This document shows positions 1-64,000 of a stretch of DNA of 64,000 nt, one piece after another. The notes beneath the pieces are model-generated. The model did no database searches. It worked only from the letters and a program-made list of their open reading frames with translations, and was not told the origin of the DNA. Positions within the stretch are counted from its first letter, which is position 1. Each line of letters begins with the position of its first letter. This DNA is from Escherichia coli. GTDB lineage: Bacteria > Pseudomonadota > Gammaproteobacteria > Enterobacterales > Enterobacteriaceae. A program made the position numbers and the translations under genes. The stretch lies in assembly GCF_044324785.1 (NCBI RefSeq), contig NZ_CP172127.1; one strand, written 5' to 3'.

Positions 1-401
1 AAATCCGCCTGCAAGCTGCGCTCATGAAATTCATCAAGGATCACCAATCCAACACCGCTCAGTTCCGGGTCACGCTGGATCATGCGCGTCAGCACGCCTT
101 CGGTAACCACTTCCAGGCGGGTATTCGGCCCGACGCAGTTTTGCGCACGCATCCGGTAGCCAACGGTATCGCCTGGCTTTTCGTTAAGCAGCTCCGCCAG
201 TCGTTGCGCAACGTTACGCGCCGCCAAACGACGCGGCTCCAACAGGATAATTTTCCCGTTAATGCCGGGATGCGCCAGCAGTTGCAGCGGCAGCCAGGTT
301 GATTTCCCGGCCCCGGTCGGCGCACTTAATAACACCTGCGATGCACAATCGAGAGCGGTAAGTAATTCAGGTAAGACGGCAGCAACGGGCAACGACGACA
401 C
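1..401 (-). CDS. hrpB: ATP-dependent RNA helicase HrpB, N-terminal part (gene continues beyond window start)
   Basis: Minus-strand frame from GTG at 401 reads VSSLPVAAVLPELLTALD...LLSAPTGAGKS (DEAH-helicase Walker A); divergent from ligT as in E. coli. Not in ORF track because no stop inside window. Confidence 0.8.
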   Translation of the reverse strand, partial: MSSLPVAAVLPELLTALDCASQVLLSAPTGAGKSTWLPLQLLAHPGINGKIILLEPRRLAARNVAQRLAELLNEKPGDTVGYRMRAQNCVGPNTRLEVVTEGVLTRMIQRDPELSGVGLVILDEFHERSLQAD

Positions 402-474
402 AAAACGCTCCAGAGGGTTAACATTCTTCGCGGCACATTGTAGCATCGCGGTAATTCATAACCGAGTGCCTCAC

Positions 475-1724
<1,250 letters not shown>

Positions 1725-1901
1725 TAGAGTAAGTAACTGGTTAATTTACATTCTGGTCGCGTGCGCAAATACGCTTTTCCTCACACAGTTGTCAAGTGTT
1801 ACGTTTAGATAATTGCTATCCGGAAAAGCATCTGCTATTTATAGCGGCCTCATTTTTCCCCCGAACATGGGGATCGATAGTGCGTGTTAAGGAGAAGCAA
1901 C

Positions 1902-2357
1902 ATGCAAGAAGGGCAAAACCGTAAAACATCGTCCCTGAGTATTCTCGCCATCGCTGGGGTGGAACCATATCAGGAGAAGCCGGGCGAAGAGTATATGAAT
2001 GAAGCCCAGCTGGCGCACTTCCGTCGTATTCTGGAAGCATGGCGTAATCAACTCAGGGATGAAGTCGATCGCACCGTTACACATATGCAGGATGAAGCAG
2101 CCAACTTCCCGGACCCGGTAGACCGTGCAGCCCAGGAAGAAGAGTTCAGCCTCGAACTGCGTAACCGCGATCGCGAGCGTAAGCTGATCAAAAAGATCGA
2201 GAAGACGCTGAAAAAAGTGGAAGACGAAGATTTCGGCTACTGCGAGTCCTGCGGTGTTGAAATTGGTATTCGCCGTCTGGAAGCGCGCCCGACAGCCGAT
2301 CTGTGCATCGACTGCAAAACGCTGGCTGAAATTCGCGAAAAACAAATGGCTGGCTAA
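1902..2357 (+). CDS. dksA: RNA polymerase-binding transcription factor DksA
   Basis: [19 protein letters not shown]... 151 aa with C-terminal C4 zinc finger ([25 protein letters not shown]); start is ATG at codon 7 of the track ORF. Confidence 0.95.
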
Positions 2358-2385
2358 TTACAGCCGTTCCATCACGTTTACCACA

Positions 2386-2414
2386 GGCGGGAAATGCTCC
2401 CGCCTTATTTTTTG
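2386..2414 (+). terminator. Rho-independent terminator after dksA (partial read-through into gluQ expected)
   Basis: GC stem ggcggga/tcccgcc with 5-nt loop followed by ttatttttt; lies 5' of the gluQ ATG at 2424. Confidence 0.7.
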
Positions 2415-2423
2415 TTCAACGAG

Positions 2424-3320
2424 ATGACAGACACACACTATATTGGCCGCTTTGCCCCCTCTCCTTCCGGCGAGCTTCATTTTGGTTCTCTGATTGCCGC
2501 GCTTGGCAGCTATTTACAGGCTCGCGCCCGGCAAGGTCGCTGGCTGGTACGCATTGAAGATATCGACCCGCCTCGTGAAGTTCCCGGTGCCGCAGAGACT
2601 ATCCTGCGCCAGCTGGAACATTACGGTCTGCACTGGGACGGCGACGTTCTCTGGCAATCGCAACGTCACGACGCCTATCGCGAAGCACTCGCCTGGTTAC
2701 ATGAGCAAGGACTAAGTTATTACTGCACCTGCACGCGCGCGCGTATTCAAAGCATTGGCGGTATTTACGACGGCCATTGCCGGGAATTGCATCATGGACC
2801 AGACAACGCCGCAGTACGTATCCGCCAGCAGCATCCGGTCACTCAATTTACTGACCAGCTGCGCGGCATTATTCACGCCGACGAAAAACTGGCGCGGGAA
2901 GATTTTATTATTCATCGCCGTGATGGTTTGTTTGCCTATAACCTGGCGGTGGTGGTGGATGATCACTTCCAGGGCGTGAGCGAAATTGTCCGCGGGGCAG
3001 ATTTGATCGAACCAACTGTGCGGCAAATCTCGCTGTACCAGCTTTTTGGCTGGCAAGTGCCAGATTACATTCATCTTCCGCTGGCGCTTAATCCACAAGG
3101 CGCTAAACTTTCCAAGCAGAATCATGCGCCTGCGTTGCCGAAAGGCGATCCGCGCCCGGTACTAATCGCGGCACTTCAATTTCTGGGTCAGCAGGCAGAA
3201 GCACACTGGCAGGATTTCAGCGTCGAGCAAATCCTTCAGTTAGCCGTCAAAAACTGGCGGCTTACCGCCGTGCCTGAGTCGGCAATTGTAAATTCAACAT
3301 TCTCAAATGCGTCATGCTGA
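2424..3320 (+). CDS. gluQ: glutamyl-Q tRNA(Asp) synthetase
   Basis: [23 protein letters not shown]... class I aaRS HIGH-like motif; track ORF starts at 2394 but that ATG sits in the terminator loop, so 2424 preferred. Confidence 0.85.
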
Positions 3321-3379
3321 GCTATGATTAGCCGCTATTTTTTTGTCCTGAATGATGTTTGACACTACCGAGGTGTACT

Positions 3380-4777
3380 ATTTTTACCCGAGTCGCTAAT
3401 TTTTGCCGCAAGGTGCTAAGCCGCGAGGAAAGCGAGGCTGAACAGGCAGTCGCCCGTCCACAGGTGACGGTGATCCCGCGTGAGCAGCATGCTATTTCCC
3501 GCAAAGATATCAGTGAAAATGCCCTGAAGGTAATGTACAGGCTCAATAAAGCGGGATACGAAGCCTGGCTGGTTGGCGGCGGCGTGCGCGACCTGTTACT
3601 TGGCAAAAAGCCAAAAGATTTTGACGTAACCACTAACGCCACGCCTGAGCAGGTACGTAAACTGTTCCGTAACTGCCGCCTGGTGGGTCGCCGTTTCCGT
3701 CTGGCTCATGTGATGTTTGGCCCGGAGATTATCGAAGTTGCGACCTTCCGTGGACACCACGAAGGTAACATCAGCGACCGCACGACCTCCCAACGCGGGC
3801 AAAACGGCATGTTGCTGCGCGACAACATTTTCGGCTCCATCGAAGAAGACGCCCAGCGCCGCGATTTCACTATCAACAGCCTGTATTACAGCGTGGCAGA
3901 TTTTACCGTCCGTGATTACGTTGGCGGCATGAAGGATCTGAAAGACGGCGTTATCCGTCTGATTGGTAACCCGGAAACGCGCTACCGTGAAGATCCGGTA
4001 CGGATGCTGCGCGCGGTACGTTTTGCCGCCAAATTGGGTATGCGTATCAGTCCTGAAACCGCAGAACCGATCCCTCGCCTGGCTACCCTGCTGAACGATA
4101 TCCCACCGGCACGCCTGTTTGAAGAATCTTTGAAACTGCTGCAAGCGGGCTACGGTTACGAAACCTATAAGCTGCTGTGTGAATATCATCTGTTCCAGCC
4201 GCTGTTCCCGACCATTACCCGCTACTTCACGGAAAATGGCGACAGCCCGATGGAGCGGATCATTGAACAGGTGCTGAAGAATACCGATACGCGTATCCAT
4301 AACGATATGCGCGTGAACCCGGCATTCCTGTTTGCCGCCATGTTCTGGTACCCACTGCTGGAGACGGCACAGAAGATCGCCCAGGAAAGCGGCCTGACCT
4401 ATCACGACGCTTTCGCGCTGGCGATGAACGACGTGCTGGACGAAGCCTGCCGTTCACTGGCAATCCCGAAACGTCTGACGACGTTAACCCGCGATATCTG
4501 GCAGTTGCAGTTGCGTATGTCCCGTCGTCAGGGTAAACGCGCATGGAAACTGCTGGAGCATCCTAAGTTCCGTGCGGCTTATGACCTGTTGGCCTTGCGA
4601 GCTGAAGTTGAACGTAACGCTGAATTGCAGCGTCTGGTGAAATGGTGGGGTGAGTTTCAGGTTTCCGCGCCACCAGATCAAAAAGGGATGCTTAACGAGT
4701 TGGATGAAGAGCCGTCACCGCGTCGCCGTACTCGTCGTCCACGCAAACGCGCACCGCGTCGTGAGGGTACCGCATGA
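3380..4777 (+). CDS. pcnB: poly(A) polymerase I
   Basis: ...[21 protein letters not shown]... [18 protein letters not shown] nucleotidyltransferase motif; annotated start is ATT at 3380 (non-canonical); track ORF opens at TTG 3359. Confidence 0.85.
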
Positions 4778-5253
4778 CAGTGGCGTATATTGCCATAGGC
4801 AGCAATCTGGCCTCTCCGCTGGAGCAGGTCAATGCTGCCCTGAAAGCATTAGGCGATATCCCTGAAAGCCACATTCTTGCCGTTTCTTCGTTTTACCGCA
4901 CTCCACCGCTGGGGCCGCAAGATCAACCTGACTACCTCAACGCCGCCGTGGCGCTTGAAACCTCCCTCGCCCCGGAAGAGTTACTCAACCATACACAGCG
5001 CATAGAGCTGCAACAGGGTCGTGTTCGTAAAGCGGAACGCTGGGGACCGCGTACGCTGGATCTCGACATCATGCTGTTTGGTAATGAAGTGATAAATACC
5101 GAACGTCTGACCGTTCCGCACTACGATATGAAAAATCGTGGCTTTATGTTGTGGCCGCTGTTTGAGATTGCGCCGGGACTGGTGTTTCCTGATGGAACAG
5201 TATTAGGAAATTTATTAAAAATAAATAAATTTCATGAATTAAACAAATGGTGA
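4774..5253 (+). CDS. folK: 2-amino-4-hydroxy-6-hydroxymethyldihydropteridine pyrophosphokinase (HPPK)
   Basis: [35 protein letters not shown]... 159 aa; overlaps pcnB stop by 4 nt. Confidence 0.92.
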
Positions 5254-5600
5254 TTTAATGATTTCATGAATATAAATAAATTCCGAAAAATAACCTTACC
5301 CATTGCAATTAATATATTCCCTAAGCTACAACCATAATTAATATTATATACCCCGCTAACACCTTCTACCTCACATACAATATTTCTTCCGCTTTGTACA
5401 TTAAGCTTTACTTAAAGATGAATTAAGTGGATATATAAATTTAAATATGCACAATATCCCACTTGGTGATGAACAGATGTTACATTCAGTAAATCTTCAC
5501 ATTCATCATTAACAAACCAATCTATTTTTCTCTATCGGGGTTCTTTGTCTGAAAGTACCCGATCGTAGTTAAACTCATGGAATATGATTCAAGGATTATT

Positions 5601-6173
5601 ATGTCTAAAAAATTAGGTTTTGCCCTGTCTGGTCTAATGCTGGCAATGGTTGCAGGTACTGCTTCTGCTGATATGGACGGTGGTCAGATTAACATCAGTG
5701 GCTTGGTTAGCGATAACACCTGTGAAACAAAAGTTGATGGCGGCAAGCAAGATGGCCTGGTTCTTCTGCAAACTGCAACGGTTGCTGAAATTACCGCTGG
5801 TGTATCTGAAACTGCTGTCGGCGCCAAAGCGAAACCGTTTAGCATTACTGTAGACTGCAGCAAAGCGACTCCGGGAGGCCAACCGACTCTGACATTCGGT
5901 TCAGTCTTCTTTGGTAACAGTCGTGGCACTTTGAATAACGATATGTCCATCACCACCCCGTCATCTGGTGTGAATATCGCCCTGCACAACATTGACGGCA
6001 CCACGGTTAAACAAGTCAAAATTAATAATGCATCTGATGCTTACACTAAAGCATTAACCAATAATGTTGCAGTCTTTGACTTCAAAGCCTCCTATGTTCG
6101 TGAAGACAACTCAACACCAGCAACGGCTGGTTATGTAAGAACCAACACAGCTTACACCATCACCTACAATTAA
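5601..6173 (+). CDS. yadN: fimbrial major subunit, YadN-like
   Basis: [23 protein letters not shown] signal peptide, conserved Cys pair, C-terminal ...[13 protein letters not shown] typical of type 1-like pilins; first gene of the yad chaperone-usher operon. Confidence 0.75.
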
Positions 6174-6265
6174 GTTATTCGTTGGTGATTTAAATTACTA
6201 CAAGGGTGCGACACCTATTGTCGCCCCCTTGTCTTGAAAACAATTCATGTCATGGATGGTATATT

Positions 6266-6997
6266 TTGTTAAATAAAAAGAATATTGTCGCATTATGTGT
6301 TGTCAGTAGTATGGCATTTAGTATGCCTGTTATGGCCGATATTGTTATTTCCGGTACACGCGTCATTTATAAAAGTGATCAAAAAAGCGTTAGCGTACGC
6401 CTGGAGAATAAAGGCAATAGCCACCTGTTAGTACAAAGCTGGCTGGATACCGGTGACGATAACGCTGAGCCAGGAAGCATTAATGTACCATTTACGGCAA
6501 CACCTCCCGTTTCACGTATTGATGCTAAACGCGGTCAAACCATCAAATTGATGTATACCGGCAGTACCGTACTCCCCAGCGATAAAGAAAGCGTATTCTG
6601 GTTTAACGTGCTGGAAGTGCCCCCAAAACCAGATGCTACAAAAGTGGAGAATCAGAGCCTGTTACAACTGGCTTTCCGTACCCGTATCAAGCTGTTCTAT
6701 CGTCCGGCAGGATTAAACGGTAACCCGTCTGAAGCACCATTAGCCCTGAAATGGAAATGGGCTGAAGGGAAGTCTGGCCTGAGTGTATATAACCCAACAC
6801 CTTATTACGTCTCTTTCAACAGCGCAGAGTTAATCGCTGGCGGTAAGTCGAACCCGCTCAACGTAAAAATGATTGCACCGAAAAGCGAAGAGATTTTCAC
6901 CATAAGCGGTTCAGGCGGGAAAGCAACGTCAGGAAAGGTACATTTCTCAGCGATCAATGATTTTGGCGGCGCAATTGAAGGCGATGTCAATTTGTAA
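6266..6997 (+). CDS. yadV: periplasmic fimbrial chaperone (PapD-like), YadV/EcpD-like
   Basis: Mature part ADIVISGTRVIYKSDQKSVSVRLENKGNSHLLVQSWLD... is PapD-family; no in-frame ATG gives a signal peptide, so the start is TTG 6266 (SD-like ggatgg upstream) or GTG 6206. Confidence 0.7.
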   Translation: MLNKKNIVALCVVSSMAFSMPVMADIVISGTRVIYKSDQKSVSVRLENKGNSHLLVQSWLDTGDDNAEPGSINVPFTATPPVSRIDAKRGQTIKLMYTGSTVLPSDKESVFWFNVLEVPPKPDATKVENQSLLQLAFRTRIKLFYRPAGLNGNPSEAPLALKWKWAEGKSGLSVYNPTPYYVSFNSAELIAGGKSNPLNVKMIAPKSEEIFTISGSGGKATSGKVHFSAINDFGGAIEGDVNL

Positions 6998-7031
6998 GAC
7001 CAGGGACCTTATGCAGCAGGAAGCCAATGTA

Positions 7032-9632
7032 ATGAAAACAACGACATCGACTAAACGCCATAATCTTACGCGTATCGCAATGTATTGCTCAATTATGTAT
7101 AGCGGCGCTACCATCGGAGCCGAAAGCGTTGAGTATGACCCTACCTTTTTAATGGGTGGCAACGCTTCCAGTATTGATGTTAGCCGCTATAGCGATGGCA
7201 ACCCGACTTTGCCTGGTGTTTACGATGTTAGCATCTATGTTAACGAGCAACCTGTTGCTAACCTGGAGATCCCCTTTATCGCGATCCCCGAAAAAAAGAA
7301 TGCTCAAGCCTGTATTACCCTGAAAAATCTACTACAACTTCATATCAAGCCCCCCCCGGCAGACGAGGAAAATACTATCCTTCTTCCACGGGATGAAACG
7401 CTTGGCAACTGTCTTGACCTGTCGTTAGCCATACCTAAATCCTCAGTGAGCTATGACCCCTCTGAACAACGTCTGGATATCAATGTTCCCCAGGCGTGGG
7501 TGATGAAGAATTATCAAAACTATGTGGACCCATCACTTTGGGAAAATGGCATTAACGCGGCTACGCTGTCTTATAACATCAACGCTTATCGCAGTGAAAA
7601 TTCAAATTATACAAATGATAGCGTTTATACATCGTTCAATGGTGGCGTCAATTTAGGTGCCTGGCGTCTGCGTAGCAGCGGTAACTATAGCTGGAGAAAC
7701 GACGCGGGAAGCAATGTTGAGTTTATGAATCGCTACGTCCAGCGCGACATTACCGCTATTCGCTCGCAGCTCATTATGGGGGAATCCTACACCACAGGTG
7801 AAACGTTCGATTCCGTTAGTATCCGCGGCATTCGCTTATACAGCGATAGCCGAATGCTGCCGCCAGTATTGGCAAACTTCGCCCCAACAATTCGTGGTGT
7901 AGCGAATACCAACGCCAAAGTCAGCATTACCCAGGGTGGATACAAAATTTATGAAACCACTGTTCCACCGGGACCTTTTGTCATTGATGATCTCAGTCCG
8001 TCAGGGTATGGCAGCGATCTTATCGTAACCATTGAAGAAGCTGATGGCAGCAAGCGTACATTTTCTCAGCCATTTTCTTCAGTAATTCAAATGCTGCGCC
8101 CGGGTGTTTCTCGCTGGGATATCAGCGGCGGGCAAATTAATAAAGACGACTTGCATCATGAACCAAACTTACTACAAGCGACCTATTACCGTGGTTTAAG
8201 TAACCTGTTCACTGGCTATACTGGTTTTCAGGTCACAGATAATCATTATGCTGCAGGCTTACTTGGCATTGGGATGAATACTTCTGTCGGCGCAATTTCC
8301 TTCGATGTCACCCACTCCAGTGTCGATATACCGGATGATAAAAGGTACCAGGGGCAAAGCTATCGCATCTCCTGGAACAAATTTTTTGACCTGACAGATA
8401 CATCATTAAACATCGCGGCTTACCGCTACTCCACGCAGGACTATCTGGGCCTGAATGATGCATTAACACTTATTGATGAAGTTGAACATCCCACTCAGGA
8501 TCTTGATCCCAAAACTATGCGCAACTACGGGCGCATGAAAAACCAGTTCACCGTAAGCATTAACCAACCGCTACGCTTTGGGAAGGATGATTATGGCTCG
8601 TTCTATACCTCTGGAAGCTGGTCTGATTACTGGGGGGGCGGTAAGAGCCGTAGCAACTATTCGGTCGGCTACAGTAACAGCGCTTCATGGGGAAGCTACA
8701 GTATCAGCGCTCAACGATCCTGGGATGAGTACAGCCAAACAGAAAACAGTATTTACCTCAGCTTTTCGATACCTATCGAAAAACTGATGGGTACGGAGCA
8801 CCGTGATTCCGGTTTCCAAAGTATTGATACACAACTTAGTACCAATATGGATGGTAATAATCAGTTCAACATGAGCAGTAGCGGTTATAGCAACGATAAT
8901 CGCGTGAGCTATAGCGTGAACGCGGGTTATGGGATGAATAAAACCGGCAAAGATCTCAGCAACATCGGGGGTTATGCCAGCTATGAATCGCCATGGGGAA
9001 CGCTAGCTGGGTCAGTCTCTGCTACCAGCGATAATAACCGCCAGTACTCCGTTAATACAGATGGTGGATTTGTGTTGCACAGCGGAGGACTTACGTTCAG
9101 CAACGACAGTTTCAGTGATAATGACACCATTGCTCTGGTTAAAGCACCGGGTGCAAAAGGGGCGCGTATTAACTACGGCAACAATACCGTTGACCGTTGG
9201 GGATATGGCGTAACCAGTGCTCTTTCACCATACCAGGAAAACAAAATTGCTCTGGACACTGAAAACCTGGAAAACGACATCGAAATGAAGAGCACCAGTA
9301 CAGTTGCCGTACCACGCCAGGGCTCGGTTATCTTTGCTGGTTTTGAAACCAATCAGGGACAATCTGCGATTATGAATATCAAACGCAGTGACGGAAAAGG
9401 TATCCCCTTCGCCGCCGATATTCATGATGAAACAAATGCAATCATTGGCAACGTTGGGCAGGGCGGGCAGGCATTTGTTCGCGGTATTCAGCAGCAGGGC
9501 ACGATAAAAATCACCTGGCTGGAAGCCAGCATGCCCAAAACCTGTATTGCGCAGTACCAGCAACCCAATGTGACATCGGAGAAAATCCAGCAAACGATTA
9601 TTCTCAATAATATTCTTTGCCAGCTCCAATAA
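7032..9632 (+). CDS. htrE: outer-membrane fimbrial usher, HtrE-like
   Basis: MKTTTSTKRHNLTRIAMYCS... about 866 aa with usher motifs (ITQGGYKIYETTVPPGPFVIDDLSPSGYGSDL); start ATG at 7032 preferred over the track start 6957. Confidence 0.85.
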   Translation: MKTTTSTKRHNLTRIAMYCSIMYSGATIGAESVEYDPTFLMGGNASSIDVSRYSDGNPTLPGVYDVSIYVNEQPVANLEIPFIAIPEKKNAQACITLKNLLQLHIKPPPADEENTILLPRDETLGNCLDLSLAIPKSSVSYDPSEQRLDINVPQAWVMKNYQNYVDPSLWENGINAATLSYNINAYRSENSNYTNDSVYTSFNGGVNLGAWRLRSSGNYSWRNDAGSNVEFMNRYVQRDITAIRSQLIMGESYTTGETFDSVSIRGIRLYSDSRMLPPVLANFAPTIRGVANTNAKVSITQGGYKIYETTVPPGPFVIDDLSPSGYGSDLIVTIEEADGSKRTFSQPFSSVIQMLRPGVSRWDISGGQINKDDLHHEPNLLQATYYRGLSNLFTGYTGFQVTDNHYAAGLLGIGMNTSVGAISFDVTHSSVDIPDDKRYQGQSYRISWNKFFDLTDTSLNIAAYRYSTQDYLGLNDALTLIDEVEHPTQDLDPKTMRNYGRMKNQFTVSINQPLRFGKDDYGSFYTSGSWSDYWGGGKSRSNYSVGYSNSASWGSYSISAQRSWDEYSQTENSIYLSFSIPIEKLMGTEHRDSGFQSIDTQLSTNMDGNNQFNMSSSGYSNDNRVSYSVNAGYGMNKTGKDLSNIGGYASYESPWGTLAGSVSATSDNNRQYSVNTDGGFVLHSGGLTFSNDSFSDNDTIALVKAPGAKGARINYGNNTVDRWGYGVTSALSPYQENKIALDTENLENDIEMKSTSTVAVPRQGSVIFAGFETNQGQSAIMNIKRSDGKGIPFAADIHDETNAIIGNVGQGGQAFVRGIQQQGTIKITWLEASMPKTCIAQYQQPNVTSEKIQQTIILNNILCQLQ

Positions 9633-9644
9633 TACGAAAGAGAG

Positions 9645-10211
9645 ATGACAATGATAAAAAACTCACGGTATAAAATAGTACTCCTGACAGGCATTTTTTT
9701 ACTGCCCGGCGCACTGGCACAAGATATTAATGTTGATTTTGTTGCCACAATCAAAGGCACGACATGTAATATCACTCTGGAAGGGACACGCGTCACCGCT
9801 GATGGAAATAATCAGTACACGCTACGGATATTAAATGTTGCTCTGGATAAAATCATAAACAAGATGCCAGAAGCACAAGCCGACTTTAAACTGGTCGCTA
9901 ATTGTGATGGTAACATAGGCAAGATTACGACATCGCTGGCAGGGAATCCTTCAGGAGAGTTACCCTATTTAATTTCTCCATTAACTTCAGATAATTCATC
10001 CACCACAGAATATATTGCTATGGGGATTAAACTTCGAAATACCTCTGACACTGAATTTATTCCCCCAGATGGTTCTAAAAAGATTTCCTGGGGAGAGGGA
10101 TTAACAAAACCGGAACTTGAGATGACGGTAGCACTTCGCGAAACCCGACCAGGTTCAGGAAGAGCAGGTAGTTTTAAAGCACTTGCGACATTCAATTTCA
10201 CCTATGAATAA
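9645..10211 (+). CDS. yadM: fimbrial minor subunit, YadM-like
   Basis: 188 aa, signal peptide MTMIKNSRYKIVLLTGIFLLPGALA, pilin-like C-terminus ...ALATFNFTYE. Confidence 0.7.
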   Translation: MTMIKNSRYKIVLLTGIFLLPGALAQDINVDFVATIKGTTCNITLEGTRVTADGNNQYTLRILNVALDKIINKMPEAQADFKLVANCDGNIGKITTSLAGNPSGELPYLISPLTSDNSSTTEYIAMGIKLRNTSDTEFIPPDGSKKISWGEGLTKPELEMTVALRETRPGSGRAGSFKALATFNFTYE

Positions 10212-10224
10212 AAGGATAATAATA

Positions 10225-10824
10225 ATGCAGATGAAATCATTACATTATGGGATATTTGCAAGCATTACTCTGAGCTTATTATTATTCAGCACGTTTTCTA
10301 TAGCCATCACTGATAACATTGGCCTAAACGTTATGACCATTGTTGAAAACAGAACTTGTCAAAGCGAAATCAACAACCAGGGGTTGGTTAATCTTGGCAC
10401 TGTTGGAGTGGGATATTTTGCCAGTAATGTTAGTGCGGAAGATAATTATCCAGGCGGAAAAACCTTTACTGTGACAGTAAAAGATTGCCCCTCCGCTGGC
10501 ACAACATCAAGTCAGTTGCATATAGAATTTAAACCTGTCAGTGGTGTAATGGCCACTGGTAGCCAACAGATATTCGCCAATAATCATGTCGGCGGCGCAC
10601 AAAATGTAGGAATCGTTATTTTTAGCCAAAATAATCAGTCATCGGATACAGTGAATGTGCTGTCACCAACAGGGCAGTTTCGCACGGTCTGGCCTGTTGT
10701 CTCTGCGAATATGAATAATTCATCGTGGCAATTTTATACACGAATGCAGAAAATAGATCCGTTACTCCCGGTTGGTGCAGGATTTGTTACCAGTAACGTA
10801 TTAGTTGATATTTATTATCAATAA
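10225..10824 (+). CDS. fimbrial minor subunit (YadL/YadK-like)
   Basis: ATG at 10225 behind SD aaaagga; MQMKSLHYGIFASITLSLLLFSTFSIA signal peptide; pilin fold cysteines; ends ...VLVDIYYQ. Confidence 0.65.
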   Translation: MQMKSLHYGIFASITLSLLLFSTFSIAITDNIGLNVMTIVENRTCQSEINNQGLVNLGTVGVGYFASNVSAEDNYPGGKTFTVTVKDCPSAGTTSSQLHIEFKPVSGVMATGSQQIFANNHVGGAQNVGIVIFSQNNQSSDTVNVLSPTGQFRTVWPVVSANMNNSSWQFYTRMQKIDPLLPVGAGFVTSNVLVDIYYQ

Positions 10825-10877
10825 TTATGCTAAGCATAATGCTTCTACAAATATTATTTTTTCAAAGGAGTGATAAG

Positions 10878-20275: not shown

Positions 20276-20812
20276 TTACTCGTCCAGCAGAATCACTTTG
20301 CCGATATATGGCAGATGACGATAACGCTGTGCGTAATCAATGCCGTAACCCACCACAAACTCATCCGGGATCGAGAAACCAATAAATTCTACCGGGACGT
20401 TCACTTCACGACGGGACGGTTTATCCAGCAGCGTACAAATCGCCAACGACTTCGGTTCGCGCAGGCTTAAGATCTCACGCACTTTCGACAGGGTATTCCC
20501 CGAGTCGATGATATCTTCAACAATCAGCACGTCCTTGCCACGGATATCTTCATCCAGATCTTTGAGGATTTTCACATCACGGGTGGTGGACATGCCGCTA
20601 CCGTAGCTGGAGGCGGTCATAAAATCGACTTCATGAGATACCTGAACTTCACGGCACAGGTCCGCCATAAACATAAATGAGCCACGCAGCAGACCAACCA
20701 GCACCATATCGCTGCCGCTGTCTTTGTAACGCTCAGTAATCTGACGACCCAGTTCGGCGATACGCGCTTTAATCTCCGCTTCGGGGATCATTACTTCTAC
20801 AGTATGTTTCAT
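20276..20812 (-). CDS. hpt: hypoxanthine phosphoribosyltransferase
   Basis: [31 protein letters not shown]... PRPP motif [14 protein letters not shown]; 178-aa start chosen, track ORF extends to 20887. Confidence 0.92.
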
Positions 20813-21017
20813 ATCTCTAACCATATGATTTAAAAACAAATCACTTCGCACGGGCAGGTTTTGGCACCGCAACAAAGCGCAAGACATGCAGTATACCAGT
20901 AAAACTATTCATTCGCGGAATCTGTTAATAAAGCTCAAATTGTGATGACGATCACACATGTTAAAACCTATAATTAATTGCTACTAAAATATTAATGAAT
21001 TGAAATGGTGTCTCTTT

Positions 21018-23408
21018 ATGGCAATTAACAATACAGGCTCGCGACGATTACTCGTCACGCTAACAGCCCTTTTTGCAGCGCTTTGCGGGCTGTATCTACT
21101 CATTGGCGGAGGCTGGCTGGTCGCGATTGGCGGCTCCTGGTACTACCCTATCGCTGGCCTTGTGATGCTCGGCGTCGCCTGGATGCTGTGGCGCAGTAAA
21201 CGCGCCGCGCTTTGGCTATACGCCGCCCTGCTGCTCGGCACCATGATTTGGGGCGTCTGGGAAGTTGGTTTCGACTTCTGGGCGCTGACTCCGCGCAGCG
21301 ACATTCTGGTCTTCTTCGGCATCTGGCTGATCCTGCCGTTTGTCTGGCGTCGCCTGGTCATTCCTGCCAGCGGCGCAGTTGCCGCTCTGGTGGTGGCGTT
21401 GCTGATTAGTGGCGGTATCCTCACCTGGGCCGGATTTAACGATCCACAGGAAATCAACGGCACCTTAAGCACCGATGCCACACCTGCCGAAGCCATCTCA
21501 CCGGTTGCCGATCAGGACTGGCCTGCGTATGGTCGCAATCAGGAAGGTCAACGCTTTTCACCACTGAAGCAAATTAACGCCGATAACGTTCACAACCTGA
21601 AAGAAGCCTGGGTGTTCCGTACAGGCGATGTGAAACAGCCGAACGATCCGGGCGAAATCACCAATGAAGTGACGCCGATTAAAGTGGGCGATACGCTTTA
21701 CCTGTGTACCGCTCACCAGCGCCTGTTTGCGCTCGATGCCGCCAGCGGCAAAGAGAAATGGCATTACGATCCTGAACTGAAAACCAACGAGTCCTTCCAG
21801 CACGTAACCTGCCGCGGCGTCTCTTATCATGAAGCCAAAGCAGAAACGGCCTCGCCGGAAGTGATGGCGGATTGCCCGCGTCGTATCATTCTTCCGGTCA
21901 ATGATGGTCGTCTGATTGCGATTAACGCTGAAAACGGCAAGCTGTGCGAAACCTTCGCCAATAAAGGCGTGCTCAATCTGCAAAGCAATATGCCGGACAC
22001 CAAGCCGGGTCTGTATGAGCCGACTTCGCCGCCGATTATCACCGATAAAACCATCGTGATGGCCGGTTCAGTCACCGACAACTTCTCAACCCGCGAAACG
22101 TCTGGCGTGATCCGTGGTTTTGATGTCAACACCGGGGAGCTGTTGTGGGCTTTTGATCCTGGTGCGAAAGATCCTAACGCAATCCCGTCTGACGAACACA
22201 CCTTTACCTTTAACTCGCCAAACTCGTGGGCACCAGCGGCCTATGACGCGAAGCTGGATCTGGTGTATCTGCCGATGGGCGTGACCACGCCGGATATCTG
22301 GGGCGGTAATCGCACACCGGAACAGGAACGTTATGCCAGCTCGATTCTGGCGCTGAATGCCACTACCGGGAAACTGGCGTGGAGCTACCAGACCGTTCAC
22401 CACGACCTGTGGGATATGGATCTTCCGGCACAGCCGACGCTGGCGGACATCACCGTTAATGGTCAGAAAGTGCCAGTTATTTACGCTCCGGCGAAAACCG
22501 GCAACATTTTTGTGCTCGATCGTCGTAACGGCGAACTGGTGGTTCCGGCCCCGGAAAAACCGGTTCCACAAGGTGCAGCGAAAGGCGATTACGTCACCCC
22601 GACCCAACCGTTCTCTGAACTGAGCTTCCGTCCGACGAAAGATTTGAGCGGTGCGGATATGTGGGGAGCCACCATGTTTGACCAGCTGGTGTGCCGCGTG
22701 ATGTTCCACCAGATGCGCTATGAAGGCATTTTCACCCCGCCATCTGAACAGGGTACGCTGGTCTTCCCTGGTAACCTGGGGATGTTCGAATGGGGCGGGA
22801 TTTCCGTTGATCCGAATCGTGAAGTGGCAATTGCCAACCCAATGGCACTGCCGTTTGTTTCGAAACTGATCCCGCGCGGTCCTGGCAACCCGATGGAGCA
22901 GCCGAAAGATGCCAAAGGCACGGGTACGGAATCCGGCATTCAGCCGCAGTACGGTGTACCGTATGGTGTCACGCTCAACCCGTTCCTCTCACCGTTTGGT
23001 CTGCCATGTAAACAGCCAGCATGGGGTTATATCTCGGCGCTGGATCTGAAAACCAATGAAGTGGTGTGGAAGAAACGTATTGGTACGCCGCAGGACAGTA
23101 TGCCGTTCCCGATGCCTGTACCGGTGCCGTTCAATATGGGTATGCCGATGCTGGGCGGGCCAATCTCCACAGCGGGTAACGTACTGTTTATCGCCGCTAC
23201 GGCAGATAACTACCTGCGCGCTTACAACATGAGCAACGGTGAAAAACTGTGGCAGGGCCGTTTACCGGCGGGTGGTCAGGCTACGCCAATGACCTATGAA
23301 GTGAATGGCAAGCAGTATGTGGTGATCTCCGCAGGCGGTCACGGTTCATTTGGTACGAAGATGGGCGACTATATTGTGGCTTATGCGCTGCCGGATGATG
23401 TGAAGTAA
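21018..23408 (+). CDS. gcd: quinoprotein (PQQ) glucose dehydrogenase, membrane-bound
   Basis: MAINNTGSRRLLVTLTALFAALCGLYLLIGGGW... N-terminal TM segments plus PQQ beta-propeller domain, 796 aa. Confidence 0.95.
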   Translation: MAINNTGSRRLLVTLTALFAALCGLYLLIGGGWLVAIGGSWYYPIAGLVMLGVAWMLWRSKRAALWLYAALLLGTMIWGVWEVGFDFWALTPRSDILVFFGIWLILPFVWRRLVIPASGAVAALVVALLISGGILTWAGFNDPQEINGTLSTDATPAEAISPVADQDWPAYGRNQEGQRFSPLKQINADNVHNLKEAWVFRTGDVKQPNDPGEITNEVTPIKVGDTLYLCTAHQRLFALDAASGKEKWHYDPELKTNESFQHVTCRGVSYHEAKAETASPEVMADCPRRIILPVNDGRLIAINAENGKLCETFANKGVLNLQSNMPDTKPGLYEPTSPPIITDKTIVMAGSVTDNFSTRETSGVIRGFDVNTGELLWAFDPGAKDPNAIPSDEHTFTFNSPNSWAPAAYDAKLDLVYLPMGVTTPDIWGGNRTPEQERYASSILALNATTGKLAWSYQTVHHDLWDMDLPAQPTLADITVNGQKVPVIYAPAKTGNIFVLDRRNGELVVPAPEKPVPQGAAKGDYVTPTQPFSELSFRPTKDLSGADMWGATMFDQLVCRVMFHQMRYEGIFTPPSEQGTLVFPGNLGMFEWGGISVDPNREVAIANPMALPFVSKLIPRGPGNPMEQPKDAKGTGTESGIQPQYGVPYGVTLNPFLSPFGLPCKQPAWGYISALDLKTNEVVWKKRIGTPQDSMPFPMPVPVPFNMGMPMLGGPISTAGNVLFIAATADNYLRAYNMSNGEKLWQGRLPAGGQATPMTYEVNGKQYVVISAGGHGSFGTKMGDYIVAYALPDDVK

Positions 23409-23413
23409 CCATA

Positions 23414-23442
23414 ATGCCCGGAGAGATCCGGGCATATTTCCG
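23414..23442 (+). terminator. hairpin after gcd (putative terminator; convergent with cueO)
   Basis: Stem atgcccgg / ccgggcat followed by atattt. Confidence 0.45.
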
Positions 23443-23454
23443 AATACTGTCTTT

Positions 23455-25005
23455 TTATACCGTAAACCCTAACATCATCCCCGTATCTTCATGCTCCAGC
23501 AGATGGCAGTGCGCCATATAAGCATGTTCTTTCGGTGCGTCGTGATTAAACTTCACCAGCACTTCACTGACATTGCCTTCTACCTTAACGGTATCTTTCC
23601 AGCCCGCGCGATGAGTCGCTGGCGGTTTGCCATTTTCTGACAAGATACGGAACTGCGTACCGTGGATATGGAACGGATGCAGCATCATGTCGCCCACGCC
23701 AGAGATAACCCAACGTTCGTACTGCCCTTTCGCCGCAGCAAACATCGGCTTGTTCATATCAAACGCCTGCCCGTTGATTTTGTTGGCATGGTGGAAATCG
23801 AACTTCCCGCCGTGGTTCATATGATTCATATTGCCGTGCCCCATATGGCCCATCATCTGGCTGTGATCCATCCCGGCCATCGCCTGATCGCCATATTTCT
23901 CCATCAGCATCTGCATACCCATCATATCGAGCATCGGGTCCATAGAGAGTTGCAGCTTGCGTACCGTCAGCCCTTCCAGCGAAGGTAACGCAGGCAGGTT
24001 ACTTAATGTGTCTGGCAAAGCACCAGAGGCACTAATGGCAATCGGCTGAATCCGCATTACCGGATGCGGCTTGTCAAACGGCGCAATCGCCATTCCCATC
24101 TGGCTGACCGGCAGCGTCACCAGGTCAAAGGGGTTGTTGTCGTTAACCTCCACCAGCACTTCAAAACGCTCGCCCATCAGCACCGGCAGTTCGCTCACCT
24201 TCACCGGTTCAGGTAGCAGACCACCGTCGCTGGCAATCACATAAAGCGGGCGATTGTCGCTGGTGGCGAAATTGAGCGAGCGGGCATTACAGCCATTGAG
24301 CAAACGCAGGCGCAGCCAGCCGCGCGGGGCAGCGTGTTGCGGGTAGATTGCACCGTTGGTCAGCAACGTATCGCCAAACCAACCCACAGCGGCGGTCATC
24401 ACATCCAGTTGATAATCAATCTGCCCGTCGGTGTTAAATTTTTTATCCTGAACAATCACCGGGACATCATCAATACCCCACTGTTTTGGCAGCATTAATT
24501 TCAGGATCTCGTCATCTTCAATTACCACCAGCCCAGCCAGCCCCATCGCCACCTGACGTCCGGTCTTGCCATGTTGATGTGGATGGAACCAGCAGGTAGC
24601 GGCAGGTTGATCAACGTTCAACGTCACCGAGCGCTTGCCACCTGGCGGAATAATTCCCTGCGGGCCGCCGTCCACTTCACCCGGTACTTCCAGCCCGTGC
24701 CAGTGCAACGTCGTCTCTTCCGTCAGTTGGTTGTAGATATCAACCGTTACCGCTTTGCCGCGCTGTAATTTCACCGCCGGCCCCAGCAAATTGCCGTTAT
24801 AGCCCCAGGTAGTTGCGGTTTTCCCGCCAAAGGTGGACTGGCCTGCGCCAATAGTTAACTGAATGCGATTACGGGCATCGGTCGTGAGCAAATCAGGGAT
24901 CGGTAACGTTGGACGTTCTGCCGCAAATACTGCGCGGCTCCACAGCGGCAAGGCTGAAGCCACACCCAGCGCGACGGAATATTTCAAGAAATCACGACGT
25001 TGCAT
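23455..25005 (-). CDS. cueO: multicopper oxidase CueO (cuprous oxidase)
   Basis: [28 protein letters not shown] Tat signal (RRDFLK); Cu-binding HWHG and [13 protein letters not shown]; Met-rich insert; 516 aa. Confidence 0.95.
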
Positions 25006-25050
25006 AGTTATTTCCTTATTCTTAAGCAGGCGAAACAAAATCAAACGTTG

Positions 25051-25081
25051 AGCATAGTCCTTCCCCTTACGGGAAGGTCAA
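25051..25081 (-). promoter_or_regulatory. MerR-type (CueR) promoter of cueO: -35 TTGACC, 19-bp spacer containing dyad CCTTCC-N7-GGAAGG, -10 TATGCT
   Basis: Plus strand agcata-gtccttccccttacgggaagg-tcaa; minus strand reads TTGACC-19bp-TATGCT, 46-76 bp upstream of the cueO ATG. Confidence 0.75.
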
Positions 25082-25170
25082 GCCGCAGACACAATTTAAT
25101 CGACAATAATGGTCGTCGCCTCGCTCGCAGTGTGCTAACGTTTATCTTCTTTAAGCCCCAGGTAGAAGCA

Positions 25171-25518
25171 ATGAAGACGTTTTTCAGAACAGTGTTATTC
25201 GGCAGCCTGATGGCCGTCTGCGCAAACAGTTACGCGCTCAGCGAGTCTGAAGCCGAAGATATGGCCGATTTAACGGCAGTTTTTGTTTTTCTGAAGAACG
25301 ATTGTGGTTACCAGAACTTACCTAACGGGCAAATTCGTCGCGCACTGGTCTTTTTTGCCCAGCAAAACCAGTGGGATCTCAGTAATTACGACACCTTCGA
25401 CATGAAAGCCCTCGGTGAAGACAGCTACCGCGATCTCAGCGGCATTGGCATTCCCGTCGCTAAAAAGTGCAAAGCCCTGGCTCGCGATTCCTTAAGCCTG
25501 CTTGCCTACGTCAAATAA
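25171..25518 (+). CDS. yacC: periplasmic protein YacC
   Basis: MKTFFRTVLFGSLMAVCANSYALSESEAED... 115 aa with signal peptide; track ORF is over-extended upstream. Confidence 0.85.
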   Translation: MKTFFRTVLFGSLMAVCANSYALSESEAEDMADLTAVFVFLKNDCGYQNLPNGQIRRALVFFAQQNQWDLSNYDTFDMKALGEDSYRDLSGIGIPVAKKCKALARDSLSLLAYVK

Positions 25519-25623
25519 TCCCTGATACCTTTTTGTAGAAATATTGACCGTGCATCCGCGGTCAATGTTAGCTATTATGTTGCGCCCTTTTTTTACGGGT
25601 GTTAACAAAGGAGGTATCAACCC

Positions 25624-26490
25624 ATGGCCGAAAAAAAACAGTGGCATGAAACGCTACACGACCAGTTTGGGCAGTACTTTGCGGTAGATAACGTTCTGTA
25701 TCATGAAAAGACCGATCACCAGGATCTGATCATTTTTGAGAACGCCGCATTTGGCCGCGTAATGGCGCTGGATGGCGTAGTACAAACCACCGAGCGCGAC
25801 GAGTTTATCTATCATGAGATGATGACCCATGTTCCGCTACTGGCCCACGGTCACGCGAAACATGTGCTGATTATCGGCGGCGGCGACGGTGCCATGCTGC
25901 GTGAAGTAACCCGACATAAAAACGTTGAGTCAATCACGATGGTGGAAATCGATGCGGGTGTCGTGTCGTTCTGCCGTCAGTATCTACCCAACCATAACGC
26001 CGGTAGCTACGACGATCCGCGCTTTAAACTGGTGATCGACGATGGCGTCAATTTCGTTAATCAAACCAGCCAGACCTTTGATGTCATTATCTCCGACTGC
26101 ACCGATCCTATCGGTCCCGGCGAAAGTCTGTTCACCTCAGCATTTTATGAAGGATGCAAACGTTGCCTGAATCCTGGCGGTATCTTCGTCGCACAAAACG
26201 GCGTCTGCTTTTTACAGCAGGAAGAGGCTATCGACAGTCATCGCAAACTCAGCCATTACTTCAGCGATGTTGGCTTTTATCAGGCGGCGATCCCGACCTA
26301 TTACGGCGGCATCATGACCTTTGCATGGGCGACAGATAACGACGCCTTACGCCATCTCTCAACCGAAATTATTCAGGCGCGTTTTCTCGCCTCTGGCCTG
26401 AAATGCCGTTATTACAATCCGGCAGTCCATACGGCAGCTTTTGCCTTACCCCAGTATCTGCAAGACGCACTGGCTTCACAGCCGTCCTAA
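25624..26490 (+). CDS. speE: spermidine synthase
   Basis: [40 protein letters not shown]... and [11 protein letters not shown] motif, 288 aa. Confidence 0.95.
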
Positions 26491-26505
26491 GGAGAAGATA
26501 AGAAA

Positions 26506-27300
26506 TTGAAAAAACTGAAACTGCATGGCTTTAATAATCTGACCAAAAGTCTGAGTTTTTGTATTTACGATATCTGCTACGCCAAAACTGCCGAAGAACG
26601 CGATGGTTATATTGCTTATATCGATGAACTCTATAATGCCAACCGTCTGACCGAAATCCTGTCAGAAACCTGTTCCATTATCGGGGCCAATATTCTTAAC
26701 ATCGCCCGCCAGGATTACGAACCACAGGGTGCCAGCGTCACTATTCTGGTGAGTGAAGAACCGGTCGATCCGAAACTTATCGACAAAACAGAACACCCCG
26801 GTCCGCTGCCAGAAACGGTCGTTGCCCATCTCGATAAAAGTCATATTTGCGTACATACCTACCCGGAAAGTCATCCTGAAGGTGGTTTATGTACCTTCCG
26901 CGCCGATATTGAAGTCTCTACCTGCGGCGTGATTTCTCCGCTGAAGGCGCTGAATTACCTGATCCACCAGCTTGAGTCCGATATCGTAACCATTGATTAT
27001 CGCGTGCGCGGTTTTACTCGCGACATTAACGGTATGAAGCACTTTATCGACCATGAGATTAATTCGATTCAGAACTTTATGTCTGACGATATGAAGGCGC
27101 TGTATGACATGGTGGATGTGAACGTCTATCAGGAAAATATCTTCCATACCAAGATGTTGCTTAAAGAGTTCGACCTTAAGCACTACATGTTCCACACCAA
27201 ACCGGAAGATTTAACCGACAGCGAGCGCCAGGAAATTACCGCTGCGCTGTGGAAAGAAATGCGCGAGATTTATTACGGGCGCAATATGCCCGCTGTTTAA
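26506..27300 (+). CDS. speD: S-adenosylmethionine decarboxylase proenzyme
   Basis: TTG start after SD ggagaag; [25 protein letters not shown]... 264 aa. Confidence 0.93.
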
Positions 27301-27305
27301 CGGCT

Positions 27306-27340
27306 CTGGCGGAGCTCCCAGGCTCCGCCAGATTTATTTA
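27306..27340 (+). terminator. Rho-independent terminator after speED
   Basis: Stem ctggcggagc / gctccgccag followed by atttattta; overlaps the convergent yacL stop. Confidence 0.65.
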
Positions 27341-27700
27341 CTTCTGCTGCACGAAATTACGGTAAGCCGCCACCACCTGCAGAAAATCCTCAACGCCACA
27401 TAGCGACAGGCTTTCTTCATCGTAGTAGTTCATCCCCTCTTCCATTTCATCGCCAGCGAATTCCAGTTGATTGGCGCGAACCATCACTTCTTCGCCGTCC
27501 ATCCATAGCGTGTACTCATGCCCTGCCCGCTGCCAGGAACGTTCGCTACCTTTGAGCGTGCGCGCGGCGTCTTCCACTTCATCAAGCAAGGCCAGGTTTT
27601 CTTTCACCTCTTCGTTAAACCAGTGCCCGACCACTTCATGCCCCATGGACATACGCACCTTTACCACTCCGGTAATATCACGCAGAAATTCGTAATCCAT
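27338..27700 (-). CDS. yacL: UPF0231 protein YacL
   Basis: [36 protein letters not shown]... 120 aa; track ORF extends 16 codons upstream. Confidence 0.85.
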
Positions 27701-27802
27701 AGTGTGTTCCTCTGCTCCCGGCAATGCGCCGAAATCGCATTGCGCCATTGATGTAATTATCGCAGCCTTAACGGAGAAAAACAGCGGAACGGCGATGGTT
27801 TA

Positions 27803-27840
27803 GAAATAAAAAATGCCCGGGAATCTCATTCACCGGGCAT
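27803..27840 (-). terminator. Rho-independent terminator after acnB
   Basis: Stem atgcccgg / ccgggcat; on the minus strand it is followed by ttttttatttc. Confidence 0.7.
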
Positions 27841-27874
27841 TGTGTCGTTTATGCGCAGCGCGTGCGCTTACTTA

Positions 27875-30472
27875 TTACACCGCAGTCTGGAAAATCACCC
27901 CATCGGCTTTTTCGGTGTACTGAGAAAGCTGGTTGAAGTTCAGATAACGATAAGTATCAACGGCAGTTTTATCTACTTGCGCAACGTAGGTCTGGTACTC
28001 TTCCGGCGTCGGTAGTTTGCCAATCAGCGCCGCAACAGCAGCCAGTTCCGCAGAAGCCAGGAAGACATTCGCGCCAGTACCCAGACGGTTCGGGAAGTTA
28101 CGGGTAGAGGTGGAAACCACCGTCGCACTGTCTGCTACACGCGCCTGGTTACCCATACACAGGGAACAGCCAGGGATCTCGATACGCGCACCACTCTTAC
28201 CGAAGACGCTGTAGTAGCCTTCTTCGGTCAACTGCGCGGCGTCCATACGGGTTGGCGGTGCCACCCACAGGCGGGTCGGCAACTGACCTTTGTGCGCATC
28301 CAGCAGTTTACCAGCGGCACGGAAGTGACCGATGTTAGTCATGCAAGAACCGATAAACACTTCGTCGATCTTCTCGCCCTGTACCGCAGACAGCGGACGA
28401 GCGTCGTCCGGGTCGTTCGGTGCACAGAGGATTGGCTCTTTAATATCCGCCAGATCGATGTCAATCACTGCCGCGTATTCCGCATCTGCATCGGCTTCCA
28501 GCAGCTCAGGATTCGCCAGCCATTTTTCCATGCCCTGAATACGGCGTTCCAGGGTACGACGATCGCCGTAACCTTCCGCGATCATCCACTTCAGCAGGAC
28601 GATGTTGGAGTTCAGGTATTCAATGATCGGTTCTTTGTTCAGCTTGATGGTACAACCGGCAGCAGAACGCTCGGCAGACGCATCGGTCAGCTCAAATGCC
28701 TGCTCAACTTTCAGATCCGGCAGACCTTCAATTTCCAGAATGCGGCCAGAGAAGATGTTTTTCTTACCTTTCTTCTCAACGGTCAGCAGACCTTGTTTGA
28801 TCGCATACAGCGGAATGGCGTGTACCAGATCGCGCAGGGTGATGCCCGGCTGCATTTTGCCTTTGAAGCGCACCAGAACGGATTCCGGCATATCCAGCGG
28901 CATTACGCCTGTTGCGGCTGCAAATGCCACCAGACCAGAACCCGCCGGGAAAGAGATACCGATCGGGAAACGGGTATGGGAGTCACCACCGGTACCGACG
29001 GTATCCGGCAGCAGCATACGGTTCAGCCAGGAGTGGATTACGCCGTCACCCGGACGCAGCGACACACCGCCACGGTTCATAATGAAGTCCGGCAGCGTGT
29101 GGTGTGTGTTTACGTCAACTGGCTTCGGATACGCCGCGGTGTGGCAGAAAGACTGCATCACCAGGTCAGCCGAGAAGCCCAGGCACGCCAGGTCTTTCAG
29201 TTCATCACGGGTCATCGGGCCAGTGGTGTCCTGAGAACCAACAGAAGTCATTTTCGGTTCGCAGTACGCGCCCGGACGAATGCCTTTCACACCGCAGGCA
29301 CGACCTACCATTTTCTGCGCCAGCGAGAAGCCGCGATCGCTCTCAGCGACATCTTTCGCCTGACGGAACACATCGCTGTGCGGCAGGCCAAGTGCTTCAC
29401 GCGCTTTGGTGGTCAGGCCACGCCCGATAATCAGCGGAATACGGCCGCCAGCACGCACTTCATCAATCAGCACGTCGGTTTTCAGTTCGAAGGTCGCCAG
29501 CAGTTCGCCGGTTTCGTGGTTACGCACTTCACCTTTGTACGGGTAAACGTCAATTACGTCGCCCATGTTCAGGTTAGAGACGTCCACTTCAATTGGCAGT
29601 GCACCCGCATCTTCCATCGTGTTAAAGAAGATGGGTGCAATTTTACCGCCGAGGCACAAACCACCGCCGCGTTTGTTCGGCACATGTGGAATATCATCAC
29701 CCATAAACCACAGTACGGAGTTCGTGGCGGATTTACGCGAAGACCCCGTACCCACAACGTCACCGACGTACGCCAGCGGGAAACCTTTCTGTTGCAGAGC
29801 TTCGATTTGCTTGATCGGACCAACAACGCCTGGCTGGTCTGGCTCAATACCTTCACGGGCGTTTTTCAGCATCGCCAGCGCGTGCAGTGGGATATCCGGG
29901 CGAGACCACGCATCCGGTGCCGGAGAAAGGTCATCGGTGTTGGTTTCGCCTGTGACTTTGAAGACGGTAACGGTCAGTTTTTCAGCCAGCGCCGGGCGAT
30001 TCAGGAACCATTCGGCATCCGCCCAGGACTGCATTACCTGCTTCGCATATTCGTTGCCTGCTTTGGCTTTCTCTTCTACGTCATAGAAGTTATCGAACAT
30101 CAGCAGCGTGTGAGAAAGTGCTTTGGCAGCAATCGGTGCCAGTTTGGCATCATCCAGCGCGTCGATCAGCGGATGAATGTTGTAACCACCCTGCATGGTA
30201 CCCAGCAGTTCGATGGCTTTTTCCGGAGTCAGCAGAGGGGATTTGGCTTCGCCTTTAGCGATAGCAGCCAGGAAGCCTGCTTTGACATAGGCGGCTTCAT
30301 CGACGCCAGGGGGAACACGGTTGGTTAATAGATCTAACAGGAATTCTTCTTCGCCCGCGGGCGGGTTTTTCAGCAGCTCTACAAGTGCGGCCATTTGGTT
30401 TGCATCCAGGGGTTTGGGCGCAATCCCCTCAGCGGCACGCTCAGCTACGTGCTTACGGTATTCTTCTAGCAC
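27875..30472 (-). CDS. acnB: aconitate hydratase B (2-methylisocitrate dehydratase)
   Basis: GTG start behind SD gaggag; [38 protein letters not shown]... 865 aa; track ORF extends 51 codons upstream. Confidence 0.95.
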
Positions 30473-30826
30473 GACGGTTCTCCTCGCTCTCATTGTCATA
30501 GTGCGGCAGGCGATTCTCTTCACGCTCCTGTGAGACAGCAGTTTGTAGGGTAAATGCCCAGTACCGCAACGGGCAGAATAGCAGGATTTTGACGATGTGT
30601 TAATCCGTTTACAAAAAAGCAACATAAAAAAGTGGCTGAATCGTTAAGGATGGTCTAGAGATTGTTTCCCTCCGTAAAAACTTCGTTAATTCGCATGGTG
30701 ATAATCACCTTTCTCAACGAATCCCAAGATTAGTCAAAATTTAAACTACCGCCTCTTTATACTCGGATTCTCAGCACCTGCGGGTGGCAGTTCGCCGACC
30801 ATTGCGATTTCCTTGAGATCCGAATT

Positions 30827-41834: not shown

Positions 41835-42689
41835 TTACACCAACGCCCCGTAAATCGTCAGTAGCGCAATTACCACCACGACCACGAACGAGGTTTTCTT
41901 CGCCATGGAAACCGCTGCCTTCGGCGTCTCCACCTTATCGACATGCGGTTCACGCGCCAGAGAGAACTGTGCCAGACGCGTTAATACCTGATATTGCGAA
42001 GTATGGAAATCACCCAGCGAAGCAAACCAGGCCGGTAACGCTTTCTCACCATGACCGATCAAGGCATATACCACACCCGCAAGGCGAACCGGCACCCAAT
42101 CCAGTACATGAAGTACGGCATCAATGCCGGACTGTAAACGATGATGCGGCGTCTGGTAACGCGCCAGCCAGTATTGCCATGCACGCAAAAACGCATACCC
42201 CATCAGCGTAACGGGTCCCCAGGTTCCCCCCACAATCAGCCAGAACAACGGAGCAAGATAAAAACGAAAGTTAATCCACAGCAATGCATTTTGCAGCTCA
42301 CGCAAATACTCACGTTCATCGCAGCCTGCCGGGACGCCGTGAATCATGGTGAGTTCGCCAGCCATCGTGGCACGGGCATGGCTATCATTACGTGAAGCAG
42401 CTGTCAGATAAGCATGATAATGAAGACGAACTTTACCTGCGCCAATACACAGCAAACCAATCAGCAGCCACACCAGCAGCGTGGGAACGTTGAACAATAC
42501 TCCCTGCAATGCGCGTAACAGTAAAAAAGTCACGCCCATCGCAATAATGGTCATGCCTAACGTGCGCCCGAGAGAAAAATGTTTCACCCGCCGAAAGAAC
42601 GCTTCAAGACGATGATCAAGCTGCCAGTGCTCGCCCAACTTAAACAGGCGCTCGAAAATTAACACCAGTAAGGTTGTAAATAGCGTCAT
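41835..42689 (-). CDS. ampE: inner-membrane protein AmpE
   Basis: [32 protein letters not shown]... 284 aa; start overlaps ampD stop by 4 nt. Confidence 0.92.
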
Positions 42690-43237
42690 GTTGTCTCCTT
42701 GCTGACCAGTGCACGAAACCGTGCCCAATCAAATGCAGGACCGGGATCGGTTTTCCGATCCGGCGCAATATCACAATGGCCCGTCATGTTATTAGCGATA
42801 TCTGGATAGCGATCAATCAGTGCCCGCGTAACCGCCGCAAGCTGTTGATACTGCGCATCGGTATACGCCAGCGTATCGGTGCCTTCCAGCTCAATCCCAA
42901 TAGAAAAATCATTGCAGCGTTCGCGCCCCTGATACTGAGAGACTCCCGCATGCCAGGCACGTTTATCGAAAGGAACATACTGGACTATTTCACCATCACG
43001 GCGAATCAAACAGTGAGCGGAGACGCGCAAATGGGCGATCTCAGCAAAGAAAGGATGTGCCTGCGGATCAATAGTTCCAGTGAATAATGCGTCGATCCAC
43101 GGACCGCCAAACTCGCCTGGCGGCAGGCTAATATTGTGCACCACCAGCAAGGTGGGTGTTTCGTCATCCGGGCGGCAATCGTAATGTGGTGAGGGAACGC
43201 GGCGCGCGCCAACCAGCCACCCCTGTTCTAACAACAT
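42686..43237 (-). CDS. ampD: 1,6-anhydro-N-acetylmuramyl-L-alanine amidase
   Basis: [45 protein letters not shown]... 183 aa. Confidence 0.95.
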
Positions 43238-43264
43238 GCAGGATCTCCTTATATGTGGTGCTAA

Positions 43265-44218
<954 letters not shown>

Positions 44219-44420
44219 TTGCTGACAGATTTATCCGCTCCATCGCGGGCGGATAATCTCCCCTTTCCCAATTTTCTTCGTAACGCCTCGCAAATTTCTT
44301 GTCTTTCGCTGCAACGTAATAAAAAACTCCGGAAGCTGCTTTCCCGTTTCGTTTTTTGCCCCTCGCTTGTGCTGATGGCGTTTGCCAAAGTAGCGCCAAC
44401 CAAATCAAGGAGCGAAACAA

Positions 44421-44861
44421 ATGGACAAGCAACGCGGTTTTACACTTATCGAACTGATGGTGGTTATTGGCATCATTGCCATTTTAAGCGCCATTGGTAT
44501 TCCCGCTTATCAAAACTACCTGCGCAAAGCCGCACTCACCGACATGCTACAAACCTTTGTGCCTTACCGTACCGCCGTAGAGTTGTGCGCGCTGGAACAT
44601 GGTGGATTAGATACCTGCGACGGTGGCAGTAATGGCATCCCCTCGCCTACCACCACCCGCTATGTTTCAGCCATGAGTGTGGCAAAGGGCGTGGTGTCGC
44701 TGACCGGGCAAGAAAGTCTCAATGGGCTAAGCGTCGTCATGACGCCGGGTTGGGATAACGCAAACGGCGTCACCGGTTGGACGCGCAACTGCAATATTCA
44801 AAGTGACAGCGCATTGCAGCAAGCCTGCGAAGATGTCTTTCGCTTTGATGACGCCAACTAA
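44421..44861 (+). CDS. ppdD: type IV prepilin (prepilin peptidase-dependent protein D)
   Basis: MDKQRGFTLIELMVVIGIIAIL... class III signal (G|FTLIE) of type IV pilins, 146 aa. Confidence 0.93.
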   Translation: MDKQRGFTLIELMVVIGIIAILSAIGIPAYQNYLRKAALTDMLQTFVPYRTAVELCALEHGGLDTCDGGSNGIPSPTTTRYVSAMSVAKGVVSLTGQESLNGLSVVMTPGWDNANGVTGWTRNCNIQSDSALQQACEDVFRFDDAN

Positions 44862-44870
44862 GGAGCGGCA

Positions 44871-46256
44871 ATGAATATTCCACAGCTCACCGCCCTGTGT
44901 CTGCGTTATCAGGGAGTCTTGCTGGATGCCAGCGAAGAGGTGGTTCATGTTGCGGTAGTCGATGCACCTTCGCATGAGCTACTGGACGCATTGCATTTCG
45001 CTACCACCAAACGTATTGAGATCACCTGCTGGACGCGCCAACAGATGGAAGGTCACGCCAGTCGCACACAACAGACATTGCCCGTAGCTATTCATGAGAA
45101 GCATCAGCCCAAAGCAGAGTTGCTGACTCGAACGTTACAATCTGCGCTGGAACAACGCGCGTCTGATATTCATATCGAACCAGCGAACAATGCCTACCGC
45201 ATCCGCTTGCGTATCGACGGCGTATTGCATCCTTTACCGGATGTTTCACCGGATGCCGGAGTCGCATTAACCGCCAGATTAAAAGTGCTGGGAAACCTGG
45301 ATATTGCGGAACATCGCCTGCCGCAGGACGGGCAATTCACTGTCGAACTGGCAGGAAACGCCGTCTCATTTCGTATTGCGACCTTACCATGTCGGGGTGG
45401 TGAAAAGGTGGTATTAAGGTTGTTACAGCAGGTGAGCCAGGCACTGGATGTCAACACGCTGGGAATGCAGCCGTTACAACTGGCGGACTTTGCTCATACA
45501 TTGCAACAACCACAGGGATTGGTGCTGGTAACTGGCCCTACAGGCAGCGGCAAAACGGTCACGCTTTATAGTGCCCTGCAAACGCTGAATACCGCTGACA
45601 TTAATATTTGTAGCGTCGAAGATCCGGTTGAGATCCCCATAGCCGGACTAAACCAGACGCAAATCCATCCGCGTGCCGGACTCACCTTTCAGGGCGTTTT
45701 GCGTGCGTTATTGCGCCAGGACCCTGACGTCATCATGATCGGAGAGATCCGCGATGGCGAAACAGCAGAGATCGCTATTAAAGCCGCGCAAACCGGTCAC
45801 CTGGTGTTGTCCACGCTACACACCAACTCCACCTGCGAAACGCTGGTACGTTTACAGCAAATGGGAGTCGCCCGCTGGATGCTCTCATCAGCGCTTACGC
45901 TGGTAATAGCCCAGCGTCTGGTACGCAAACTTTGCCCACATTGTCGCCGACAGCAAGGGGAGCCAATCCATATTCCAGACAATGTATGGCCGTCGCCGCT
46001 GCCCCGCTGGCAAGCACCCGGTTGTGTACATTGCTACCACGGTTTTTATGGTCGTACGGCCTTATTTGAAGTTCTACCCATAACACCGATCATACGCCAG
46101 CTTATTTCCGCTAATACCGACGTTGAATCGCTGGAAACACACGCCCGACAGGCGGGTATGCGTACGCTTTTTGAAAACGGCTGCCTGGCCGTGGAGCAAG
46201 GCTTAACCACCTTTGAAGAGTTAATCCGCGTATTGGGGATGCCGCATGGCGAGTAA
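44871..46256 (+). CDS. hofB: type IV pilus assembly ATPase (GspE/PilB family)
   Basis: Walker A GPTGSGKT, tetracysteine CPHC...CVHC, 461 aa. Confidence 0.93.
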   Translation: MNIPQLTALCLRYQGVLLDASEEVVHVAVVDAPSHELLDALHFATTKRIEITCWTRQQMEGHASRTQQTLPVAIHEKHQPKAELLTRTLQSALEQRASDIHIEPANNAYRIRLRIDGVLHPLPDVSPDAGVALTARLKVLGNLDIAEHRLPQDGQFTVELAGNAVSFRIATLPCRGGEKVVLRLLQQVSQALDVNTLGMQPLQLADFAHTLQQPQGLVLVTGPTGSGKTVTLYSALQTLNTADINICSVEDPVEIPIAGLNQTQIHPRAGLTFQGVLRALLRQDPDVIMIGEIRDGETAEIAIKAAQTGHLVLSTLHTNSTCETLVRLQQMGVARWMLSSALTLVIAQRLVRKLCPHCRRQQGEPIHIPDNVWPSPLPRWQAPGCVHCYHGFYGRTALFEVLPITPIIRQLISANTDVESLETHARQAGMRTLFENGCLAVEQGLTTFEELIRVLGMPHGE

Positions 46257-47448
46257 GCAACTCTGGCGCTGGCATGGCATAACCGGCGACGGCAATGCGC
46301 AAGATGGGATGCTATGGGCAGAGAGCCGTGCTTTGCTGCTTATGGCACTACAGCAACAGATGGTTACCCCACTAAGCCTGAAGCGAATCGCCATCAATTC
46401 TGCGCAGTGGCGAGGAGATAAAAGCGCGGAAGTCATTCATCAACTGGCGACGCTACTCAAAGCCGGGTTAACGCTTTCTGAAGGGCTGGCACTGCTGGCG
46501 GAACAGCATCCCAGTAAGCAATGGCAAGCGTTGCTGCAATCGCTGGCGTACGATCTCGAACAGGGCATTGCTTTTTCCAATGCCTTATTACCCTGGTCAG
46601 AGGTATTTCCGCCGCTCTATCAGGCAATGATCCGCACGGGGGAATTGACTGGTAAGTTAGATGAATGTTGCTTTGAACTTGCTCGACAGCAAAAAGTCCA
46701 GCGTCAGTTAGCCGATAAAGTGAAATCAGCGTTGCGTTATCCCATCATCATTTTAGCGATGGCAATCATGGTGGTTGTGGCAATGCTGCATTTTGTGCTG
46801 CCGGAGTTTGCTGCTATTTATAAGACCTTCAACACCCCACTACCGGTACTAACGCAGGGGATCATGACGCTGGCAGACTTTAGTGGCGAATGGGGCTGGC
46901 TGCTGGTGTTGTTCGGCCTTCTGCTGGCGATAGCCAATAAGTTGCTGATGCGCCGCCCGACCTGGCTTATCGCGCGGCAGAAATGGCTGTTACGCATCCC
47001 GATTATGGGTTCACTGATGCGGGGACAAAAACTCACGCAGATCTTTACGATTCTGGCGCTGACTCAAAGTGCAGGCATTACTTTTTTACAGGGCGTTGAG
47101 AGCGTCAGAGAAACAATGCGCTGCCCGTACTGGGTGCAACTTCTGACACAAATCCAGCACGATATCAGTAACGGTCAACCCATCTGGCTGGCGCTAAAAA
47201 ATGCCGGTGAGTTTAGCCCACTCTGTTTGCAATTAGTGAGAACAGGAGAGGCATCCGGCTCGCTGGATCTCATGTTAGACAACCTCGCCCATCATCATCG
47301 GGATAACACAATGGCGCTGGCGGATAACCTCGCAGCCTTACTGGAACCGGCGTTGCTGATCATAACGGGAGGAATTATCGGTACGCTGGTGGTGGCAATG
47401 TATCTGCCAATTTTCCATTTAGGCGATGCGATGAGTGGAATGGGATAA
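46246..47448 (+). CDS. hofC: type IV pilus inner-membrane platform protein (GspF/PilC family)
   Basis: 400 aa with two GspF repeats; overlaps hofB end by 11 nt. Confidence 0.92.
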   Translation: MASKQLWRWHGITGDGNAQDGMLWAESRALLLMALQQQMVTPLSLKRIAINSAQWRGDKSAEVIHQLATLLKAGLTLSEGLALLAEQHPSKQWQALLQSLAYDLEQGIAFSNALLPWSEVFPPLYQAMIRTGELTGKLDECCFELARQQKVQRQLADKVKSALRYPIIILAMAIMVVVAMLHFVLPEFAAIYKTFNTPLPVLTQGIMTLADFSGEWGWLLVLFGLLLAIANKLLMRRPTWLIARQKWLLRIPIMGSLMRGQKLTQIFTILALTQSAGITFLQGVESVRETMRCPYWVQLLTQIQHDISNGQPIWLALKNAGEFSPLCLQLVRTGEASGSLDLMLDNLAHHHRDNTMALADNLAALLEPALLIITGGIIGTLVVAMYLPIFHLGDAMSGMG

Positions 47449-47482
47449 CGCTGGCGTGTTGCTCCACGCCAGCGTTGGGAGA

Positions 47483-48526
47483 TTACAGGTTGTTGAAGAT
47501 GCGGTTTTCTTGTTCCAGCACACGGATAAATGTGGTGCGCTTGGTCAGCTCTTTCAGGCGTGAAGCCCCAACGTATGTACAAGCTGAACGCAGGCCGCCC
47601 AAAATATCACGCGCGGTATTTTCAACCGGGCCTCGCAGCGGCAGCTTAACGGTTTTACCTTCTGCTGCGCGATATTCCGCAACGCCGCCAACGTGACGTT
47701 TCATCGCAGACTCGGAGCTCATGCCGTAGAACAGCATAAATTTCTCGCCGTTCTCCTCAACGATGCGACCGCCGCTCTCTTCGTGGCCCGCCAGCATGCC
47801 GCCAAGCATGACGAAATCGGCACCGCCGCCAAAAGCTTTCGCGACATCGCCCGGCGTGGTGCAGCCACCATCGCTGACGATCATTCCGCCCAGACCGTGC
47901 GCAGCATCGGCACATTCGATTACCGCAGAAAGTTGCGGATAACCGACGCCTGTTTTGACACGAGTTGTACAAACAGAACCTGGGCCAATGCCAACTTTAA
48001 CGATATCGGCACCGGAGAGGATAAGCTCCTCACACATTTCACCAGTCACTACGTTGCCAGCACAAATGGTTTTGGTCGGCCACGCTTCACGCGCTTTCGC
48101 AACGAACTGCACGAAGTGTTCGGAATAACCATTCGCCACATCAATACAAACGAAGTTTAATGCCGGGTTCAGGTCGAGAATCTGTTTAGTTTTTTCGAAA
48201 TCCGCATCAGACGTACCGGTAGAAACCATCACATGTTTCAGCACATCAGCGGAAGAATTGTTGATAAACGCTTGCCACTCTTCGACAGAATAGTGTTTAT
48301 GCACAGCAGTCAAAATATCAAAAGAAGCCAGCGCAGAGGCCATAGAAAATGTGCCTACGGTGTCCATATTTGCGGCGATAATCGGCACGCCGGACCAGCT
48401 CTGACCTGAATGTTTGAAGGTGAATTGACGTTCCAGTTCAACATCGGAACGGCTTTTAAGAGTGGAGCGTTTAGGGCGGATGAGAACGTCTTTAAAACCT
48501 AACTTCAGATCTTCTTCAATACGCAT
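47483..48526 (-). CDS. guaC: GMP reductase
   Basis: [35 protein letters not shown]... IMP-DH/GMPR fold, 347 aa. Confidence 0.95.
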
Positions 48527-48750
48527 GTGCGGATTCCTGGGGTTAATGGCTATAAGGGTAAGAGCGCAACTCCAGTGACGCTATCATACGCACTAATCAA
48601 TGCGGCGCAAGACTGCGAAATTGTCTTTTTTTACGCTACAATCCCATAAATTTACCTGGTAAATAGTGAGCGAACGTTTCATCAATTTCGCTTTCGTGCG
48701 CTCATTTTTAACGTTTTGATAATCATGATGAATTCCCGGGAATATAAATT

Positions 48751-49371
48751 ATGAGGTATATAGTTGCCTTAACGGGAGGCATTGGCAGTGGCAAGAGTAC
48801 CGTTGCCAATGCGTTTGCTGATCTCGGAATTAACGTCATTGATGCCGATATTATTGCGCGTCAGGTGGTTGAACCAGGTGCACCTGCGCTACATGCCATT
48901 GCTGATCACTTTGGCGCTAACATGATTGCTGCTGATGGAACATTGCAGCGCCGGGCCTTGCGCGAGCGGATCTTCGCCAACCCGGAAGAGAAAAACTGGC
49001 TTAACGCCCTGCTGCATCCGCTGATTCAGCAAGAGACGCAACACCAGATCCAGCAAGCAACTTCCCCCTATGTACTGTGGGTTGTGCCATTGCTGGTAGA
49101 AAACTCACTGTATAAAAAAGCGAATCGAGTGCTGGTGGTGGATGTCAGCCCAGAAACGCAACTTAAGCGCACCATGCAGCGCGATGATGTAACTCGCGAG
49201 CATGTCGAACAAATCCTTGCTGCTCAGGCACCGCGCGAAGCTCGCCTTGCCGTGGCAGATGACGTCATTGATAATAACGGCGCACCGGATGCTATCGCAT
49301 CGGATGTTGCCCGCCTGCACGCACACTATTTGCAGCTTGCGTCGCAGTTTGTCTCACAGGAAAAACCGTAA
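48751..49371 (+). CDS. coaE: dephospho-CoA kinase
   Basis: [26 protein letters not shown]... P-loop, 206 aa. Confidence 0.95.
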
Positions 49372-50114
49372 TGCAGACCCAGGTCCTTTTTGAACATCCA
49401 CTAAATGAAAAAATGCGTACATGGCTGCGCATTGAGTTTTTGATTCAGCAACTTACCGTTAATTTACCCATCGTTGACCACGCTGGCGCGCTGCATTTCT
49501 TCCGTAATGTCAGTGAATTACTGGATGTTTTCGAGCGTGGCGAAGTCCGCACTGAGCTGTTGAAAGAACTTGACCGGCAGCAACGTAAACTCCAGACCTG
49601 GATTGGCGTGCCTGGCGTGGACCAGAGCCGTATTGAAGCATTAATTCAGCAGTTAAAAGCGGCGGGGAGCGTATTAATTTCCGCGCCGCGTATCGGGCAA
49701 TTTCTGCGTGAAGATCGTTTGATTGCTCTGGTGCGTCAGCGACTGAGCATCCCAGGCGGCTGTTGTAGCTTTGATTTACCTACATTGCACATTTGGCTGC
49801 ATCTACCCCAGGCGCAGCGCGACAGCCAGGTAGAAACCTGGATTGCCAGCCTGAACCCGCTCACCCAGGCACTTACCATGGTGCTGGATTTAATTCGCCA
49901 GTCGGCCCCCTTCCGTAAACAAACCAGCCTGAATGGTTTTTATCAGGATAACGGTGGCGATGCCGACTTGCTGCGCCTGAATCTGTCACTCGATTCACAG
50001 CTTTATCCGCAAATTTCCGGTCATAAGAGCCGTTTTGCCATTCGTTTTATGCCGCTGGACAGTGAAAACGGACAGGTACCGGAACGTCTGGATTTCGAAC
50101 TGGCCTGTTGCTAA
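49371..50114 (+). CDS. zapD: cell division protein ZapD (YacF)
   Basis: [28 protein letters not shown]... 247 aa; start ATG overlaps coaE TAA by 1 nt. Confidence 0.93.
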
Positions 50115-50123
50115 GGAGTAAAA

Positions 50124-50321
50124 ATGTCAGAAACTATTACGGTGAATTGCCCAACCTGCGGGAAAACGGTGGTGTGGGGTGAAATCAGCCCGTTTCGGCC
50201 ATTTTGCTCCAAACGTTGTCAGCTGATCGACCTCGGAGAATGGGCTGCTGAAGAAAAACGAATCCCCAGCAGTGGCGATCTTTCCGAAAGCGATGACTGG
50301 AGCGAAGAGCCAAAGCAGTGA
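50124..50321 (+). CDS. yacG: DNA gyrase inhibitor YacG (zinc finger)
   Basis: [40 protein letters not shown]... C4 zinc ribbon, 65 aa. Confidence 0.93.
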
Positions 50322-50327
50322 CATTTT

Positions 50328-50420
50328 GTCTGATGCGACGCTGGCCTGATAAGACGCGCCAGCGTCGCATCGGGCATCTTGTGCAAATGTTGGATGCGGC
50401 ATAAACGCCTATCCGACATA
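50328..50420. repeat. REP (repetitive extragenic palindrome) cluster between yacG and mutT
   Basis: tgatgcgacgctgg...ccagcgtcgcatc palindrome and a second degenerate unit ggatgcggcataaacgcctatccga matching the REP core GCCGGATGCGGCG family. Confidence 0.8.
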
Positions 50421-50807
50421 TACACGCTTAAGCTTCGCAAGTACCGGTTCATTGGCTGGCGGAAAATCATCGGCATTCAGACCGACCAGCGCCATCCACT
50501 CACCGGGTTGCCCTTCTTTACCCCACGGCTCCCCTTCCCAGCTTTCGACCAGCCAAAACCACAGTGTTATATGCCTGTCCGGGAATTCATATTCCAGTTT
50601 TTCAAATAGCGAAAAATGTTGTGGGGTAATCCCGACCTCTTCCTGAAGTTCACGCACCACCGCCTGTTCCGGCGTTTCGCCCATTTCAATTTTACCGCCG
50701 GGAAACTCCAGTTTATTCGCCATGTGCGCATCTGCTGCGCGACGCGTTATAAAGATTTCATTGTTCTCGTTGCGAATAATACCTACCGCAATTTGCAGCT
50801 TTTTCAT
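50409..50807 (-). CDS. mutT: 8-oxo-dGTP diphosphatase (Nudix)
   Basis: MKKLQIAVGIIRNENNEIFITRRAADAHMANKLEFPGGKIEMGETPEQAVVRELQEEVG Nudix box; last codons run into the REP element. Confidence 0.92.
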   Translation of the reverse strand: MKKLQIAVGIIRNENNEIFITRRAADAHMANKLEFPGGKIEMGETPEQAVVRELQEEVGITPQHFSLFEKLEYEFPDRHITLWFWLVESWEGEPWGKEGQPGEWMALVGLNADDFPPANEPVLAKLKRVYVG

Positions 50808-50821
50808 TGTCTTAAACCTAT

Positions 50822-50850
50822 AAAAAAGGCGCAGAATCCTGCGCCTTTTA
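50822..50850 (-). terminator. Rho-independent terminator after secA
   Basis: Minus strand: stem aaaggcgcag gatt ctgcgccttt followed by ttta. Confidence 0.7.
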
Positions 50851-50866
50851 CTTCAACTGTTAGCTT

Positions 50867-53572
50867 TTATTGCAGGCGACCATGGCACTGCTTGTATTTT
50901 TTACCAGAACCGCACGGGCAAGGATCGTTACGTCCTACTTTGCGCTCACCGGTTTGCGCCGCCAGTGCAGCTGCGGCTGCAGAGTCGTCATCCTGATGGC
51001 TAAGCTGCTGCATTTGCGCTAAACGCTCGGCTTCCATACGACGCTGTTGTTCCAGCTCCTCAACCTCTTCAGGCATACGTACCTGAACTTTGCTCAGCGT
51101 GCTGATAACTTCATATTTCAACGACTCCAGCATCGCTGCAAACATGGAGAACGATTCACGTTTGTATTCCTGCTTCGGATCTTTCTGTGCATAGCCACGC
51201 AGGTGGATACCCTGACGCAGATAGTCCATCGCTGCCAGGTGCTCTTTCCACAGGGAGTCAAGCGTTTGCAGCATGACGCCTTTCTCGAAGTGACGCATCA
51301 TCTCAGCACCAACCACTTCTTCTTTACGCTGATACACTTCGATGGACTGCGCCAGAATGCGCTCACGCAGCGTCTCTTCATGCAGTTCTGGTTCTTTATC
51401 CAGCCACTCGGCAATTGGCAAATCGAGGTCGAAATCGTTCTTCAGACGTTCCTGCAGCCCCGGAATATCCCACATTTCTTCCAGCGACTGTGGCGGAATG
51501 TAGGCATCAATGGTCGCTTTGAACACATCTTCACGAATGCTGTTGATGGTTTCGCTCACATCGCTGACATCCAACAGTTCGTTACGCTGGGAGTAAATGG
51601 CGCGACGCTGATCGTTAGCCACGTCATCATATTCCAGCAGTTGCTTACGAATGTCGAAGTTACGACTTTCAACTTTACGCTGGGCGTTGGCAATCGCTTT
51701 AGTCACCCACGGGTGTTCAATGGCTTCGCCTGGCTTCATACCCAGTTTACGCATCATGCCGGATACTCGGTCGGAAGCAAAAATACGCATCAGCGCATCT
51801 TCCATCGACAGGTAGAAACGGGAAGAACCAGCATCCCCCTGACGACCAGAACGACCGCGCAACTGGTTATCGATACGACGGGATTCGTGACGCTCGGTAC
51901 CGATGATATGCAGGCCACCTGCTGCCAGTACCGCATCGTGACGTACCTGCCAGTCGGCTTTAATTTTTTCAATTTGCTCTGCGGTCGGATTTTCCAGCGC
52001 GGCAACTTCTGCCTGCCAGCTACCACCGAGCACAATATCTGTACCACGACCCGCCATGTTGGTCGCGATAGTCACCGCAGCCGGATAACCTGCCTGAGCA
52101 ACAATCGCCGCTTCGTTGGCATGGAATTTGGCGTTCAGGACATTGTGCTTAATACCGGCTTTGGTCAGTTCGTTTGACACCAGCTCCGATTTTTCGATGG
52201 AGATAGTACCCACCAGCACCGGCTGGCCTTTCGCAGTACGCTCTTTGATATCTTCAATGATCGCCTGAATTTTTTCCGCTTCAGTCATGTAGACCAGGTC
52301 CGGCAGATCTTTACGAATCATTGGACGGTTGGTCGGAACAACGACGGTATCCAGCTTGTAGATGGAGCTGAATTCGAAAGCTTCGGTATCAGCAGTACCG
52401 GTCATCCCCGCCAGTTTTTCATACAGACGGAAGTAGTTCTGGAAAGTGATCGACGCCAGCGTCTGGTTTTCGTTCTGGATCTGTACACCTTCTTTCGCTT
52501 CCACAGCCTGGTGCAGGCCATCGGACCAACGACGTCCCTGCATGGTACGACCGGTGTGTTCGTCAACGATGATAACTTCACCATCTTTAACGATGTAGTC
52601 GACGTCTCGGGTAAACAGCGCATGAGCGCGCAGCGCCGCCGTTACGTGGTGCATCAGCATGATGTTGGCCGGAGAGTACAGAGACTCCCCTTCATCCATG
52701 ATGCCTTCTTTCACCAGCAGTTCTTCAATCAGCACCAGACCACGTTCGGTCAGGTTCACCTGGCGAGATTTTTCGTCCACCGAGAAGTGGCCTTCGCCCT
52801 GGAAGGTTTCGGAGTCTTCTTTTTCCTGACGGATCAGGTGCGGAATAATTTTATTCACGCGTTTATACATTTCCGAGCTGTCTTCTGCCGGGCCGGAAAT
52901 GATCAGCGGTGTACGCGCTTCATCGATCAGGATGGAGTCCACTTCGTCCACCAGCGCATAGTGCAGTTTACGCTGTACACGTTCTTCAGGGCTGAACGCC
53001 ATGTTATCGCGCAGGTAGTCAAAGCCGTATTCGTTGTTCGTACCGTAAGTGATGTCAGCTGCGTAAGCTTCACGCTTCGCCGGTGCTGGCATGCCCGGCA
53101 GGTTGATACCGACAGTCAGGCCAAGGAATTCAAACAGCGGACGGTTGTTTTCGGCGTCACGTTGCGCCAGGTAGTCGTTGACGGTAACAACGTGTACGCC
53201 CTTACCGGTTAATGCGTTCAGGTAAGCAGGCAGCGTTGCGGTCAGGGTTTTACCTTCACCGGTACGCATTTCGGCGATGCAGCGTTCGTTAAGAACCATA
53301 CCGCCGAGTAACTGAACGTCGAAGTGACGCATACCAAAGACGCGCTTACTTGCCTCACGCACCACGGCGAAAGCTTCCGGGATCAGATTTTCCAGCACTT
53401 CGCCTTTTTCCAGACGTGCACGAAACTCTGCGGTTTTCCCTTTCAGTTCTTCGTCGGAGAGTTTTTCCATCTCCGGTTCCATGGCATTGATGATGTTGAC
53501 CACTTTGCGCATCCGGCGCAGGGTGCGATCGTTACGACTACCGAAAACTTTAGTTAATAATTTGATTAGCAT
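50867..53572 (-). CDS. secA: preprotein translocase ATPase SecA
   Basis: [43 protein letters not shown]... 901 aa, C-terminal zinc-binding [14 protein letters not shown]. Confidence 0.97.
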
Positions 53573-53633
53573 AATAAAATCTCAAACGCCCCGCGTTGCG
53601 GAGTCAATAAAATGAAGTAAAGGTTTATTGTTG

Positions 53634-54350
<717 letters not shown>

Positions 54351-54376
54351 AATTTTATACGACAGTATAAATGTCG

Positions 54377-55315
<939 letters not shown>

Positions 55316-55394
55316 CTATCCAACCGAAGTGTACTATACATTCGGCGGGCCAGTTTAGCACAAAGAGCCTCGAAACCCAAATTCCAGTCAATTC

Positions 55395-56546
55395 TTAATC
55401 AGCTTGCTTACGCAGGAATGCTGGGATATCCAGATAATCCGGCTCTTTCGCAGTTTGCGGTGCATTGTCATTCACGACTTTAGCAACCGGCTTCTGCTCC
55501 TGGGTCAGCGGAGCCATCCCGTGCTGCTGGTAGCGATCCATCACTGGCTGCTGAACCTGCTTATTGGTCACCAGAGTGATTTCAGGACGTTTGTCCATGC
55601 CGATACCTGTCGCAACAACAGTTACGCGCAGCTCGTCATTCATATCCGGGTCAAGAGAAGTACCGATAACCACAGTCGCGTTGTCGGAAGCAAATGCACG
55701 GATGGTGTTACCTACCGTTTCGAACTCATCCAGACGCAGGTCGAAGCCCGCCGTGATGTTAACCAGCACGCCGCGTGCGCCAGACAGGTCGATATCTTCC
55801 AGCAGCGGAGAAGAGATAGCCATTTCAGCAGCTTCTTCCGCACGGTCTTCACCACTCGCCACGCCAGAACCCATCATTGCGTAGCCCATTTCAGACATTA
55901 CGGTGCGTACGTCTGCAAAGTCCACGTTCATCAAACCCGGACGAGTAATCAGTTCAGCGATACCTTGCACAGCGCCTTTCAGTACATCGTTCGCTGCGCC
56001 AAACGCATCCAGCAGGGAGATACCGCGGCCCAGAACTTTCAGCAGTTTGTCGTTCGGGATAGTGATCAGAGAGTCCACATGTTTGGACAGTTCAGTGATC
56101 CCCTGCTCCGCGAATGCCATACGCTTCTTGCCTTCAAAGTTGAAAGGCTTAGTGACGACAGCAACGGTCAGGATACCCAAATCTTTTGCCACTTCAGCGA
56201 CGACTGGTGCTGCACCTGTACCGGTACCACCACCCATACCCGCTGCGATAAAGACCATGTCTGCACCTTCCAGCGCCGCACGCAGTGCATCGCGATCCTC
56301 ATCAGCCGCATTACGGCCAACTTCTGGATTAGCGCCAGCGCCCAGTCCTTTGGTGATACCGCTACCGATTTGAATCGTCTGTCCAACCGCTGTTTTACGC
56401 AGCGCTTGTGCATCGGTATTTACCGCGAAGAATTCAACACCTTCAATGCGCTCGCGCACCATGTGTTCAACAGCATTACCGCCGCCGCCGCCGACGCCGA
56501 TGACTTTAATCACCGCGTCATTGGTAAGTTCCATTGGTTCAAACAT
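55395..56546 (-). CDS. ftsZ: cell division GTPase FtsZ
   Basis: [30 protein letters not shown]... tubulin signature [10 protein letters not shown], 383 aa. Confidence 0.98.
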
Positions 56547-56606
56547 AGTTTCTCTCCGATTTGTGCCTGTCGCCTGAGGCCGTAATCATCGTCGGCCTCA
56601 TAAAAA

Positions 56607-57869
56607 TTAAAACTCTTTTCGCAGCCAACTATTGAGTCGCTTGATCCACGAGCCAACTGATGCTGTAACACGTTTTTCTACTTCAGCTTCACCGTTAAGA
56701 TGTGACTCTTTCCCATAGTGAAGCAATCCCACCGCCGTCGAATAATACGGCTCCTGAGCATAATCCGTTAAACCGGTAATGTTCAGCGGCGCGCCGATAC
56801 GCACTTGCGTATGAAACACGCGCTGAGCACAGGCTGCAAGACCTTCGATCTGCGCTGCGCCACCAGTTAAAACAATGCCTGCCGCCAGGTGATGTTTAAC
56901 CCCTTGTTGGCGAAGCTTTTCCTGCAACTGCAATATCTCTTCGTTGACCAGGTTGAGCAGCTCGGTATAGCGCGGCTCGATCACCTCTGCCAGGGTCTGA
57001 CGTTGCAGACTCCGCGGCGGACGACCACCTACGCTCGGCACTTCCACGCTCTCATCTTTTCCAACGATGGAACCCAGCGCACAACCGTGGCGAACTTTAA
57101 TCGCTTCGGCGTCGCTTGGCGGCGTGCCAAAGGCGTAAGCGATATCACTGGTCACGACATTGCCAGCATAAGGAATTACCTTAGTGTGGCGCAATGCCCC
57201 ACCGGTATAAACGGCGATATCCATTGTACCACCACCGATATCGACGACGCAGACACCCAGTTCACGTTCATCTTCCGTCAATACCGAATAACTTGATGCC
57301 AGTCCGGCAAATATCAGTTGGTCAACTTTCAGCCCACAACGTTCAACCGCTTTGACGATGTTTTTCGCCATATCGTTGTGACATGTGATCAGGTGCACTT
57401 TTGCCTGCATCCTCACGCCCGAAAGTCCTACCGGATTCTTGATCCCTTCCTGATAGTCAATCGCATACTCTTGCGGGATCACATGCAGCACACGATGCTC
57501 ATCGCGCACACGCACCGATTTCGCGGTATGGACGACGTTTTCCACATCTTCTTGCGTCACTTCTTCTTCAGAAATAGGCACCATACCAATTTCATTCTGG
57601 CAGCTGATGTGCTTACCAGAAAGCGCCAGATATACCGAAGAGATCTGACAATCTGCCATCAATTCTGCCTGGTCAATGGCGCGTTGTACGCACTTGACCA
57701 CGGATTCGAGGTCGTTCACCCCGCCTTTATCCATACCACGTGACGGGCAGCTGCCCACGCCAATGATATTGACCATACCGTCGGGCAGAACTTCCCCTAC
57801 TAAAGCGGCAACCTTCGCGGTACCAATCTCCAGTCCTACTACCAGTTTTCTGTCCGTCGCCTTGATCAT
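56607..57869 (-). CDS. ftsA: cell division protein FtsA (actin-like ATPase)
   Basis: [53 protein letters not shown]... 420 aa. Confidence 0.97.
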
Positions 57870-58696
57870 TGTTGTTCTGCCTGTGCCTGATTTTGTTGCT
57901 GAGTAGATTCCTCTGGCGGCAAGGGCGCCCAGCCTACTGCCGCTCCAGAGTCATAACGCAAATCAACGTAGCTAATCCGTTTGCCATCGGTTTGCGCCTG
58001 CTGCTGTAAAACCGGATAAAGTTCTACAAAGCGAGCCAAACGTTTCATCGTATCGCCCCGGCCAAGATTGAGCTTAATATCGTTATTCAGCGTCAACTGC
58101 CAGGAACGCCGCGCGGTCATCGCCGCTTCCTTCAGAGTAAATCTGTCCTTTGCCAGCATCTGCCCCATTTCGCGATAGCCCTGCAACACTTCATTAGCGC
58201 TGCCTTCCGGGCCATACAGCATTGGAAGCACCTGCTTGCTGGTGCGATCTGGCGGCACGCTGAAGGTGTTTCCTTCCGCGTCTACCATGTGTTGATCATT
58301 CCACCGCGCAATCGGCACATATTCAACCAGATGAATCTTCAATTCATCAGGCCACTGCTTTCTGACGCTCACCTGCTTAATCCACGGCAGGCGTTGTTCT
58401 ATTTGCGTCTGGATGATGTTGACATCCTGGGTCATAAAGGTACCCGGCTCACCCAATGCCAGGATCGACTGCCGGATATCGTCATTACGCGTGTAATGGC
58501 GTTCACCGGTCAACACCAGCTTTGAGAGCGGCAGGCGTTGCGCATCTTCCATCCAGCCCAACACGACCCAGCCGCTCACCAACACTGTCGTTAAAACGGT
58601 CAGCAGGAAAAGGATCCCCGCCAGACGCGTTCCATTATTGCGGCGAGAAGAAACCTCTTCTTCGCTGTTTCGCGTGTTCAGAGCAGCCTGCGACAT
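57866..58696 (-). CDS. ftsQ: cell division protein FtsQ
   Basis: 276 aa, single TM then POTRA; [32 protein letters not shown]...; start of ftsA overlaps by 4 nt. Confidence 0.95.
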
Positions 58697-58697
58697 A

Positions 58698-61086
<2,389 letters not shown>

Positions 61087-61139
61087 TCTTTACGCCATTA
61101 ACTTCTTAAATTCATACGATGCAAAAGGCATCGCTACAA

Positions 61140-62207
61140 TTACGCCCGGGCAGCCCGGCTCACTTCATTTGCCACTCGCTCGGTGGCATCCGGAATGGAT
61201 GCAGCGCGGGCGCGTTCTGCCATGGTTAATAAGGTTTCTCGCGACCACCCGGCCAGGGTGTTGGCGACAGCATCCACGCTAAGCTGTGGCTGCTCGATAA
61301 TTTTGGCTGCGCCCGCTTTTTCCAGCGGTAGAGCATTCCAGTATTGCTGGCGGTCTTTATGTTGAAACGGCACAAACAACGCCGGTAGTCCTGCCGCAGC
61401 GATTTCACTCACCGTTAACGCACCGGAGCGGCAAACGACGACATCCGCCCACGCATACGCCGCCGCCATATCATCAATAAATTCCGTCACTTTATGCTGC
61501 GGTTGCCCCGCTTCGGCATACGCCTGTTCAACGGATTGTTGCGAACCTTTACCGCTCTGATGCCAGATAGTGACTGAATCACCCAGTTTCGCAGCAACCT
61601 GCGGCATTGTCTGGTTAAGAATGCGTGCGCCCTGGGACCCCCCCACTACCAACACACGAACCGGACCTTCACGTCCAGCCAAACGTTGCTGCGGCAACGG
61701 CAGCGCCAGCACATCGGTACGCACCGGGTTACCCACCACTTCCGCATTAGGGAAAGCGCCTGGAAACGCCTGCATCACTTTGGTGGCAATCTTAGCCAGC
61801 CATTTATTGGTTAAGCCCGCAATACCGTTTTGTTCATGAAGCACAACCGGAATGCCTAACGACCACGCGGCCAGACCACCTGGACCTGATACGTAGCCGC
61901 CCATTCCGAGCACCACGTCAGGTTTGTACGCTTTCATAATCGCCCGCGCCTGACGCCAGGCGTTGAAGATTCGCAGTGGCGCAGCTATCAGTGCTTTTAT
62001 ACCTTTTCCACGCAGACCAGAGATACGAATGAAATCAATTTCGATGCCATGTTTTGGCACTAAGTCCGCTTCCATACGGTCGGCAGTCCCCAGCCAGCGA
62101 ACTTGCCAACCCTGAGCCATTAGATGGTGCGCAACCGCCAGTCCCGGGAATACATGTCCACCGGTTCCGCCTGCCATCACCATTAATCGCTTTCCTTGAC
62201 CACTCAT
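61140..62207 (-). CDS. murG: UDP-GlcNAc:undecaprenyl-PP-MurNAc-pentapeptide GlcNAc transferase
   Basis: [41 protein letters not shown]... 355 aa. Confidence 0.97.
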
Positions 62208-63448
62208 CGTGAACCTCGTACAAACGCCTGCGCTTTCTCCAGACGCGTTTCATAATCAATACGCAACAGCATCATGATGGCTGTCGACATAATCAGTAAG
62301 CTCGAACCACCGTAACTGATCAACGGCAATGTCAGACCTTTGGTCGGTAACATCCCCGCGGCCGCGCCTACGTTCACCAGCGCCTGGAAGCTAAACCAGA
62401 TGCCAATGGAACAGGCGAGAAAACCGGAAAAACGATGGTCAATTTCTAATGCTTTACGGCCAATCGACATCGCACGAAAAGCGACGAAGAATACCATTAA
62501 AAGTGCTAGTACCACACCGACATAACCTAATTCTTCGCCGATAATGGCGAAAATAAAGTCAGTGTGCGCTTCCGGCAGATACTCCAGTTTTTGTACGGAG
62601 TTACCTAAGCCTTGCCCCCACAGTTCGCCGCGACCAAACGCCATCAGCGATTGCGTTAACTGATAGCCGCTGCCAAAGGGATCTTCCCACGGGTTCCAGA
62701 ATGCGGTAACACGGCGGATACGGTACGGTTCGGCGAGGATCAGCAACACAACCGCTGAAATGCCCATACCGATAATGGCAATGAACTGCCACAATTTCGC
62801 TCCCGCCAGGAATAACATCGCCAGCGTAGTCACAAACAACACCACCACCGTACCAAGGTCTGGCTGTGCCAGCAGTAACACTGCCAACACCAGAATCACG
62901 CCCATCGGTTTCAGGAAGCCGCGCAGGTTATTACGTACTTCGTCGCCTTTACGCACCAGATAGTTGGCGATATAGCAAAACAACGACAGTTTTGTCAGCT
63001 CCGCAGGCTGGATACGTAGCAAGCCGAGATCGATCCAACGCGATGCCCCTTTAACAGAGCTACCCACTACCAGAACGATCATCAACAGGATGATTGATCC
63101 GAGTAGCATCGTAGCGCTGTAACGTTGCCAGAATTCCATCGGCAGACGCAGCGTAATGATCGCCAGAATGAATGCCAGGATCAGATAGACGCCATCACGC
63201 TTCGCGAAGAAGAACGGATCGTTGGTTAAGCGTTGCCCGATGGGCATTGACGCCGAGGTCACCATGATAAAGCCAATCGCCGCGAGGCCGAAGGTCAGCC
63301 ACAGTAAGGTGCGATCGTACATGATCAGGCTGTCGGTATCTTTTTCCCGCGAGCCCATCACCCAGCCCTTTAGCGCCGTGGAGATCCAGACCAGAATACT
63401 GAATCCTGGCAGGCGCGGCATTTTCAGGCGAGGGAGAGATAAACGCAT
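62204..63448 (-). CDS. ftsW: peptidoglycan glycosyltransferase FtsW (SEDS family)
   Basis: [60 protein letters not shown]... polytopic, 414 aa. Confidence 0.95.
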
Positions 63449-64000
63449 CAACCTAACTCCTTCGCCAGACGGGCAAACTCATTGCCTCGTTGTTCAAAGT
63501 TCTTGAACTGATCAAGGCTGGCACAGGCCGGGGAGAGCAGAACCATATCGCCCGGCTGAACACGCGGAGCCAGCAAGCGCATCGCCTGTTCCATAGTTTC
63601 GGTTTGTTCTGCCACTTCCGGGCGTAGCGCCGCCAGCTGCGCGCCGTCACGACCGAAACAATACAGACGTACGTTATCGCCATTCAGGTAACGCGCTAGT
63701 GGGCTAAAGTCCGCCGATTTACCATCGCCGCCCAGCAACAAATGCAGCGTGCCGTCTACGTGCAGGCCATTCAGCGCCGCTTCCGTACTGCCGACGTTGG
63801 TCGCTTTTGAATCGTTAATCCAACGTACGCCGTTATGCTCCAGCACAACTTCAAAGCGATGCGGCAGACCAGTGAATGTGGTTAATGCTTTCAGGCTGCT
63901 GGCGCGCGGCAAACCAGCTGCGTCTGCCAGTGCCAGTGCTGCGAGCGCATTGGTGTAGTTATGCTGCCCGGAAAGTTTCATTTCTTTCACGTTCAGCACT
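63448..64000 (-). CDS. murD: UDP-N-acetylmuramoylalanine--D-glutamate ligase, C-terminal part (gene continues beyond window end)
   Basis: ...[67 protein letters not shown]... Mur ligase C-terminal domain; stop overlaps ftsW start. Confidence 0.9.

Follow-up and report, generated by a model that had tools for sequence, protein, structure and literature searches.

A leaky Rho-independent terminator between dksA and gluQ and the translation start of gluQ in Escherichia coli

The gluQ gene (gluQRS or yadB) encodes the tRNA glutamyl-Q(34) synthetase, and in E. coli it follows dksA, the gene for the stringent-response factor DksA. Its open reading frame offers two in-frame ATG codons, the first of which is located in the loop of a hairpin that has the appearance of a terminator for dksA. 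This arrangement raises the question of how gluQ is transcribed with such an element in front of it, and which of the two codons is used to initiate translation. We have studied this question in a 64,000-nt stretch of E. coli DNA (hereafter the window), the positions 1-6000 of which were identified by open reading frames and BLAST as the thpR-sfsA-dksA-gluQ-pcnB-folK region. The part between positions 1700 and 3500 is matched by 5424 of the 5426 complete E. coli genomes, and strain N3 is the best match with 99.7% identity. K-12 coordinates were converted by the rule window = 162506 - K-12 coordinate. For the comparison within the family, 80 species-representative loci of Enterobacteriaceae were fetched with the 298-aa GluQRS as the query, giving 81 sequences including the window. 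The genes dksA and gluQ, the terminator and the loop ATG are all on the plus strand. The dksA coding sequence (151 aa, 1902..2357) is supported by its open reading frame and by PGAP annotation transferred from the 99.7%-identical strain; its ATG is at 1902 and its TAA stop codon at 2355-2357, and the preceding sfsA gene ends at 1724. The neighbourhood of the two genes is conserved: in all 79 Enterobacteriaceae loci with enough flanking sequence, dksA lies directly upstream of gluQ, and the distance from dksA to the gluQ ATG varies between 51 and 172 nt.

The hairpin downstream of dksA

The hairpin begins with the 29th nucleotide after the dksA stop codon. It consists of the 5' arm GGCGGGA (2386-2392), the loop AATGC (2393-2397) and the 3' arm TCCCGCC (2398-2404), and an additional stem pair is possible between A2385 and T2405 (stem-loop 2385..2405). 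Directly 3' of the stem, the T-tract TTATTTTTT (2405..2413) contains 8 T in 9 nt. The stem has 7-8 bp with 6 G-C pairs, and the loop comprises 5 nt; base for base, this is the element that the sequence-only reading had described at this distance from the dksA stop codon. The folding of the segment 2386-2414, which had been proposed as a check, yielded a free energy of -14.1 kcal/mol with RNAfold (93% of the ensemble, z = -4.0), and not a single one of 200 dinucleotide shuffles folded as stably. For the stem-loop 2385..2405, the values range from -14.1 to -15.1 kcal/mol with a z of about -4. Among the terminator-like sites in window positions 1-6000, the 2385-2405 hairpin ranks first (8 pairs, 6 G-C). 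As a class, these sites are weakly above chance (11 found vs 6.9 +/- 2.5 in shuffles). Because the generic scan is so weakly enriched, the identification of the terminator rests on the strength of this particular site, on its conservation and on the published RNA 3' ends.

Other potential structures are present in the vicinity. In the spacer between sfsA and dksA, we observed a terminator-like hairpin CTGCTATTTATAGCGG that is followed by CCTCATTTTT (1832-1856). An "orphan" 3' end detected by Term-seq at K-12 position 160652(-) corresponds to window 1854, directly after this hairpin (PMC7815308), and a dksA transcription start site at 160656, i.e. window 1850, is known from SMRT-Cappable-seq (PMC6131387). 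Since the hairpin, the 3' end and the start site coincide, there appears to be an overlap between the terminator of sfsA and the proximal start site of dksA. A small hairpin is predicted by folding across the dksA stop codon (GGCTGGC-TAATTACA-GCCGTT/GCC, 2345-2368), and its minus-strand image was scored as terminator-like; as no convergent gene is present there, this hairpin is probably incidental. Finally, CAUCACGUU (2370-2378) is able to pair with AACGAGAUG (2418-2426), which would enclose the terminator hairpin and bury the gluQ AUG (predicted unpaired probability 0.06). One pair of this long-range interaction needs C2420; K-12 and the other E. coli strains checked have A at this position, and other genera show no evident counterpart of the pairing. 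We therefore treat it as specific to this strain or as a chance pairing.

Hairpins with the core GGCGGG...CCCGCC are kept in about 75 of the 81 Enterobacteriaceae sequences. In an alignment of 43 sequences, the 12-nt core GGCGGG/CCCGCC with its six stem pairs is invariant, while the loop, the T-tract and the flanks drift; four sequences have G-C in place of A-U as the top stem pair, and two have U-A in place of A-U as the basal pair. When covariation was tested with the 43 distinct hairpin sequences, 90.9% of the cells were able to pair as compared to 52-64% if the partners were slid against each other. Double changes were confined to four pairs and 10 cells. The hairpin structure thus seems to be conserved, with thin formal covariation that is supportive but weak: with six stem pairs free of any variation, conservation alone cannot separate a structural from a sequence constraint. 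How T-rich the tract is depends on the genus; the median is 5 T in 9 nt. A weak T-tract (e.g. TTGTTACCGTTG) is found in Enterobacter, Lelliottia and Yokenella, and in these bacteria the hairpin ends 10-12 nt upstream of the gluQ AUG; here, it may act on translation or RNA stability more than on termination. Given the weak tract in Enterobacter and its relatives, efficient intrinsic termination may fail to hold for the entire family. In Phytobacter and Kosakonia-type loci (L027, L028, L032 and L059), the GGCGGG/CCCGCC hairpin is absent and a different, weaker structure is present, as if the terminator had been replaced or lost. The spacer between dksA and gluQ in these loci is about 125 nt long and contains CGGGGAAAATTTCCCG without a T-tract, about 20-60 nt ahead of the ATG of gluQ. 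A broken stem was seen in one metagenome-assembled genome.

Termination, read-through and the source of gluQ transcripts

The hairpin and the T-tract of K-12 are identical to those of the window, and the 3' ends mapped in strain MG1655 can be placed directly on our sequence. Using Term-seq, a 3' end was found at 160097(-), which corresponds to window position 2409 (Adams et al., eLife 2021; PMC7815308). That study reports this end for each of its three growth conditions, with an average read count of 3,097,035 in LB at an OD of 0.4. Its bicyclomycin Rho score of 1.16 and its position outside of the significant Rho termination regions indicate that it is not Rho-dependent, and its intrinsic-terminator score is 7.47 according to the model of Chen et al. 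2013, in which values of at least 3.0 predict intrinsic termination (PMC7815308). DirectRNA-seq coverage at 160097(-) is 250 upstream and 62 downstream of the site (PMC7815308), a ratio that mixes termination and differential mRNA decay. With SMRT-Cappable-seq, full-length primary transcripts were detected that extend from the start sites at 160656 or 161058 to a termination site at 160096, corresponding to window 2410 (Yan et al., Nat Commun 2018; PMC6131387). The 3' untranslated region of dksA, as delimited by the mapped RNA ends, is thus located at 2358..2410, and both ends fall into the U-tract of the terminator. Transcript 3' ends had been expected at about 2412: a very abundant, Rho-independent end in the U-tract was confirmed, and the position has to be corrected to 2409-2410.

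Functional evidence comes from Shigella flexneri 2457T, in which the orthologous element has been studied: the gene order is the same, gluQ-rs has no promoter of its own, and the N-terminus of the protein is at the second methionine (Caballero et al., BMC Microbiol 2012;12:226; PMC3542578). As in the window, the loop contains the first AUG, which is followed by the second one 27 nt further downstream, and the free energy of the hairpin (-14.7 kcal/mol by mfold) is close to that of the window (-14.1 kcal/mol by RNAfold). In S. flexneri, dksA and gluQ-rs are co-transcribed. With plasmid-borne lacZ fusions, removal of the intergenic region resulted in a 10-fold increase and mutation of the stem in a more than 2-fold increase of activity, and a fusion lacking the dksA promoters had only baseline activity (PMC3542578). 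Termination was thus demonstrated in S. flexneri by deletion and by stem mutation, whereas the sequence identity of the window's element was established against K-12.

Altogether, the element combines a G+C-rich stem-loop and a U-tract with, as known from the literature, RNA 3' ends in the U-tract, independence of Rho and an effect of stem disruption. We conclude with a probability of about 93% that 2385-2413 is the Rho-independent terminator of dksA, that it doubles as a leaky internal terminator of the dksA-gluQ(-pcnB) unit, and that gluQ is expressed from read-through transcripts with a start codon at 2424. Based on the 4-fold drop in coverage and the 10-fold effect in the reporter assay, we infer a termination efficiency of roughly 75-90%, bearing in mind that mRNA stability and plasmid context contribute to both of these figures. 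In the proposed mechanism, RNA polymerase coming from the dksA promoters would transcribe the G+C-rich hairpin 2385-2405 and the U-tract, and most complexes would release the RNA at about 2409-2410, resulting in abundant monocistronic dksA mRNA. The remaining complexes would read through and provide the only detected source of gluQ mRNA. Such a leaky terminator would keep GluQRS far below DksA, yet tied to the activity of the dksA promoters.

It is possible to imagine that read-through is actively regulated, i.e. that a protein, a small RNA or a metabolite targets the hairpin, similar to a riboswitch or an antiterminator, and thereby couples GluQ-tRNA modification to growth phase or stress. 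Several observations are compatible with this idea. In stationary phase, the intergenic RT-PCR amplicon was increased 20-fold as compared to 1.3-fold for the dksA and gluQ amplicons, as judged from end-point, semi-quantitative RT-PCR (PMC3542578). For the 3' end at 160097(-), 12-fold fewer Term-seq reads were counted in a second growth condition (PMC7815308), a figure that is not normalised to dksA transcription. Moreover, the sequence of the stem core is invariant next to a drifting loop, tract and flanks. However, the original authors obtained a negative result in their riboswitch search (PMC3542578), a scan of 1700-3500 with the Rfam covariance models (E <= 1) returned nothing relevant, its lone match being a chance snoRNA inside dksA, and the 80 species show no evident conserved antiterminator pairing. 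Regulated read-through is unlikely. It is tempting to speculate that some factor recognises the invariant 12-nt core, so that read-through would be controlled rather than a fixed leak and the GluQ modification of tRNA-Asp would be linked to growth phase or osmotic stress, or that the abundant terminated 3' fragment is itself functional; we give such ideas a rather slim chance. Our literature search for an Hfq-bound small RNA derived from the dksA 3' untranslated region found no report.

Another possibility is that gluQ is served by its own promoter, for instance a sigma-E site that RegulonDB predicts or one in the 3' half of dksA, and that the terminator insulates gluQ from dksA, at least under some stresses. 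The predicted sigma-24 site was noted by Caballero et al., whose work left out envelope stress (PMC3542578), and a transcription start site inside dksA is hinted at by the filter of Adams et al., which keeps a 3' end after a stop codon only if a start site is present at most 200 nt upstream (PMC7815308). The available transcripts argue against this idea: the operon variants seen by SMRT-Cappable-seq are dksA, dksA-gluQ, dksA-gluQ-pcnB and pcnB-folK, and none of them begins at gluQ; every primary transcript that contains gluQ starts upstream of dksA (PMC6131387). Matching coordinates for a start site inside dksA were not found in the Cappable-seq data. Any transcript initiated there would still face the terminator. 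In addition, the fusion devoid of the dksA promoters showed baseline activity (PMC3542578). A motif scan of the plus strand between 446 and 3300 detected no sigma-70-like site, and the scan for sigma-E-like sites between 1900 and 2424 gave no match vs 0.85 expected under strict settings and three vs 4.8 under loose settings, i.e. nothing above chance. A promoter dedicated to gluQ is thus improbable. The S. flexneri fusions, the Term-seq data and the lack of a capped transcript starting with gluQ all bear out the dependence of gluQ on read-through from the dksA promoters that had been proposed from the sequence.

It is very doubtful that the end at 2409 results from 3'-to-5' exonucleolytic trimming back to a protective hairpin, which would make the hairpin an mRNA stabiliser and not a site of termination. 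Stable hairpins do block exonucleases, and the mapped end is just 4-5 nt past the stem as compared to the usual 7-9 nt, suggesting that some trimming takes place. A pure stabiliser, however, would not increase downstream transcriptional lacZ expression if its stem is mutated or deleted. Termination at this site is also favoured by the score of the hairpin with its immediate U-tract, which is well beyond the threshold of the Chen et al. 2013 model (7.47 vs 3.0), and by the 4-fold fall of downstream coverage.

The start codon of gluQ

The ATG in the hairpin loop (2394..2396) opens a 308-aa reading frame (2394..3320), and the next in-frame ATG at 2424 (MTDTHY...), 10 nt past the T-tract, opens a coding sequence of 298 aa plus stop (2424..3320), exactly as first noticed in the sequence. 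The long form is used in the curated K-12 record (NC_000913.3, b0144, 927 nt, 308 aa), and UniProt P27305 is listed as 308 aa. The identity of the gene product is clear from the equivalog models for GluQRS, all of which score above their cut-offs (NF004312, 623 bits with a cut-off of 453; NF004314, 404 with 256; TIGR03838, 380 with 277); the match to the NCBIfam GluQRS equivalogs has an E value of 7e-188. The alignment of the 298-aa protein with PDB 1NZJ/4A91 extends over residues 1-298, but with the GluRS chains of 468-490 aa it is limited to their N-terminal ~250-300 residues. As judged from these alignments, the protein has the composition expected for GluQRS, with a GluRS-like catalytic domain and without the anticodon-binding domain.

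Independent experiments have placed the N-terminus of the protein at the second methionine. Edman degradation of the S. flexneri protein, expressed from a plasmid with a T7 promoter and thus in a non-native context, gave TDTQYIGRFAP, the residues after the second Met of a 298-aa protein that has no obvious Shine-Dalgarno sequence (PMC3542578). Caballero et al. had already remarked on the location of the first AUG in the loop of the terminator and on its absence from E. fergusonii (PMC3542578). Ribosome profiling with tetracycline (TetRP) reported a "new site" for yadB at 160082, i.e. +30 nt (Nakahigashi et al. 2016; PMC4909307), which is window position 2424, and the COFRADIC peptide TDTQYIGR fits this start (PMC4909307). 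In 2026, TRAINSPOTTER N-terminomics detected an "N-terminal truncation (10aa)" of gluQ from 308 to 298 aa with the peptide MTDTQYIGR (PMC13245402). The window differs from K-12 in residue 5 of GluQRS (His instead of Gln) and in position -4 relative to the start (C instead of A). The crystallised YadB protein is the 298-aa form as well, with PDB 1NZJ/4A91 covering residues 11-308 of the long reading frame, and PGAP places the gluQRS start at the equivalent of 2424 in all five PGAP-annotated E. coli genomes that we opened. For 77 of the 80 loci in the comparative set, tblastn homology starts at the Met that aligns with 2424, and for the other three within a few residues of it. The proposal that gluQ truly starts at 2424 is thus supported by protein chemistry, ribosome profiling, structural work, annotation and homology.

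The ten codons in front of this ATG are not a conserved coding sequence, since the loop ATG is confined to Escherichia, homology starts at the Met encoded at 2424 and in-frame stop codons are present upstream. In the 81 species-level sequences, an in-frame loop ATG occurs only three times, in the window and in two Escherichia species. The loop is AATAC in E. whittamii and AATTAC in AF16, a divergent isolate labelled E. coli (94.5% identity), and neither contains an ATG. In one Escherichia species, a 1-nt deletion in the spacer breaks the frame, and in seven species an in-frame stop codon is found just 6-15 nt upstream of the ATG equivalent to 2424.

The accessibility of the two codons is very different. 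Opening of the region from -18 to +12 on the read-through RNA requires 17.9 kcal/mol at ATG 2394 vs 5.3 kcal/mol at ATG 2424. The sole Shine-Dalgarno-like element for ATG 2394, AGGCGGGA, leaves a spacing of only 2 nt to the AUG and itself makes up the 5' arm of the stem (anti-Shine-Dalgarno duplex, -6.3 kcal/mol). ATG 2424 has no Shine-Dalgarno sequence; the corresponding duplex (-1.8 kcal/mol) is about background. Ribosomes thus start at AUG 2424 of the read-through mRNA without a Shine-Dalgarno sequence, in an unstructured U/A-rich stretch 3' of the hairpin, and the U-rich tract upstream of this start may aid initiation. AUG 2394 is exposed in the loop, but with its flanks and AGGCGGGA locked in the stem, so that the product is the 298-aa enzyme.

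The idea that the 308-aa form is real, with translation from ATG 2394 alone or alongside 2424 as in the K-12 annotation and UniProt, is hardly tenable: even though the frame is open from 2394, the AUG is unpaired, the duplex with AGGCGGGA is at about the 5th percentile of the background, the K-12 record uses this ATG and the NF004312 profile reaches a few positions upstream of Met-11, the four independent datasets on the N-terminus or initiation found the second Met only, the Shine-Dalgarno-like element is part of the stem and only 2 nt away from the AUG, opening of the region requires 17.9 kcal/mol, the loop ATG is missing outside of Escherichia and even in E. whittamii and isolate AF16, and most transcripts end 15 nt after ATG 2394. 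Initiation at 2394, which would have spoken against a start at 2424, was thus seen in none of these four datasets, and the use of ATG 2394 is essentially excluded. The 308-aa reading frame is an annotation artefact confined to Escherichia, and it has left traces elsewhere: because the K-12 annotation uses the long reading frame, the dksA terminator was misclassed in the Term-seq study, in which 160097(-) is described as "internal to gluQ, 15 nt from the start codon" (PMC7815308).

Two observations on annotation may be added. The NF004312 profile extends about eight positions N-terminal of the true Met, presumably because some of its seed sequences carry the long form. For the downstream gene pcnB, PGAP places the start at an ATT codon (window 3380-3382, atttttacccgag...), and the program-made list of open reading frames offers only TTG 3359; the ATT at 3380 agrees with the non-canonical AUU start that is known for pcnB in E. 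coli.

Relation to known systems and significance

The leaky terminator between dksA and gluQ and the start at the second ATG are already known: they were published in 2012 and corroborated between 2016 and 2026. The comparison of 80 Enterobacteriaceae species adds that the hairpin is retained in most sequences, that the loop ATG is confined to Escherichia, and that homology starts at the ATG equivalent to 2424. Similar arrangements have been cited by Caballero et al. (PMC3542578). In the rpsU-dnaG-rpoD operon, read-through of the terminator upstream of dnaG sets the low level of the distal gene, and dnaG has an unusual ribosome-binding site; in recA-recX, about 10% read-through reaches recX. 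The genes and sequences of these systems are unrelated to dksA-gluQ, and the likeness may be one of mechanism only.

Our work has a practical side, which is annotation hygiene: the 308-aa start of b0144 and P27305 is still uncorrected, with the misclassing of the dksA terminator as a knock-on effect. For the biology of the bacteria, the terminator explains why a tRNA-modifying enzyme is present at a low level and still remains coupled to the promoters of DksA, the stringent-response factor.

What the first reader, a model, noticed from the sequence alone, without database searches (positions are those of the whole stretch)
3359..3382. pcnB initiates at a non-canonical AUU codon
Seen: the frame encoding poly(A) polymerase has no ATG/GTG at the expected N-terminus (…T-I-F-T-R-V-A-N-F…). 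The only in-frame canonical-like start is TTG at 3359, seven codons upstream, while the characterised N-terminus corresponds to ATT at 3380. Established knowledge: E. coli pcnB uses AUU to keep PAP I levels low. Automatic gene callers commonly mis-start this gene.
Basis: partly seen in the sequence, partly recalled or inferred. Interest (0 to 1): 0.3.

Follow-up and report, generated by a model that had tools for sequence, protein, structure and literature searches.

The report
pcnB starts at rare ATT codon
The E. coli poly(A) polymerase gene pcnB in this window begins at the rare start codon ATT (position 3380), a textbook case published in 2002 and already used in reference annotations, so the finding is correct but ordinary.

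Summary
In the pcnB frame a TGA stop lies at 3353, a TTG at 3359, a Shine-Dalgarno GAGGTG at 3370-3375 and an ATT at 3380. No ATG or GTG occurs before codon 12.

RefSeq starts the 465-codon CDS at this ATT, both in K-12 (b0143) and in the closest E. coli genome. The NCBIfam PcnB profile also begins there.

An independent comparison of 78 related loci (about 40 gammaproteobacterial genus-level labels) supports ATT over TTG:
- The aligned first codon is ATT in 70 loci and ATC in 8, never ATG, GTG or TTG.
- GAGGTG at -10 to -5 is present in 76 of 78.
- Three-base codon periodicity begins at +1.
- The upstream TTG is often CTG or absent, lies out of frame after indels in three Enterobacteriaceae, and in four loci an in-frame stop sits one codon before ATT/ATC.
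- TTG 3359 has no Shine-Dalgarno sequence (-2.3 against -9.8 kcal/mol).

Public records carry four start models for this exact protein (465, 472, 454 and 414 aa), so mis-starting is real.

The mechanism comes from the literature: AUU is a poor initiator that IF3 discriminates against, which keeps the toxic PAP I scarce. This is already known (Binns and Masters 2002). Interest is low.

The parts
3380..3382 (+). ATT, the non-canonical initiation codon of pcnB (decoded as fMet)
   Evidence: RefSeq CDS starts map here. NF008634 profile position 1 aligns here. The aligned codon is ATT in 70 and ATC in 8 of 78 loci from about 40 genus-level labels, never ATG, GTG or TTG.
3370..3375 (+). Shine-Dalgarno sequence GAGGTG; its GAGG core lies 6 nt and its last G 4 nt upstream of ATT
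   Evidence: Duplex with the 16S 3' end is -9.8 kcal/mol, against a background mean of -3.5. GAGGTG is present in 76 of 78 loci and GGGGTG in 2, at fixed spacing.
3359..3361 (+). In-frame TTG, the decoy start used by the 472-aa gene models; probably not used
   Evidence: No SD upstream (-2.3 kcal/mol). In 22 Enterobacteriaceae sequences the position is TTG in 9, CTG in 8 and other in 5. Indels of 1 nt (two Enterobacter) and 5 nt (Mangrovibacter) between it and ATT break the frame.
3353..3355 (+). In-frame TGA that closes the pcnB frame upstream
3380..4777 (+). pcnB coding sequence, 465 codons plus TGA, encoding poly(A) polymerase I
   Evidence: NF008634 equivalog scores 996 bits against a cut-off of 702. 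One amino-acid difference (V131I) and 29 nt differences from K-12. PDB 3AQK-3AQN match query residues 35/36-449 of the TTG-model protein, i.e. 28/29-442 in 465-aa numbering.
3383..3418 (+). Codons 2-13, the conserved N-terminal peptide [12 protein letters not shown], whose conservation locates the start
   Evidence: Entropy by codon position for codons 2-14 is 0.64/0.45/1.27 bits, against 1.77/1.78/1.67 upstream of the SD. No indels in this stretch in 22 Enterobacteriaceae.
3300..3328 (+). Sigma-70-like promoter TTCTCA-17-TATGAT spanning the gluQ stop; probably the published pB promoter (inferred, not verified)
   Evidence: It is the only promoter-like site on either strand of 3050-3600. The GCTATGATTAGCCGCT block is conserved across Enterobacteriaceae. 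PMC2939334 names pB as the major sigma-70 pcnB promoter but gives no sequence in its text.
3413..3415 (+). GTG, codon 12; the start of the 454-aa gene models, an internal Val codon
   Evidence: No SD (-0.1 kcal/mol). It lies inside the conserved peptide. The 454-aa model is present in public records.
3533..3535 (+). ATG, codon 52; I take it to be the start originally proposed by Liu & Parkinson 1989 (inference: it is the first in-frame ATG) and it is the start of the 414-aa models. A possible minor start from the internal sigma-S promoter pS1.
   Evidence: Weak SD, AAGG, -4.0 kcal/mol. PMC2939334 discusses an ATG '+1(b)' and a possible truncated PAP I. The 414-aa model is in the records.

Best explanation
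Window 3380-4777 (+) is E. coli pcnB, encoding poly(A) polymerase I. Its translation starts at ATT 3380. The 30S subunit is positioned by the strong, invariant Shine-Dalgarno sequence GAGGTG (3370-3375), and initiator tRNA reads AUU with a third-position mismatch.

Initiation factor IF3 discriminates against AUU as a non-canonical start codon, so only a small fraction of ribosome-binding events proceed to protein. This keeps PAP I scarce (30-50 molecules per cell, as cited), which matters because excess PAP I is toxic.

TTG 3359, GTG 3413 and ATG 3533 are not the main start; they are what gene callers pick when they do not allow ATT.

Shown here: the anatomy, agreement with curated annotation, and deep conservation of SD plus ATT/ATC, with coding constraint starting at +1.

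Taken from the literature: that AUU is used in vivo and limits expression.

Inferred: that IF3 is the discriminating factor for pcnB specifically.
For: - **Anatomy:**
- **Annotation:** K-12 b0143 and NZ_CM128601.1 start at this ATT. In RefSeq E. coli samples, 60/60 have no feature over the 42 nt upstream and 60/60 have pcnB over the first 33 nt.
- **Profile:** NF008634 position 1 aligns to the ATT codon, 996 bits.
- **Comparative evidence:** the loci were recovered with a pattern 129 nt downstream of the start, so selection was blind to the start codon. In 78 loci carrying the N-terminal peptide the first codon is ATT (70) or ATC (8). Relaxing the motif to any residue at that position added no ATG, GTG or TTG case.
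- **SD conservation:** GAGGTG is invariant at -10 to -5 in 73 distinct sequences. Entropy is 1.7-1.8 bits in all three frame positions upstream, and 0.64/0.45/1.27 by codon position from codon 2 on.
- **No alternative start upstream:** 40 of 78 loci have no canonical in-frame start between the upstream stop and ATT/ATC. In Salinivibrio (2 loci), Grimontia and Schmidhempelia the in-frame stop is one codon upstream.
- **Frame-breaking indels** occur between the TTG position and ATT in Enterobacter cloacae, E. asburiae and Mangrovibacter.
- **SD strength:** -9.8 kcal/mol for ATT, -2.3 for TTG, -0.1 for GTG 3413 and -4.0 for ATG 3533.
- **More distant lineages:** Idiomarina and Methylococcaceae-type loci also show an SD-like motif followed by ATT.
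- **Literature:** AUU start and limitation of expression from Binns & Masters 2002, via PMC2939334, PMC3561954, PMC9764084 and PMC4447247. IF3 discrimination against AUU from PMC5499595.
Against: - I could not read the primary experimental paper, so the in vivo use of AUU rests on secondary citations plus my comparative inference.
- Two papers from one laboratory still describe the pcnB start as UUG (PMC3378859 methods; PMC3561954 introduction, although its discussion says AUU).
- Within E. coli the 42 nt upstream are essentially invariant (5420 of 5421 genomes at 99% or more), so species-level variation cannot discriminate TTG from ATT.
- The literature calls the ribosome-binding site 'poor', whereas the sequence shows a strong, invariant SD. 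I found no selected SD-sequestering structure to reconcile this: mean P(SD unpaired) is 0.24 observed against 0.22 for flank-shuffled controls.
- PMC5499595 notes that AUU does not always mean low output, since IF3 itself is abundant.
Confidence: 0.95

Rival explanations
1. Translation starts at TTG 3359, giving a 472-aa PAP I with the extra N-terminus MTLPRCT. The ATT is then an ordinary internal isoleucine codon.
For: TTG is the only canonical-type start upstream in frame. The 472-aa model is widespread in public records. 'UUG start codon' appears in PMC3378859 and in the introduction of PMC3561954. TTG lies downstream of the predicted promoter and so would be on the mRNA.
Against: - There is no SD before TTG (-2.3 kcal/mol).
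- Among 22 Enterobacteriaceae sequences the position is TTG in only 9, CTG in 8 and other in 5, and frame-breaking indels of 1 or 5 nt separate it from ATT in three.
- No codon periodicity is seen upstream of the SD.
- 40 of 78 loci have no canonical in-frame start upstream at all, and four have a stop one codon before ATT/ATC.
- The apparent 'RC(T/P)' amino-acid conservation upstream is simply the SD nucleotides aGG TGt.
- Curated and PGAP annotation and the NF008634 profile all start at ATT.
Confidence: 0.03
2. Translation starts downstream at GTG 3413 (454 aa), and the conserved stretch before it is a non-coding leader.
For: GTG is a canonical start. The 454-aa model is common in records such as REL606 and E. 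marmotae.
Against: - No SD (-0.1 kcal/mol).
- The 11 codons before it show coding-type conservation, with third-position wobble, conservative replacements such as FTRV/FSQI/FNRV/FRRI, and no indels.
- The GTG is absent at that position in many lineages, including Shewanella, Pantoea, Erwinia and Photobacterium.
Confidence: 0.01
3. There are two products. The main AUU-initiated 465-aa PAP I is accompanied by a minor N-terminally truncated form started at ATG 3533, translated from transcripts of the internal sigma-S promoter pS1 under special conditions. This is compatible with the best explanation rather than exclusive of it.
For: PMC2939334 reports pS1 activity in vitro, and in vivo only under specific conditions. 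It also notes two anti-PAP I bands on Western blots and a putative SD plus AUG. AAGG precedes ATG 3533 (-4.0 kcal/mol).
Against: The authors themselves call it unproven and unlikely under normal growth. A start at codon 52 would remove residues that the crystallised construct retains: the PDB chains begin at residue 28 or 29 of the 465-aa protein. That region also carries the conserved [15 protein letters not shown] motif, which is conserved in all 120 loci, though its ISENALKV part was the search pattern itself. The SD is weak.
Confidence: 0.1

Closest known systems
E. coli K-12 pcnB (b0143, NP_414685.4), AUU-initiated poly(A) polymerase I (Binns & Masters 2002, Mol Microbiol 44:1287)
   Same: It is the same gene. 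The 120 nt upstream differ at one base. The SD and ATT are identical. The CDS has 29 nt differences and one amino-acid difference (V131I). The gluQ-pcnB-folK order is the same.
   Different: Nothing relevant to the start; this is another E. coli strain.
E. coli infC (IF3), the first chromosomal AUU start, autoregulated through IF3 discrimination
   Same: A non-canonical AUU (AUC in some species) is conserved across bacteria and sits behind a functional SD, and expression is limited by the start codon (PMC5499595 and PMC4447247). In pcnB I find the same ATT/ATC alternation: ATC in Photobacterium, Salinivibrio and Grimontia.
   Different: For infC the AUU closes a feedback loop, because the product is the discriminator itself. 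For pcnB no feedback is known; the reported role is simply to keep a toxic enzyme scarce. IF3 dependence of pcnB was not tested here.
Enterococcus faecalis ebpA, an ATT start that attenuates pilus expression (PMC4447247)
   Same: It is a rare ATT start, mis-annotated at a downstream canonical codon, that lowers protein output.
   Different: The protein and phylum are unrelated, and no deep conservation has been shown.

Membership tests
PcnB / poly(A) polymerase I (NCBIfam NF008634 equivalog; TIGR01942) | Whole-protein score above the curated cut-off with an end-to-end alignment | tested here: met
   NF008634 scores 996.3 bits against a cut-off of 702, with profile positions 1-468 of 469 aligned to residues 8-471 of the TTG model. 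TIGR01942 scores 522.9 against 305.65.
PcnB / poly(A) polymerase I (NCBIfam NF008634 equivalog; TIGR01942) | Distinct from CCA-adding enzymes, the closest paralogues | tested here: met
   All CCA-tRNA nucleotidyltransferase models score far below their cut-offs, for example 176 against 290 and 77 against 451. E. coli PAP I structures 3AQK-3AQN match at E=1e-284.
PcnB / poly(A) polymerase I (NCBIfam NF008634 equivalog; TIGR01942) | Enterobacterial gene order gluQ-pcnB-folK | tested here: met
   The RefSeq annotations of K-12 and NZ_CM128601.1 map onto the window in the same order.
Genes initiated at a non-canonical AUU/AUC codon (infC-type starts) | In-frame AUU/AUC at the conserved N-terminus with no canonical start that could serve instead | tested here: met
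   70 ATT and 8 ATC in 78 loci. 40 of 78 have no in-frame ATG, GTG or TTG between the upstream stop and this codon, and four have the stop one codon upstream.
Genes initiated at a non-canonical AUU/AUC codon (infC-type starts) | Shine-Dalgarno sequence at functional spacing from the AUU | tested here: met
   GAGGTG at -10 to -5, -9.8 kcal/mol, present in 76 of 78 loci.
Genes initiated at a non-canonical AUU/AUC codon (infC-type starts) | Coding constraint begins at the AUU, not before it | tested here: met
   Entropy periodicity of 0.64/0.45/1.27 from codon 2 on, against a flat 1.7-1.8 upstream. Frame-breaking indels occur only upstream.
Genes initiated at a non-canonical AUU/AUC codon (infC-type starts) | Experimental proof that the protein starts at AUU and that AUU-to-AUG raises expression | not testable with these tools
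   Reported by Binns & Masters 2002 according to PMC2939334, PMC3561954 and PMC4447247. The primary paper is not held.
Genes initiated at a non-canonical AUU/AUC codon (infC-type starts) | Repression by IF3 (expression rises in infC fidelity mutants or when IF3 is limiting) | not testable with these tools
   General IF3 discrimination against AUU is documented (PMC5499595). I found no statement specific to pcnB in the papers held.

The most novel reading that the evidence does not exclude
Low expression could be achieved in many ways, yet pcnB keeps a strong, invariant Shine-Dalgarno sequence together with AUU/AUC across at least 40 gammaproteobacterial genus-level labels. infC shows the same signature. 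The most novel reading my evidence does not exclude is that pcnB is a second IF3-sensing gene: PAP I synthesis would rise when free IF3 falls. That would couple RNA polyadenylation and decay to the cell's translation-initiation capacity, rather than AUU merely acting as a fixed brake. The phylogenetic hint of AUU starts in PAP I homologues was already noted by Binns & Masters, according to PMC3561954.
Probability: 0.2. Interest if true: 0.4.

Novelty: already known. Interest (0 to 1): 0.1.

Why it matters
The practical value is for annotation. Gene callers restricted to ATG, GTG and TTG give this protein a false 7-residue extension (472 aa) or truncate it (454 or 414 aa), and all of these versions circulate in public databases.

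Biologically, the AUU start is one of only two confirmed in E. coli. It is part of how the cell keeps a toxic RNA-tailing enzyme at a few dozen copies.

None of this is new. The comparative data here show only how deeply the SD-plus-AUU/AUC arrangement is conserved.

Tried and rejected
1. **Primary papers.** Binns & Masters 2002 (PMID 12068810) and Cao & Sarkar 1992 (PMC50342) are not held, so experimental details such as the fold increase with AUG or N-terminal sequence data could not be checked.

2. **Initiation-profiling or N-terminomics evidence for pcnB.** Searches on pcnB with retapamulin, 'translation initiation site' plus 'ribosome profiling', and 'translation start site' plus 'non-canonical' found nothing that addresses pcnB directly.

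3. **An SD-sequestering hairpin that might explain the literature's 'poor RBS'.** A small ACAC/GUGU stem (3362-3376) appears in one fold. Across 68 distinct sequences, however, the SD is no more paired than with shuffled flanks (0.24 against 0.22), and the ACAC is not conserved. I rejected it as unsupported.

4. **The out-of-frame mini-ORF ATGATG 3352/3355 to TAA 3399 as a regulatory upstream ORF.** It has no SD (-0.5 kcal/mol) and its ATG is absent in most Enterobacteriaceae. Rejected.

5. **Within-species polymorphism to discriminate TTG from ATT.** The region is invariant in E. coli, so this is uninformative.

6. **Rfam.** No known RNA family lies near the start.

7. **Text of PMC2939334 for the pB promoter hexamers**, to tie them to 3300-3328. 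They are not given in the text, so that identification stays an inference.

One caveat on my first motif search: it required Ile at position 1, which would have made 'always ATT/ATC' circular. I repeated it with any residue allowed and recovered no further locus.

Full report
**What is in the sequence.** Window 3359-3382 lies at the 5' end of a 1.4-kb ORF on the + strand. In its frame the codons read TGA(3353) TGT TTG(3359) ACA CTA CCG AGG TGT ACT ATT(3380) TTT ACC CGA GTC GCT AAT TTT TGC CGC AAG GTG(3413)..., and the ORF ends at TGA 4775-4777.

**Identity of the gene.**
- The 501 bases around the site match 5,424 of 5,426 complete E. coli genomes, the best at 99.6%.
- Neighbours are thpR, sfsA, dksA and gluQ upstream, and folK and yadN downstream.
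- The protein scores 996 bits on the NCBIfam PcnB equivalog NF008634 (cut-off 702), and CCA-adding-enzyme models fall far below their cut-offs.
- It differs from K-12 PAP I by one residue, V131I.
- It matches the E. coli PAP I crystal structures 3AQK-3AQN, whose constructs begin at residue 28 or 29 of the 465-aa protein and therefore say nothing about the N-terminus.

**What annotation says.**
- K-12 b0143 (157729..159126, minus strand, 1398 nt) begins with ATT, and its upstream 120 nt differ from the window at one base.
- The closest genome, NZ_CM128601.1, annotates pcnB from the base that maps to window 3380.
- In a spread sample of 60 RefSeq E. coli genomes, none has a feature over 3338-3379.
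- In a second spread sample of 60, all have pcnB over 3380-3412.
- Position 1 of the NF008634 profile aligns to residue 8 of the TTG-started protein, which is the ATT codon.

**Independent test by comparison.** I scanned one genome per species (GTDB set) with a degenerate pattern for the peptide ISENALKV(L/M)Y. This peptide lies 129 nt downstream of the ATT, so the selection was blind to the start.

Walking upstream in frame, 78 loci plus the window carry the N-terminal peptide I-F-x-(R/Q)-(V/I)-x-x-F-C-R-K-V-L. They carry about 40 genus-level labels:
- Enterobacterales, from Escherichia to Serratia, Photorhabdus and Edwardsiella
- Aeromonas and Tolumonas
- Shewanella, Moritella and Ferrimonas
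- Photobacterium, Salinivibrio and Grimontia
- Gilliamella, Schmidhempelia and other Orbaceae

The results were as follows.
- The first codon is ATT in 70 loci and ATC in 8; all ATC cases are Photobacterium, Salinivibrio or Grimontia. My first motif required Ile at that position. Repeating the search with any residue allowed recovered no locus with ATG, GTG or TTG there.
- GAGGTG occupies -10 to -5 in 76 of 78 loci and GGGGTG in the other 2.
- Across 73 distinct sequences, per-column entropy is 1.7-1.8 bits in all three frame positions from -45 to -13. It is zero for five of the six SD columns and 0.18 bits at -9. It is 0.64/0.45/1.27 bits by codon position for codons 2-14. Protein-coding constraint therefore switches on at +1.
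- 40 of 78 loci have no canonical in-frame start between the upstream stop and the ATT/ATC. In Salinivibrio (two species), Grimontia and Schmidhempelia the in-frame stop is one codon upstream.
- Among 22 aligned Enterobacteriaceae sequences, the position of E. coli's TTG is TTG in 9, CTG in 8 and something else in 5. Enterobacter cloacae and E. asburiae have a 1-nt deletion, and Mangrovibacter a 5-nt deletion, between it and ATT. From ATT onward there are no indels, and the differences are mostly at third positions.
- The apparent 'RC(T/P)' residues before the Ile are simply the SD nucleotides read in frame.
- More distant lineages with a related N-terminus (Idiomarina; Methylococcaceae-type 'ILNFFKKII') also show an SD-like motif followed by ATT. 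Lineages lacking the peptide (some Vibrio, Chromatiaceae, a Pantoea symbiont) have ATG.

**Ribosome-binding potential in the window itself.** Pairing of the 20 nt upstream of each candidate with the 16S 3' end gives the values below. The background mean is -3.5; 3.2% of windows reach -9 and 1.7% reach -10.

| Candidate start | Duplex energy (kcal/mol) |
|---|---|
| ATT 3380 | -9.8 |
| TTG 3359 | -2.3 |
| GTG 3413 | -0.1 |
| ATG 3533 | -4.0 |

The GAGG core is 6 nt from the ATT, a normal spacing by established knowledge of SD spacing.

**Transcription context.** The only sigma-70-like site on either strand of 3050-3600 is TTCTCA-17-TATGAT at 3300-3328. Its -10 box follows the gluQ stop directly, and the block GCTATGATTAGCCGCT is conserved across Enterobacteriaceae. 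It is probably the published major promoter pB (PMC2939334), but that paper's text does not give the hexamers, so this is an inference. A transcript from it would carry a leader of about 45 nt containing both TTG and the SD.

**Mechanism.** The secondary literature is unanimous. Binns & Masters (2002) showed that pcnB is translated from AUU and that this limits PAP I synthesis. infC and pcnB are the only two confirmed AUU starts in E. coli (PMC2939334, PMC3561954, PMC9764084, PMC4447247, PMC5499595, PMC4245954, bioRxiv 10.1101/063800). PAP I is present at about 30-50 molecules per cell, and its over-production is toxic (PMC3561954). IF3 rejects 30S complexes on non-canonical codons, and adding IF3 selectively depresses an AUU mRNA in extracts (PMC5499595).

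My reading has three steps:
1. A strong SD recruits the 30S subunit.
2. Initiator tRNA pairs imperfectly with AUU.
3. IF3 proofreading aborts most attempts, so output is low.

The first step is shown by the sequence and its conservation. The use of AUU in vivo comes from the literature. IF3 involvement for pcnB specifically is inferred.

**Mis-annotation claim.** An exact look-up finds this protein in public collections in four lengths. The 465-aa (ATT), 472-aa (TTG 3359) and 454-aa (GTG 3413) versions were each seen on at least 1,000 contigs. The 414-aa version (ATG 3533) was seen on 5. Two Kushner-lab papers also still refer to a 'UUG' start (PMC3378859 methods; PMC3561954 introduction, contradicted by its own discussion).

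**Rivals.** A TTG 3359 or GTG 3413 start is contradicted by the comparative data above. A minor truncated isoform from ATG 3533, driven by the internal sigma-S promoter pS1, was floated by PMC2939334 and remains possible but unproven. It would complement the AUU start, not replace it.

**Loose end.** The literature speaks of a 'poor ribosome-binding site', but the SD is strong and invariant. I tested whether it is sequestered by conserved structure and found no signal: P(SD unpaired) is 0.24 observed against 0.22 with shuffled flanks, and the small ACAC/GUGU stem is not conserved. No Rfam family lies near the start.

**Verdict.** The phenomenon has been known since 2002 and is already encoded in RefSeq and NCBIfam. 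Novelty: already known. Interest: low. The residual point of interest is how strictly a strong SD paired with AUU/AUC is retained across Gammaproteobacteria. That pattern resembles infC and leaves room for an IF3-sensing role, which only experiments can test.

Noticed in passing
window 3370-3375; loci L003-L122: The Shine-Dalgarno GAGGTG before the pcnB ATT is present in 76 of 78 loci and pairs at -9.8 kcal/mol. Two papers nevertheless describe the pcnB ribosome-binding site as 'poor'. I found no conserved SD-sequestering structure that would reconcile the two.
   Followed up: partly
L031, L032, L070, L081, L083, L094, L116, L118; L033, L049, L101: Photobacterium, Salinivibrio and Grimontia use ATC instead of ATT at the pcnB start, the same ATT/ATC alternation described for infC. 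Three Vibrio loci (V. breoganii, V. sp. UCD-FRSSP16_30, V. salinus) lack the conserved N-terminal peptide and have an ATG instead.
   Followed up: partly
window 3383-3508; L038, L053, L069, L088, L109, L010, L023: The 13-residue N-terminal peptide (I)[12 protein letters not shown] is highly conserved. It is followed by a hypervariable linker: 37 to 147 codons separate the start from ISENALKV, with large expansions in Rahnella, Moritella, Serratia and Photorhabdus. The crystal constructs begin at residue 28 or 29 of the 465-aa protein, so the peptide's role is not structurally defined.
   Followed up: no
window 3383-3385: The third base of codon 2 (TTT) is T in 97% of 73 distinct sequences, against 75% for the Phe codon at position 8. 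Position -1 is always a pyrimidine. This hints at nucleotide-level constraint immediately around the AUU.
   Followed up: no
window 3352-3399 (+): An out-of-frame mini-ORF (ATGATG...TAA, 14-15 codons) overlaps the SD and the ATT. It has no SD and its ATG is missing in most Enterobacteriaceae, so it is probably chance.
   Followed up: yes
window 2394-3320 (+): gluQ also has two start models. K-12 curation gives 308 aa (start at window 2394), while PGAP in NZ_CM128601.1 gives 298 aa (start at window 2424).
   Followed up: no
window 4774-4777: The pcnB stop TGA overlaps the folK start ATG (ATGA), the usual arrangement for translational coupling.
   Followed up: no
window 3300-3328: A promoter-like site, TTCTCA-17-TATGAT, has its -10 box immediately after the gluQ stop. 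The block GCTATGATTAGCCGCT followed by a T-run is conserved across Enterobacteriaceae. It is probably the published pB promoter.
   Followed up: partly
window 38956-39069 (+), 50343-50418 (-), 50822-50891 (-), 56538-56627 (-): Rfam matches above the gathering score elsewhere in the window: tp2, naRNA4 (CssrE), STnc40 and PssrA.
   Followed up: no
E. coli genome search results: Three of about 5,420 matches to the pcnB start region lie on records typed as plasmids rather than chromosomes.
   Followed up: no
protein cluster (P0013): A 468-aa PcnB variant is present in E. coli records and corresponds to none of the four start models examined. I did not inspect it.
   Followed up: no

Follow-up and report, generated by a model that had tools for sequence, protein, structure and literature searches.

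Where does the DNA that is alignable in all E. coli give way to the variable yad fimbrial block, and why does the change fall inside the reading frame of folK? We addressed these questions in a window of 64,000 nucleotides of E. coli DNA (assembly GCF_044324785.1, contig NZ_CP172127.1) that represents the pcnB-folK-yad-panBC region.

Locus layout

A fimbrial chaperone-usher operon occupies the gap between folK and panB, which in most Enterobacteriaceae is a spacer of ~120 nt. The hypervariable AT-rich yad block spans ~5196..12171 and includes an 18-codon tail of folK.

4774..5253, + strand: folK (HPPK), 159 codons plus a TGA stop (ORF list; N3 folK annotation; HPPK structure match)
5577..12128, + strand: yad-type chaperone-usher operon of six genes (ORF list; collinear with the S1-ZIM-01-A annotation)
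12140..12162, + strand: candidate operon terminator, a GC-rich 9-bp hairpin (gcaccgcca/tggcggtgc) 3' of the adhesin stop (by eye from the sequence, unscored)
12172..12241, + strand: right boundary of the variable block; similarity to the sequence upstream of panB in island-free genera restarts here (local alignments)
12242..13036, + strand: panB, the right-hand flanking core gene (ORF list and K-12 comparison)

The operon encodes a major subunit, a chaperone, an usher, two minor subunits and an adhesin, and is a 96.9% collinear match to the six-gene operon of S1-ZIM-01-A, annotated in the order fimbrial protein, chaperone, usher, fimbrial protein, fimbrial-like protein, adhesin. The ORFs and this collinearity thus provide every component of a yad-type operon at the folK-panB site (major subunit, periplasmic chaperone, outer-membrane usher, minor subunits and tip adhesin). 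Site and gene types are those of the known Yad locus (yadN-ecpD/yadV-htrE-yadMLKC), but the window version has six genes, lacks yadK and is only 65–71% identical to the K-12 operon. Differences between the window and S1-ZIM-01-A (hereafter S1ZIM) concentrate at 10600..11600, the initial ~1 kb of the adhesin gene, taken to be the lectin-domain half. Lectin-domain variation in YadC has been published, and yad allelic subtypes and recombination between phylogroups are documented (PMC13245861).

At the right-hand end, the hairpin at 12140..12162 is probably the operon terminator, judging from its sequence. Local alignments with Citrobacter, Salmonella, Klebsiella and Enterobacter begin at window position 12172–12173, which corresponds to ~50 nt past their folK stop. 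Divergence of panB is moderately raised, with about 90–97% identity to K-12, a figure that also applies to the panB/panC side.

FolK and its allele-specific C-terminus

The folK gene annotated in E. coli N3 is 100% identical in DNA to that of the window, whose TGA stop lies at 5251..5253. FolK residues 1–159 matched E. coli HPPK chains (8sif, 1hka and others) with E about 1e-95 in a phmmer search against PDB, and all 84 columns that are invariant among 28 Enterobacteriaceae FolK sequences are present, W159 included. No part of the protein is less conserved across the Enterobacteriaceae than the tail: invariant columns run through D140, and W159 is the only one thereafter. An AlphaFold2 model (pLDDT 76.8, pTM 0.78) has an alpha/beta fold, in which the tail forms a helix at 144–150 followed by coil, with moderate confidence for residues 151–159. 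Core residues and C-terminus thus appear compatible with the HPPK fold, and function is probably retained.

The gene divides into the following segments.

4774..4901, + strand: folK 5' segment, codons 1–42, typical E. coli core (pS = 0.00 vs K-12, S1ZIM, AR434 and O157)
4902..5195, + strand: folK mosaic core, codons 43–141, with synonymous near-saturation between haplotypes and a conserved protein (pS and alignments)
5185..5195, + strand: tttcctgatgg (F-P-D-G), the last stretch identical in the nine haplotypes compared (alignments, megablast ends)
5196..5253, + strand: allele-specific folK tail, 18 codons plus stop, 17% GC (at least six E. coli tail types; pN 0.38 vs K-12)

The GC content of the tail (17%) contrasts with about 55% in the folK core. 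The K-12 protein ends in APELVFPDGEMLRQILHTRAFDKLNKW (FEIAPELVFPDGEMLRQILHTRAFDKLNKW) and does not share the window's C-terminus. The first-pass annotation had given the K-12 ending FEIAPELVFPDGEMLRQILHTRAFDKLNKW correctly and predicted a sharp drop in identity near position 5190; comparison of folK 3' ends from E. coli genomes located this drop at 5195/5196. Most megablast alignments stop at query position 422, i.e. window position 5195, and every listed genome without a related tail aligns over exactly query 1–422 (4774..5195). The accompanying statement that the rest of the gene is near-identical to K-12 was correct for the protein, in which only A36T and G135E precede the tail, but not for the DNA, which has about 86% identity to K-12 over 4901..5195. 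These comparisons put the end of the DNA alignable in all E. coli, and the start of the allele-specific yad block, within folK behind codon 141, and 5185..5195 would be the final place for a homologous crossover before the variable block.

Tail haplotypes in E. coli and related genera

At least six FolK tail types occur in E. coli, all giving proteins of 159–160 aa that terminate in W or WY. Together with the intergenic region, they form at least six mutually unalignable haplotypes at one folK-yadN site among 5,426 complete E. coli genomes. Assigned by BLAST coverage (80% or more of tail and intergenic region) and identity bands, the K-12 type was found in 2,951 of the 5,426 genomes, the ST131 type in about 610, the CFT073 type in 560, the window type (T1) in 464, the O157 type in 341 and an E. 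whittamii-like type in one; base-by-base alignment took in nine E. coli haplotypes only. Two of these tail and intergenic haplotypes correspond to the ST131 (EC958-like) and CFT073-like yad subtypes of PMC13245861.

Among 79 Enterobacteriaceae species representatives, folK adjoins panB (within about 120 nt) in 66, with a GC-normal tail of the form ...AEKPAxW; in these island-free species the tail GC is 0.60, and 64 of the 66 have the P..W motif. In the twelve species with an usher gene between folK and panB the tails are aberrant, and their GC falls as low as 0.24; the window tail has 0.17. The tails of the K-12, CFT073 and window types are extremely AT-rich and lack the ancestral ...KPxxW motif, and could have arrived with foreign DNA instead of drifting in place. 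A T1-like copy of tail plus spacer is present in a separate Escherichia species (represented by L009).

Divergence profile and junctions

Synonymous divergence from K-12 (pS) was 0.00 in codons 1–42, 0.49 in codons 43–141 and 0.55 in the tail, whereas pN rose from 0.009 before codon 142 to 0.38 in the tail. Codons 43–141 contain 35 synonymous and two non-synonymous differences from K-12 (dS about 0.8), and their pS did not differ significantly from that of the tail (Fisher p = 1.0), a comparison of low power because the tail holds only about 9 synonymous sites. Since it is non-synonymous divergence that jumps at 5196, the cliff in alignability there would mainly mark where amino-acid constraint ends.

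The sole difference from K-12 within 4774..4901 is at 4879, and the diverged tract begins ~300 nt before the cliff, with the first dense differences at 4902–4929. Among five E. coli strains, pS was 0.00 in codons 1–42, 0.05–0.63 in codons 43–91 and 0.14–0.58 in codons 92–141, and pairwise matrices showed the same gradient for other strain pairs, with values up to 0.63, similar to E. coli versus Salmonella. Synonymous diversity in folK is therefore elevated and falls off away from the locus, as in the flank of a hypervariable region. A patchwork of shared variants is visible in the haplotype alignment of codons 43–141, and in two pairs, K-12/AR434 and E. whittamii/2017-02-2CC, the tail is common to both members and the core differs.

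The position of the junction depends on the lineage with which the window is compared: ~4902–4929 for K-12, 5178–5196 for S1ZIM and 5636–5658 for N3. Against the S1ZIM type, the commonest carrier of the window tail (about 448 genomes), 31 differences fall in 4929..5178 and none in 5179..5292 (Fisher p = 7e-7); for this pair there is a true change of ancestry at the boundary of the tail, 5178..5196. The nearest genome and the sole near-identical one, N3, has no differences from the window over 3614..5635, dense differences from 5636/5658 onward, and from 5658 a different yad operon of seven genes.

5636..5658, + strand: junction inside the yadN 5' end, where identity to N3 stops (difference map vs N3)

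The Chi sequence GCTGGTGG, considered as a cause of the junctions, is absent from window positions 1..14806. A 7/8 Chi-like GCTGGTGT was read by eye from the alignment at 5178..5185 in other strains.

Origin of the boundary

All haplotype pairs have the cliff at the same place. It is probably both the fixed left edge of a variable block and the point at which purifying selection relaxes, and not the scar of one event; homologous recombination that swaps haplotypes, not one exchange, would have made the folK core mosaic. The yad operon of E. coli would comprise several haplotypes of great age that cannot be aligned with one another. The last 18 codons of FolK, under weak constraint, would sit between the F-P-D-G codons and an AT-rich, H-NS-silenced yad control region, a position through which the tail would travel and diverge with the haplotype and would have turned AT-rich. 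Homologous recombination between strains would swap yad haplotypes by crossovers in flanking homology: left in the folK core, right in panB/panC, and between them in the conserved yadN 5' end. This would leave folK codons 43–141 as a mosaic of anciently diverged synonymous variants that ends abruptly at 5195/5196. The strain itself would then consist of three pieces: a backbone like that of N3, including a rare patch of folK core (4902..5178); a tail and intergenic region of the common T1 type, from 5179 to about 5635; and, from about 5658, a six-gene yad operon of the S1-ZIM type. We infer the order of these events, as well as AT drift of the tail in place and selection maintaining the haplotypes.

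The first-pass annotation had placed the breakpoint of the island exchange inside the 3' end of folK. The boundary after codon 141 and the S1ZIM junction agree with this, but a single exchange is not supported. A single homologous-recombination event replacing the yad island, with its left crossover in the last ~20 folK codons, native DNA upstream and imported tail and downstream DNA, would account for alignability to most E. coli genomes stopping exactly at 5195, for the island-like tail GC of 0.17 and for the S1ZIM junction between 5178 and 5196/5292, and fits some lineage pairs. We nevertheless consider it rather unlikely as the general explanation: the diverged tract against K-12 begins near 4900, synonymous divergence in codons 43–141 equals that of the tail, the junction with N3 lies in yadN at 5636..5658, and a cliff common to all haplotype pairs better fits a boundary of constraint or homology.

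Very much less probable is a mobile island integrated site-specifically at the folK 3' end that brought a substitute gene end, even though the restored frame has exactly 159 codons, the last of them for W, and composition changes abruptly at the junction. In eight related genomes only fimbrial genes, and no integrase or recombinase, are annotated between folK and panB; 5150..5330 and 12050..12260 share no direct repeat of at least 8 nt and no inverted repeat of at least 9 nt; no displaced ancestral folK tail lies upstream of panB at the right end; and other Escherichia and Pseudocitrobacter species, with the operon at the same site, have intermediate tails that keep the ancestral P..W motif. 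The locus is thus without mobile-element signatures, and the integrase-island reading is largely refuted. A single 8-nt inverted match connects 5150..5330 and 12050..12260.

Intergenic region and regulation

5254..5576, + strand: AT-rich folK-yadN intergenic region, the yad regulatory region, 25–30% GC (composition; K-12 counterpart in the literature)

GC content was 25–30% over 5200..5600. A simple promoter scan of 5100..5700 returned a single promoter-like site, a weak sigma-70-like one at 5309..5338, against 3.0 expected in shuffles. A terminator scan of 5100..5700 returned no site at or after the folK stop, and 4700..5700 gave no Rfam match at E up to 1. A terminator-like hairpin was located within folK at 5121..5141.

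The K-12 yadN/folK spacer is listed as an H-NS-associated "promoter island" at 156927+379 (PMC3661553); this interval extends over the last ~53 nt of folK (157253..157732) and matches the variable tail. Upstream of yadN the window likewise has about 380 nt of AT-rich DNA, but the K-12 island was defined computationally and by K-12 binding data (PMC3661553), whereas the window carries a different and even more AT-rich haplotype. H-NS represses the yad promoter (PMC13245861), and its binding has been reported for the K-12 and CFT073 haplotypes (PMC3661553, PMC13245861).

The tail itself may be under selection, either diversifying selection on the FolK C-terminus or selection for an AT-rich tail as part of the H-NS-bound yad silencing region, but we regard this as improbable. 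The overlap of the K-12 promoter island with the folK tail, the fall of tail GC only where a fimbrial operon follows, and the K-12 and AR434 tails, which differ by four amino acids and no synonymous changes, speak for it; T1 and T1' have a pN/pS of about 0.26, pointing to purifying selection (tiny counts), and tails vary between island-free genera as well. We give equally little credence to a stronger form, in which the coding tail has been absorbed into the yad regulatory and silencing domain, so that its 18 codons co-evolve with the promoter haplotype, have been driven to 17% GC and form part of an H-NS nucleation region. If this were true, tail plus spacer (5196 to about 5635) would form a regulatory module that can be exchanged as a cassette on its own and is kept across Escherichia species, and the short swapped 11-mers around the folK stop, together with the invariant GAATATAAATA patch described below, would be protein-binding elements of that module.

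Comparison with known systems

The classic E. coli housekeeping gene that diverges by hitch-hiking next to a hypervariable surface-antigen locus is gnd, beside the rfb O-antigen cluster. Like gnd/rfb, the folK-yad site has deeply diverged haplotypes at one chromosomal position, a neighbouring core gene whose synonymous diversity is strongly elevated and falls off with distance (pS 0.0 to 0.6 within folK), and mosaic recombinants. It differs in that the variable block starts within the folK reading frame, so that the last 18 residues of the enzyme are allelic, and in that the neighbour is a cryptic chaperone-usher fimbrial operon and not a polysaccharide cluster. As in integrase islands that rebuild the 3' ends of their target genes, a gene end has been replaced with length and terminal residue preserved, but folK-yad is without integrase, att direct repeats or a displaced original end. 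The literature that we searched on yad covers allelic variation and contains nothing on the folK tail; the text of PMC13245861 has no occurrence of "folK" and no left boundary position.

The variable folK tail is ordinary flank behaviour of a variable locus, with the swapped repeats as a minor AT-rich oddity, and the general understanding of variable loci and their flanks is unchanged by it. For annotation, E. coli FolK has several legitimate C-termini that are neither errors nor truncations, and the tail type indicates the yad control-region haplotype, ST131, CFT073/Nissle, K-12 and O157 each having their own. Like panB and panC, folK is a poor phylogenetic marker in E. coli, with two-thirds of the gene recombinant and anciently diverged. 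The last 18 residues of HPPK, an antibacterial target, show natural polymorphism within a single species.

Short repeats around the folK stop

The first-pass annotation had described two short blocks around the folK stop that recur in swapped order, at 5230..5249 and 5264..5285. Both blocks exist as exact 11-mers, although at other positions.

5221..5231, + strand: block X copy 1, ataaataaatt, within the coding tail (exact match)
5229..5239, + strand: block Y copy 1, atttcatgaat, codons K-F-H-E, with a palindromic core ttcatgaa (exact match)
5261..5271, + strand: block Y copy 2, atttcatgaat, 8 nt past the stop (exact match)
5272..5282, + strand: block X copy 2, ataaataaatt, inside a conserved non-coding patch (exact match)
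5267..5289, + strand: non-coding patch tgaatataaataaattccgaaaa, containing a TATAAA hexamer (haplotype alignments)

The first pair overlaps by 2–3 nt and sits in the coding tail (I N K F H E codons), 12 nt 5' of the TGA. At block X copy 1 the ST131-type allele reads aaaaataaatt, with one mismatch, and block Y copy 1 is homologous to K-12 tttgacaaat. In block Y copy 2 the first 6 nt are allele-specific, other haplotypes having gtaacg, ttcgtg, tattgc or gctgtg before a shared tgaat, and block X copy 2 is identical in the ST131-type haplotype and in the Escherichia species represented by L009. Within the patch at 5267..5289, GAATATAAATA is invariant in all six family-A haplotypes, and its flanks are hypervariable; in CFT073-type genomes the match to the window is confined to 5230..5314.

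The swapped 11-mers are most likely a coincidental similarity in low-complexity AT-rich DNA, in which lineage-specific substitutions would have sharpened the match and one copy happens to lie in a conserved non-coding patch; we found no link between them and a rearrangement mechanism. That they are the footprint of a local event, either an interrupted short tandem duplication or a templated micro-conversion copying atttca from the coding to the downstream copy, we consider unlikely. In its favour, in 5,000 dinucleotide-preserving shuffles of 5196..5560, a post hoc test that left the (ataa)n-like low complexity of block X unpreserved, at least two direct repeats of at least 10 nt within 100 nt arose in 1.4% and a swapped-order pair in 0.12%, and the pair is the only one in the 64 kb window. 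Clustered changes in the downstream copy relative to related haplotypes create the 11-nt match, and a one-base gap extends the similarity to about 19/21 nt between 5229..5248 and 5261..5281 (by eye). Against a local event, the 6-nt stretch is different in every haplotype, so that the ancestral state is not inferable, and much of the similarity (gaat...taaa.aaat) occurs in K-12-type alleles too and is in part dictated by the F-x-E/K-L-N-K-W codons. The region 5190..5300 also folds no better than shuffles (MFE -11.1 kcal/mol, z = 0.03). The hairpin drawn there is a pairing of the two quasi-palindromic ttcatgaa copies. An inverted-repeat reading of the blocks was rejected, the reverse complement of ataaataaatt being absent. 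The inverted repeats that do occur are weak and AT-rich, such as GAAATTTATT/AATAAATTTC at 5207/5224.

Organization of the region and the identity drop in folK

Positions 1..14000 of the window cover the E. coli thpR-sfsA-dksA-gluQ-pcnB-folK-(fimbrial operon)-panB-panC region. Compared with the ancestral arrangement, roughly 5196..12171 stands in place of about 107 nt.

Features between pcnB and panB
4774..5253, + strand: folK, ORF of 159 residues, overlapping the pcnB stop by 4 nt
5251..5253, + strand: folK TGA stop
323 nt 3' of folK: folK-yadN spacer, very AT-rich (25-30% GC)
5577..12128: chaperone-usher operon, six genes
from 12242: panB

The first-pass annotation had placed the breakpoint that exchanged the fimbrial (yad) island inside the 3' end of folK and predicted a drop in identity near 5190. 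A megablast search with 4774..5620 found matches in 5,424 of 5,426 complete E. coli genomes, only 1,075 of them at ≥80% query coverage; among the matches listed, genomes without a related tail all aligned at exactly query positions 1-422 (window 4774..5195). The motif tttcctgatgg (5185..5195) was identical in nine of nine haplotypes aligned base by base, which were unalignable from the next base. The predicted drop is therefore real and lies at 5195/5196.

Upstream of codon 142, the FolK proteins of the window and K-12 differed only by A36T and G135E. The K-12 protein ends ...APELVFPDGEMLRQILHTRAFDKLNKW (strain MC1061 and solved E. coli HPPK chains), exactly as given in the first-pass annotation. 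All E. coli versions of the tail (codons 142-159) give a FolK of 159-160 residues, each preceded by a shared ...FPDG. Tail types were counted by searching each tail plus its spacer against the 5,426 genomes.

FolK tail types and their counts
Window, N3 (the nearest genome) and S1-ZIM-01-A: one shared 18-residue sequence; 464 genomes at ≥90% identity, 100% only in N3
ST131 type: own 18-residue sequence; about 610 genomes
CFT073/Nissle type: LSLVEALQAKGFNELDKW; 560 genomes (CFT073 type)
K-12: EMLRQILHTRAFDKLNKW; AR434: ETLREVLHTRAFDKLSKW; 2,951 genomes (K-12/AR434 type)
O157:H7: ETLREILTSLAVLQPAIWY; 341 genomes (O157 type)
2017-02-2CC and E. whittamii: ETLQVILTKLNTIQPEIW; 1 genome (E. whittamii-like type)

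Present in 464 of 5,426 genomes, the window's tail is a minority allele but a common one, and no oddity of one strain. A contig labelled E. coli SCPM-O-B-8794 (L009; NZ_JAATUR010000043.1, 1007..1900) was 83% identical in folK codons 1-42 and 95% identical to the window in 5048..5195; judged by its divergence it is a separate species, still with a tail like the window's (TVLDNLLRTNKFNELNKW, 81% nt), which suggests sharing or exchange of this haplotype between Escherichia species. A K-12-type E. coli folK fragment on a 524-nt contig (coverage 0.7) of a Terrisporobacter mayombei assembly is almost certainly contamination of a Firmicutes assembly.

Divergence along folK and recombination junctions

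Divergence from K-12 was calculated by the Nei-Gojobori method.

Divergence of the window's folK from K-12
Codons 1-42 (4774..4899): pS 0.00, pN 0.011
Codons 43-141 (4900..5196): pS 0.49 (35 synonymous, 2 non-synonymous; dS about 0.8), pN 0.009
Tail, codons 142-159 (5197..5250): pS 0.55, pN 0.38

Codons 43-141 and the tail showed no difference in synonymous divergence (Fisher p = 1.0); this divergence was as large as that between the window and Salmonella or E. albertii. Because pS is already high there and dense differences are first seen at 4902-4929, the ancient tract relative to K-12 starts about 300 nt 5' of the identity drop; the jump at codon 142 is one of non-synonymous change. Pairwise matrices of other strains showed the same gradient, with pS of 0-0.09 in codons 1-42 (typical E. 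coli strains), maxima of 0.63 in codons 43-91 and 0.58 in codons 92-141, and pN ≤0.05 until the tail. Short patches of lowered K-12 identity (85-95%) within about 99% identical sequence were also observed at 2901..3000 (gluQ) and at 4001..4200 and 4601..4700 (pcnB), and the recombination mosaic therefore reaches several kb left of folK.

S1-ZIM-01-A, which stands for about 448 genomes carrying the window's tail at 95-99% identity, was collinear with the window across the whole operon (96.9%). The two differed at 31 positions in 4929..5178, at none in 5179..5292 and at 13 in 5179..5650 (Fisher p = 7e-7), so that in this comparison a junction lies at the tail boundary. In the comparison with N3, the window showed zero differences in 3614..5635 and dense differences from 5636/5658, at the 5' end of yadN; the N3 operon is a different one of seven genes. 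A shared tail type was also joined to different cores in K-12 and AR434, and likewise in E. whittamii and 2017-02-2CC. The window is therefore a three-part mosaic of a backbone like that of N3 carrying a rare patch in the folK core, a common cassette of tail plus spacer, and an S1-ZIM-type six-gene operon.

The proposed breakpoint thus found partial support: the variable yad block has its left edge within the final 18 codons of folK, and some lineage comparisons (S1-ZIM-01-A) map a junction there, but against K-12 the diverged tract begins near 4900, and the junction with the nearest relative falls in yadN.

From 5636..5658 onward the window follows the S1-ZIM-type operon, with a clean recombination junction in the region of the major-subunit signal peptide. 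Differences from that operon (elsewhere about 99% identical) cluster at 10600..11600, the 5' part of the adhesin gene, at 12-38 per 200 nt; this part is taken to be the lectin-domain half of a YadC-like adhesin, and the pattern fits the allelic variation published for the lectin domain of YadC.

Protein constraint and other genera

Scanning a single genome for each species gave 80 folK loci, with tails extractable in 79. In 66 of the 79, panB lay within about 120 nt 3' of folK; the tails of these 66 averaged 60% GC (minimum 50%), and 64 kept a ...P..W ending (consensus xxLxxxLxxLxAEKPAxW). An usher gene lay between folK and panB in 12 loci (Escherichia species, Pseudocitrobacter, some Citrobacter and Superficieibacter), whose tails were aberrant, with GC as low as 24%; the window's tail has 17%. 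Across 28 FolK sequences, invariant columns extended up to D140, and beyond it only W159 was invariant; the tail is the least constrained part of FolK everywhere. The drop at 5195/5196 thus mainly marks the end of protein constraint.

The window's FolK is most likely functional, given a full-length match to solved HPPK and a predicted helix at 144-150 (moderate confidence). Homology to island-free genera resumes at 12172, in the panB promoter region, about 50 nt past the folK stop of those genera; alignment with them revealed no displaced folK tail at this right edge.

Codon 135 (5177..5179) is gga (Gly) in the window and N3, and gag, gaa or aag (Glu or Lys) in all other E. coli haplotypes compared. 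The change from gag to gga is a two-base swap, and Gly occupies the same position in Trabulsiella. The Gly codon disrupts a 7/8 Chi-like sequence (GCTGGTGT) present at 5178..5185 in other strains.

Swapped short repeats

The two short blocks earlier described in swapped order around the folK stop both exist as exact 11-mers, although they had been placed inaccurately.

Positions of the repeats
ataaataaatt: 5221..5231 and 5272..5282
atttcatgaat: 5229..5239 and 5261..5271

The first pair lies within the coding tail, and the second starts 8 nt past the TGA stop. Among 5,000 dinucleotide-preserving shuffles of 5196..5560, 1.4% contained two such repeats ≤100 nt apart and 0.12% a swapped-order pair; the pair is unique within the whole 64 kb. 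As this test was post hoc and on low-complexity DNA, we rate the arrangement as only mildly unusual.

A small templated conversion is a minor alternative to coincidence. The resemblance is partly imposed by shared codons (F-x-E/K-L-N-K-W), and the second ataaataaatt sits in a non-coding patch just 3' of the stop (tgaatataaataaattccgaaaa, 5267..5289), whose core GAATATAAATA was invariant in six of six related haplotypes, including the separate species L009, between hypervariable flanks. In the ST131-type allele, the first ataaataaatt has a one-base mismatch. The first six bases of the second atttcatgaat are specific to the window's allele, and this stretch differs in every haplotype, so that it allows no ancestral state to be inferred. 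Around the folK 3' end and the repeats, neither an Rfam family nor a terminator was found and the sequence folded no better than its shuffles; no matching repeats were found at the far end of the variable block. On these grounds, we regard the swapped blocks as coincidental in DNA that is AT-rich and partly conserved. A TATAAA hexamer also lies in the patch at 5267..5289, a possible distal promoter of yad or binding site.

Proposed mechanism

The region is probably a hypervariable surface-structure locus with recombining flanks, a further example of a well-known pattern. Homology-dependent crossovers would be possible in the folK core, the conserved 5' end of yadN (about 82% identity even to K-12) and panB/panC (90-97% to K-12), and impossible inside the unalignable blocks. 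Because the loosely constrained tail lies past the last conserved codons, it would be linked to the spacer haplotype and diverge along with it, its extreme AT content matching the adjoining H-NS-silenced control region. In K-12, a published 'promoter island' (156927, length 379) overlaps folK (157253..157732) by about 53 nt, which is very nearly the tail (PMC3661553). For yad, H-NS repression and allelic subtypes are documented, with distinct types in ST131 and CFT073 and inter-phylogroup recombination (PMC13245861); neither that paper nor one on recombination hotspots mentions folK. The sequence of events is inferred, as is the choice between drift of the tail in place and its acquisition from a relative; intermediate tails with a retained P..W (E. 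albertii, E. whittamii, O157, Pseudocitrobacter) favour gradual divergence in place.

The Chi site GCTGGTGG was absent from 1..14806, and the remainder of the window has 16 copies, against 2 expected from shuffles. Between panC and an Rpn-family nuclease gene, a stretch unalignable to K-12 (about 13986..14476) carries 12-nt tandem arrays, about six copies of ttcctgtcttac plus tcctgtcttcct-like units, at 14083..14160 and 14423..14520.

Follow-up and report, generated by a model that had tools for sequence, protein, structure and literature searches.

Most likely a one-codon start shift: TTG in place of ATG at the chaperone gene of a variant Escherichia coli yad fimbrial operon

The yad locus of the window and its chaperone gene

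The window, that is the whole stretch of 64,000 nucleotides of E. coli DNA that was analysed, carries a chaperone-usher fimbrial operon at the yad locus (5577-12128), flanked by folK (4774-5253) and panB (from 12242). According to the open reading frames (ORFs) and to the RefSeq annotation of a sister strain and of K-12, the gene order is major subunit, chaperone, usher and three more subunit genes, and all the ORFs of the operon are intact. The Yad operon is defined by its locus (PMC3559732), and both the position between folK and panB and the order of major subunit, chaperone, usher and further subunits/adhesin are found in the window. The full yadN-yadV-htrE-yadMLKC set is not present: three subunit genes follow the usher (9645-12128), versus four in K-12 and in K-12-type loci such as that of strain N3, and the window operon is therefore a variant allele of the yad locus. 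The major-subunit gene, the longest ORF of which opens at ATG 5577, lies directly 5' of the chaperone gene, between the latter and folK, as in K-12. Pfam usher domains were found in the sister locus. The start of the usher is ambiguous as well, with in-frame ATGs at 6957, 7011 and 7032 (window 6957-7034); RefSeq picks 7032, and usher versions of 866 aa and 873 aa are both present in the databases.

The G+C content of the yad locus is 36-48%, versus 52-56% in the flanks. The interval between folK and the major-subunit gene (window 5000-5599) is the minimum of the neighbourhood, with 36% G+C, which fits the H-NS-bound yadN promoter region known from other alleles. Comparison of window 5254-12241 with the N3 locus (L011, 11861-19496) and with other strains revealed that the flanking housekeeping genes are 99.8-99.9% identical to those of N3 and ∼97.8-98.8% identical to those of other E. 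coli. Despite these near-identical flanks, the yad allele of N3 is not that of the window: it resembles the K-12 one, its chaperone starts with ATG and four subunit genes come after the usher. The whole yad locus appears to have been swapped between lineages by recombination. On the panB-panC side of the window, the best E. coli match is only 96.5% identical.

The chaperone frame is open from 6194, after an in-frame TAA stop (6191-6193), and ends at the stop codon 6995-6997 (Table 1). Both domains of the two-domain PapD architecture are present and intact: PapD_N (PF00345) covers residues 26-150 (E = 4.1e-43) and PapD_C (PF02753) residues 174-237 (E = 3.6e-19). Among solved structures, the protein matched YadV, CupB2, SfaE, FimC and PapD. 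The alignment with K-12 YadV (EcpD; PDB 5GHU, E = 5e-114; 77% protein identity) begins at D25, and the first residues of the solved 5GHU chain set the mature N-terminus, DIVISGTR, at window 6338. The two proteins share the folK-panB locus, the gene order and the mature N-terminus DIVISGTRVIY. The subunit-anchoring cleft residues are conserved: the Arg at position 8 of mature DIVISGTR and the Lys kept in the motif RTRIKLFYRP both align identically to YadV 5GHU. These correspond to Arg8 and Lys112 (PapD numbering), which we take to be the cleft pair anchoring the subunit C-terminus.

Table 1. Features of the chaperone region and candidate initiation codons. Model totals come from a rough initiation model in the style of the RBS Calculator, written for this analysis, and are approximate.
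Feature	Position	Strand	Model total (kcal/mol)	Basis or remark
Major fimbrial subunit gene, yadN-like	5601..6173	+		ORF list; sister-strain RefSeq CDS maps to 5601-6173
Intercistronic hairpin ACAAGGGTGCGACA-CCTAT-TGTCGCCCCCTTGT	6200..6232	+		Contains GTG 6206 and TTG 6218
GTG, first start-type codon of the ORF, rejected as start	6206..6208	+	+28.6	In hairpin stem, no Shine-Dalgarno sequence
TTG	6218		+15.4	
Shine-Dalgarno-like GGATGGT	6254..6260	+		Pairs with the 16S 3' end ACCUCC, one bulged U
ATT, ancestral ATG start position	6263..6265	+		Gap-free alignment in register with the ATG of six other alleles
TTG, proposed initiation codon	6266..6268	+	+2.3	Shine-Dalgarno spacing, model, leader length, invariance
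Predicted signal-peptide coding segment, MLNKKNIVALCVVSSMAFSMPVMA, cleaved after VMA	6266..6337	+		Charge, core, -3/-1 residues
Internal ATG, Met16 of precursor	6311..6313	+	+9.2	Start of the 228-aa RefSeq product
Mature PapD-like chaperone, 219 aa and stop codon	6338..6997	+		Pfam domains, PDB 5GHU match
Usher gene, htrE-like, intact, next in operon after chaperone	7032..9632	+		ORF list; sister-strain RefSeq start maps to 7032
ATG start of K-12			+4.2	
ATG starts of six other E. coli alleles and two other-genus orthologues			-1.6 to +5.9	

A hairpin lies between the major-subunit gene and the chaperone start. Its arms of 14 nt are 93% complementary, and it was found in both the MFE and the centroid folds (z = -3.6). 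When nine yad-type loci were folded, those of the window and of Citrobacter included, all had a hairpin of differing sequence at the same place (z from -2.1 to -6.3). This position after the major-subunit gene corresponds to L002 3646-3683, L005 840-900, L006 849-880, L008 767-801 and L011 12827-12868, and to sites upstream of 1501 in L016 and L018. The K-12 hairpin differs in sequence from that of the window, and in the K-12-type alleles a U-rich tract comes after it. In the window the terminator scan did not call an intrinsic terminator at the hairpin, because no T-run follows the stem. This recalls the pap operon, in which a stable hairpin, the partial terminator of the papA-papH interval, also stands directly after the major-subunit gene and ahead of the assembly genes (PMC6524683); the yad hairpin differs from it by the missing T-run in the window allele, while its own position is conserved across the yad loci. 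By analogy with papA-papH, the yad hairpin may serve to attenuate transcription or to stabilise the mRNA.

The chaperone start region in other yad alleles

In the chaperone frame, the start-type codons are successively GTG 6206, TTG 6218, ATT 6263, TTG 6266 and ATG 6311, then ATG 6323 and 6332. An earlier reading of the sequence alone had claimed that the gene has no usable ATG start, and this is confirmed: the first in-frame ATG, at 6311, leaves a leader of nine residues, MAFSMPVMA. It had also presented 6311 as the only in-frame ATG; it is the first one, and those at 6323 and 6332 follow, still inside the leader. As for the start itself, the same reading had proposed either TTG 6266, preceded by ggatgg, or GTG 6206. 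GGATGG is indeed located at 6254-6259 and TTG 6266 emerged as the best candidate, whereas GTG 6206 was rejected, and ATT 6263 and TTG 6218 had been overlooked.

The 5' region of the window allele was aligned with that of five other E. coli yad alleles and of strain N3. The ATG alleles aligned without any indel with a window sequence that reads ATT-TTG. In the six others (K-12, ExPEC XM, ET450, NQ3, 702/18 and N3) the sequence is GG(G/A)ATGGTTT-ATG-TTT-TT, versus GGATGGTAT-ATT-TTG-TT at the same place in the window. No indel separates the alleles between the Shine-Dalgarno (SD)-like motif and the mature N-terminus, and the intergenic sequence farther upstream is indel-rich. This gap-free alignment indicates two substitutions, G to T in the ancestral ATG (now ATT) and T to G in the TTT that follows it (now TTG).

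The window allele is carried by 460 of the 5,426 complete E. coli genomes, and positions 6250-6283 are 100% identical in all 460, as well as in four metagenome contigs; in the assembly index, 274 blocks contain the exact window chaperone protein. According to the sequence-only reading, an alignable ATG-initiated orthologue would have pointed to a sequencing error or a frameshift. Such orthologues do exist, but what they reveal is a real ATG-to-ATT substitution: error and frameshift are ruled out by the identity in the 460 genomes and four metagenome contigs, together with the gap-free alignment to the ATG alleles. The intermediates ATG-TTG and ATT-TTT were looked for with the pattern GGATGGTATATNTTNTTAAATAAAAAG. 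None was found in the GTDB species representatives, and the four matches in metagenomes were all ATT-TTG. A literature search on yadV and yadN returned nothing relevant to the start codon, which is not mentioned in the 2026 Yad paper (PMC13245861) either. The start region is most likely a conserved and ordinary one-codon start shift and not a sign of gene decay.

Citrobacter portucalensis and another taxon have syntenic orthologues 3' of folK that begin with ATG-CTG-AAC or ATG-TTG-AAT (MLN...). Their ATG aligns with TTG 6266, from which the window leader begins MLNKKN, comparable to the MLN.K. of ATG-initiated orthologues. Since these orthologues have an ATG at the TTG-aligned codon, both positions are natural start positions in the chaperone family.

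Ribosome binding, leader length and the choice of the start codon

The SD-like motif has a duplex energy of -6.8 kcal/mol, and its ATGGT part is invariant in 9/9 aligned E. coli sequences (6 alleles), K-12 included. Its aligned spacing is 5-6 nt to TTG 6266, versus 2-3 nt to ATT 6263. The approximate initiation model places TTG 6266 among the ATG alleles in strength, ahead of K-12's own start. The ranking of the candidates was the same under an alternative spacing definition, and apart from codon identity the gap between ATT and TTG was small; with the spacing as defined in the published RBS Calculator, TTG gains only ∼1.2 kcal/mol over ATT from its better spacing. The discrimination between TTG and ATT therefore rests mainly on codon identity. 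In this respect, the UUG class initiates at 10-100% of AUG and the AUU class at 1-2%, efficiencies obtained with reporter constructs and not in the yad chaperone context (bioRxiv 10.1101/063800). GTG or TTG is the start codon of about 17% of the known E. coli genes (bioRxiv 10.1101/063800), and a non-ATG start is hence statistically not unusual.

The leaders were scored heuristically. The 24-residue leader from TTG 6266 has an n-region charge of +2 (two lysines), an uncharged core of 14 residues and V/A at -3/-1 (V-M-A), and a cleavable Sec signal peptide was recognised by this scoring from TTG 6266 or ATT 6263. None was recognised from ATG 6311, the 9-residue leader of which has no n-region and a core of five residues. 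The window signal peptide aligns codon for codon with its homologue in K-12 YadV, which starts at ATG where the window has ATT then TTG, so that the window leader is one residue shorter. The 98 full-length homologues have leaders of 21-27 aa ahead of the conserved ADI(V/I)xSGTR, with 25 residues in 56/98 and 24 in 17/98; TTG 6266 gives 24, ATT 6263 gives 25 and ATG 6311 gives 9. ATG 6311 was rejected as a start: it has no SD, its leader has no n-region and no exported chaperone is possible from it. Other alleles have Val or Leu at 6311, and the Met of the window fits an ordinary residue of the putative signal-peptide hydrophobic core.

Taken together, we infer that the ribosome probably uses TTG 6266, in an intact and selectively maintained periplasmic PapD-like chaperone gene of a variant yad operon, and we hold this explanation as a whole with good confidence. 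Translation would begin at TTG 6266, placed by the SD-like GGAUGGU at 6254-6260, and the precursor would bear a 24-residue Sec signal peptide cut before the Asp at 6338. Whether ATT 6263 or TTG 6266 is used makes no difference to the mature chaperone, since both belong to the leader that is cleaved off.

The closest competitor of TTG 6266 is the preceding codon. ATT 6263 would then still be the main start of a natural AUU-initiated gene, like infC or pcnB, with a very low and IF3-sensitive chaperone translation. This codon is the exact homologue of the ATG of the six other alleles, it gives the modal 25-aa leader and it is annotated by PGAP in strains 7/2 and ST2747; in the records checked, PGAP picked ATT and not TTG. 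Furthermore, AUU starts exist in E. coli, and pcnB, 2.9 kb upstream in the same window, has like infC an ATT in start position behind an SD. Both ATT 6263 and TTG 6266 are invariant, and the comparative data cannot separate them. However, the efficiency of AUU is far below that of the UUG class, and a canonical TTG with a better SD spacing stands in the very next codon. The only confirmed AUU starts in E. coli are those of infC and pcnB (bioRxiv 10.1101/063800), and neither gene has an adjacent canonical start, AUU use being experimentally confirmed in both, whereas in the window chaperone TTG comes directly after ATT. The gene accordingly differs from the naturally AUU-initiated ones, in which AUU is used without a canonical alternative, and we consider ATT 6263 an unlikely main start. 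In pcnB, the AUU (ATT 3380) is served by an optimally spaced GAGGUG, seen as GAGGTG in window 3370-3382; the mechanical ORF list gives TTG 3359 as the pcnB start.

It is slightly less likely again that AUU 6263 and UUG 6266 are both used, or that AUU is the principal start, which would make the chaperone the third natural AUU-initiated gene of E. coli. If AUU were used, the chaperone-to-subunit ratio of the fimbrial operon would depend on IF3 levels, and the pair of changes from ATG to ATT and from TTT to TTG would be an adaptive retuning of the chaperone dosage and not a neutral turnover.

Initiation from the preferred TTG 6266 was also weighed against a start farther upstream, at GTG 6206 or TTG 6218, with a 40-44-residue leader bearing an N-terminal extension. 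The open frame starts before both codons, and a 259-aa product from TTG 6218, made by some gene callers, is abundant in the databases. Both codons, however, are buried in the hairpin 6200-6232, at an unfolding cost of ∼18-19 kcal/mol, and neither has a usable SD. GTG 6206, which lies in the 5' arm and has the least favourable total of the approximate model, is moreover replaced by GAG in the sister strains CFSAN061763 and Z0117EC0056 (same allele) and in metagenome contig L012; this T/A polymorphism, at 6207, sits on an unpaired bulge of the hairpin stem. The upstream segment is unalignable and indel-rich between alleles, as expected of non-coding sequence, and the longest leader of the homologues is 27 aa. 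Such an extended leader is hardly credible.

Out-of-frame ATGs at 6247, 6252 and 6256 begin mini-ORFs, 6-9 codons long, which overlap the SD as well as the start (window 6247-6276). All alleles share the ATG within GGATGG, and a corresponding mini-ORF of 5 codons is found in K-12. As leader mini-ORFs these ATGs were set aside, since they have no SD and show no sign of a role.

Selection, crypticity and annotation of the chaperone gene

The sequence-only reading had put forward that a weak start on the chaperone may contribute to the cryptic nature of the operon or reflect 5' decay. On such a view, the chaperone would be too scarce, or deprived of its signal peptide by initiation at ATG 6311, and the operon would be effectively dead in the lineage. 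In its favour, the gene has no ATG-initiated exportable product, most sampled RefSeq records model it from ATG 6311, and damaged yad chaperones do occur: that of 13E0767 is interrupted by IS1, and those of P0002/P0003 have lost 36 aa through an in-frame deletion. The data on the window allele itself do not support decay. Its start region is invariant in the 460 genomes and in the divergent lineage of the window, the gene and the operon ORFs are intact, and the differences between copies are biased towards synonymous ones: the window and CFSAN061763 chaperones differ by seven synonymous and two nonsynonymous changes, and copies of the allele have a pN/pS of 0.08-0.19 (binomial P between 4e-4 and 2e-3), in a test that uses only 8-15 differences for each pair and assumes that the allele arose once. 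Since the compared copies all carry ATT-TTG, this low pN/pS indicates, under that assumption, that purifying selection continued after the loss of ATG. The relaxed selection, disrupted frame and variable 5' end of a pseudogene or decaying gene are thus not found.

The crypticity does not follow from the start either. The K-12 allele, with its ATG, is the classic cryptic yad operon, and the modelled strength of TTG 6266 lies inside the range of the ATG alleles and above that of K-12. In K-12, CFT073 and EC958, H-NS silences the transcription of yad at the yadN promoter (PMC13245861; PMC3559732), and by analogy the window operon is presumably H-NS-silenced as the other alleles are. The TTG start does not explain why yad fimbriae are cryptic, and we regard a functional decay through a weak start as very unlikely. 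From the sequence comparisons, the window chaperone is most likely an ordinary TTG-initiated gene that arose by a one-codon start shift, real, conserved and functional-looking. It offers a clean natural case of start-codon turnover, in which the ATG was lost, a canonical start was gained next door with a better SD spacing, and the mature protein was left unchanged.

Several alterations of the yad chaperone were seen in other strains. In E. coli 13E0767 (L009 31-1548), an IS1A insertion splits the gene, which is a real inactivation at this locus. P0002 and P0003 (207-208 aa; 13 contigs for P0002 and 5 for P0003, the longest of 5.09 Mb) have an in-frame deletion of 36 residues, from DTG to STVLP; it removes the core of the N-terminal domain, and the chaperone is probably non-functional in these strains. 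P0001 (ENA contig, 245 aa) is a mosaic, its N-terminal two thirds corresponding to the window allele, MLNKKN start included, and its C-terminal third being of the K-12 type, which suggests recombination within the chaperone gene.

The main value of these results is the correction of the annotated start of the yad chaperone. One invariant DNA sequence has received four N-termini in the databases, giving products of 259 (TTG 6218), 244 (ATT 6263), 243 (TTG 6266) and 228 aa (ATG 6311), and the 243-aa and 259-aa versions each occur on many contigs in public collections. The RefSeq CDS starts at ATG 6311 (228 aa) in CFSAN061763 and Z0117EC0056, and at ATT 6263 (244 aa) in strains 7/2 and ST2747. 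When 60 RefSeq genomes were sampled at even intervals, a feature over 6236-6300 was absent in 41/60 and present in 19/60; about two thirds of the sampled records start at ATG 6311 and about one third at ATT 6263 (PGAP). Consequently, about two thirds of the sampled RefSeq genomes model a chaperone without signal peptide, which localisation predictors and pan-genome clustering would mishandle. The 90%-identity cluster that holds the chaperone (2,345 members) has an 873-aa usher sequence as its representative and also contains usher proteins, which explains why the full-length cluster of the window allele was missing from the results of the homology search.

Follow-up and report, generated by a model that had tools for sequence, protein, structure and literature searches.

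The question raised by this locus is whether a copper oxidase gene, which is preceded by a promoter with an overlong spacer and a dyad, is cueO under the control of the regulator CueR. The window is the whole 64-kb stretch of DNA that was analyzed. The original prediction had assigned the range 23800-25081 to cueO and a MerR-type promoter. This range reaches only from the -35 hexamer through the Met-rich segment, but the coding sequence continues to position 23455. We regard it as nearly certain that the region represents the Escherichia coli cueO gene with a CueR-dependent promoter. The anatomy of the promoter, its statistical uniqueness, its register in comparison to PcopA, its conservation and the identity of the protein were determined in this study, and the binding of CueR together with copper induction, the export by the Tat system and the enzymology are taken from the literature. 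No evidence contradicting this explanation was found. The gene and the two segments of its product which are discussed below are the following:

23455-25005, minus strand: coding sequence of cueO, encoding a periplasmic multicopper (cuprous) oxidase of 516 amino acids plus stop codon (Pfam, PDB, NCBIfam, and RefSeq).
24922-25005, minus strand: Tat signal peptide, amino acids 1-28 (MQRRDFLK...AVFA/AERP), placed by the invariant RR pair and the start of the mature chain.
23943-23809, minus strand: Met/His-rich segment, amino acids 355-399, 45 residues including 14 methionines and 5 histidines (recount of the translation).

The product matches the CueO chains in the PDB over all 516 residues and reaches 979.7 bits with the NCBIfam CueO equivalog NF008205, which has a cut-off of 525. 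Furthermore, the three cupredoxin/Cu-oxidase domains PF07732, PF00394, and PF07731 were all found above their Pfam cut-offs. In the RefSeq annotation the same locus is also named cueO and is flanked by gcd and yacC-speE-speD-yacL-acnB. The PDB match, the NCBIfam score and the RefSeq annotation therefore bear out the gene name that had been proposed. The copper-ligand motifs HxH (residues 101/103), HxH (141/143), HxxHxH (443/446/448), and HCHxxxHxxxxM (499-510) are all present and do not vary in any of the 81 sequences compared. The same holds for the 12 ligands of the copper centers T1, T2, and T3, the four ligands of the substrate copper (M355, D360, D439, and M441) and the RR pair of the signal peptide.

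The cueO gene of E. coli K-12 (yacK, b0123) has the same neighbors (gcd, yacC, speED, yacL, and acnB) and encodes a protein of the same length of 516 amino acids. The window comes from an E. coli chromosome other than that of K-12, and its orientation is the reverse of that of K-12. Five substitutions distinguish the window protein from the CueO of K-12 and the PDB (S191N, A192T, K291N, S336N, and A464T), all of which lie outside of the Met-rich segment and affect no copper ligand. Upstream of the start codon, 170 bp differ from a K-12-like genome at only one base (25160), which lies outside of the promoter.

The N-terminus of CueO carries the twin-arginine motif RRxFLK (QRRDFLK), followed by a hydrophobic stretch and a VFA/A cleavage site, and the crystallized CueO chains begin at residue 29. 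The Tat signal, which was also part of the original prediction, is thereby supported by the motif, by its invariant arginines and by the start of the mature chains. The Pfam profile TAT_signal scored 21.1 bits against a cut-off of 22.7 (E = 2.9e-4). CueO is a model substrate of the Tat system (PMC13323110; PMC11494321), and its residues 1-28 served as signal peptide in a cryo-EM study of Tat (PMC13323110).

The Met/His-rich segment, whose peptide had been quoted exactly, is located between the Pfam Cu-oxidase domain matches. A CueO structure from which this segment was deleted (PDB 2yxv) aligns with the window protein in two stretches. In the 81 enterobacterial orthologues the segment has a length of 18 to 75 amino acids, with the variation lying in the distal part, which consists of Met, His, Gly, and Asn. 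The proximal half (an 11-residue stretch, ...YG..AM.GM) is conserved, and the proximal stretch and the substrate copper (sCu) ligands are invariant. Counted between the alignment anchors 355 and 400, the E. coli segment comprises 46 amino acids and is slightly shorter than the median of 51. Orthologues of CueO whose Met-rich domain is larger or smaller, e.g., that of Hafnia alvei (PMC12041951), resemble E. coli CueO in the Tat signal, the three cupredoxin domains, the proximal Met-rich helix and the invariant sCu site. They differ from it in the length of the distal Met/His-rich part. The role of the Met-rich insert over the T1 site and of the ligands M355, D360, D439, and M441 has been described, with Cu5 being the sole site of cuprous oxidation in CueO and the Met-rich domain being dispensable for catalysis but helping to recruit strongly chelated Cu(I) (PMC11494321).

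Among these orthologues, the CueO of Trabulsiella odontotermitis (locus L082:1501-2967) consists of 489 amino acids with only 18 residues in the segment, which makes it a natural near-deletion. The segment of Kosakonia quasisacchari (locus L052:2637-2780) has 75 residues and is built on a 45-bp tandem repeat with 2.9 copies. A search of the E. coli Met-rich DNA detected no tandem repeat. Antisense to the Met-rich segment lies a His-rich ORF of 108 amino acids (23662-23988, plus strand), which was rejected as a gene, since the ATG codons of cueO are mirrored there as CAT, the codon for histidine.

The elements of the region upstream of cueO were placed as follows:

25081-25076, minus strand: -35 hexamer TTGACC (scripted recount).
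25075-25057, minus strand: spacer TTCCCGTAAGGGGAAGGAC, 19 bp, 2 bp longer than the sigma-70 optimum (scripted recount).
25056-25051, minus strand: -10 hexamer TATGCT (scripted recount).
25077-25059, no strand: putative CueR operator, dyad CCTTCC-CGTAAGG-GGAAGG, i.e., CCTTCC-N7-GGAAGG (recount and published box).
25006-25044, minus strand: predicted 5′ untranslated leader of approximately 38-41 nt, placed from the -10 hexamer.
25018-25013, minus strand: Shine-Dalgarno-like sequence TAAGGA, of which the AAGGA block is kept across species and the rest of the leader is not.

The arrangement TTGACC-19 bp-TATGCT, which had been read on the minus strand, was reproduced exactly by the scripted recount (25081-25051), and both the 19-bp spacer and the dyad were found again. 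The dyad had been described as lying within the spacer. It is indeed present, but its left arm overlaps the spacer boundary and shares the last 2 bp (CC) of the -35 hexamer, and its right end is located 2 bp before the -10 hexamer. The perfect dyad symmetry reaches one base further inward on each side, which corresponds to a 7-N5-7 structure (CCTTCCC GTAAG GGGAAGG). The distance from the end of the -10 hexamer to the ATG at position 25005 is 45 nt.

An in-frame TTG at position 25044, which would extend CueO by 13 amino acids, was rejected as start codon, as it lies at or upstream of the predicted transcription start. It is also disfavored since CueO starts with the ATG at 25005 in both RefSeq and the PDB, and the conserved Shine-Dalgarno sequence precedes this ATG. 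Additionally, a control of the leader by an upstream ORF or a small RNA ('CruR'/FnrS) was rejected, as CruR, according to the literature, belongs to Bordetella and has no relation to cueO of E. coli.

The promoter was compared with the published sites of CueR. In the cryo-EM study of activation by CueR, the spacer of PcopA measures 19 bp, its CueR core box reads CCTTCC-N7-GGAAGG, and 2 bp separate this box from the -10 hexamer. Moving the box by 1 bp impaired activation (PMC8169799). The box upstream of cueO is an exact match to this core box, and it is placed in the same register as in PcopA. By comparative genomics, the CueR signal was described as ACCTTCCC-(5)-TGGAAGGT in promoters with 19-bp spacers, and cueO was assigned to the CueR regulon of E. 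coli, Salmonella, and Yersinia (PMC1526738). In total, four publications name cueO as a member of the CueR regulon (PMC8169799; PMC12510620; PMC9909328; PMC1526738).

For a direct comparison, the copA promoter was taken from an E. coli genome, its position just upstream of copA was verified, and both promoters were aligned on the -35 hexamer. They share the -35 hexamer TTGACC, the 19-bp spacer, the start of the box 4 bp into the hexamer and the 2-bp gap, and 22 of 31 bases are identical. In contrast, the central 7 bp read CGTAAGG in cueO and CCTTGCT in PcopA, the -10 hexamers are TATGCT and TAACCT, and the distance between the -10 hexamer and the ATG is 45 nt for cueO and 39 nt for copA. Other metal-responsive promoters of the MerR family (MerR, ZntR, HmrR, and CadR/PbrR) likewise possess an overlong spacer of 19-20 bp that contains a dyad operator, and they are activated by a distortion of the DNA (PMC1526738; PMC9909328). 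Compared to these, the cueO operator is specific to the CueR/HmrR branch (ACCTTCC...GGAAGGT type), with Cu(I), Ag(I), or Au(I) as effector.

Of the 5426 complete E. coli genomes, 5424 contain the 53-bp promoter, 5258 of them with at least 99% identity. The cross-species set comprised one genome per species, which resulted in 80 enterobacterial cueO loci. The MerR-type layout that had been proposed is kept in the orthologous loci, as TTGAC(C/G)-19 bp-TAnnCT with the box in register was found in 79 of the 80 species. The -10 hexamer follows the pattern TAnGCT in 78 of these 79, the exception being E. albertii with TATCCT, and spacer lengths other than 19 bp did not occur with these hexamers (78 loci). 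The mean identity to the window amounts to 0.835 over the 31-bp promoter, compared to 0.59 upstream of it and 0.43 in the leader. Among 46 distinct enterobacterial promoters, TTGAC and TAnGCT are invariant, as are the positions C5, T8, C10, G18, A20, G22, and G23 of the box, and C6 is kept in 45. The conserved core is symmetric about the center of the dyad (CCnTnC...GnAnGG, half-site positions 1, 2, 4, and 6). The half-site positions 3, 5, and 7 are complementary in only 28%, 65%, and 43% of the cross-species promoters, respectively. This footprint, with its invariant 19-bp spacer and the symmetric core, is a clean illustration of the MerR-type rule. Across the enterobacterial cueO promoters, the -10 hexamer alternates between TATGCT and TAAGCT.

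These data also bear on the question whether the dyad could be a chance palindrome or a structural hairpin of the DNA or RNA, with the promoter being an ordinary constitutive sigma-70 promoter. The hexamers TTGACC and TATGCT are reasonable matches to sigma-70, but the probability of this reading is practically nil. With up to one mismatch, the 12-base dyad occurs once in the 64-kb window against an expectation of 0.08, and the composite pattern TTGACCTTCC-N7-GGAAGG-NN-TANNNT occurs once with up to two mismatches against an expectation of 0.00. The same composite of -35 hexamer, box and -10 hexamer was found in none of 100 shuffles. In addition, a constitutive promoter is at odds with a 19-bp spacer that is preserved in all but one of the 80 species. 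A conventional promoter scan of the region 23200-25700 found no promoter with 16-18 bp spacers. It misses the cueO promoter because it only admits spacers of this length, and its empty result fits with the cueO promoter not being a normal sigma-70 promoter. For a hairpin, an upkeep of the stem would matter, whereas here complementarity is often lost at the half-site positions 3, 5, and 7 and the positions 1, 2, 4, and 6 are fixed, which fits base-specific contacts by a protein. Such a symmetric and base-specific conservation is as predicted for a homodimeric DNA-binding protein and argues against a hairpin role. Moreover, the dyad is located upstream of the predicted start site and is therefore absent from the cueO mRNA.

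The dyad could also be the operator of a different regulator of the MerR family, such as ZntR, SoxR, or a GolS-like gold sensor, which we consider extremely unlikely. The operators of ZntR and SoxR differ in sequence, and E. coli is not known to possess GolS. The box furthermore equals the CueR core sequence exactly and has the register of PcopA, although all activators of the MerR family use dyads in promoters with spacers of 19-20 bp, and Salmonella has a paralogue of CueR with a CueR-type site (PMC1526738). It is somewhat less improbable, but still very unlikely, that CueR bound at 25059-25077 additionally represses or activates the divergent yacC-speE-speD side. The two genes share an intergenic region of 168 bp, in which the yacC start (25174) is approximately 100 bp away from the box, and yacC is the divergent neighbor of cueO both in E. 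coli and in Klebsiella. A second conserved block (25120-25175), which adjoins the yacC start, would be compatible with such a control, but it can be explained by the start codon, the ribosome-binding site and the promoter of yacC itself, the latter two of which it presumably represents. In addition, no second CueR box was found within the 64-kb window by the dyad search with up to one mismatch, and the CueR targets given in the literature consulted are only copA and cueO. The product of yacC is a PulS/OutS-like protein related to pilotins.

Returning to the preferred explanation of a CueR-dependent cueO promoter, the literature suggests that a CueR homodimer would sit on the dyad between the -35 and the -10 hexamer. 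With a spacer of 19 bp instead of 17 bp, the distance between the hexamers would be too large for sigma-70 and their phase would not match, and it is proposed that the basal transcription is poor because of this false spacing and phasing. CueR loaded with Cu(I), or with Ag(I) or Au(I), would then kink and undertwist the spacer and thereby realign the hexamers, and the metal-bound regulator would contact the non-conserved region of sigma-70, by which the promoter is switched on (PMC8169799; PMC9909328). The resulting CueO would be synthesized with its twin-arginine signal (amino acids 1-28) and exported by the Tat system into the periplasm, where the multicopper oxidase is expected to oxidize Cu(I), yielding the less toxic Cu(II). 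Next to the substrate copper site (Cu5/sCu; M355, D360, D439, and M441) lies the Met-rich segment, whose many methionines may help to recruit tightly chelated Cu(I).

The gene cueO, its CueR promoter, the Tat signal and the Met-rich domain belong to the textbook copper homeostasis of E. coli, for which structures have been solved. The statement of the original prediction that there is nothing novel here was thus appropriate, as gene and promoter have already been characterized. The locus is of use as a positive control, which demonstrates that a MerR-type promoter can be recognized correctly from the raw sequence.

The promoters of the different genera vary in two respects. The right arm of the box reads GGAGGG in 32 of the 46 distinct enterobacterial cueO promoters, and therefore the form GGAAGG of E. 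coli (25059-25064), which is symmetric with the left arm, is a minority state. A perfectly symmetric box was found in Escherichia and some Citrobacter. Furthermore, the -10 hexamer and the ATG are separated by 43-45 nt in Escherichia and Citrobacter and by 33-36 nt in the other genera. The leader of Escherichia and Citrobacter (25006-25050 in the window) thus has approximately 10 extra nucleotides, which are poorly conserved. The symmetric box and the longer leader of Escherichia could shift the copper set-point of cueO or add a post-transcriptional layer, or else the box could affect the divergent yacC-speED genes, but this idea is considered unlikely.

Of the 80 species, only Intestinirhabdus alba (locus L075:1200-1500) lacks a CueR-type promoter in the 300 bp preceding cueO. 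The ribosome-binding site of its cueO gene is immediately preceded by a stretch of approximately 263 bp with 17-bp inverted repeats (GCTGTGTCCCTTAACCG) at its ends. This stretch resembles a small element whose insertion displaced or replaced the cueO promoter. The sequence upstream of cueO was also found in a few records labeled as plasmids, with 10 places for a 241-bp query and three for the 53-bp promoter (e.g., NZ_CP116983.1, 38901-38995). These matches may be chromosomal segments on plasmids or replicons that were assigned wrongly.

Downstream of cueO, a further structure was identified:

23414-23435, no strand: GC-rich hairpin with a 9-bp stem (-17.7 kcal/mol, z = -3.5).

This hairpin is located in the 46-bp gap between the convergent genes cueO and gcd and is possibly a terminator shared by both. 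It is not flanked by a U tract on any side, and the terminator scan calls no terminator after cueO, which is why a terminator function can only be inferred.

The gene cueR itself was not found in the 64-kb window by tblastn. In K-12-like E. coli it is located beside copA-glsA-ybaT, approximately 375 kb away, and other E. coli genomes suggest that this genome carries cueR, too. In E. coli O157:H7 (L083; NZ_AP018488.1, 572600-573600), a frameshifted pseudogene of the TolC family follows ybaT at the place where cueR is found in K-12-like strains, which points to an insertion that separates ybaT from cueR in the O157:H7 lineage.

Finally, no known RNA family was assigned to cueO or its surroundings by an Rfam scan. 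Elsewhere in the window, the scan yielded four matches at the gathering score:

56538-56627, minus strand: PssrA (105.5 bits).
38956-39069, plus strand: tp2 (103.4 bits).
50822-50891, minus strand: STnc40 (81.7 bits).
50343-50418, minus strand: naRNA4 (63.6 bits).

Follow-up and report, generated by a model that had tools for sequence, protein, structure and literature searches.

Long antisense reading frames opposite acnB, aceE and other codon-biased genes of Escherichia coli are very probably shadow ORFs

Antisense frames in the window

The DNA analyzed here (the window) is a 64,000-nucleotide stretch of Escherichia coli contig NZ_CP172127.1, an ordinary segment of the E. coli chromosome. 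The sense genes acnB, aceE, aceF, secA, and ftsZ were named after their annotation in near-identical E. coli entries of RefSeq. An initial annotation, made from the letters alone, had listed five long stop-free frames opposite these genes, and the program-made ORF list contains all five on the plus strand with the coordinates and lengths it gave (Table 1). Two further antisense ORFs lie opposite lpdA and opposite a 472-aa ORF. An unusual origin of acnB, which is 97.1 % identical to its K-12 counterpart, was considered and rejected: the whole window is a mosaic of 96-99.7 % identity, typical of E. coli.

The two longest ORFs belong to open stretches that are longer still. Opposite acnB, the true start of the stop-free stretch is at 28016; this stretch comprises 770 codons and faces sense codons 50-819. 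The stop that terminates the 678-aa ORF is the complement of sense TTA49. The frame opposite aceE is open from 36272, spans 803 sense codons, and ends at sense TCA84 (38702-38704).

Table 1. Coordinates of the sense genes, antisense ORFs, and delimiting codons in the window
Feature	Position	Strand	Basis or remark
Antisense ORF, 678 aa, opposite acnB	28292..30328	+	program-made ORF list
Antisense ORF, 757 aa, opposite aceE	36431..38704	+	program-made ORF list
Antisense ORF, 409 aa, opposite aceF	34338..35567	+	ends at sense TCA237 (35565-35567)
Antisense ORF, 376 aa, opposite secA	51047..52177	+	bounded by sense TTA851 and TCA466
Antisense ORF, 393 aa, opposite ftsZ	55404..56585	+	covers the whole of ftsZ and extends into the ftsA-ftsZ spacer
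Antisense ORF, 285 aa, opposite lpdA	32724..33581	+	ends at sense TCA199; absent from the initial annotation
Antisense ORF, 269 aa, opposite a 472-aa ORF (3359..4777)	3596..4405	-	absent from the initial annotation
acnB, sense gene	27875..30472	-	865 codons, GTG start at 30472
acnB rare-codon cluster TTA46, CTA48, TTA49 in peptide LLDLL	30326..30337	-	codon scan
acnB CTA820	28013..28015	-	sole antisense stop in the gene body in this strain; upstream limit of the open stretch
aceE, sense gene	36290..38953	-	887 codons; TTA/CTA/TCA only as TCA2 and TCA84
StfZ equivalent (non-coding cis-antisense RNA, K-12 b4840)	56352..56903	+	K-12 annotation, PMC9628754, own coordinate arithmetic

All five listed ORFs have an offset of 0 to the sense codons, i.e. 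they occupy the codon-aligned antisense frame (frame -1), and coordinate arithmetic places both unlisted ORFs in the same frame. For seven out of seven ORFs to share one of the three antisense frames, the chance is about 5e-4. In frame -1, an antisense TAA, TAG, or TGA is possible only opposite a sense TTA (Leu), CTA (Leu), or TCA (Ser) codon.

Codon usage of the sense genes

These three codons are scarce in the genes concerned. In acnB they account for 5 of 865 codons (2, 46, 48, 49, and 820), all of them TTA or CTA with no TCA at all, and 73 of the 88 leucine codons are CTG. The counts are 2/887 in aceE, 2/630 in aceF, 2/474 in lpdA, 7/901 in secA, and 0/383 in ftsZ, compared with 22 per 1000 across the window's 36 long ORFs. 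Across the same 36 ORFs, the longest frame -1 run follows the scarcity of TTA/CTA/TCA.

The depletion is not specific to codons whose complement is a stop. Relative to the other long ORFs of the window, the biased genes use TTA at a ratio of 0.14, CTA at 0.16, and TCA at 0.17. Control codons with a non-stop complement gave 0 for AGA, AGG, and ATA, 0.06 for CGG, 0.09 for GGA, 0.13 for CGA, and 0.17 for TTG, and a wider control set including AGT and ACA covered 0-0.24. The depletion of TTA, CTA, and TCA is thus no stronger than that of other rare codons.

Base composition, with a high GC3 disfavouring the A-ending TTA, CTA, and TCA, might produce the same pattern as its main cause, in place of expression-linked translational selection. 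Among acnB orthologues, several with high GC3 are indeed open in this frame (Pluralibacter gergoviae and Pantoea sp. 1.19, both at 0.78, and three of four Aeromonas), and those with low GC3 carry dozens of stops (Proteus, 0.28; Providencia, 0.40). Against this, the effect is gene-specific within one genome, the neighbours in the window carrying 13-65 TTA/CTA/TCA per 1000, and acnB reaches a GC3 of just 0.60, yet the G-ending TTG and CGG are as depleted as TTA. Depletion of G-ending codons is the signature of preferred-codon selection and not of GC3. We consider composition very unlikely to be the main cause. The bias of these genes would instead reflect translational selection under high expression, as established knowledge of codon usage suggests.

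The few remaining TTA, CTA, and TCA codons are unevenly placed: most occur near the sense 5' end, before codon ~60 to 120. When six genes are pooled, they take up 9 of the 44 Leu/Ser positions among the first ~60 codons, compared with 9 of 472 in the bodies of the genes (Fisher P = 3e-6). Among 37 acnB orthologues with high bias, they represent 32 % of Leu/Ser in codons 1-50 and 0.4-14 % per 50-codon bin of the body, with at most 7 % in all bins except one. The nucleotide sequence of the acnB 5' zone is itself conserved, and TTA46 is retained across many Enterobacterales; the rare TCA237 of aceF is likewise retained at the aligned position across many enterics. Because the few stop-complement codons cluster near the sense 5' end, the antisense frame stays open over the remainder of the gene.

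Conservation and coding signals of the antisense frames

The acnB frame was compared with K-12, strain N3, and E. albertii as well as with 78 orthologues. K-12 has antisense stops opposite sense codons 190 and 595, N3 (the closest strain, 98.2 % nucleotide identity) has them opposite 413, 694, and 789, and the E. albertii frame is interrupted five times; these breaks fall on different synonymous sites. Orthologues from Citrobacter and other enteric genera have about 1-19 antisense stops, and those of the low-GC3 Proteus and Providencia 48-59. The aceE frame is interrupted in Salmonella at 474 and 480, with a longest run of 455 codons. It is open over 869 codons in Klebsiella, 782 in Raoultella, and 631 in [Pantoea], with differing boundaries, so that runs of 631-869 codons were found in four of the five genera sampled, a result that counts against a simple shadow-ORF reading. 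The lpdA and aceF frames are likewise unconserved, with stops at varying sites in relatives; for the ftsZ and secA frames, K-12 was the sole comparison.

Within Escherichia, AcnB proteins are 99.0-99.9 % identical and the acnB antisense translations 79-95 %. In the aceE comparison, AceE proteins are 91-96 % identical where the antisense translations reach only 66-79 %. The antisense translations thus appear to diverge at the pace of sense synonymous sites, and, judged from these alignments, the frames do not seem to be maintained, nor their putative proteins to be under purifying selection. Changes that are synonymous on both strands are limited in frame -1 to Gln CAG/CAA, Ser TCG/TCT, and Pro CCG/CCT, which are few and confounded with codon preference.

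The initial annotation had described the translations as low-complexity and Arg/His/Val-rich with no recognisable domains. The last point held: a Pfam search returned no family for four ORFs and, for the fifth, one sub-threshold chance match of 17.6 bits versus a cut-off of 27. Low complexity did not: the amino-acid entropy is 3.94-4.05 bits, compared with 3.89-4.19 in the 36 long ORFs that were treated as sense genes. The three named residues are enriched, but the full skew is broader, with an excess of Phe, Arg, Gln, Thr, Val, and His and a deficit of Lys, Met, Pro, and Tyr.

Rare codons occur in the antisense ORFs at 61-100 per 1000 versus 28, a 2-3.6-fold excess, and their coding score is about 0, compared with 0.21 as the median of the 36 long ORFs. 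Methionine makes up 0.3-0.8 % of the translations, and ATG is nearly absent. No Shine-Dalgarno sequence was found at the first start codons of the ORFs, and in the ribosome-binding-site check no more than a few GTG or TTG codons inside the ORFs reached -6 kcal/mol. A consensus scan of the plus strand at 27300-30700, covering acnB only and weak as evidence, found no sigma-70-like site. A hairpin followed by a T-run at 30350-30365, just past the end of the acnB antisense ORF, belongs to a class found at chance frequency (5 found versus 3.7 expected).

A genuine antisense overlapping protein-coding gene, with its own antisense transcript, could nevertheless be present in one or more of the frames, either as the whole ORF or as a shorter one inside it. 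The Scherer and Neuhaus groups have reported overlapping genes in EHEC and P. aeruginosa, and the claims made for E. coli and Pseudomonas include ORFs of 603, 957, and 1536 nt. Supported examples are pop, opposite ompA in EHEC (PMC7103648), and olg1 and olg2 in P. aeruginosa (PMC8850804), together with ano, laoB, and others. The present ORFs resemble them as long ORFs embedded antisense in annotated, well-expressed genes. Those cases, however, are backed by RNA-seq or Ribo-seq, promoters, ribosome-binding sites, and sometimes purifying selection or phenotypes, whereas the frames described here are broken in close relatives (acnB in K-12, N3, and E. albertii; aceE in Salmonella), lack start signals, and diverge at what appears to be the sense synonymous rate. 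The missing domains, the scarcity of ATG, the excess of rare codons, and, weakly, the promoter scan speak against a hidden gene as well. In addition, a screen for antisense overlapping genes in E. coli mentions acnB, aceE, aceF, secA, and ftsZ neither by name nor by b-number in its text and 18 supplements, although the supplements may use other identifiers.

The ftsZ locus has a real antisense transcript at its 5' end, StfZ, which might be taken to favour such a gene. StfZ is a non-coding regulator of 366-552 nt that starts 9, 117, or 195 nt inside ftsZ, runs antisense into ftsA, and is described as having no ribosome-binding site (PMC9628754). Where it maps in the window, identity to K-12 is 99.2-99.3 %. 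StfZ shares the strand of the ftsZ antisense ORF and overlaps its 3' end, but merely over the last ~78 codons. It cannot encode the 393-aa frame because its start sites lie ~950 nt downstream of the point where that frame begins. Taken together, we regard a genuine overlapping gene as very improbable, in spite of the open aceE frame in E. coli, Klebsiella, and Raoultella. It is just as hard to credit that part of the aceE or acnB frame is translated weakly from pervasive antisense transcription, as a young, strain-variable proto-gene; the best candidate for this would be the aceE frame, with its open runs of 631-869 codons in E. coli, Klebsiella, Raoultella, and [Pantoea].

Expected frame lengths and the shadow-ORF interpretation

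Under average codon usage, a stop-free frame has a probability of 3.5e-10 in acnB and 2.7e-9 in aceE. Simulations that drew codons at the frequencies seen elsewhere in the window gave a median longest run of 122-168 codons and matched the observed length in 0 of 20000 cases for both genes. That some long ORFs arise by chance in any sequence is all that can be said for pure coincidence, long frames with no systematic cause, and it is dismissed in view of these probabilities, the single antisense frame shared by the five listed and two unlisted ORFs, and the correlation of frame length with codon counts across the 36 long ORFs.

A null model built on the codon usage of biased genes as one zone left both frames in the upper tail (P = 0.034 for acnB and 0.023 for aceE). 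We then used the codon usage of comparably biased genes with the 5' zone modelled apart from the body, leaving out the gene in question. This two-zone null, whose split was selected after inspection of the data, yielded a median longest run of 452-491 codons for acnB and aceE and P values of 0.094 and 0.115, respectively (0.74, 0.88, and 0.27 for the remaining genes). A position- and bias-aware null therefore reproduces the ORF lengths. The 678- and 757-aa lengths, called striking in the initial annotation, deserve the word when set against average codon usage (~1e-9) and lose it against this null (P 0.09 and 0.12).

The codon-shuffling null proposed along with that description needs the same care. 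Uniform synonymous shuffling within the gene gave P ~1e-4 for acnB, a value that arises because the rare codons concentrate in the first ~60 sense codons. With rare codons at the five positions given above, it is a misleading null and was set aside, and the 5' enrichment that undermines it is also present in the other genes and in the 78 orthologues. Once position is taken into account, the lengths are unremarkable.

We conclude that the long antisense frames are very probably shadow ORFs, a passive outcome of how the genes on the other strand use their codons, and not hidden genes. The view that they result from strong codon bias under high expression is borne out by the frame -1 rule, the codon counts, the matched depletion of control codons, the two-zone null, and the varying breaks in relatives. 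Every antisense codon in frame -1 is the reverse complement of one sense codon. In the mechanism we propose, strong codon bias leaves acnB, aceE, aceF, lpdA, secA, and ftsZ nearly devoid of TTA, CTA, and TCA, as of other non-preferred codons, and the survivors lie mostly in the first ~60-120 codons, a 5' zone that tolerates or favours rare codons. The antisense frame then runs uninterrupted across the remaining ~45-100 % of each gene, and its length would drift as synonymous substitutions make or delete TTA, CTA, and TCA. Probably no protein is made from these frames.

The phenomenon is already known as a side effect of rare-codon avoidance in highly expressed E. coli genes. Shadow ORFs of this kind, also called antiparallel ORFs, were reportedly described in frame -1 of codon-optimised genes by Silke (Gene, 1997) and Merino et al. 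(NAR, 1994). The ORFs described here show no essential difference from known shadow ORFs: they lie in the same frame, opposite constantly or highly expressed host genes, and show no conservation or coding signals. The TTA/CTA/TCA rule for frame -1 has also been set out in 10.1101/724807, where long antiparallel ORFs opposite constantly expressed genes are ascribed to codon optimisation. An excess of long alternative-frame ORFs in bacteria over the prediction from codon usage, reported by Mir et al. 2012 as cited in PMC7457138 and 10.1101/2020.11.18.388249, would favour overlapping genes; the field accordingly does not treat codon bias as accounting fully for all such ORFs.

Translation of any of these frames would make it the longest known overlapping gene of E. 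coli by a wide margin, and nothing found here favours that. The frames call for caution, since runs of at least 700 codons seem extraordinary when judged by genome-average codon usage (P ~1e-9) and gene finders sometimes call them. The acnB antisense "protein" has occasionally been called in this way, appearing in 47 small public-database clusters as "hypothetical protein", one of them named AcrA/AcrE efflux protein. What is added here is that the 5' clustering of rare codons sets the ends of the frames, and that tests based on uniform codon shuffling become misleading because of it. A uniform synonymous shuffle is an unsafe null for antisense ORFs, as the 5' concentration of rare codons can yield spuriously small P values.

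Frame geometry and stop-forming codons

The five long antisense ORFs reported in the initial annotation were matched exactly, in coordinates and length, in a mechanical ORF list (see table), and each is enclosed by a longer ORF on the - strand. Their sense genes are acnB, aceE, aceF, secA and ftsZ according to the RefSeq annotation of K-12 and of N3, the closest E. coli strain. The window comes from an unremarkable part of the E. coli chromosome: its identity to K-12 is 95.8 to 99.7% in a 1-kb profile, and 5,425 of the 5,426 complete genomes of E. coli contain a match to its acnB region (95-99% identity).

All five ORFs share one phase relative to the sense gene, the codon-aligned antisense frame (frame -1), in which sense and antisense codons pair one to one as reverse complements and TAA, TAG or TGA is possible only opposite a sense TTA, CTA or TCA. 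These three codons average 22 per 1000 in the window's 36 long ORFs, and the longest open frame -1 run tracks their counts across that set. The counts, tabulated for six biased genes (the five and lpdA), directly account for the antisense ORF lengths.

In the remaining four alternative frames, runs are mostly shorter than ~130 codons; the few longer ones lie in the -2 frame of biased genes and are presumably a dicodon effect of the same codon bias. Antisense -2 runs span 220 codons in acnB (27875-30472), 238 in aceF (34383-36275) and 162 in ftsZ (55395-56546), and mostly 40-140 in other genes. The 269-aa shadow ORF, a stop-free non-coding frame, is likewise in frame -1, opposite a 472-aa ORF that is probably pcnB, judging by gene order; both this shadow ORF and a 300-codon frame -1 run opposite gcd (21000-23408) likewise go with low TTA/CTA/TCA counts.

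Antisense features of the window, with TTA/CTA/TCA counts in the sense gene and P values under the two-zone null
Feature	Coordinates	Strand	Length	TTA/CTA/TCA per sense codons	Two-zone P	Source or remark
acnB antisense ORF	28292..30328	+	678 aa	5/865	0.094	mechanical ORF list
aceE antisense ORF	36431..38704	+	757 aa	2/887	0.115	mechanical ORF list
aceF antisense ORF	34338..35567	+	409 aa	2/630	0.74	mechanical ORF list
secA antisense ORF	51047..52177	+	376 aa	7/901	0.88	mechanical ORF list
ftsZ antisense ORF	55404..56585	+	393 aa	0/383	0.27	mechanical ORF list
lpdA antisense ORF	32724..33581	+	285 aa	2/474	0.85	absent from initial annotation
ORF opposite 3359..4777 (+)	3596..4405	-	269 aa			absent from initial annotation
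StfZ-equivalent position (K-12 b4840), ftsA-ftsZ junction	~56352-56903	+				coordinate mapping

Codon bias and expected frame length

When codon usage was taken from the other long ORFs of the window, longest runs had a median of 122-168 codons, none of 20,000 simulations attained the observed acnB or aceE length, and the analytic probability of no stop was 3.5e-10 for acnB and 2.7e-9 for aceE; these frames are thus certainly not due to chance. Expressed as codon frequency in the six biased genes over that in the other long ORFs, depletion of the antisense-stop codons (TTA 0.14, CTA 0.16, TCA 0.17) was not specific, the control rare codons whose complement is a sense codon being depleted comparably or more (AGA, AGG and ATA 0, CGG 0.06, GGA 0.09, CGA 0.13, TTG 0.17, AGT 0.23). 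TTA and TTG, of which only the former yields an antisense stop, are depleted to nearly the same extent, a hallmark of general preferred-codon selection and not of selection for an open antisense frame.

When each gene was simulated from the usage of the other five biased genes (leave-one-out), medians rose to ~230-440 codons, with P = 0.034 for acnB, 0.023 for aceE and no significance elsewhere. A uniform within-gene synonymous shuffle gave P ~1e-4 for acnB, the sole result that seemed interesting. Its cause is the placement of the five acnB TTA/CTA codons, four of them at positions 2, 46, 48 and 49 and the last at 820. Similar 5' concentration is seen in secA (codons 2, 5, 6, 88, 121), aceE (2, 84) and lpdA (28). 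In the pooled genes, the TTA/CTA/TCA share of Leu/Ser codons is 9 of 44 within positions 1-60 versus 9 of 472 in the bodies (Fisher P = 3e-6), and in 37 high-bias acnB orthologues they account for 32% in the first 50 codons and 0.4-7% per 50-codon bin of the body (14% in one bin). Enrichment of rare codons at the starts of bacterial genes is well known.

A leave-one-out null with separate zones for the first 60 codons and the body gave medians of 452 codons for acnB and 491 for aceE. Lengths that had been called striking are therefore as expected for such genes, and of the codon-shuffling nulls, the check originally proposed, the uniform version singles out acnB whereas the two-zone version does not.

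Orthologues and conserved rare codons

A single scan across species-representative genomes yielded 80 acnB loci, ranging from Escherichia to Vibrio, Shewanella and Pasteurellaceae; with the window counted in, 78 sequences were collinear at 865 codons. Antisense frame length tracks TTA/CTA/TCA number and GC3 across these orthologues, and the frame is not conserved even inside Escherichia: antisense stops fall at sense codons 190 and 595 in K-12 (97.1% nucleotide identity) and at 413, 694 and 789 in N3 (98.2%), while E. albertii has five and the gene body of the GTDB E. coli representative is free of them. Counts are roughly 1-19 in other enteric genera and 48-59 in Proteus and Providencia. Stop positions vary from lineage to lineage, the pattern expected if synonymous sites turn over neutrally. 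Inside Escherichia, AcnB is 99.0-99.9% identical versus down to 79-95% for the antisense translation; at the distance of Citrobacter, the values are 96% versus 67-69%.

For aceE, compared in four genera obtained through cluster members, the Salmonella frame is interrupted at codons 474 and 480 (longest run 455), and the runs of Klebsiella (869), Raoultella (782) and [Pantoea] beijingensis (631 codons) differ in their boundaries; against 91-96% identity for AceE, that of the antisense translation is 66-79%. Orthologues of lpdA and aceF from the flanks of the acnB loci behave in the same way. Comparison of secA and ftsZ with K-12 alone (~99% identity) has little power.

Some rare sense codons are themselves conserved. 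Synonymous sites of acnB codons 1-12 (30437-30472), including the GTG start and CTA2, are near-invariant across Enterobacterales, which hints that the translation-initiation region is constrained at the nucleotide level. TTA46, in the stretch of codons 46-49 (30326-30337), is retained from Escherichia to Yersinia, Providencia and Photorhabdus; together with codons 1-12, it may reflect initiation-region constraint or a regulatory RNA interaction. In lpdA (loci L002-L078), codon 28 (34092-34094), TTA in the window and K-12, is TTA/CTA/TCA in 32 of 33 orthologues as far as Rheinheimera (73% amino acid identity), and codon 199 (33579-33581), TCA in the window, belongs to this set of three in most Enterobacterales. 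Over such distances saturation of synonymous sites would be expected, so both codons are likely under some constraint, either nucleotide-level or translational. The aceF TCA237 (35565-35567), the codon that terminates the 409-aa ORF, falls in the region of the third lipoyl domain, and most enteric orthologues have it at the corresponding position (codons 232-238).

Coding signals, database entries and StfZ

The earlier statement that the translations lack recognisable domains agrees with a Pfam scan, in which four of the five had no match and the fifth only a sub-threshold one. They had also been described as low-complexity, but their amino-acid entropy is normal, and as Arg/His/Val-rich, which is correct but incomplete. 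Their composition mirrors preferred sense codons (GAA>TTC and AAA>TTT, Phe; CTG>CAG, Gln; GCG>CGC and CCG>CGG, Arg; GTG>CAC, His), making them rich in Phe, Arg, Gln, Thr, Val and His; they are poor in Lys, Met and Pro. Rare codons (AGA, CGG, GGA and others) reach 61-100 per 1000 versus 28 in the 36 ORFs, and a crude codon-likelihood score is ~0 versus a median of 0.21. ATG is almost absent because it needs the non-preferred sense codon CAT, and no Shine-Dalgarno sequence was found at the first start codons. No promoter-like site was found on the + strand around acnB, which is weak evidence; terminator-like hairpins there are at chance level (5 versus 3.7 expected). One such hairpin with a T-run (30350-30365, +) follows shortly after the end of the acnB antisense ORF.

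A protein search with the acnB antisense translation returned 47 small clusters of homologues, without Pfam domains; the few named ones are 'hypothetical protein' in Dickeya, Aeromonas and a compost metagenome, and one bears an AcrA/AcrE name in P. syringae. Their similarity to the query follows from the conservation of acnB on the opposite strand. Four database proteins (P0008, P0014, P0017, P0020) are antisense-of-acnB ORFs. Such entries are likely shadow-ORF mis-annotations; among them are a Pseudomonas syringae pv. solidagae protein labelled 'Multidrug resistance protein AcrA/AcrE family' and proteins of Dickeya solani and Aeromonas salmonicida labelled hypothetical.

The ftsZ locus does have a genuine cis-antisense RNA, StfZ, whose three isoforms (366-552 nt) start 9, 117 or 195 nt within the gene and carry no RBS (PMC9628754). 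This non-coding RNA overlaps only the last ~78 codons (3' end) of the 393-aa frame and so does not make it a gene. The five genes are unmentioned by gene name or b-number, other identifiers being possible, in the text and 18 supplements of an E. coli overlapping-gene screen. Translation of some part of the antisense frames at a low level is highly improbable.

The frame -1 rule has been stated explicitly (10.1101/724807), and overlapping-gene reviews (PMC7457138, 10.1101/2020.11.18.388249) refer to Mir et al. 2012 as showing that long alternative-frame ORFs are in excess, and argue that some are functional. Codon-bias shadow ORFs are an already known phenomenon. Codon counts, null models, relatives and coding signals support the original reading of a by-product of strong codon bias, and the antisense frames are very probably a passive consequence of codon bias in the sense genes.

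Follow-up and report, generated by a model that had tools for sequence, protein, structure and literature searches.

The segment between nadC and guaC in Escherichia coli raises two questions: what machinery its three pilus-type genes encode, and which signals govern an operon that stays off in ordinary culture. We addressed both in a window of 64,000 nucleotides (contig NZ_CP172127.1, assembly GCF_044324785.1), whose numbering is used throughout. The interval 44219–47477 is very probably the ppdD-hofB-hofC operon, a single Sxy/CRP-S-controlled transcription unit encoding a pilin, an extension ATPase and an inner-membrane platform. The identity of this operon and its regulation by Sxy and CRP are already known from work published in 2006–2009; what the present analysis adds is the exact position of the CRP-S site here, with statistical support.

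Three intact pilus genes and their predicted operon boundaries

The operon comprises three open reading frames on the plus strand, ppdD (44421–44861, 146 aa), hofB (44871–46256, 461 aa) and hofC (46246–47448, 400 aa), with the lengths of K-12 b0108–b0106. The nadC stop codon ends immediately before position 44219, and the hofC stop codon ends at 47448. A gap of 9 nt separates ppdD from hofB, and hofC starts 11 nt inside hofB, an overlap that suggests translational coupling. An earlier sequence-only reading had named the three genes correctly.

The gene ppdD (hcpA in EHEC) encodes a type IVa major prepilin. Its leader, MDKQRG/FTLIELMVV (slash at the cleavage site; full form MDKQRG/FTLIELMVVIGIIAILSAIGIPAY), has the class III signal-peptide features Gly(−1), Phe(+1), Glu(+5) and a hydrophobic α1-N segment, and matches Pfam N_methyl PF07963 (E 2.5e-10) and TIGR02532 (E 4e-9). 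The protein scores 269 bits against its NCBIfam equivalog NF007862 (cut-off 138); the Pfam Pilin domain reaches 21.6 bits, slightly below the 22-bit cut-off. Residues 7–146 are identical at 139 of 140 positions to the EHEC pilus filament subunit (PDB 6GV9), and since that chain starts at F7, the cleavage site is G6/F7, as the earlier reading gave it. Four cysteines, at mature positions 50, 60, 118 and 130, together with the identity to 6GV9, give PpdD the attributes of a type IV pilin, namely a C-terminal globular domain with disulfide-bonded Cys and assembly into filaments. All 146 residues are identical to those of K-12 PpdD.

The gene hofB, labelled 'gspE' by PGAP, encodes a PilB-type pilus assembly ATPase. 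The Walker A (GPTGSGKT at 222) and tetracysteine zinc motifs (CPHC 355–358 and CVHC 385–388) are intact, as had been claimed, and are accompanied by an Asp box (VEDPVE at 249), a Walker B motif (VIMIGEIR at 287) and a His box (GHLVLSTLHT at 309). HofB matches T2SSE PF00437 (E 1e-145) and passes its own equivalog NF007755 (820 bits, cut-off 617). It fails the full-length PilB equivalog TIGR02538 (485 bits, cut-off 676); the alignment enters this 564-position profile only at position 169, so some 100 residues of the PilB N-terminus are missing from HofB. Judged from these profiles, it is a shortened PilB-type ATPase with an equivalog of its own; its top solved homologues are PilB structures (5ZFR, 5TSG). 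The product of hofC, a PilC-type inner-membrane platform protein, carries two T2SSF domains (two PF00482 stretches, E 1.3e-55) and aligns over its full length with NF007861 (residues 1–399 on profile positions 1–401, 657 bits). Its length equals that of K-12 HofC, so the frame is uninterrupted, in agreement with the earlier description. The top solved homologue is M. xanthus PilC (3JC8, E 5.5e-43).

A remnant of a type II secretion system, with a GspE/GspF/pseudopilin set in place of a type IV pilus module, is suggested by the PGAP name of HofB ('type II secretion system protein GspE'), by scores of 456 bits for HofB on TIGR02533 (GspE) and 267 bits for HofC on TIGR02120 (GspF), and by the title of Sauvonnet 2000 (cited in PMC3330819), according to which over-expressed PpdD can be assembled by a T2SS. 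Both scores, however, lie under the respective cut-offs of 630 and 424, while each protein passes the equivalog specific to HofB or HofC. Among solved structures the two proteins come closest to PilB and PilC, their partners hofMNOPQ correspond to PilMNOPQ, and PpdD builds a true type IV pilus, of which the cryo-EM structure 6GV9 exists. We consider such a remnant highly improbable.

The type IV pilus module in this operon is one part of a larger machine. Pilus assembly, as reconstituted, requires 13 genes spread over four loci (bioRxiv 10.1101/856302), and the description of this operon as complete was mistaken because it carries just three of the 13. The annotation of the whole window holds no secretin, PilMNOP complex, minor pilins or prepilin peptidase; hofMNOPQ, ppdA-ppdB-ygdB-ppdC and the prepilin peptidase gene gspO lie elsewhere in the genome (in K-12, hofMNOPQ at 3.52 Mb and ppdAB-ygdB-ppdC at 2.96 Mb). 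The earlier view is thereby corrected: the operon is one of four loci and not the entire apparatus. In the mechanism we propose, PpdD would be cleaved at G6/F7 by the peptidase encoded at another locus, and HofB and HofC would polymerise it only jointly with the products of hofMNOPQ and ppdAB-ygdB-ppdC. The resulting fibre is the competence-type pilus of the Sxy regulon, named haemorrhagic coli pilus in EHEC.

Two hairpins bracket the genes. The first (44227–44259, plus strand) lies just past the nadC TGA (44216–44218) and is likely the nadC terminator, which would shield ppdD from nadC read-through; its RNA fold of −16 kcal/mol is weak (z −1.87), and the same sequence occurs in K-12. Other genera have GC-rich hairpins followed by T-runs at this position, directly abutting the CRP-S site. 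The second (47446–47477) is a perfect 13-bp stem that takes up the 34 bp separating hofC from the convergent guaC, with a fold of −23.2 kcal/mol (z −3.78) that none of 200 shuffles equalled. It has no T-run on either side and is likely a bidirectional transcript end. The tight packing of the genes, together with the hairpins after nadC and before guaC, therefore argues for a single transcription unit with these predicted boundaries.

The CRP-S site and the silence of the operon

Expression of ppdD in K-12 rises 90-fold in response to Sxy, with a strict need for CRP and cAMP, induction being lost in crp or cyaA mutants, and CRP shifts the ppdD upstream fragment in vitro (PMC1635313), which bears out the proposed membership in the Sxy/CRP-S regulon. 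A CRP-S site had been expected within 44219–44420 but could not be confidently located by eye, and a lack of any such match above background was to speak against it; that region does hold one above background, on the minus strand at 44274–44295 (ATTTGCGAGGCGTTACGAAGAA, core TGCGA-N6-ACGAA). Its centre (44284.5) lies 136.5 bp upstream of the ppdD ATG, with the conserved half toward ppdD. The site is non-palindromic, with C6 and G17 both present and the second half degenerate.

Scored with a matrix derived from six further promoters of the K-12 Sxy regulon, this site reaches 10.2 and ranks third among 127,958 window positions; the matrix is biased to the TGCGA half, because its training sites had been chosen for a perfect TGCGA half. 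When the intergenic region was dinucleotide-shuffled 2000 times, 93 of the shuffles attained this score, which makes the single-sequence statistics modest; 6 of 632 tiles attained it as well. The scan originally suggested used TGCGA-N6-TCGCA, the palindromic, Haemophilus form of CRP-S. This palindrome is not enriched over the window (27 matches against 43.7 expected), and 44274–44295 is its only match with at most two mismatches in the intergenic region. E. coli CRP-S sites are asymmetric, a conserved TGCGA half being paired with a degenerate one (PMC6728893), and palindromic scans therefore miss them, which makes that search the wrong tool here. A canonical CRP-N site is absent from 44219–44420: the best match to TGTGA-N6-TCACA there is 6 of 10, at the CRP-S site itself.

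The site has the same sequence in K-12, and in 15 of 24 orthologous Enterobacterales promoters the best CRP-S match lies 131.5–139.5 bp upstream of the ATG. Its first 11 nt are those of the characterised sxy CRP-S site (PMC6728893), with which it has ATTTGCGAGGC in common. It is also central in the fragment, equivalent to 44208–44338, that CRP shifted in the K-12 EMSA (PMC1635313); from the primer positions, we infer that it is the published K-12 site. By analogy with that identical site, CRP binding and dependence on Sxy, CRP and cAMP would apply here as well: cAMP-CRP with its co-activator Sxy would act on the low-affinity, non-palindromic site and drive ppdD-hofBC transcription. Sxy is not produced in ordinary laboratory culture, and the operon would therefore be off.

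The silence assigned to the operon by the sequence-only reading holds for ordinary culture, where no expression is seen (PMC1635313, PMC3330819) and none of 72 ECOR strains produced PpdD (PMC3330819), but not everywhere, as EHEC EDL933 makes the ppdD pilus (HCP) in Minca medium (PMC2920817). Induction of Sxy yields processed pilin (PMC3330819). A role of the operon in DNA uptake is only indirectly shown: E. coli transformation is Sxy-inducible and hofQ-dependent and requires lambda Red, in a study that included no ppdD, hofB or hofC mutants (PMC3330819).

Such silence might mark a decaying relic, a pseudogene-to-be whose CRP-S-like match is due to chance. The missing expression in standard culture (PMC1635313, PMC3330819), the modest single-sequence statistics of the site and the nucleotide divergence of hofB and hofC, about three times that of the flanks (dS 0.10 against 0.04–0.06; about 97% DNA identity across genomes against at least 99%), all fit this view. 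However, ppdD, hofB and hofC contain no frameshifts or stops, their dN/dS values against K-12 are 0, 0.087 and 0.120, and of 5426 complete E. coli genomes all but two (5424) carry the locus. Across genera whose sequences otherwise cannot be aligned, the CRP-S site and several other promoter blocks are moreover kept, and Sxy-induced processed pilin, hofQ-dependent DNA uptake (PMC3330819) and the EHEC pilus (PMC2920817) all speak for function. Decay is thus most unlikely; these are silent genes maintained under purifying selection.

Candidate promoter elements between the CRP-S site and ppdD

No sigma-70 consensus promoter occurs in 44100–47600, against 2.9 expected. A CTGCAAC box (44309–44315, plus strand) begins 24.5 bp downstream of the CRP-S centre and is near-invariant in 17 genera; this box also stands at the same offset in K-12 ppdA, hofM and ybaV. 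CRP-S promoters are expected to have class I distances (PMC1635313, PMC6728893), with a class I-like mechanism involving CRP–Sxy contact (PMC6728893), and CTGCAA (44309–44314) fits a −35 element with CRP at about −60. Candidate roles for the box are a class I −35 element and a binding box for a CytR-like or other protein. Of nine Sxy promoters, five contain exact TGCAAC, a motif chosen post hoc; together they have six copies, where 0.10 would be expected.

Further elements follow toward ppdD. A weak CRP-like palindrome, CGGAA-N6-TTCCC (44330–44345, centre 44337.5), lies 53 bp from the CRP-S centre and is the second-best intergenic matrix match (score 4.7; 4 of 10 against the CRP consensus); its GAA...TTC is kept across genera, and Enterobacter-like species have a canonical TCAC(A/G) half. 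Conservation in the intergenic region peaks in a plus-strand block, TTTTTTGCCCCTCGC (44352–44366), within which TTGCCCCT (44356–44363) is complementary to the ribosome-binding region AGGAGCGA (44408–44415). RNAalifold pairs the block with the Shine-Dalgarno region at just −0.57 kcal/mol and with one compensatory pair. The Shine-Dalgarno sequence itself, AAGGAG (44407–44412, plus strand), stands 8 nt before the ATG and is kept in all orthologues. Between them lies an extended −10-like element, TGcCAAAGT (44383–44391, plus strand); the bases that do not vary among 17 genera are its T, G, C, A, A and T, exactly at the TGn-nAnAnT positions. If used, it would put the transcription start near 44398 and the CRP-S site near −113, which is no classical class I position. 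The literature searched held no transcription start data for ppdD.

These elements allow an alternative architecture for the same genes and regulon, to which we give less than even probability. Here TGcCAAAGT would be the core promoter, giving a 23-nt leader from a start near 44398. The CRP-S site would be distal, at about −113.5, with the conserved CGGAA-N6-TTCCC as a second, proximal CRP-type site at about −60.5, and a third protein, e.g., CytR or Sxy, would occupy the intervening TGCAAC box, as in the CRP-CytR-CRP cassettes of nucleoside genes. The invariance of TG-n-CA-n-A-n-T in 17 genera points this way, whereas the −10 of the class I reading, GAAGCT (44332–44337), lacks a conserved T at position 6. 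The 53-bp centre spacing falls in the range quoted for CytR cassettes, 49–53 nt (PMC4581735), CytR operators comprise octamers AYGTGCAAC, direct repeats included (PMC3454398), and two TGCAAC-type boxes stand one helical turn apart in ppdA and hofM. Weak CRP-like sites at +53 also occur in ybaV, yhgH and hofM, and ppdA, which has CATACT-N6-ATG and no Shine-Dalgarno sequence, fits a leaderless start in the same register. In V. cholerae, CytR is required alongside TfoX at the pilA, pilM, minor-pilin and comEA promoters, but not at pilF or dprA (PMC4581735). Against this architecture stand the class I distances given in the literature for CRP-S and the position of CTGCAA, in four promoters, exactly at the −35 place for CRP at about −60. 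The E. coli proximal palindrome is weak by both measures given above, a Psxy construct with two degenerate half-sites was inactive (PMC6728893), the common −10 register in eight promoters is non-significant after multiple testing, and the choice of TGCAAC was itself post hoc.

One or more TGCAAC boxes lie immediately promoter-side of the CRP-S site in ppdD, ppdA, hofM, yhgH and ybaV, several of these promoters with a weak CRP-like site 53 bp away, which is how CRP-CytR-CRP nucleoprotein cassettes are laid out. The boxes may be a new observation. Cameron & Redfield 2006 saw no evident sites for additional factors that CRP-S promoters have in common (PMC1635313). We speculate, while considering it rather unlikely, that these five promoters are more than simple CRP-S promoters and that the boxes bind CytR or form the long-sought DNA contact of Sxy. 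If so, nucleoside availability would directly gate the cryptic competence pilus of E. coli, in parallel to V. cholerae, where pilA, pilM, the minor pilins and comEA need CytR for their expression in a manner still unexplained; this would also help explain the scant DNA uptake obtained from sxy induction alone. The TGCAAC boxes, the +53 CRP-like site and the invariant extended −10-like element are a possible lead on why competence genes stay off and on which controllers besides Sxy act on them in E. coli.

Comparison with known systems

The K-12 ppdD-hofB-hofC operon (b0108–b0106) agrees with the present one in gene content, gene order, lengths and neighbours (nadC on the upstream side, convergent guaC on the downstream side), and its 22-bp CRP-S site and all conserved promoter blocks are identical. 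It differs by nine amino-acid substitutions in HofB and 11 in HofC and by 10 intergenic substitutions, none within the CRP-S core; the hofBC DNA is about 97% identical to that of K-12 and of nearly all other complete genomes. The haemorrhagic coli pilus of EHEC O157:H7 (hcpA = ppdD; 6GV9, 6GMS) shares the pilin cleavage site and all four cysteines with PpdD, and its mature pilin differs at one of 140 residues, with A in the EHEC chain and T here and in K-12. EHEC is reported to make the pilus in Minca medium and to adhere by means of it (PMC2920817).

The pilABCD operons of H. influenzae and V. cholerae and pilA/pilBCD of Pseudomonas share the core of pilin, PilB ATPase and PilC platform; unlike them, the E. 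coli operon has no prepilin peptidase gene pilD. Control by CRP and Sxy/TfoX through CRP-S-type sites is found in Pasteurellaceae, Enterobacteriaceae and Vibrionaceae (PMC1635313). A close characterised counterpart of the ppdD site is the E. coli sxy CRP-S (Jaskolska & Gerdes 2015; Sondberg 2019, PMC6728893), with the same conserved half and flank, the conserved half likewise gene-proximal and the centre also at −136.5 from the start codon; the degenerate half is TTCCG in sxy and ACGAA in ppdD, and sxy lacks the downstream CTGCAAC box that ppdD possesses. The CRP-CytR-CRP cassettes of deoP2, cdd, udp and nupG resemble the ppdD promoter in that a TGCAA(C)-type box lies between two CRP-type sites at a spacing of 53 bp (PMC3454398, PMC4581735). 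In ppdD, however, the distal site is a CRP-S, the proximal one is very weak and a single box is conserved, a resemblance to these cassettes and not membership among them.

Genes and layout of the ppdD-hofB-hofC operon

The operon consists of three plus-strand open reading frames: ppdD (44421–44861; 146 aa), hofB (44871–46256; 461 aa) and hofC (46246–47448; 400 aa), encoding a type IVa major prepilin, a PilB-type ATPase and a PilC-type platform protein. Upstream, nadC stops at 44218; downstream, guaC converges from 47483. DNA of the three genes was matched in 5424 of 5426 complete E. coli genomes, with ppdD, "gspE" (that is, hofB) and hofC as the annotated names.

The sequence-only reading had described all three products as intact, and closer inspection agrees. 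The prepilin leader and its cleavage site (between MDKQRG and FTLIE) are undamaged, and both the N-methylation motif and the PpdD equivalog model were matched; PpdD residues 7–146 are identical at 139 of 140 positions to the EHEC type IV pilus subunit (structure 6GV9), whose chain begins at F7. HofB retains its Walker A, Asp box, Walker B, His box and the CPHC and CVHC motifs, and HofC matches its equivalog over the full length, with two T2SSF repeats. Relative to K-12, PpdD carries no amino-acid changes, HofB nine and HofC eleven. The corresponding dN/dS values are low (0, 0.087 and 0.120, versus about 0.03 for nadC and guaC), and we therefore regard these silent genes as being under purifying selection.

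Across essentially all E. coli genomes, RefSeq/PGAP annotation gives HofB the name "gspE: type II secretion system protein GspE", a label inherited from the title given to NCBIfam model NF007755. Assignment of HofB to GspE is a naming artefact: the protein scores below the equivalog cut-offs for GspE and PilB but above that of its own model, and PilB proteins are its best homologues among solved structures. The name misleads, as the gene product is a type IV pilus ATPase.

The 9-nt ppdD-hofB gap and the 11-nt hofB-hofC overlap, together with hairpins after nadC and before guaC, indicate one transcription unit. The 34-bp convergent gap between hofC and guaC is filled by a perfect 13-bp GC-rich hairpin (47446–47477; −23.2 kcal/mol), which lacks a T-run on both sides and is a probable bidirectional transcript end. 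Rfam searches gave no match within or near the operon. Gathering-score matches elsewhere in the window, unrelated to the operon, are PssrA (56538–56627, minus strand; ftsA-ftsZ junction), tp2 (38956–39069, plus strand; beside pdhR/aceE), STnc40 (50822–50891, minus strand; mutT-secA) and naRNA4/CssrE (50343–50418, minus strand; yacG-mutT). The gene yacC (25159–25506, plus strand) is annotated as encoding a "YacC family pilotin-like protein", without any apparent connection to the ppdD system.

The hofB-hofC allele (44871–47448) is rare: identity of at least 99% is found in strain N3 (NZ_CP031609.1) only, the other roughly 5420 complete genomes being at about 96–97%. The adjacent guaC-zapD segment (47483–50114) reaches at least 99% identity in 4255 genomes. 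N3 is the closest complete genome at the ppdD-hofBC locus, with one mismatch in 3351 nt; located at 47302, it affects HofC residue 353, which is D here, E in K-12 and N in N3. The window is nevertheless not from strain N3: before about 42.5 kb, identity is only 97.5–98.8%, and the region 6158–12154, with yad fimbrial usher and subunit genes, gave no alignment to N3 in the blastn pass. This uneven identity points to a recombinational mosaic, as judged from sequence comparison. Synonymous divergence (dS) is about 0.10 in hofBC versus 0.04–0.06 in the flanks, dN/dS still being low.

A CRP-S site upstream of ppdD

The earlier reading expected a CRP-S site (a Sxy-dependent CRP binding site) in the ppdD upstream region and proposed the palindrome TGCGA-N6-TCGCA as its form. 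The expectation was right and the form was not: this palindrome is the Haemophilus one, while E. coli sites are asymmetric, with one TGCGA half conserved and the other degenerate, Sxy dependence requiring both (PMC6728893). When a Psxy construct was given two conserved halves, it showed high activity irrespective of Sxy (PMC6728893). Scanning for the palindrome with up to two mismatches revealed no enrichment in the window (27 matches versus 43.7 expected) and is uninformative alone, yet its sole intergenic match, TTCGTAACGCCTCGCA at 44277–44292, coincides with the real site.

Ten other K-12 Sxy-regulon promoters served as a comparison set, candidate sites being listed by a perfect TGCGA half. 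A matrix was built from the six promoters with one clear site each (ybaV, ycaI, yhgH, yifB, sxy and sbmC), ppdD being excluded. The sxy site used, ATTTGCGAGGCTCTTTCCGAAA, combines TGCGA and TTCCG half-sites, in agreement with the characterised Psxy site (PMC6728893). At ppdD the candidate lies on the minus strand at 44274–44295, ATTTGCGAGGCGTTACGAAGAA; the first 11 bases are the same as in the sxy site, and so are the orientation and the distance to the ATG (136.5 bp upstream).

This candidate ranks third among 127,958 positions in the 64-kb window. Scores as high occur in 6 of 632 overlapping 202-bp tiles and in 93 of 2000 dinucleotide-shuffled versions of the intergenic region, so that the sequence by itself gives genuine but modest support. 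The candidate is outscored at just two window positions, both on the minus strand and both probably chance matches: 49328–49349, within the 3′ end of coaE and 22–43 bp before the zapD start codon, and 26175–26196, in the speE region around 26.2 kb.

The case for the predicted site is made by conservation rather than by single-sequence statistics. K-12 holds an identical 22-mer, and in 15 of 24 orthologous ppdD promoters, gathered via HofB, the best matrix match falls 131.5 to 139.5 bp upstream of the ATG. These species include genera with otherwise unalignable intergenic DNA, and in most of the 15 no background tile reaches the same score. Furthermore, the ppdDF/ppdDR primers of Cameron and Redfield correspond to 44208–44338, placing the site centrally in the fragment shifted by CRP, and the same matrix locates a hofM site at the end of the yrfD fragment, matching the published description (PMC1635313). 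We conclude that the predicted element at 44274–44295 corresponds to the published ppdD CRP-S site.

Core promoter and TGCAAC boxes

Alignment of 17 genera defines five blocks of conserved sequence lying between the CRP-S site and the ATG: CTGCAAC (44309–44315); a GAA-N-TTC palindrome (CGGAA-N6-TTCCC; 44330–44345), 53 bp from the CRP-S centre; TTTTTTGCCCCTCGC (44352–44366; T6-GCCCCTCGC), with a portion complementary to the Shine-Dalgarno region; TGcCAAAGT (44383–44391), with an invariant, extended −10-like TGnCAnAnT; and the Shine-Dalgarno sequence itself. A consensus scan of 44100–47600 found no consensus sigma-70 promoter, no canonical CRP site was found upstream of ppdD, and inspection of 44296–44400 by eye for sigma-54, sigma-32, sigma-E and sigma-28 consensus elements gave unfit spacing for all. 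A literature search returned no mapped ppdD transcription start.

These blocks allow two readings. In a class I arrangement, CTGCAA would serve as the −35 element, CRP would sit at about −60, and transcription would begin near 44345, giving a leader of about 76 nt. In favour of this, ppdA, hofM and ybaV carry the box at an identical offset; against it, the implied −10 element is poor and not conserved. Alternatively, the invariant TGn-CAnAnT may be an extended −10 with a start near 44398; this would place the CRP-S site at about −113.5 and make the palindrome a second CRP-type site, at about −60.5. When eight Sxy promoters were tested for a common −10 register, peaks fell at about 46 and at about 112, counting from the start of the site (6/8 promoters each), but the result lacked significance after multiple testing. 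The genes, regulon and CRP-S site are unchanged under either reading.

In the putative leader RNAalifold returned only a 7-pair long-range helix (−0.57 kcal/mol, one compensatory pair), which joins the 44352–44366 block with the Shine-Dalgarno region and is not enough for an RNA-element claim. A GGAAG...CTTCC hairpin with a T-run is not credible as an attenuator, the stem being only 3–4 bp in other genera; its bases are conserved and not covarying, which points to a DNA-level site.

TGCAAC boxes lie gene-side of CRP-S sites at ppdD (44309–44315) and at K-12 ppdA, hofM, yhgH, ybaV and sbmC. The motif, chosen post hoc, has six exact copies in five of nine Sxy-regulon promoters versus 0.10 expected. 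Elsewhere it is rare: 92 gene-like upstream regions contain three matches, two of them in Sxy-regulon promoters (yhgH and sbmC). Both ppdA and hofM carry two boxes one helical turn (10 bp) apart, and in ppdD, ybaV, yhgH and hofM a weak CRP-like site is found at a distance of 53 bp from the CRP-S one. The boxes are not reported in the 2006 study of Cameron and Redfield (PMC1635313). CytR operators are TGCAA(C) octamers between CRP sites 49–53 bp apart (PMC3454398, PMC4581735), and in V. cholerae the pilA, pilM, minor-pilin and comEA promoters require CytR together with TfoX (PMC4581735). Possible roles for the box are a −35 element, an operator of the CytR type and a point of contact for Sxy; we offer the CytR link as a hypothesis only, and a −35 role accounts for part of the pattern.

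K-12 ppdA (start at 2964177, minus strand) lacks a Shine-Dalgarno sequence, with CATACT-N6-ATG ahead of the gene; its mRNA may therefore be leaderless, beginning at its own ATG.

Regulation and relation to known systems

In K-12, induction of ppdD by Sxy is 90-fold, depends on CRP and cAMP, and is repressed by glucose (PMC1635313). Two distinct CRP surfaces take part, AR1 and another that interacts with Sxy, making activation class I-like (PMC6728893). The operon is silent because Sxy is not expressed in ordinary culture. Silence, as claimed earlier, fits the absence of pilin from all 72 ECOR strains (PMC3330819), but it is conditional, as EHEC EDL933 makes the pilus in Minca medium (PMC2920817). 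A DNA-uptake role was also proposed: transformation is Sxy-inducible and hofQ-dependent (PMC3330819), although this support is indirect; lambda Red was needed, and ppdD and hofBC were outside that test. "Complete" does not describe the operon, as the remaining pilus-assembly genes (hofMNOPQ, ppdA-ppdB-ygdB-ppdC and the prepilin peptidase gene gspO) are absent from the window and in K-12 lie megabases away. The observations of the sequence-only reading were all confirmed as correct, and its interpretation as largely right once so corrected. The ppdD-hofB-hofC system is already known: K-12 b0108, b0107 and b0106 are the same three genes, with lengths identical to those found here.

Follow-up and report, generated by a model that had tools for sequence, protein, structure and literature searches.

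The stop codon of Escherichia coli mutT lies within a REP element, and its position in the repeat differs among strains

Introduction

What sets the end of mutT in an Escherichia coli strain whose MutT runs three residues beyond that of K-12? The question is raised by a window of 64,000 nucleotides from contig NZ_CP172127.1, the whole stretch of DNA analysed here, in which yacG and mutT converge on a short spacer. A sequence-only reading of the window had placed two REP-like palindromes in this spacer and proposed that the last residues of MutT are specified by the second of them, so that REP variation would remodel the end of a gene. The pair of a z2 and a y REP joined by a short linker, BIME-2, was reportedly defined by Bachellier and Gilson. 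Ton-Hoang et al. 2012 (PMC3333891) describe the y, z1 and z2 REPs, the BIME-2 architecture and the variation in its tandem copy number; according to the same paper, TnpA-REP needs the GTAG foot of the REP in order to bind and cleave in vitro. We therefore describe below the repeat, the reading frame that enters it, the alleles of the gene end across E. coli and its relatives, and the readings that these data allow.

Layout of the locus

The gene yacG (DNA gyrase inhibitor YacG, 65 aa) occupies positions 50124–50321 on the plus strand, and mutT (8-oxo-dGTP diphosphatase, 132 aa, 399 nt) occupies 50409–50807 on the minus strand, leaving a convergent spacer of 87 nt (50322–50408) that contains one BIME. 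Both genes were assigned from the list of open reading frames and from the annotation of E. coli strain N3, to which an 801-nt neighbourhood of the locus is 100% identical by nucleotide search; in N3, PGAP gives the same 399-nt gene, whose product is named MutT (RefSeq WP_000736011.1). For mutT, alignment with the PDB sequence agrees: residues 1–129 match 1MUT with an E value of 3.5e-85 and four substitutions (R89S, S105A, I123L and L129V). The window protein has full-length homology to E. coli MutT with its NUDIX domain, and Pfam PF00293 (NUDIX) is found on close MutT homologues. No intrinsic terminator was predicted in the yacG/mutT spacer by a simple terminator scan.

A separate feature lies in the spacer between secA and mutT, where positions 50822–50891 (minus strand) match the Salmonella sRNA STnc40 in Rfam with 81.7 bits (gathering score 45). 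The match takes in the last part of secA together with a GC hairpin and the run of T that follows it (about 50826–50850), shortly before mutT begins; the terminator scan did not report this hairpin.

A BIME-2-like element between yacG and mutT

The yacG-proximal half of the BIME is a z2-type REP at 50344–50375 (plus strand), which was found by pattern, BLAST and alignment. It matches the REP pattern with 1 mismatch, a result obtained 0 times in 100 shuffles, and agrees with a z2 consensus at 29/29 positions by BLAST (E 6e-12) and at 33/36 by global alignment when the foot is included. The other half is a y-type REP at 50389–50421 whose REP orientation is on the minus, mutT-sense strand, as identified by global alignment, homology and Rfam. 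This copy is degenerate, matching 26/34 positions of the consensus quoted in PMC12306157 with a 1-nt deletion in the global alignment, against 29/34 for the K-12 y REP; it is the positional homologue of the y REP copies of K-12, E. albertii and E. fergusonii. A gapless y-REP consensus pattern allowing up to 3 mismatches gave no match in the window because the window copy carries this deletion. Between the two inverted REPs lies a short (S-type) linker of 13 nt, ATCTTGTGCAAAT, at 50376–50388, which is conserved across strains. The two palindromes of the sequence-only reading are thus where it had put them.

Next to the z2 REP we found a partial z2 half-REP in the opposite orientation (50327–50345, plus strand) by repeat search, BLAST and folding. 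Paired with 50358–50376 (89% complementary), it is the left arm of an inverted repeat of 19 nt; it matches positions 3–18 of the z2 consensus at 16/16 by BLAST, and makes a perfect 14-bp stem in both folds. The half-REP stands where the z2 REP would otherwise have its GTAG foot, and the window reads GCTG there (50340–50343). The foot of the y REP is likewise not GTAG but ATAT (50418–50421), so both feet are mutated in the window, whereas the homologous copies of K-12, E. albertii and E1V33 retain GTAG.

The element is also recognised at the level of RNA. The Rfam family naRNA4 (RF02564), which models the z2+y BIME unit, matches 50343–50418 on the minus strand over the full model with 63.6 bits (gathering score 59.5, E 9e-11), and the spacer folds into two strong hairpins in either sense, at −53.1 kcal/mol in the mutT sense (z −5.2 against shuffles) and −64.1 kcal/mol in the yacG sense (z −7.7). 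The same two-hairpin z2+y unit makes up REP325, to which the naRNA4 family refers (Qian et al. 2015, PMC4550694), but REP325 is the yjdM–yjdN locus with six tandem units and the window element is at mutT/yacG; the match tells of membership in the repeat family and does not point to a particular sRNA gene. The role in the nucleoid that has been proposed for naRNA4 is under dispute (bioRxiv 10.64898/2026.03.23.713779). Pattern search and BLAST found no second REP copy within the 64-kb window. Across complete genomes the 801-nt query hit a median of 4 places per genome and 19,330 places in all, which we attribute to the REP part of the query.

The window element resembles BIME-2 in its imperfect, inverted z2 and y palindromes of about 35 nt, its short linker of about 13 nt, its place between convergent genes and its strain-variable copy number. 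It differs in its feet, neither of which is GTAG, and in that the y REP shares 13 nt with a coding sequence, whereas BIME-2 is strictly extragenic. We read the window BIME as a decayed BIME-2-like member by descent rather than as a non-member. It is probably an immobile relic, because the GTAG required for binding and cleavage by TnpA-REP in vitro is mutated in both of its feet.

Two stop codons in one repeat

The minus-strand frame of the window ends AAG CTT AAG CGT GTA TAT GTC GGA TAG, giving ...KLKRVYVG, and the stop of this 132-aa frame is the TAG at 50409–50411 within the y REP, as had been noticed from the sequence. K-12 MutT is 129 aa long and ends in KLKRL, in agreement with the terminus given for it in the sequence-only reading. 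The corresponding K-12 DNA is CGT CTG TAG GTC AGA TAA GGC G, in which the GTAG foot of the homologous y REP supplies TAG as the mutT stop, and a TAA follows three codons further on in the 5′ arm of the REP. A canonical REP read in the frame of mutT, G TAG GTC GGA TAA GG, holds two in-frame stops three codons apart. In the window, the foot reads GTA TAT as compared to CTG TAG in K-12 (ATAT against GTAG). Because the first stop is TAT, translation would continue through three REP-encoded codons to the second stop, and because both stops lie in one REP, it is the sequence of the repeat that would fix the length of the extension (+3). The second stop reads TAG and not TAA because the 1-nt deletion has turned TAAGG into TAGG. 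No third in-frame stop follows it in the remaining 30 codons translated.

The overlap of coding sequence and REP is therefore 13 nt in the window (50409–50421, minus strand), comprising the third base of Val129, Tyr130-Val131-Gly132 and the TAG stop, and 4 nt in K-12, comprising the third base of codon 129 and the TAG. This agrees with the proposal that C-terminal residues are specified by the REP. When mutT 3′ ends were aligned across strains, the C-termini differed, and that of K-12 is not identical to that of the window; REP variation does remodel the gene end here, by substitution in the foot and not by gain, loss or movement of a REP. By this comparison, a stop inside a REP is not peculiar to the window strain, as the K-12 stop is also REP-borne and only its position within the REP differs.

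The extra tripeptide, Tyr-Val-Gly, is probably functionally neutral, because all solved MutT structures end before it (each of the 23 E. coli MutT entries in the PDB is of the 129-aa form) and because the tail is variable across the Enterobacteriaceae: MutT proteins of Citrobacter, Salmonella, Klebsiella and others are 128–135 aa long and diverge after ...KL.

Alleles in complete E. coli genomes

Exact 34-nt haplotype queries covering codons 125–133 were run against 5,426 complete E. coli genomes, and each query matched one place per genome, in mutT. Haplotypes with TAG at codon 130, encoding 129 aa, account for 3,233 genomes (1,370 + 1,786 + 77; 59.6%), and those with TAT or TAC, encoding 132 aa, for 1,833 (334 + 355 + 567 + 328 + 136 + 113; 33.8%), with 360 of the 5,426 (6.6%) left unclassified by these queries. 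The exact haplotype of the window is present in 136 genomes. The 132-aa form is thus no rarity of the window strain but is carried by at least 34% of the complete genomes of E. coli, including Nissle 1917, the type strain ATCC 11775, ATCC 25922 and O157:H7.

Several alleles make up the longer class. O157:H7 EC4115 and NE1092-2 carry GTG TAT GTC GGA TAA (tail VYVG); ATCC 25922, SC455 and FDAARGOS_1300 carry GTG TAT GCC GGA TAA (VYAG); U15A and Ecol_743 carry GTG TAT GTC GAA TAA (VYVE); E22 has GTG TAC GTC GGA TAG, and the window GTA TAT GTC GGA TAG (VYVG). The CTG TAG class is represented by 14EC047, O111:H8 and 98203, with CGT CTG TAG GTC GGA TAA in 14EC047 and O111. As predicted from these sequences, the 129-aa form is that of K-12, most A/B1-like strains, E. 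albertii and two divergent Escherichia, and ends in KLKRL or KLKRM. The span of the BLAST match (801/915 versus 804/920 nt) was considered as a proxy for the allele and rejected, since O157:H7 EC4115 has an 804-nt span yet a 132-aa MutT.

Outgroups and the polarity of the change

A degenerate DNA pattern scan of genome contigs gave three of the outgroup loci, and the comparison is to be read as one with a set of outgroups rather than as a survey of Escherichia. E. albertii has ATG TAG and a 129-aa protein ending in KLKRM, and Escherichia sp. E1V33 and the divergent GTDB species-representative SCPM-O-B-8794 both have CTG TAG. E. fergusonii has a REP at the same place, and its frame, CGT TTA CAG GTT GGA TAA, gives LQVG and 132 aa. 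The REP was at mutT before the Escherichia species split, because positional homologues are found in five Escherichia species or clades, and its overlap with mutT predates the radiation of the genus. Outside the genus, no E. coli-type REP was found after mutT in Salmonella, where the 320-nt spacer opens with an unrelated GC hairpin, and a Citrobacter freundii-type contig has a different REP-like palindrome (TGCCGGATGAGGCGACGCTGCCATCCGGCA) 8 nt past the mutT stop without overlap. The convergent spacer thus draws palindromic elements in several genera, with overlap of the coding sequence only in Escherichia.

From these outgroups, TAG is probably ancestral, as the more parsimonious reading, and the stop would have been lost independently in E. 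fergusonii (to CAG) and within E. coli (to TAT). The strongest alternative reverses this order: the 132-aa form would be ancestral and the K-12-type 129-aa protein a truncation, in which a nonsense mutation (CAG or TAT to TAG) restored GTAG in A/B1-type lineages. This was the view reached early on from E. fergusonii alone, whose 132-aa protein has at codon 130 a CAG, one transition from TAG. Phylogroup B2 is early-branching within E. coli, and the 132-aa form is carried by the B2 strains Nissle 1917, ATCC 11775 and ATCC 25922. The view was reversed by E. albertii and the two divergent Escherichia, which carry xTG TAG as K-12 does; a 132-aa ancestor would need nonsense mutations in several lineages, which is possible, but for a shared CTG TAG, retention is a simpler account than a pair of convergent substitutions. 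In addition, it is GTAG that is conserved in this family of repeats (PMC3333891). We regard a 132-aa ancestor as doubtful, if still worth weighing, and favour an ancestral TAG. A neighbour-joining tree of 363 nt of mutT did not separate TAG and TAT alleles, and this unsorted gene tree points to recombination or recurrent change that may have blurred the history of the alleles.

A proposed explanation and the hairpins at the gene ends

The data can be brought together as follows. A single BIME-2-like element, made of a z2 REP and an inverted y REP with a short linker between them, would sit between convergent yacG and mutT such that the y REP abuts mutT and its foot overlaps the gene end, supplying the stop. 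In the lineage of the window, mutation of the foot from CTG TAG to GTA TAT would remove the first stop, and ribosomes would read Tyr-Val-Gly and end at the second REP-borne stop. By analogy with other REPs between convergent genes, which have been proposed to be bidirectional terminators or decay blocks (bioRxiv 10.64898/2026.03.23.713779), the BIME may also serve as a 3′-end hairpin block or attenuator for both transcripts. Taken as a whole, from the BIME overlap and the stop loss to the derived 132-aa form, the neutral tail and the 3′-end role, we consider this explanation likely to be right.

According to Liang, Rudd and Deutscher 2015 (Mol Cell 58:431), as reported in PMC12306157, a REP that begins no more than 15 nt past a stop causes ribosomes to stall, and this class of REP is marked by mRNA cleavage, tmRNA tagging and a lower protein output. 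Both yacG and mutT would belong to this class because each stop lies within 15 nt of a REP stem: the distance is 0 nt or less for mutT, whose stop is inside the y REP, and 5–6 nt for yacG, whose TGA (50319–50321) precedes the first REP-derived stem, starting at 50327 in the fold. The two convergent genes are in this respect like the stop-proximal REPs reported there, with the difference, as far as that account goes, that the mutT stop is inside the stem and not upstream of it. In the predicted fold of the mutT mRNA, the overlap of coding sequence and REP lies wholly in the 5′ arm of the y-REP hairpin, which takes up the last four sense codons and the stop.

Is the allele then functional and selected? 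A stronger hairpin and a deeper stop could alter stalling, tmRNA tagging or decay, and so lead to a different MutT level and mutation spectrum. EC4115 (TAT) and 14EC047 (TAG) differ at only two linked positions in the 62 nt folded, and the predicted hairpin is stronger in EC4115 (−27.2 versus −22.0 kcal/mol), since each of the linked substitutions (CTGTAG to GTGTAT) creates a pair with the BIME linker in the mutT-sense RNA. Two of the pairs so formed are G-U wobbles that exist on the mutT-sense strand only, and the further change of GTG to GTA in the window turns a G-U into an A-U pair. With the stop in the 5′ arm of the stem and the reported cut in expression by REPs within 15 nt of a stop (PMC12306157, in so far as it relays that work), such a reading can be built. 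However, the other TAT alleles do not follow this trend, as the hairpins of U15A (−18.5 kcal/mol) and the window (−19.9 kcal/mol) are weaker than that of the TAG allele of 14EC047; both classes already have their stop at or inside the REP and fall into the same reported class; and two or three pair-forming substitutions are statistically not compelling. A functional, selected allele is thus improbable. For the linked change CTGTAG to GTGTAT, a quasipalindrome template switch was also considered and rejected, as a copy of the opposite arm would give GTGCAAAT and the positions in between are unconverted.

More far-reaching, and in our judgement very improbable, is the idea that the TAT alleles of B2, O157:H7 and the window strain are a lineage-specific MutT setting, in which a stop 9 nt deeper in a longer mRNA hairpin would act through stalling, tmRNA tagging or decay to alter MutT abundance and thereby the rate and spectrum of A:T to C:G changes among E. 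coli phylogroups, with the lost GTAG feet freezing the BIME against RAYT-mediated rearrangement. A sequencing or assembly error at the stop, or a chance REP-like palindrome, might be suspected from the degenerate y REP that the gapless pattern misses, but has practically no probability given the same 34-nt haplotype in 136 independent complete genomes, related TAT or TAC alleles in about 1,700 more, the Rfam score above the gathering threshold, the homologous position in five Escherichia species or clades and the z-scores of the folds.

Relation to known systems

In that a change of TAG to TAT lengthens the protein to the next in-frame stop, the 132-aa allele is like other bacterial stop-loss extensions; unlike an ordinary stop loss, both the lost and the back-up stop come from one copy of a dispersed repeat. 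In the literature searched, no paper mentions mutT, REP and yacG together. The kind is already known, both as stop-proximal or overlapping REPs and as stop-loss extensions, and the 132-aa protein is already MutT in RefSeq. The allele is genuine but unremarkable as natural variation, being a frequent polymorphism in an element of known type, and what is known of MutT and REPs is unchanged by it. Its value is as a well-sampled example of a dispersed 'extragenic' repeat that provides coding sequence, in which the GTAG foot of a REP is, in K-12, the stop codon of a well-studied antimutator gene and the second REP stop is its back-up. The TAG/TAT pair of 14EC047 and O157:H7 EC4115, in near-identical contexts, is a natural one and suits testing of the stop-proximal REP effect.

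Copy number and insertions at the locus

One BIME lies between yacG and mutT in the window and two lie there in tandem in K-12 and APEC E12049, and at least three tandem copies are present within 330 nt after mutT in E. albertii and in both divergent Escherichia genomes. In an evenly spaced sample with 56 full-length matches, one BIME was present in 34 and two in 22. The 132-aa alleles of this sample were single-BIME in 14/15 cases as judged by span length, an association confounded by phylogeny. The array of 14EC047 resembles a K-12-type array collapsed to one unit through recombination between copies. The K-12 record (NC_000913.3, 110900–112000) has no repeat_region feature for its two mutT/yacG BIMEs, although the REPs are plainly in the sequence.

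Insertions are found at the same BIME. In E. coli 7_26_9A (NZ_CP074826.1; positions 400–640 of the extracted locus), IS621, a REP-targeting element of the IS110 family, is at the foot of the mutT/yacG z2 REP, with a junction that reads ...ataatacaAGGCCTGATAAG; hits H87 and H88 are listed with the same observation. In ATCC 25922 (NZ_CP009072.1; positions 1060–1080 and 2490–2510 of the extracted locus), the loop of the z2 REP contains IS1397, a BIME-specific element of the IS3 family, whose transposase is frameshifted and which is flanked by a repeated GCCA, one at each junction. The same BIME has thus been the target of two distinct REP-specific IS elements in different strains. Of the 5,425 genomes matched by the 801-nt query, 324 (6%) cover less than 80% of it, which suggests recurrent interruptions of the yacG/mutT spacer.

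Finally, a 168-aa protein (P0005) from a 158-kb ENA metagenome contig is a singleton MutT variant that departs from MutT after ...ANEPVI and continues for about 45 further residues. A portion of this tail, AAASDIR, resembles a translated y REP, and the protein looks like the product of a 3′-end deletion that fused mutT into the repeat array.
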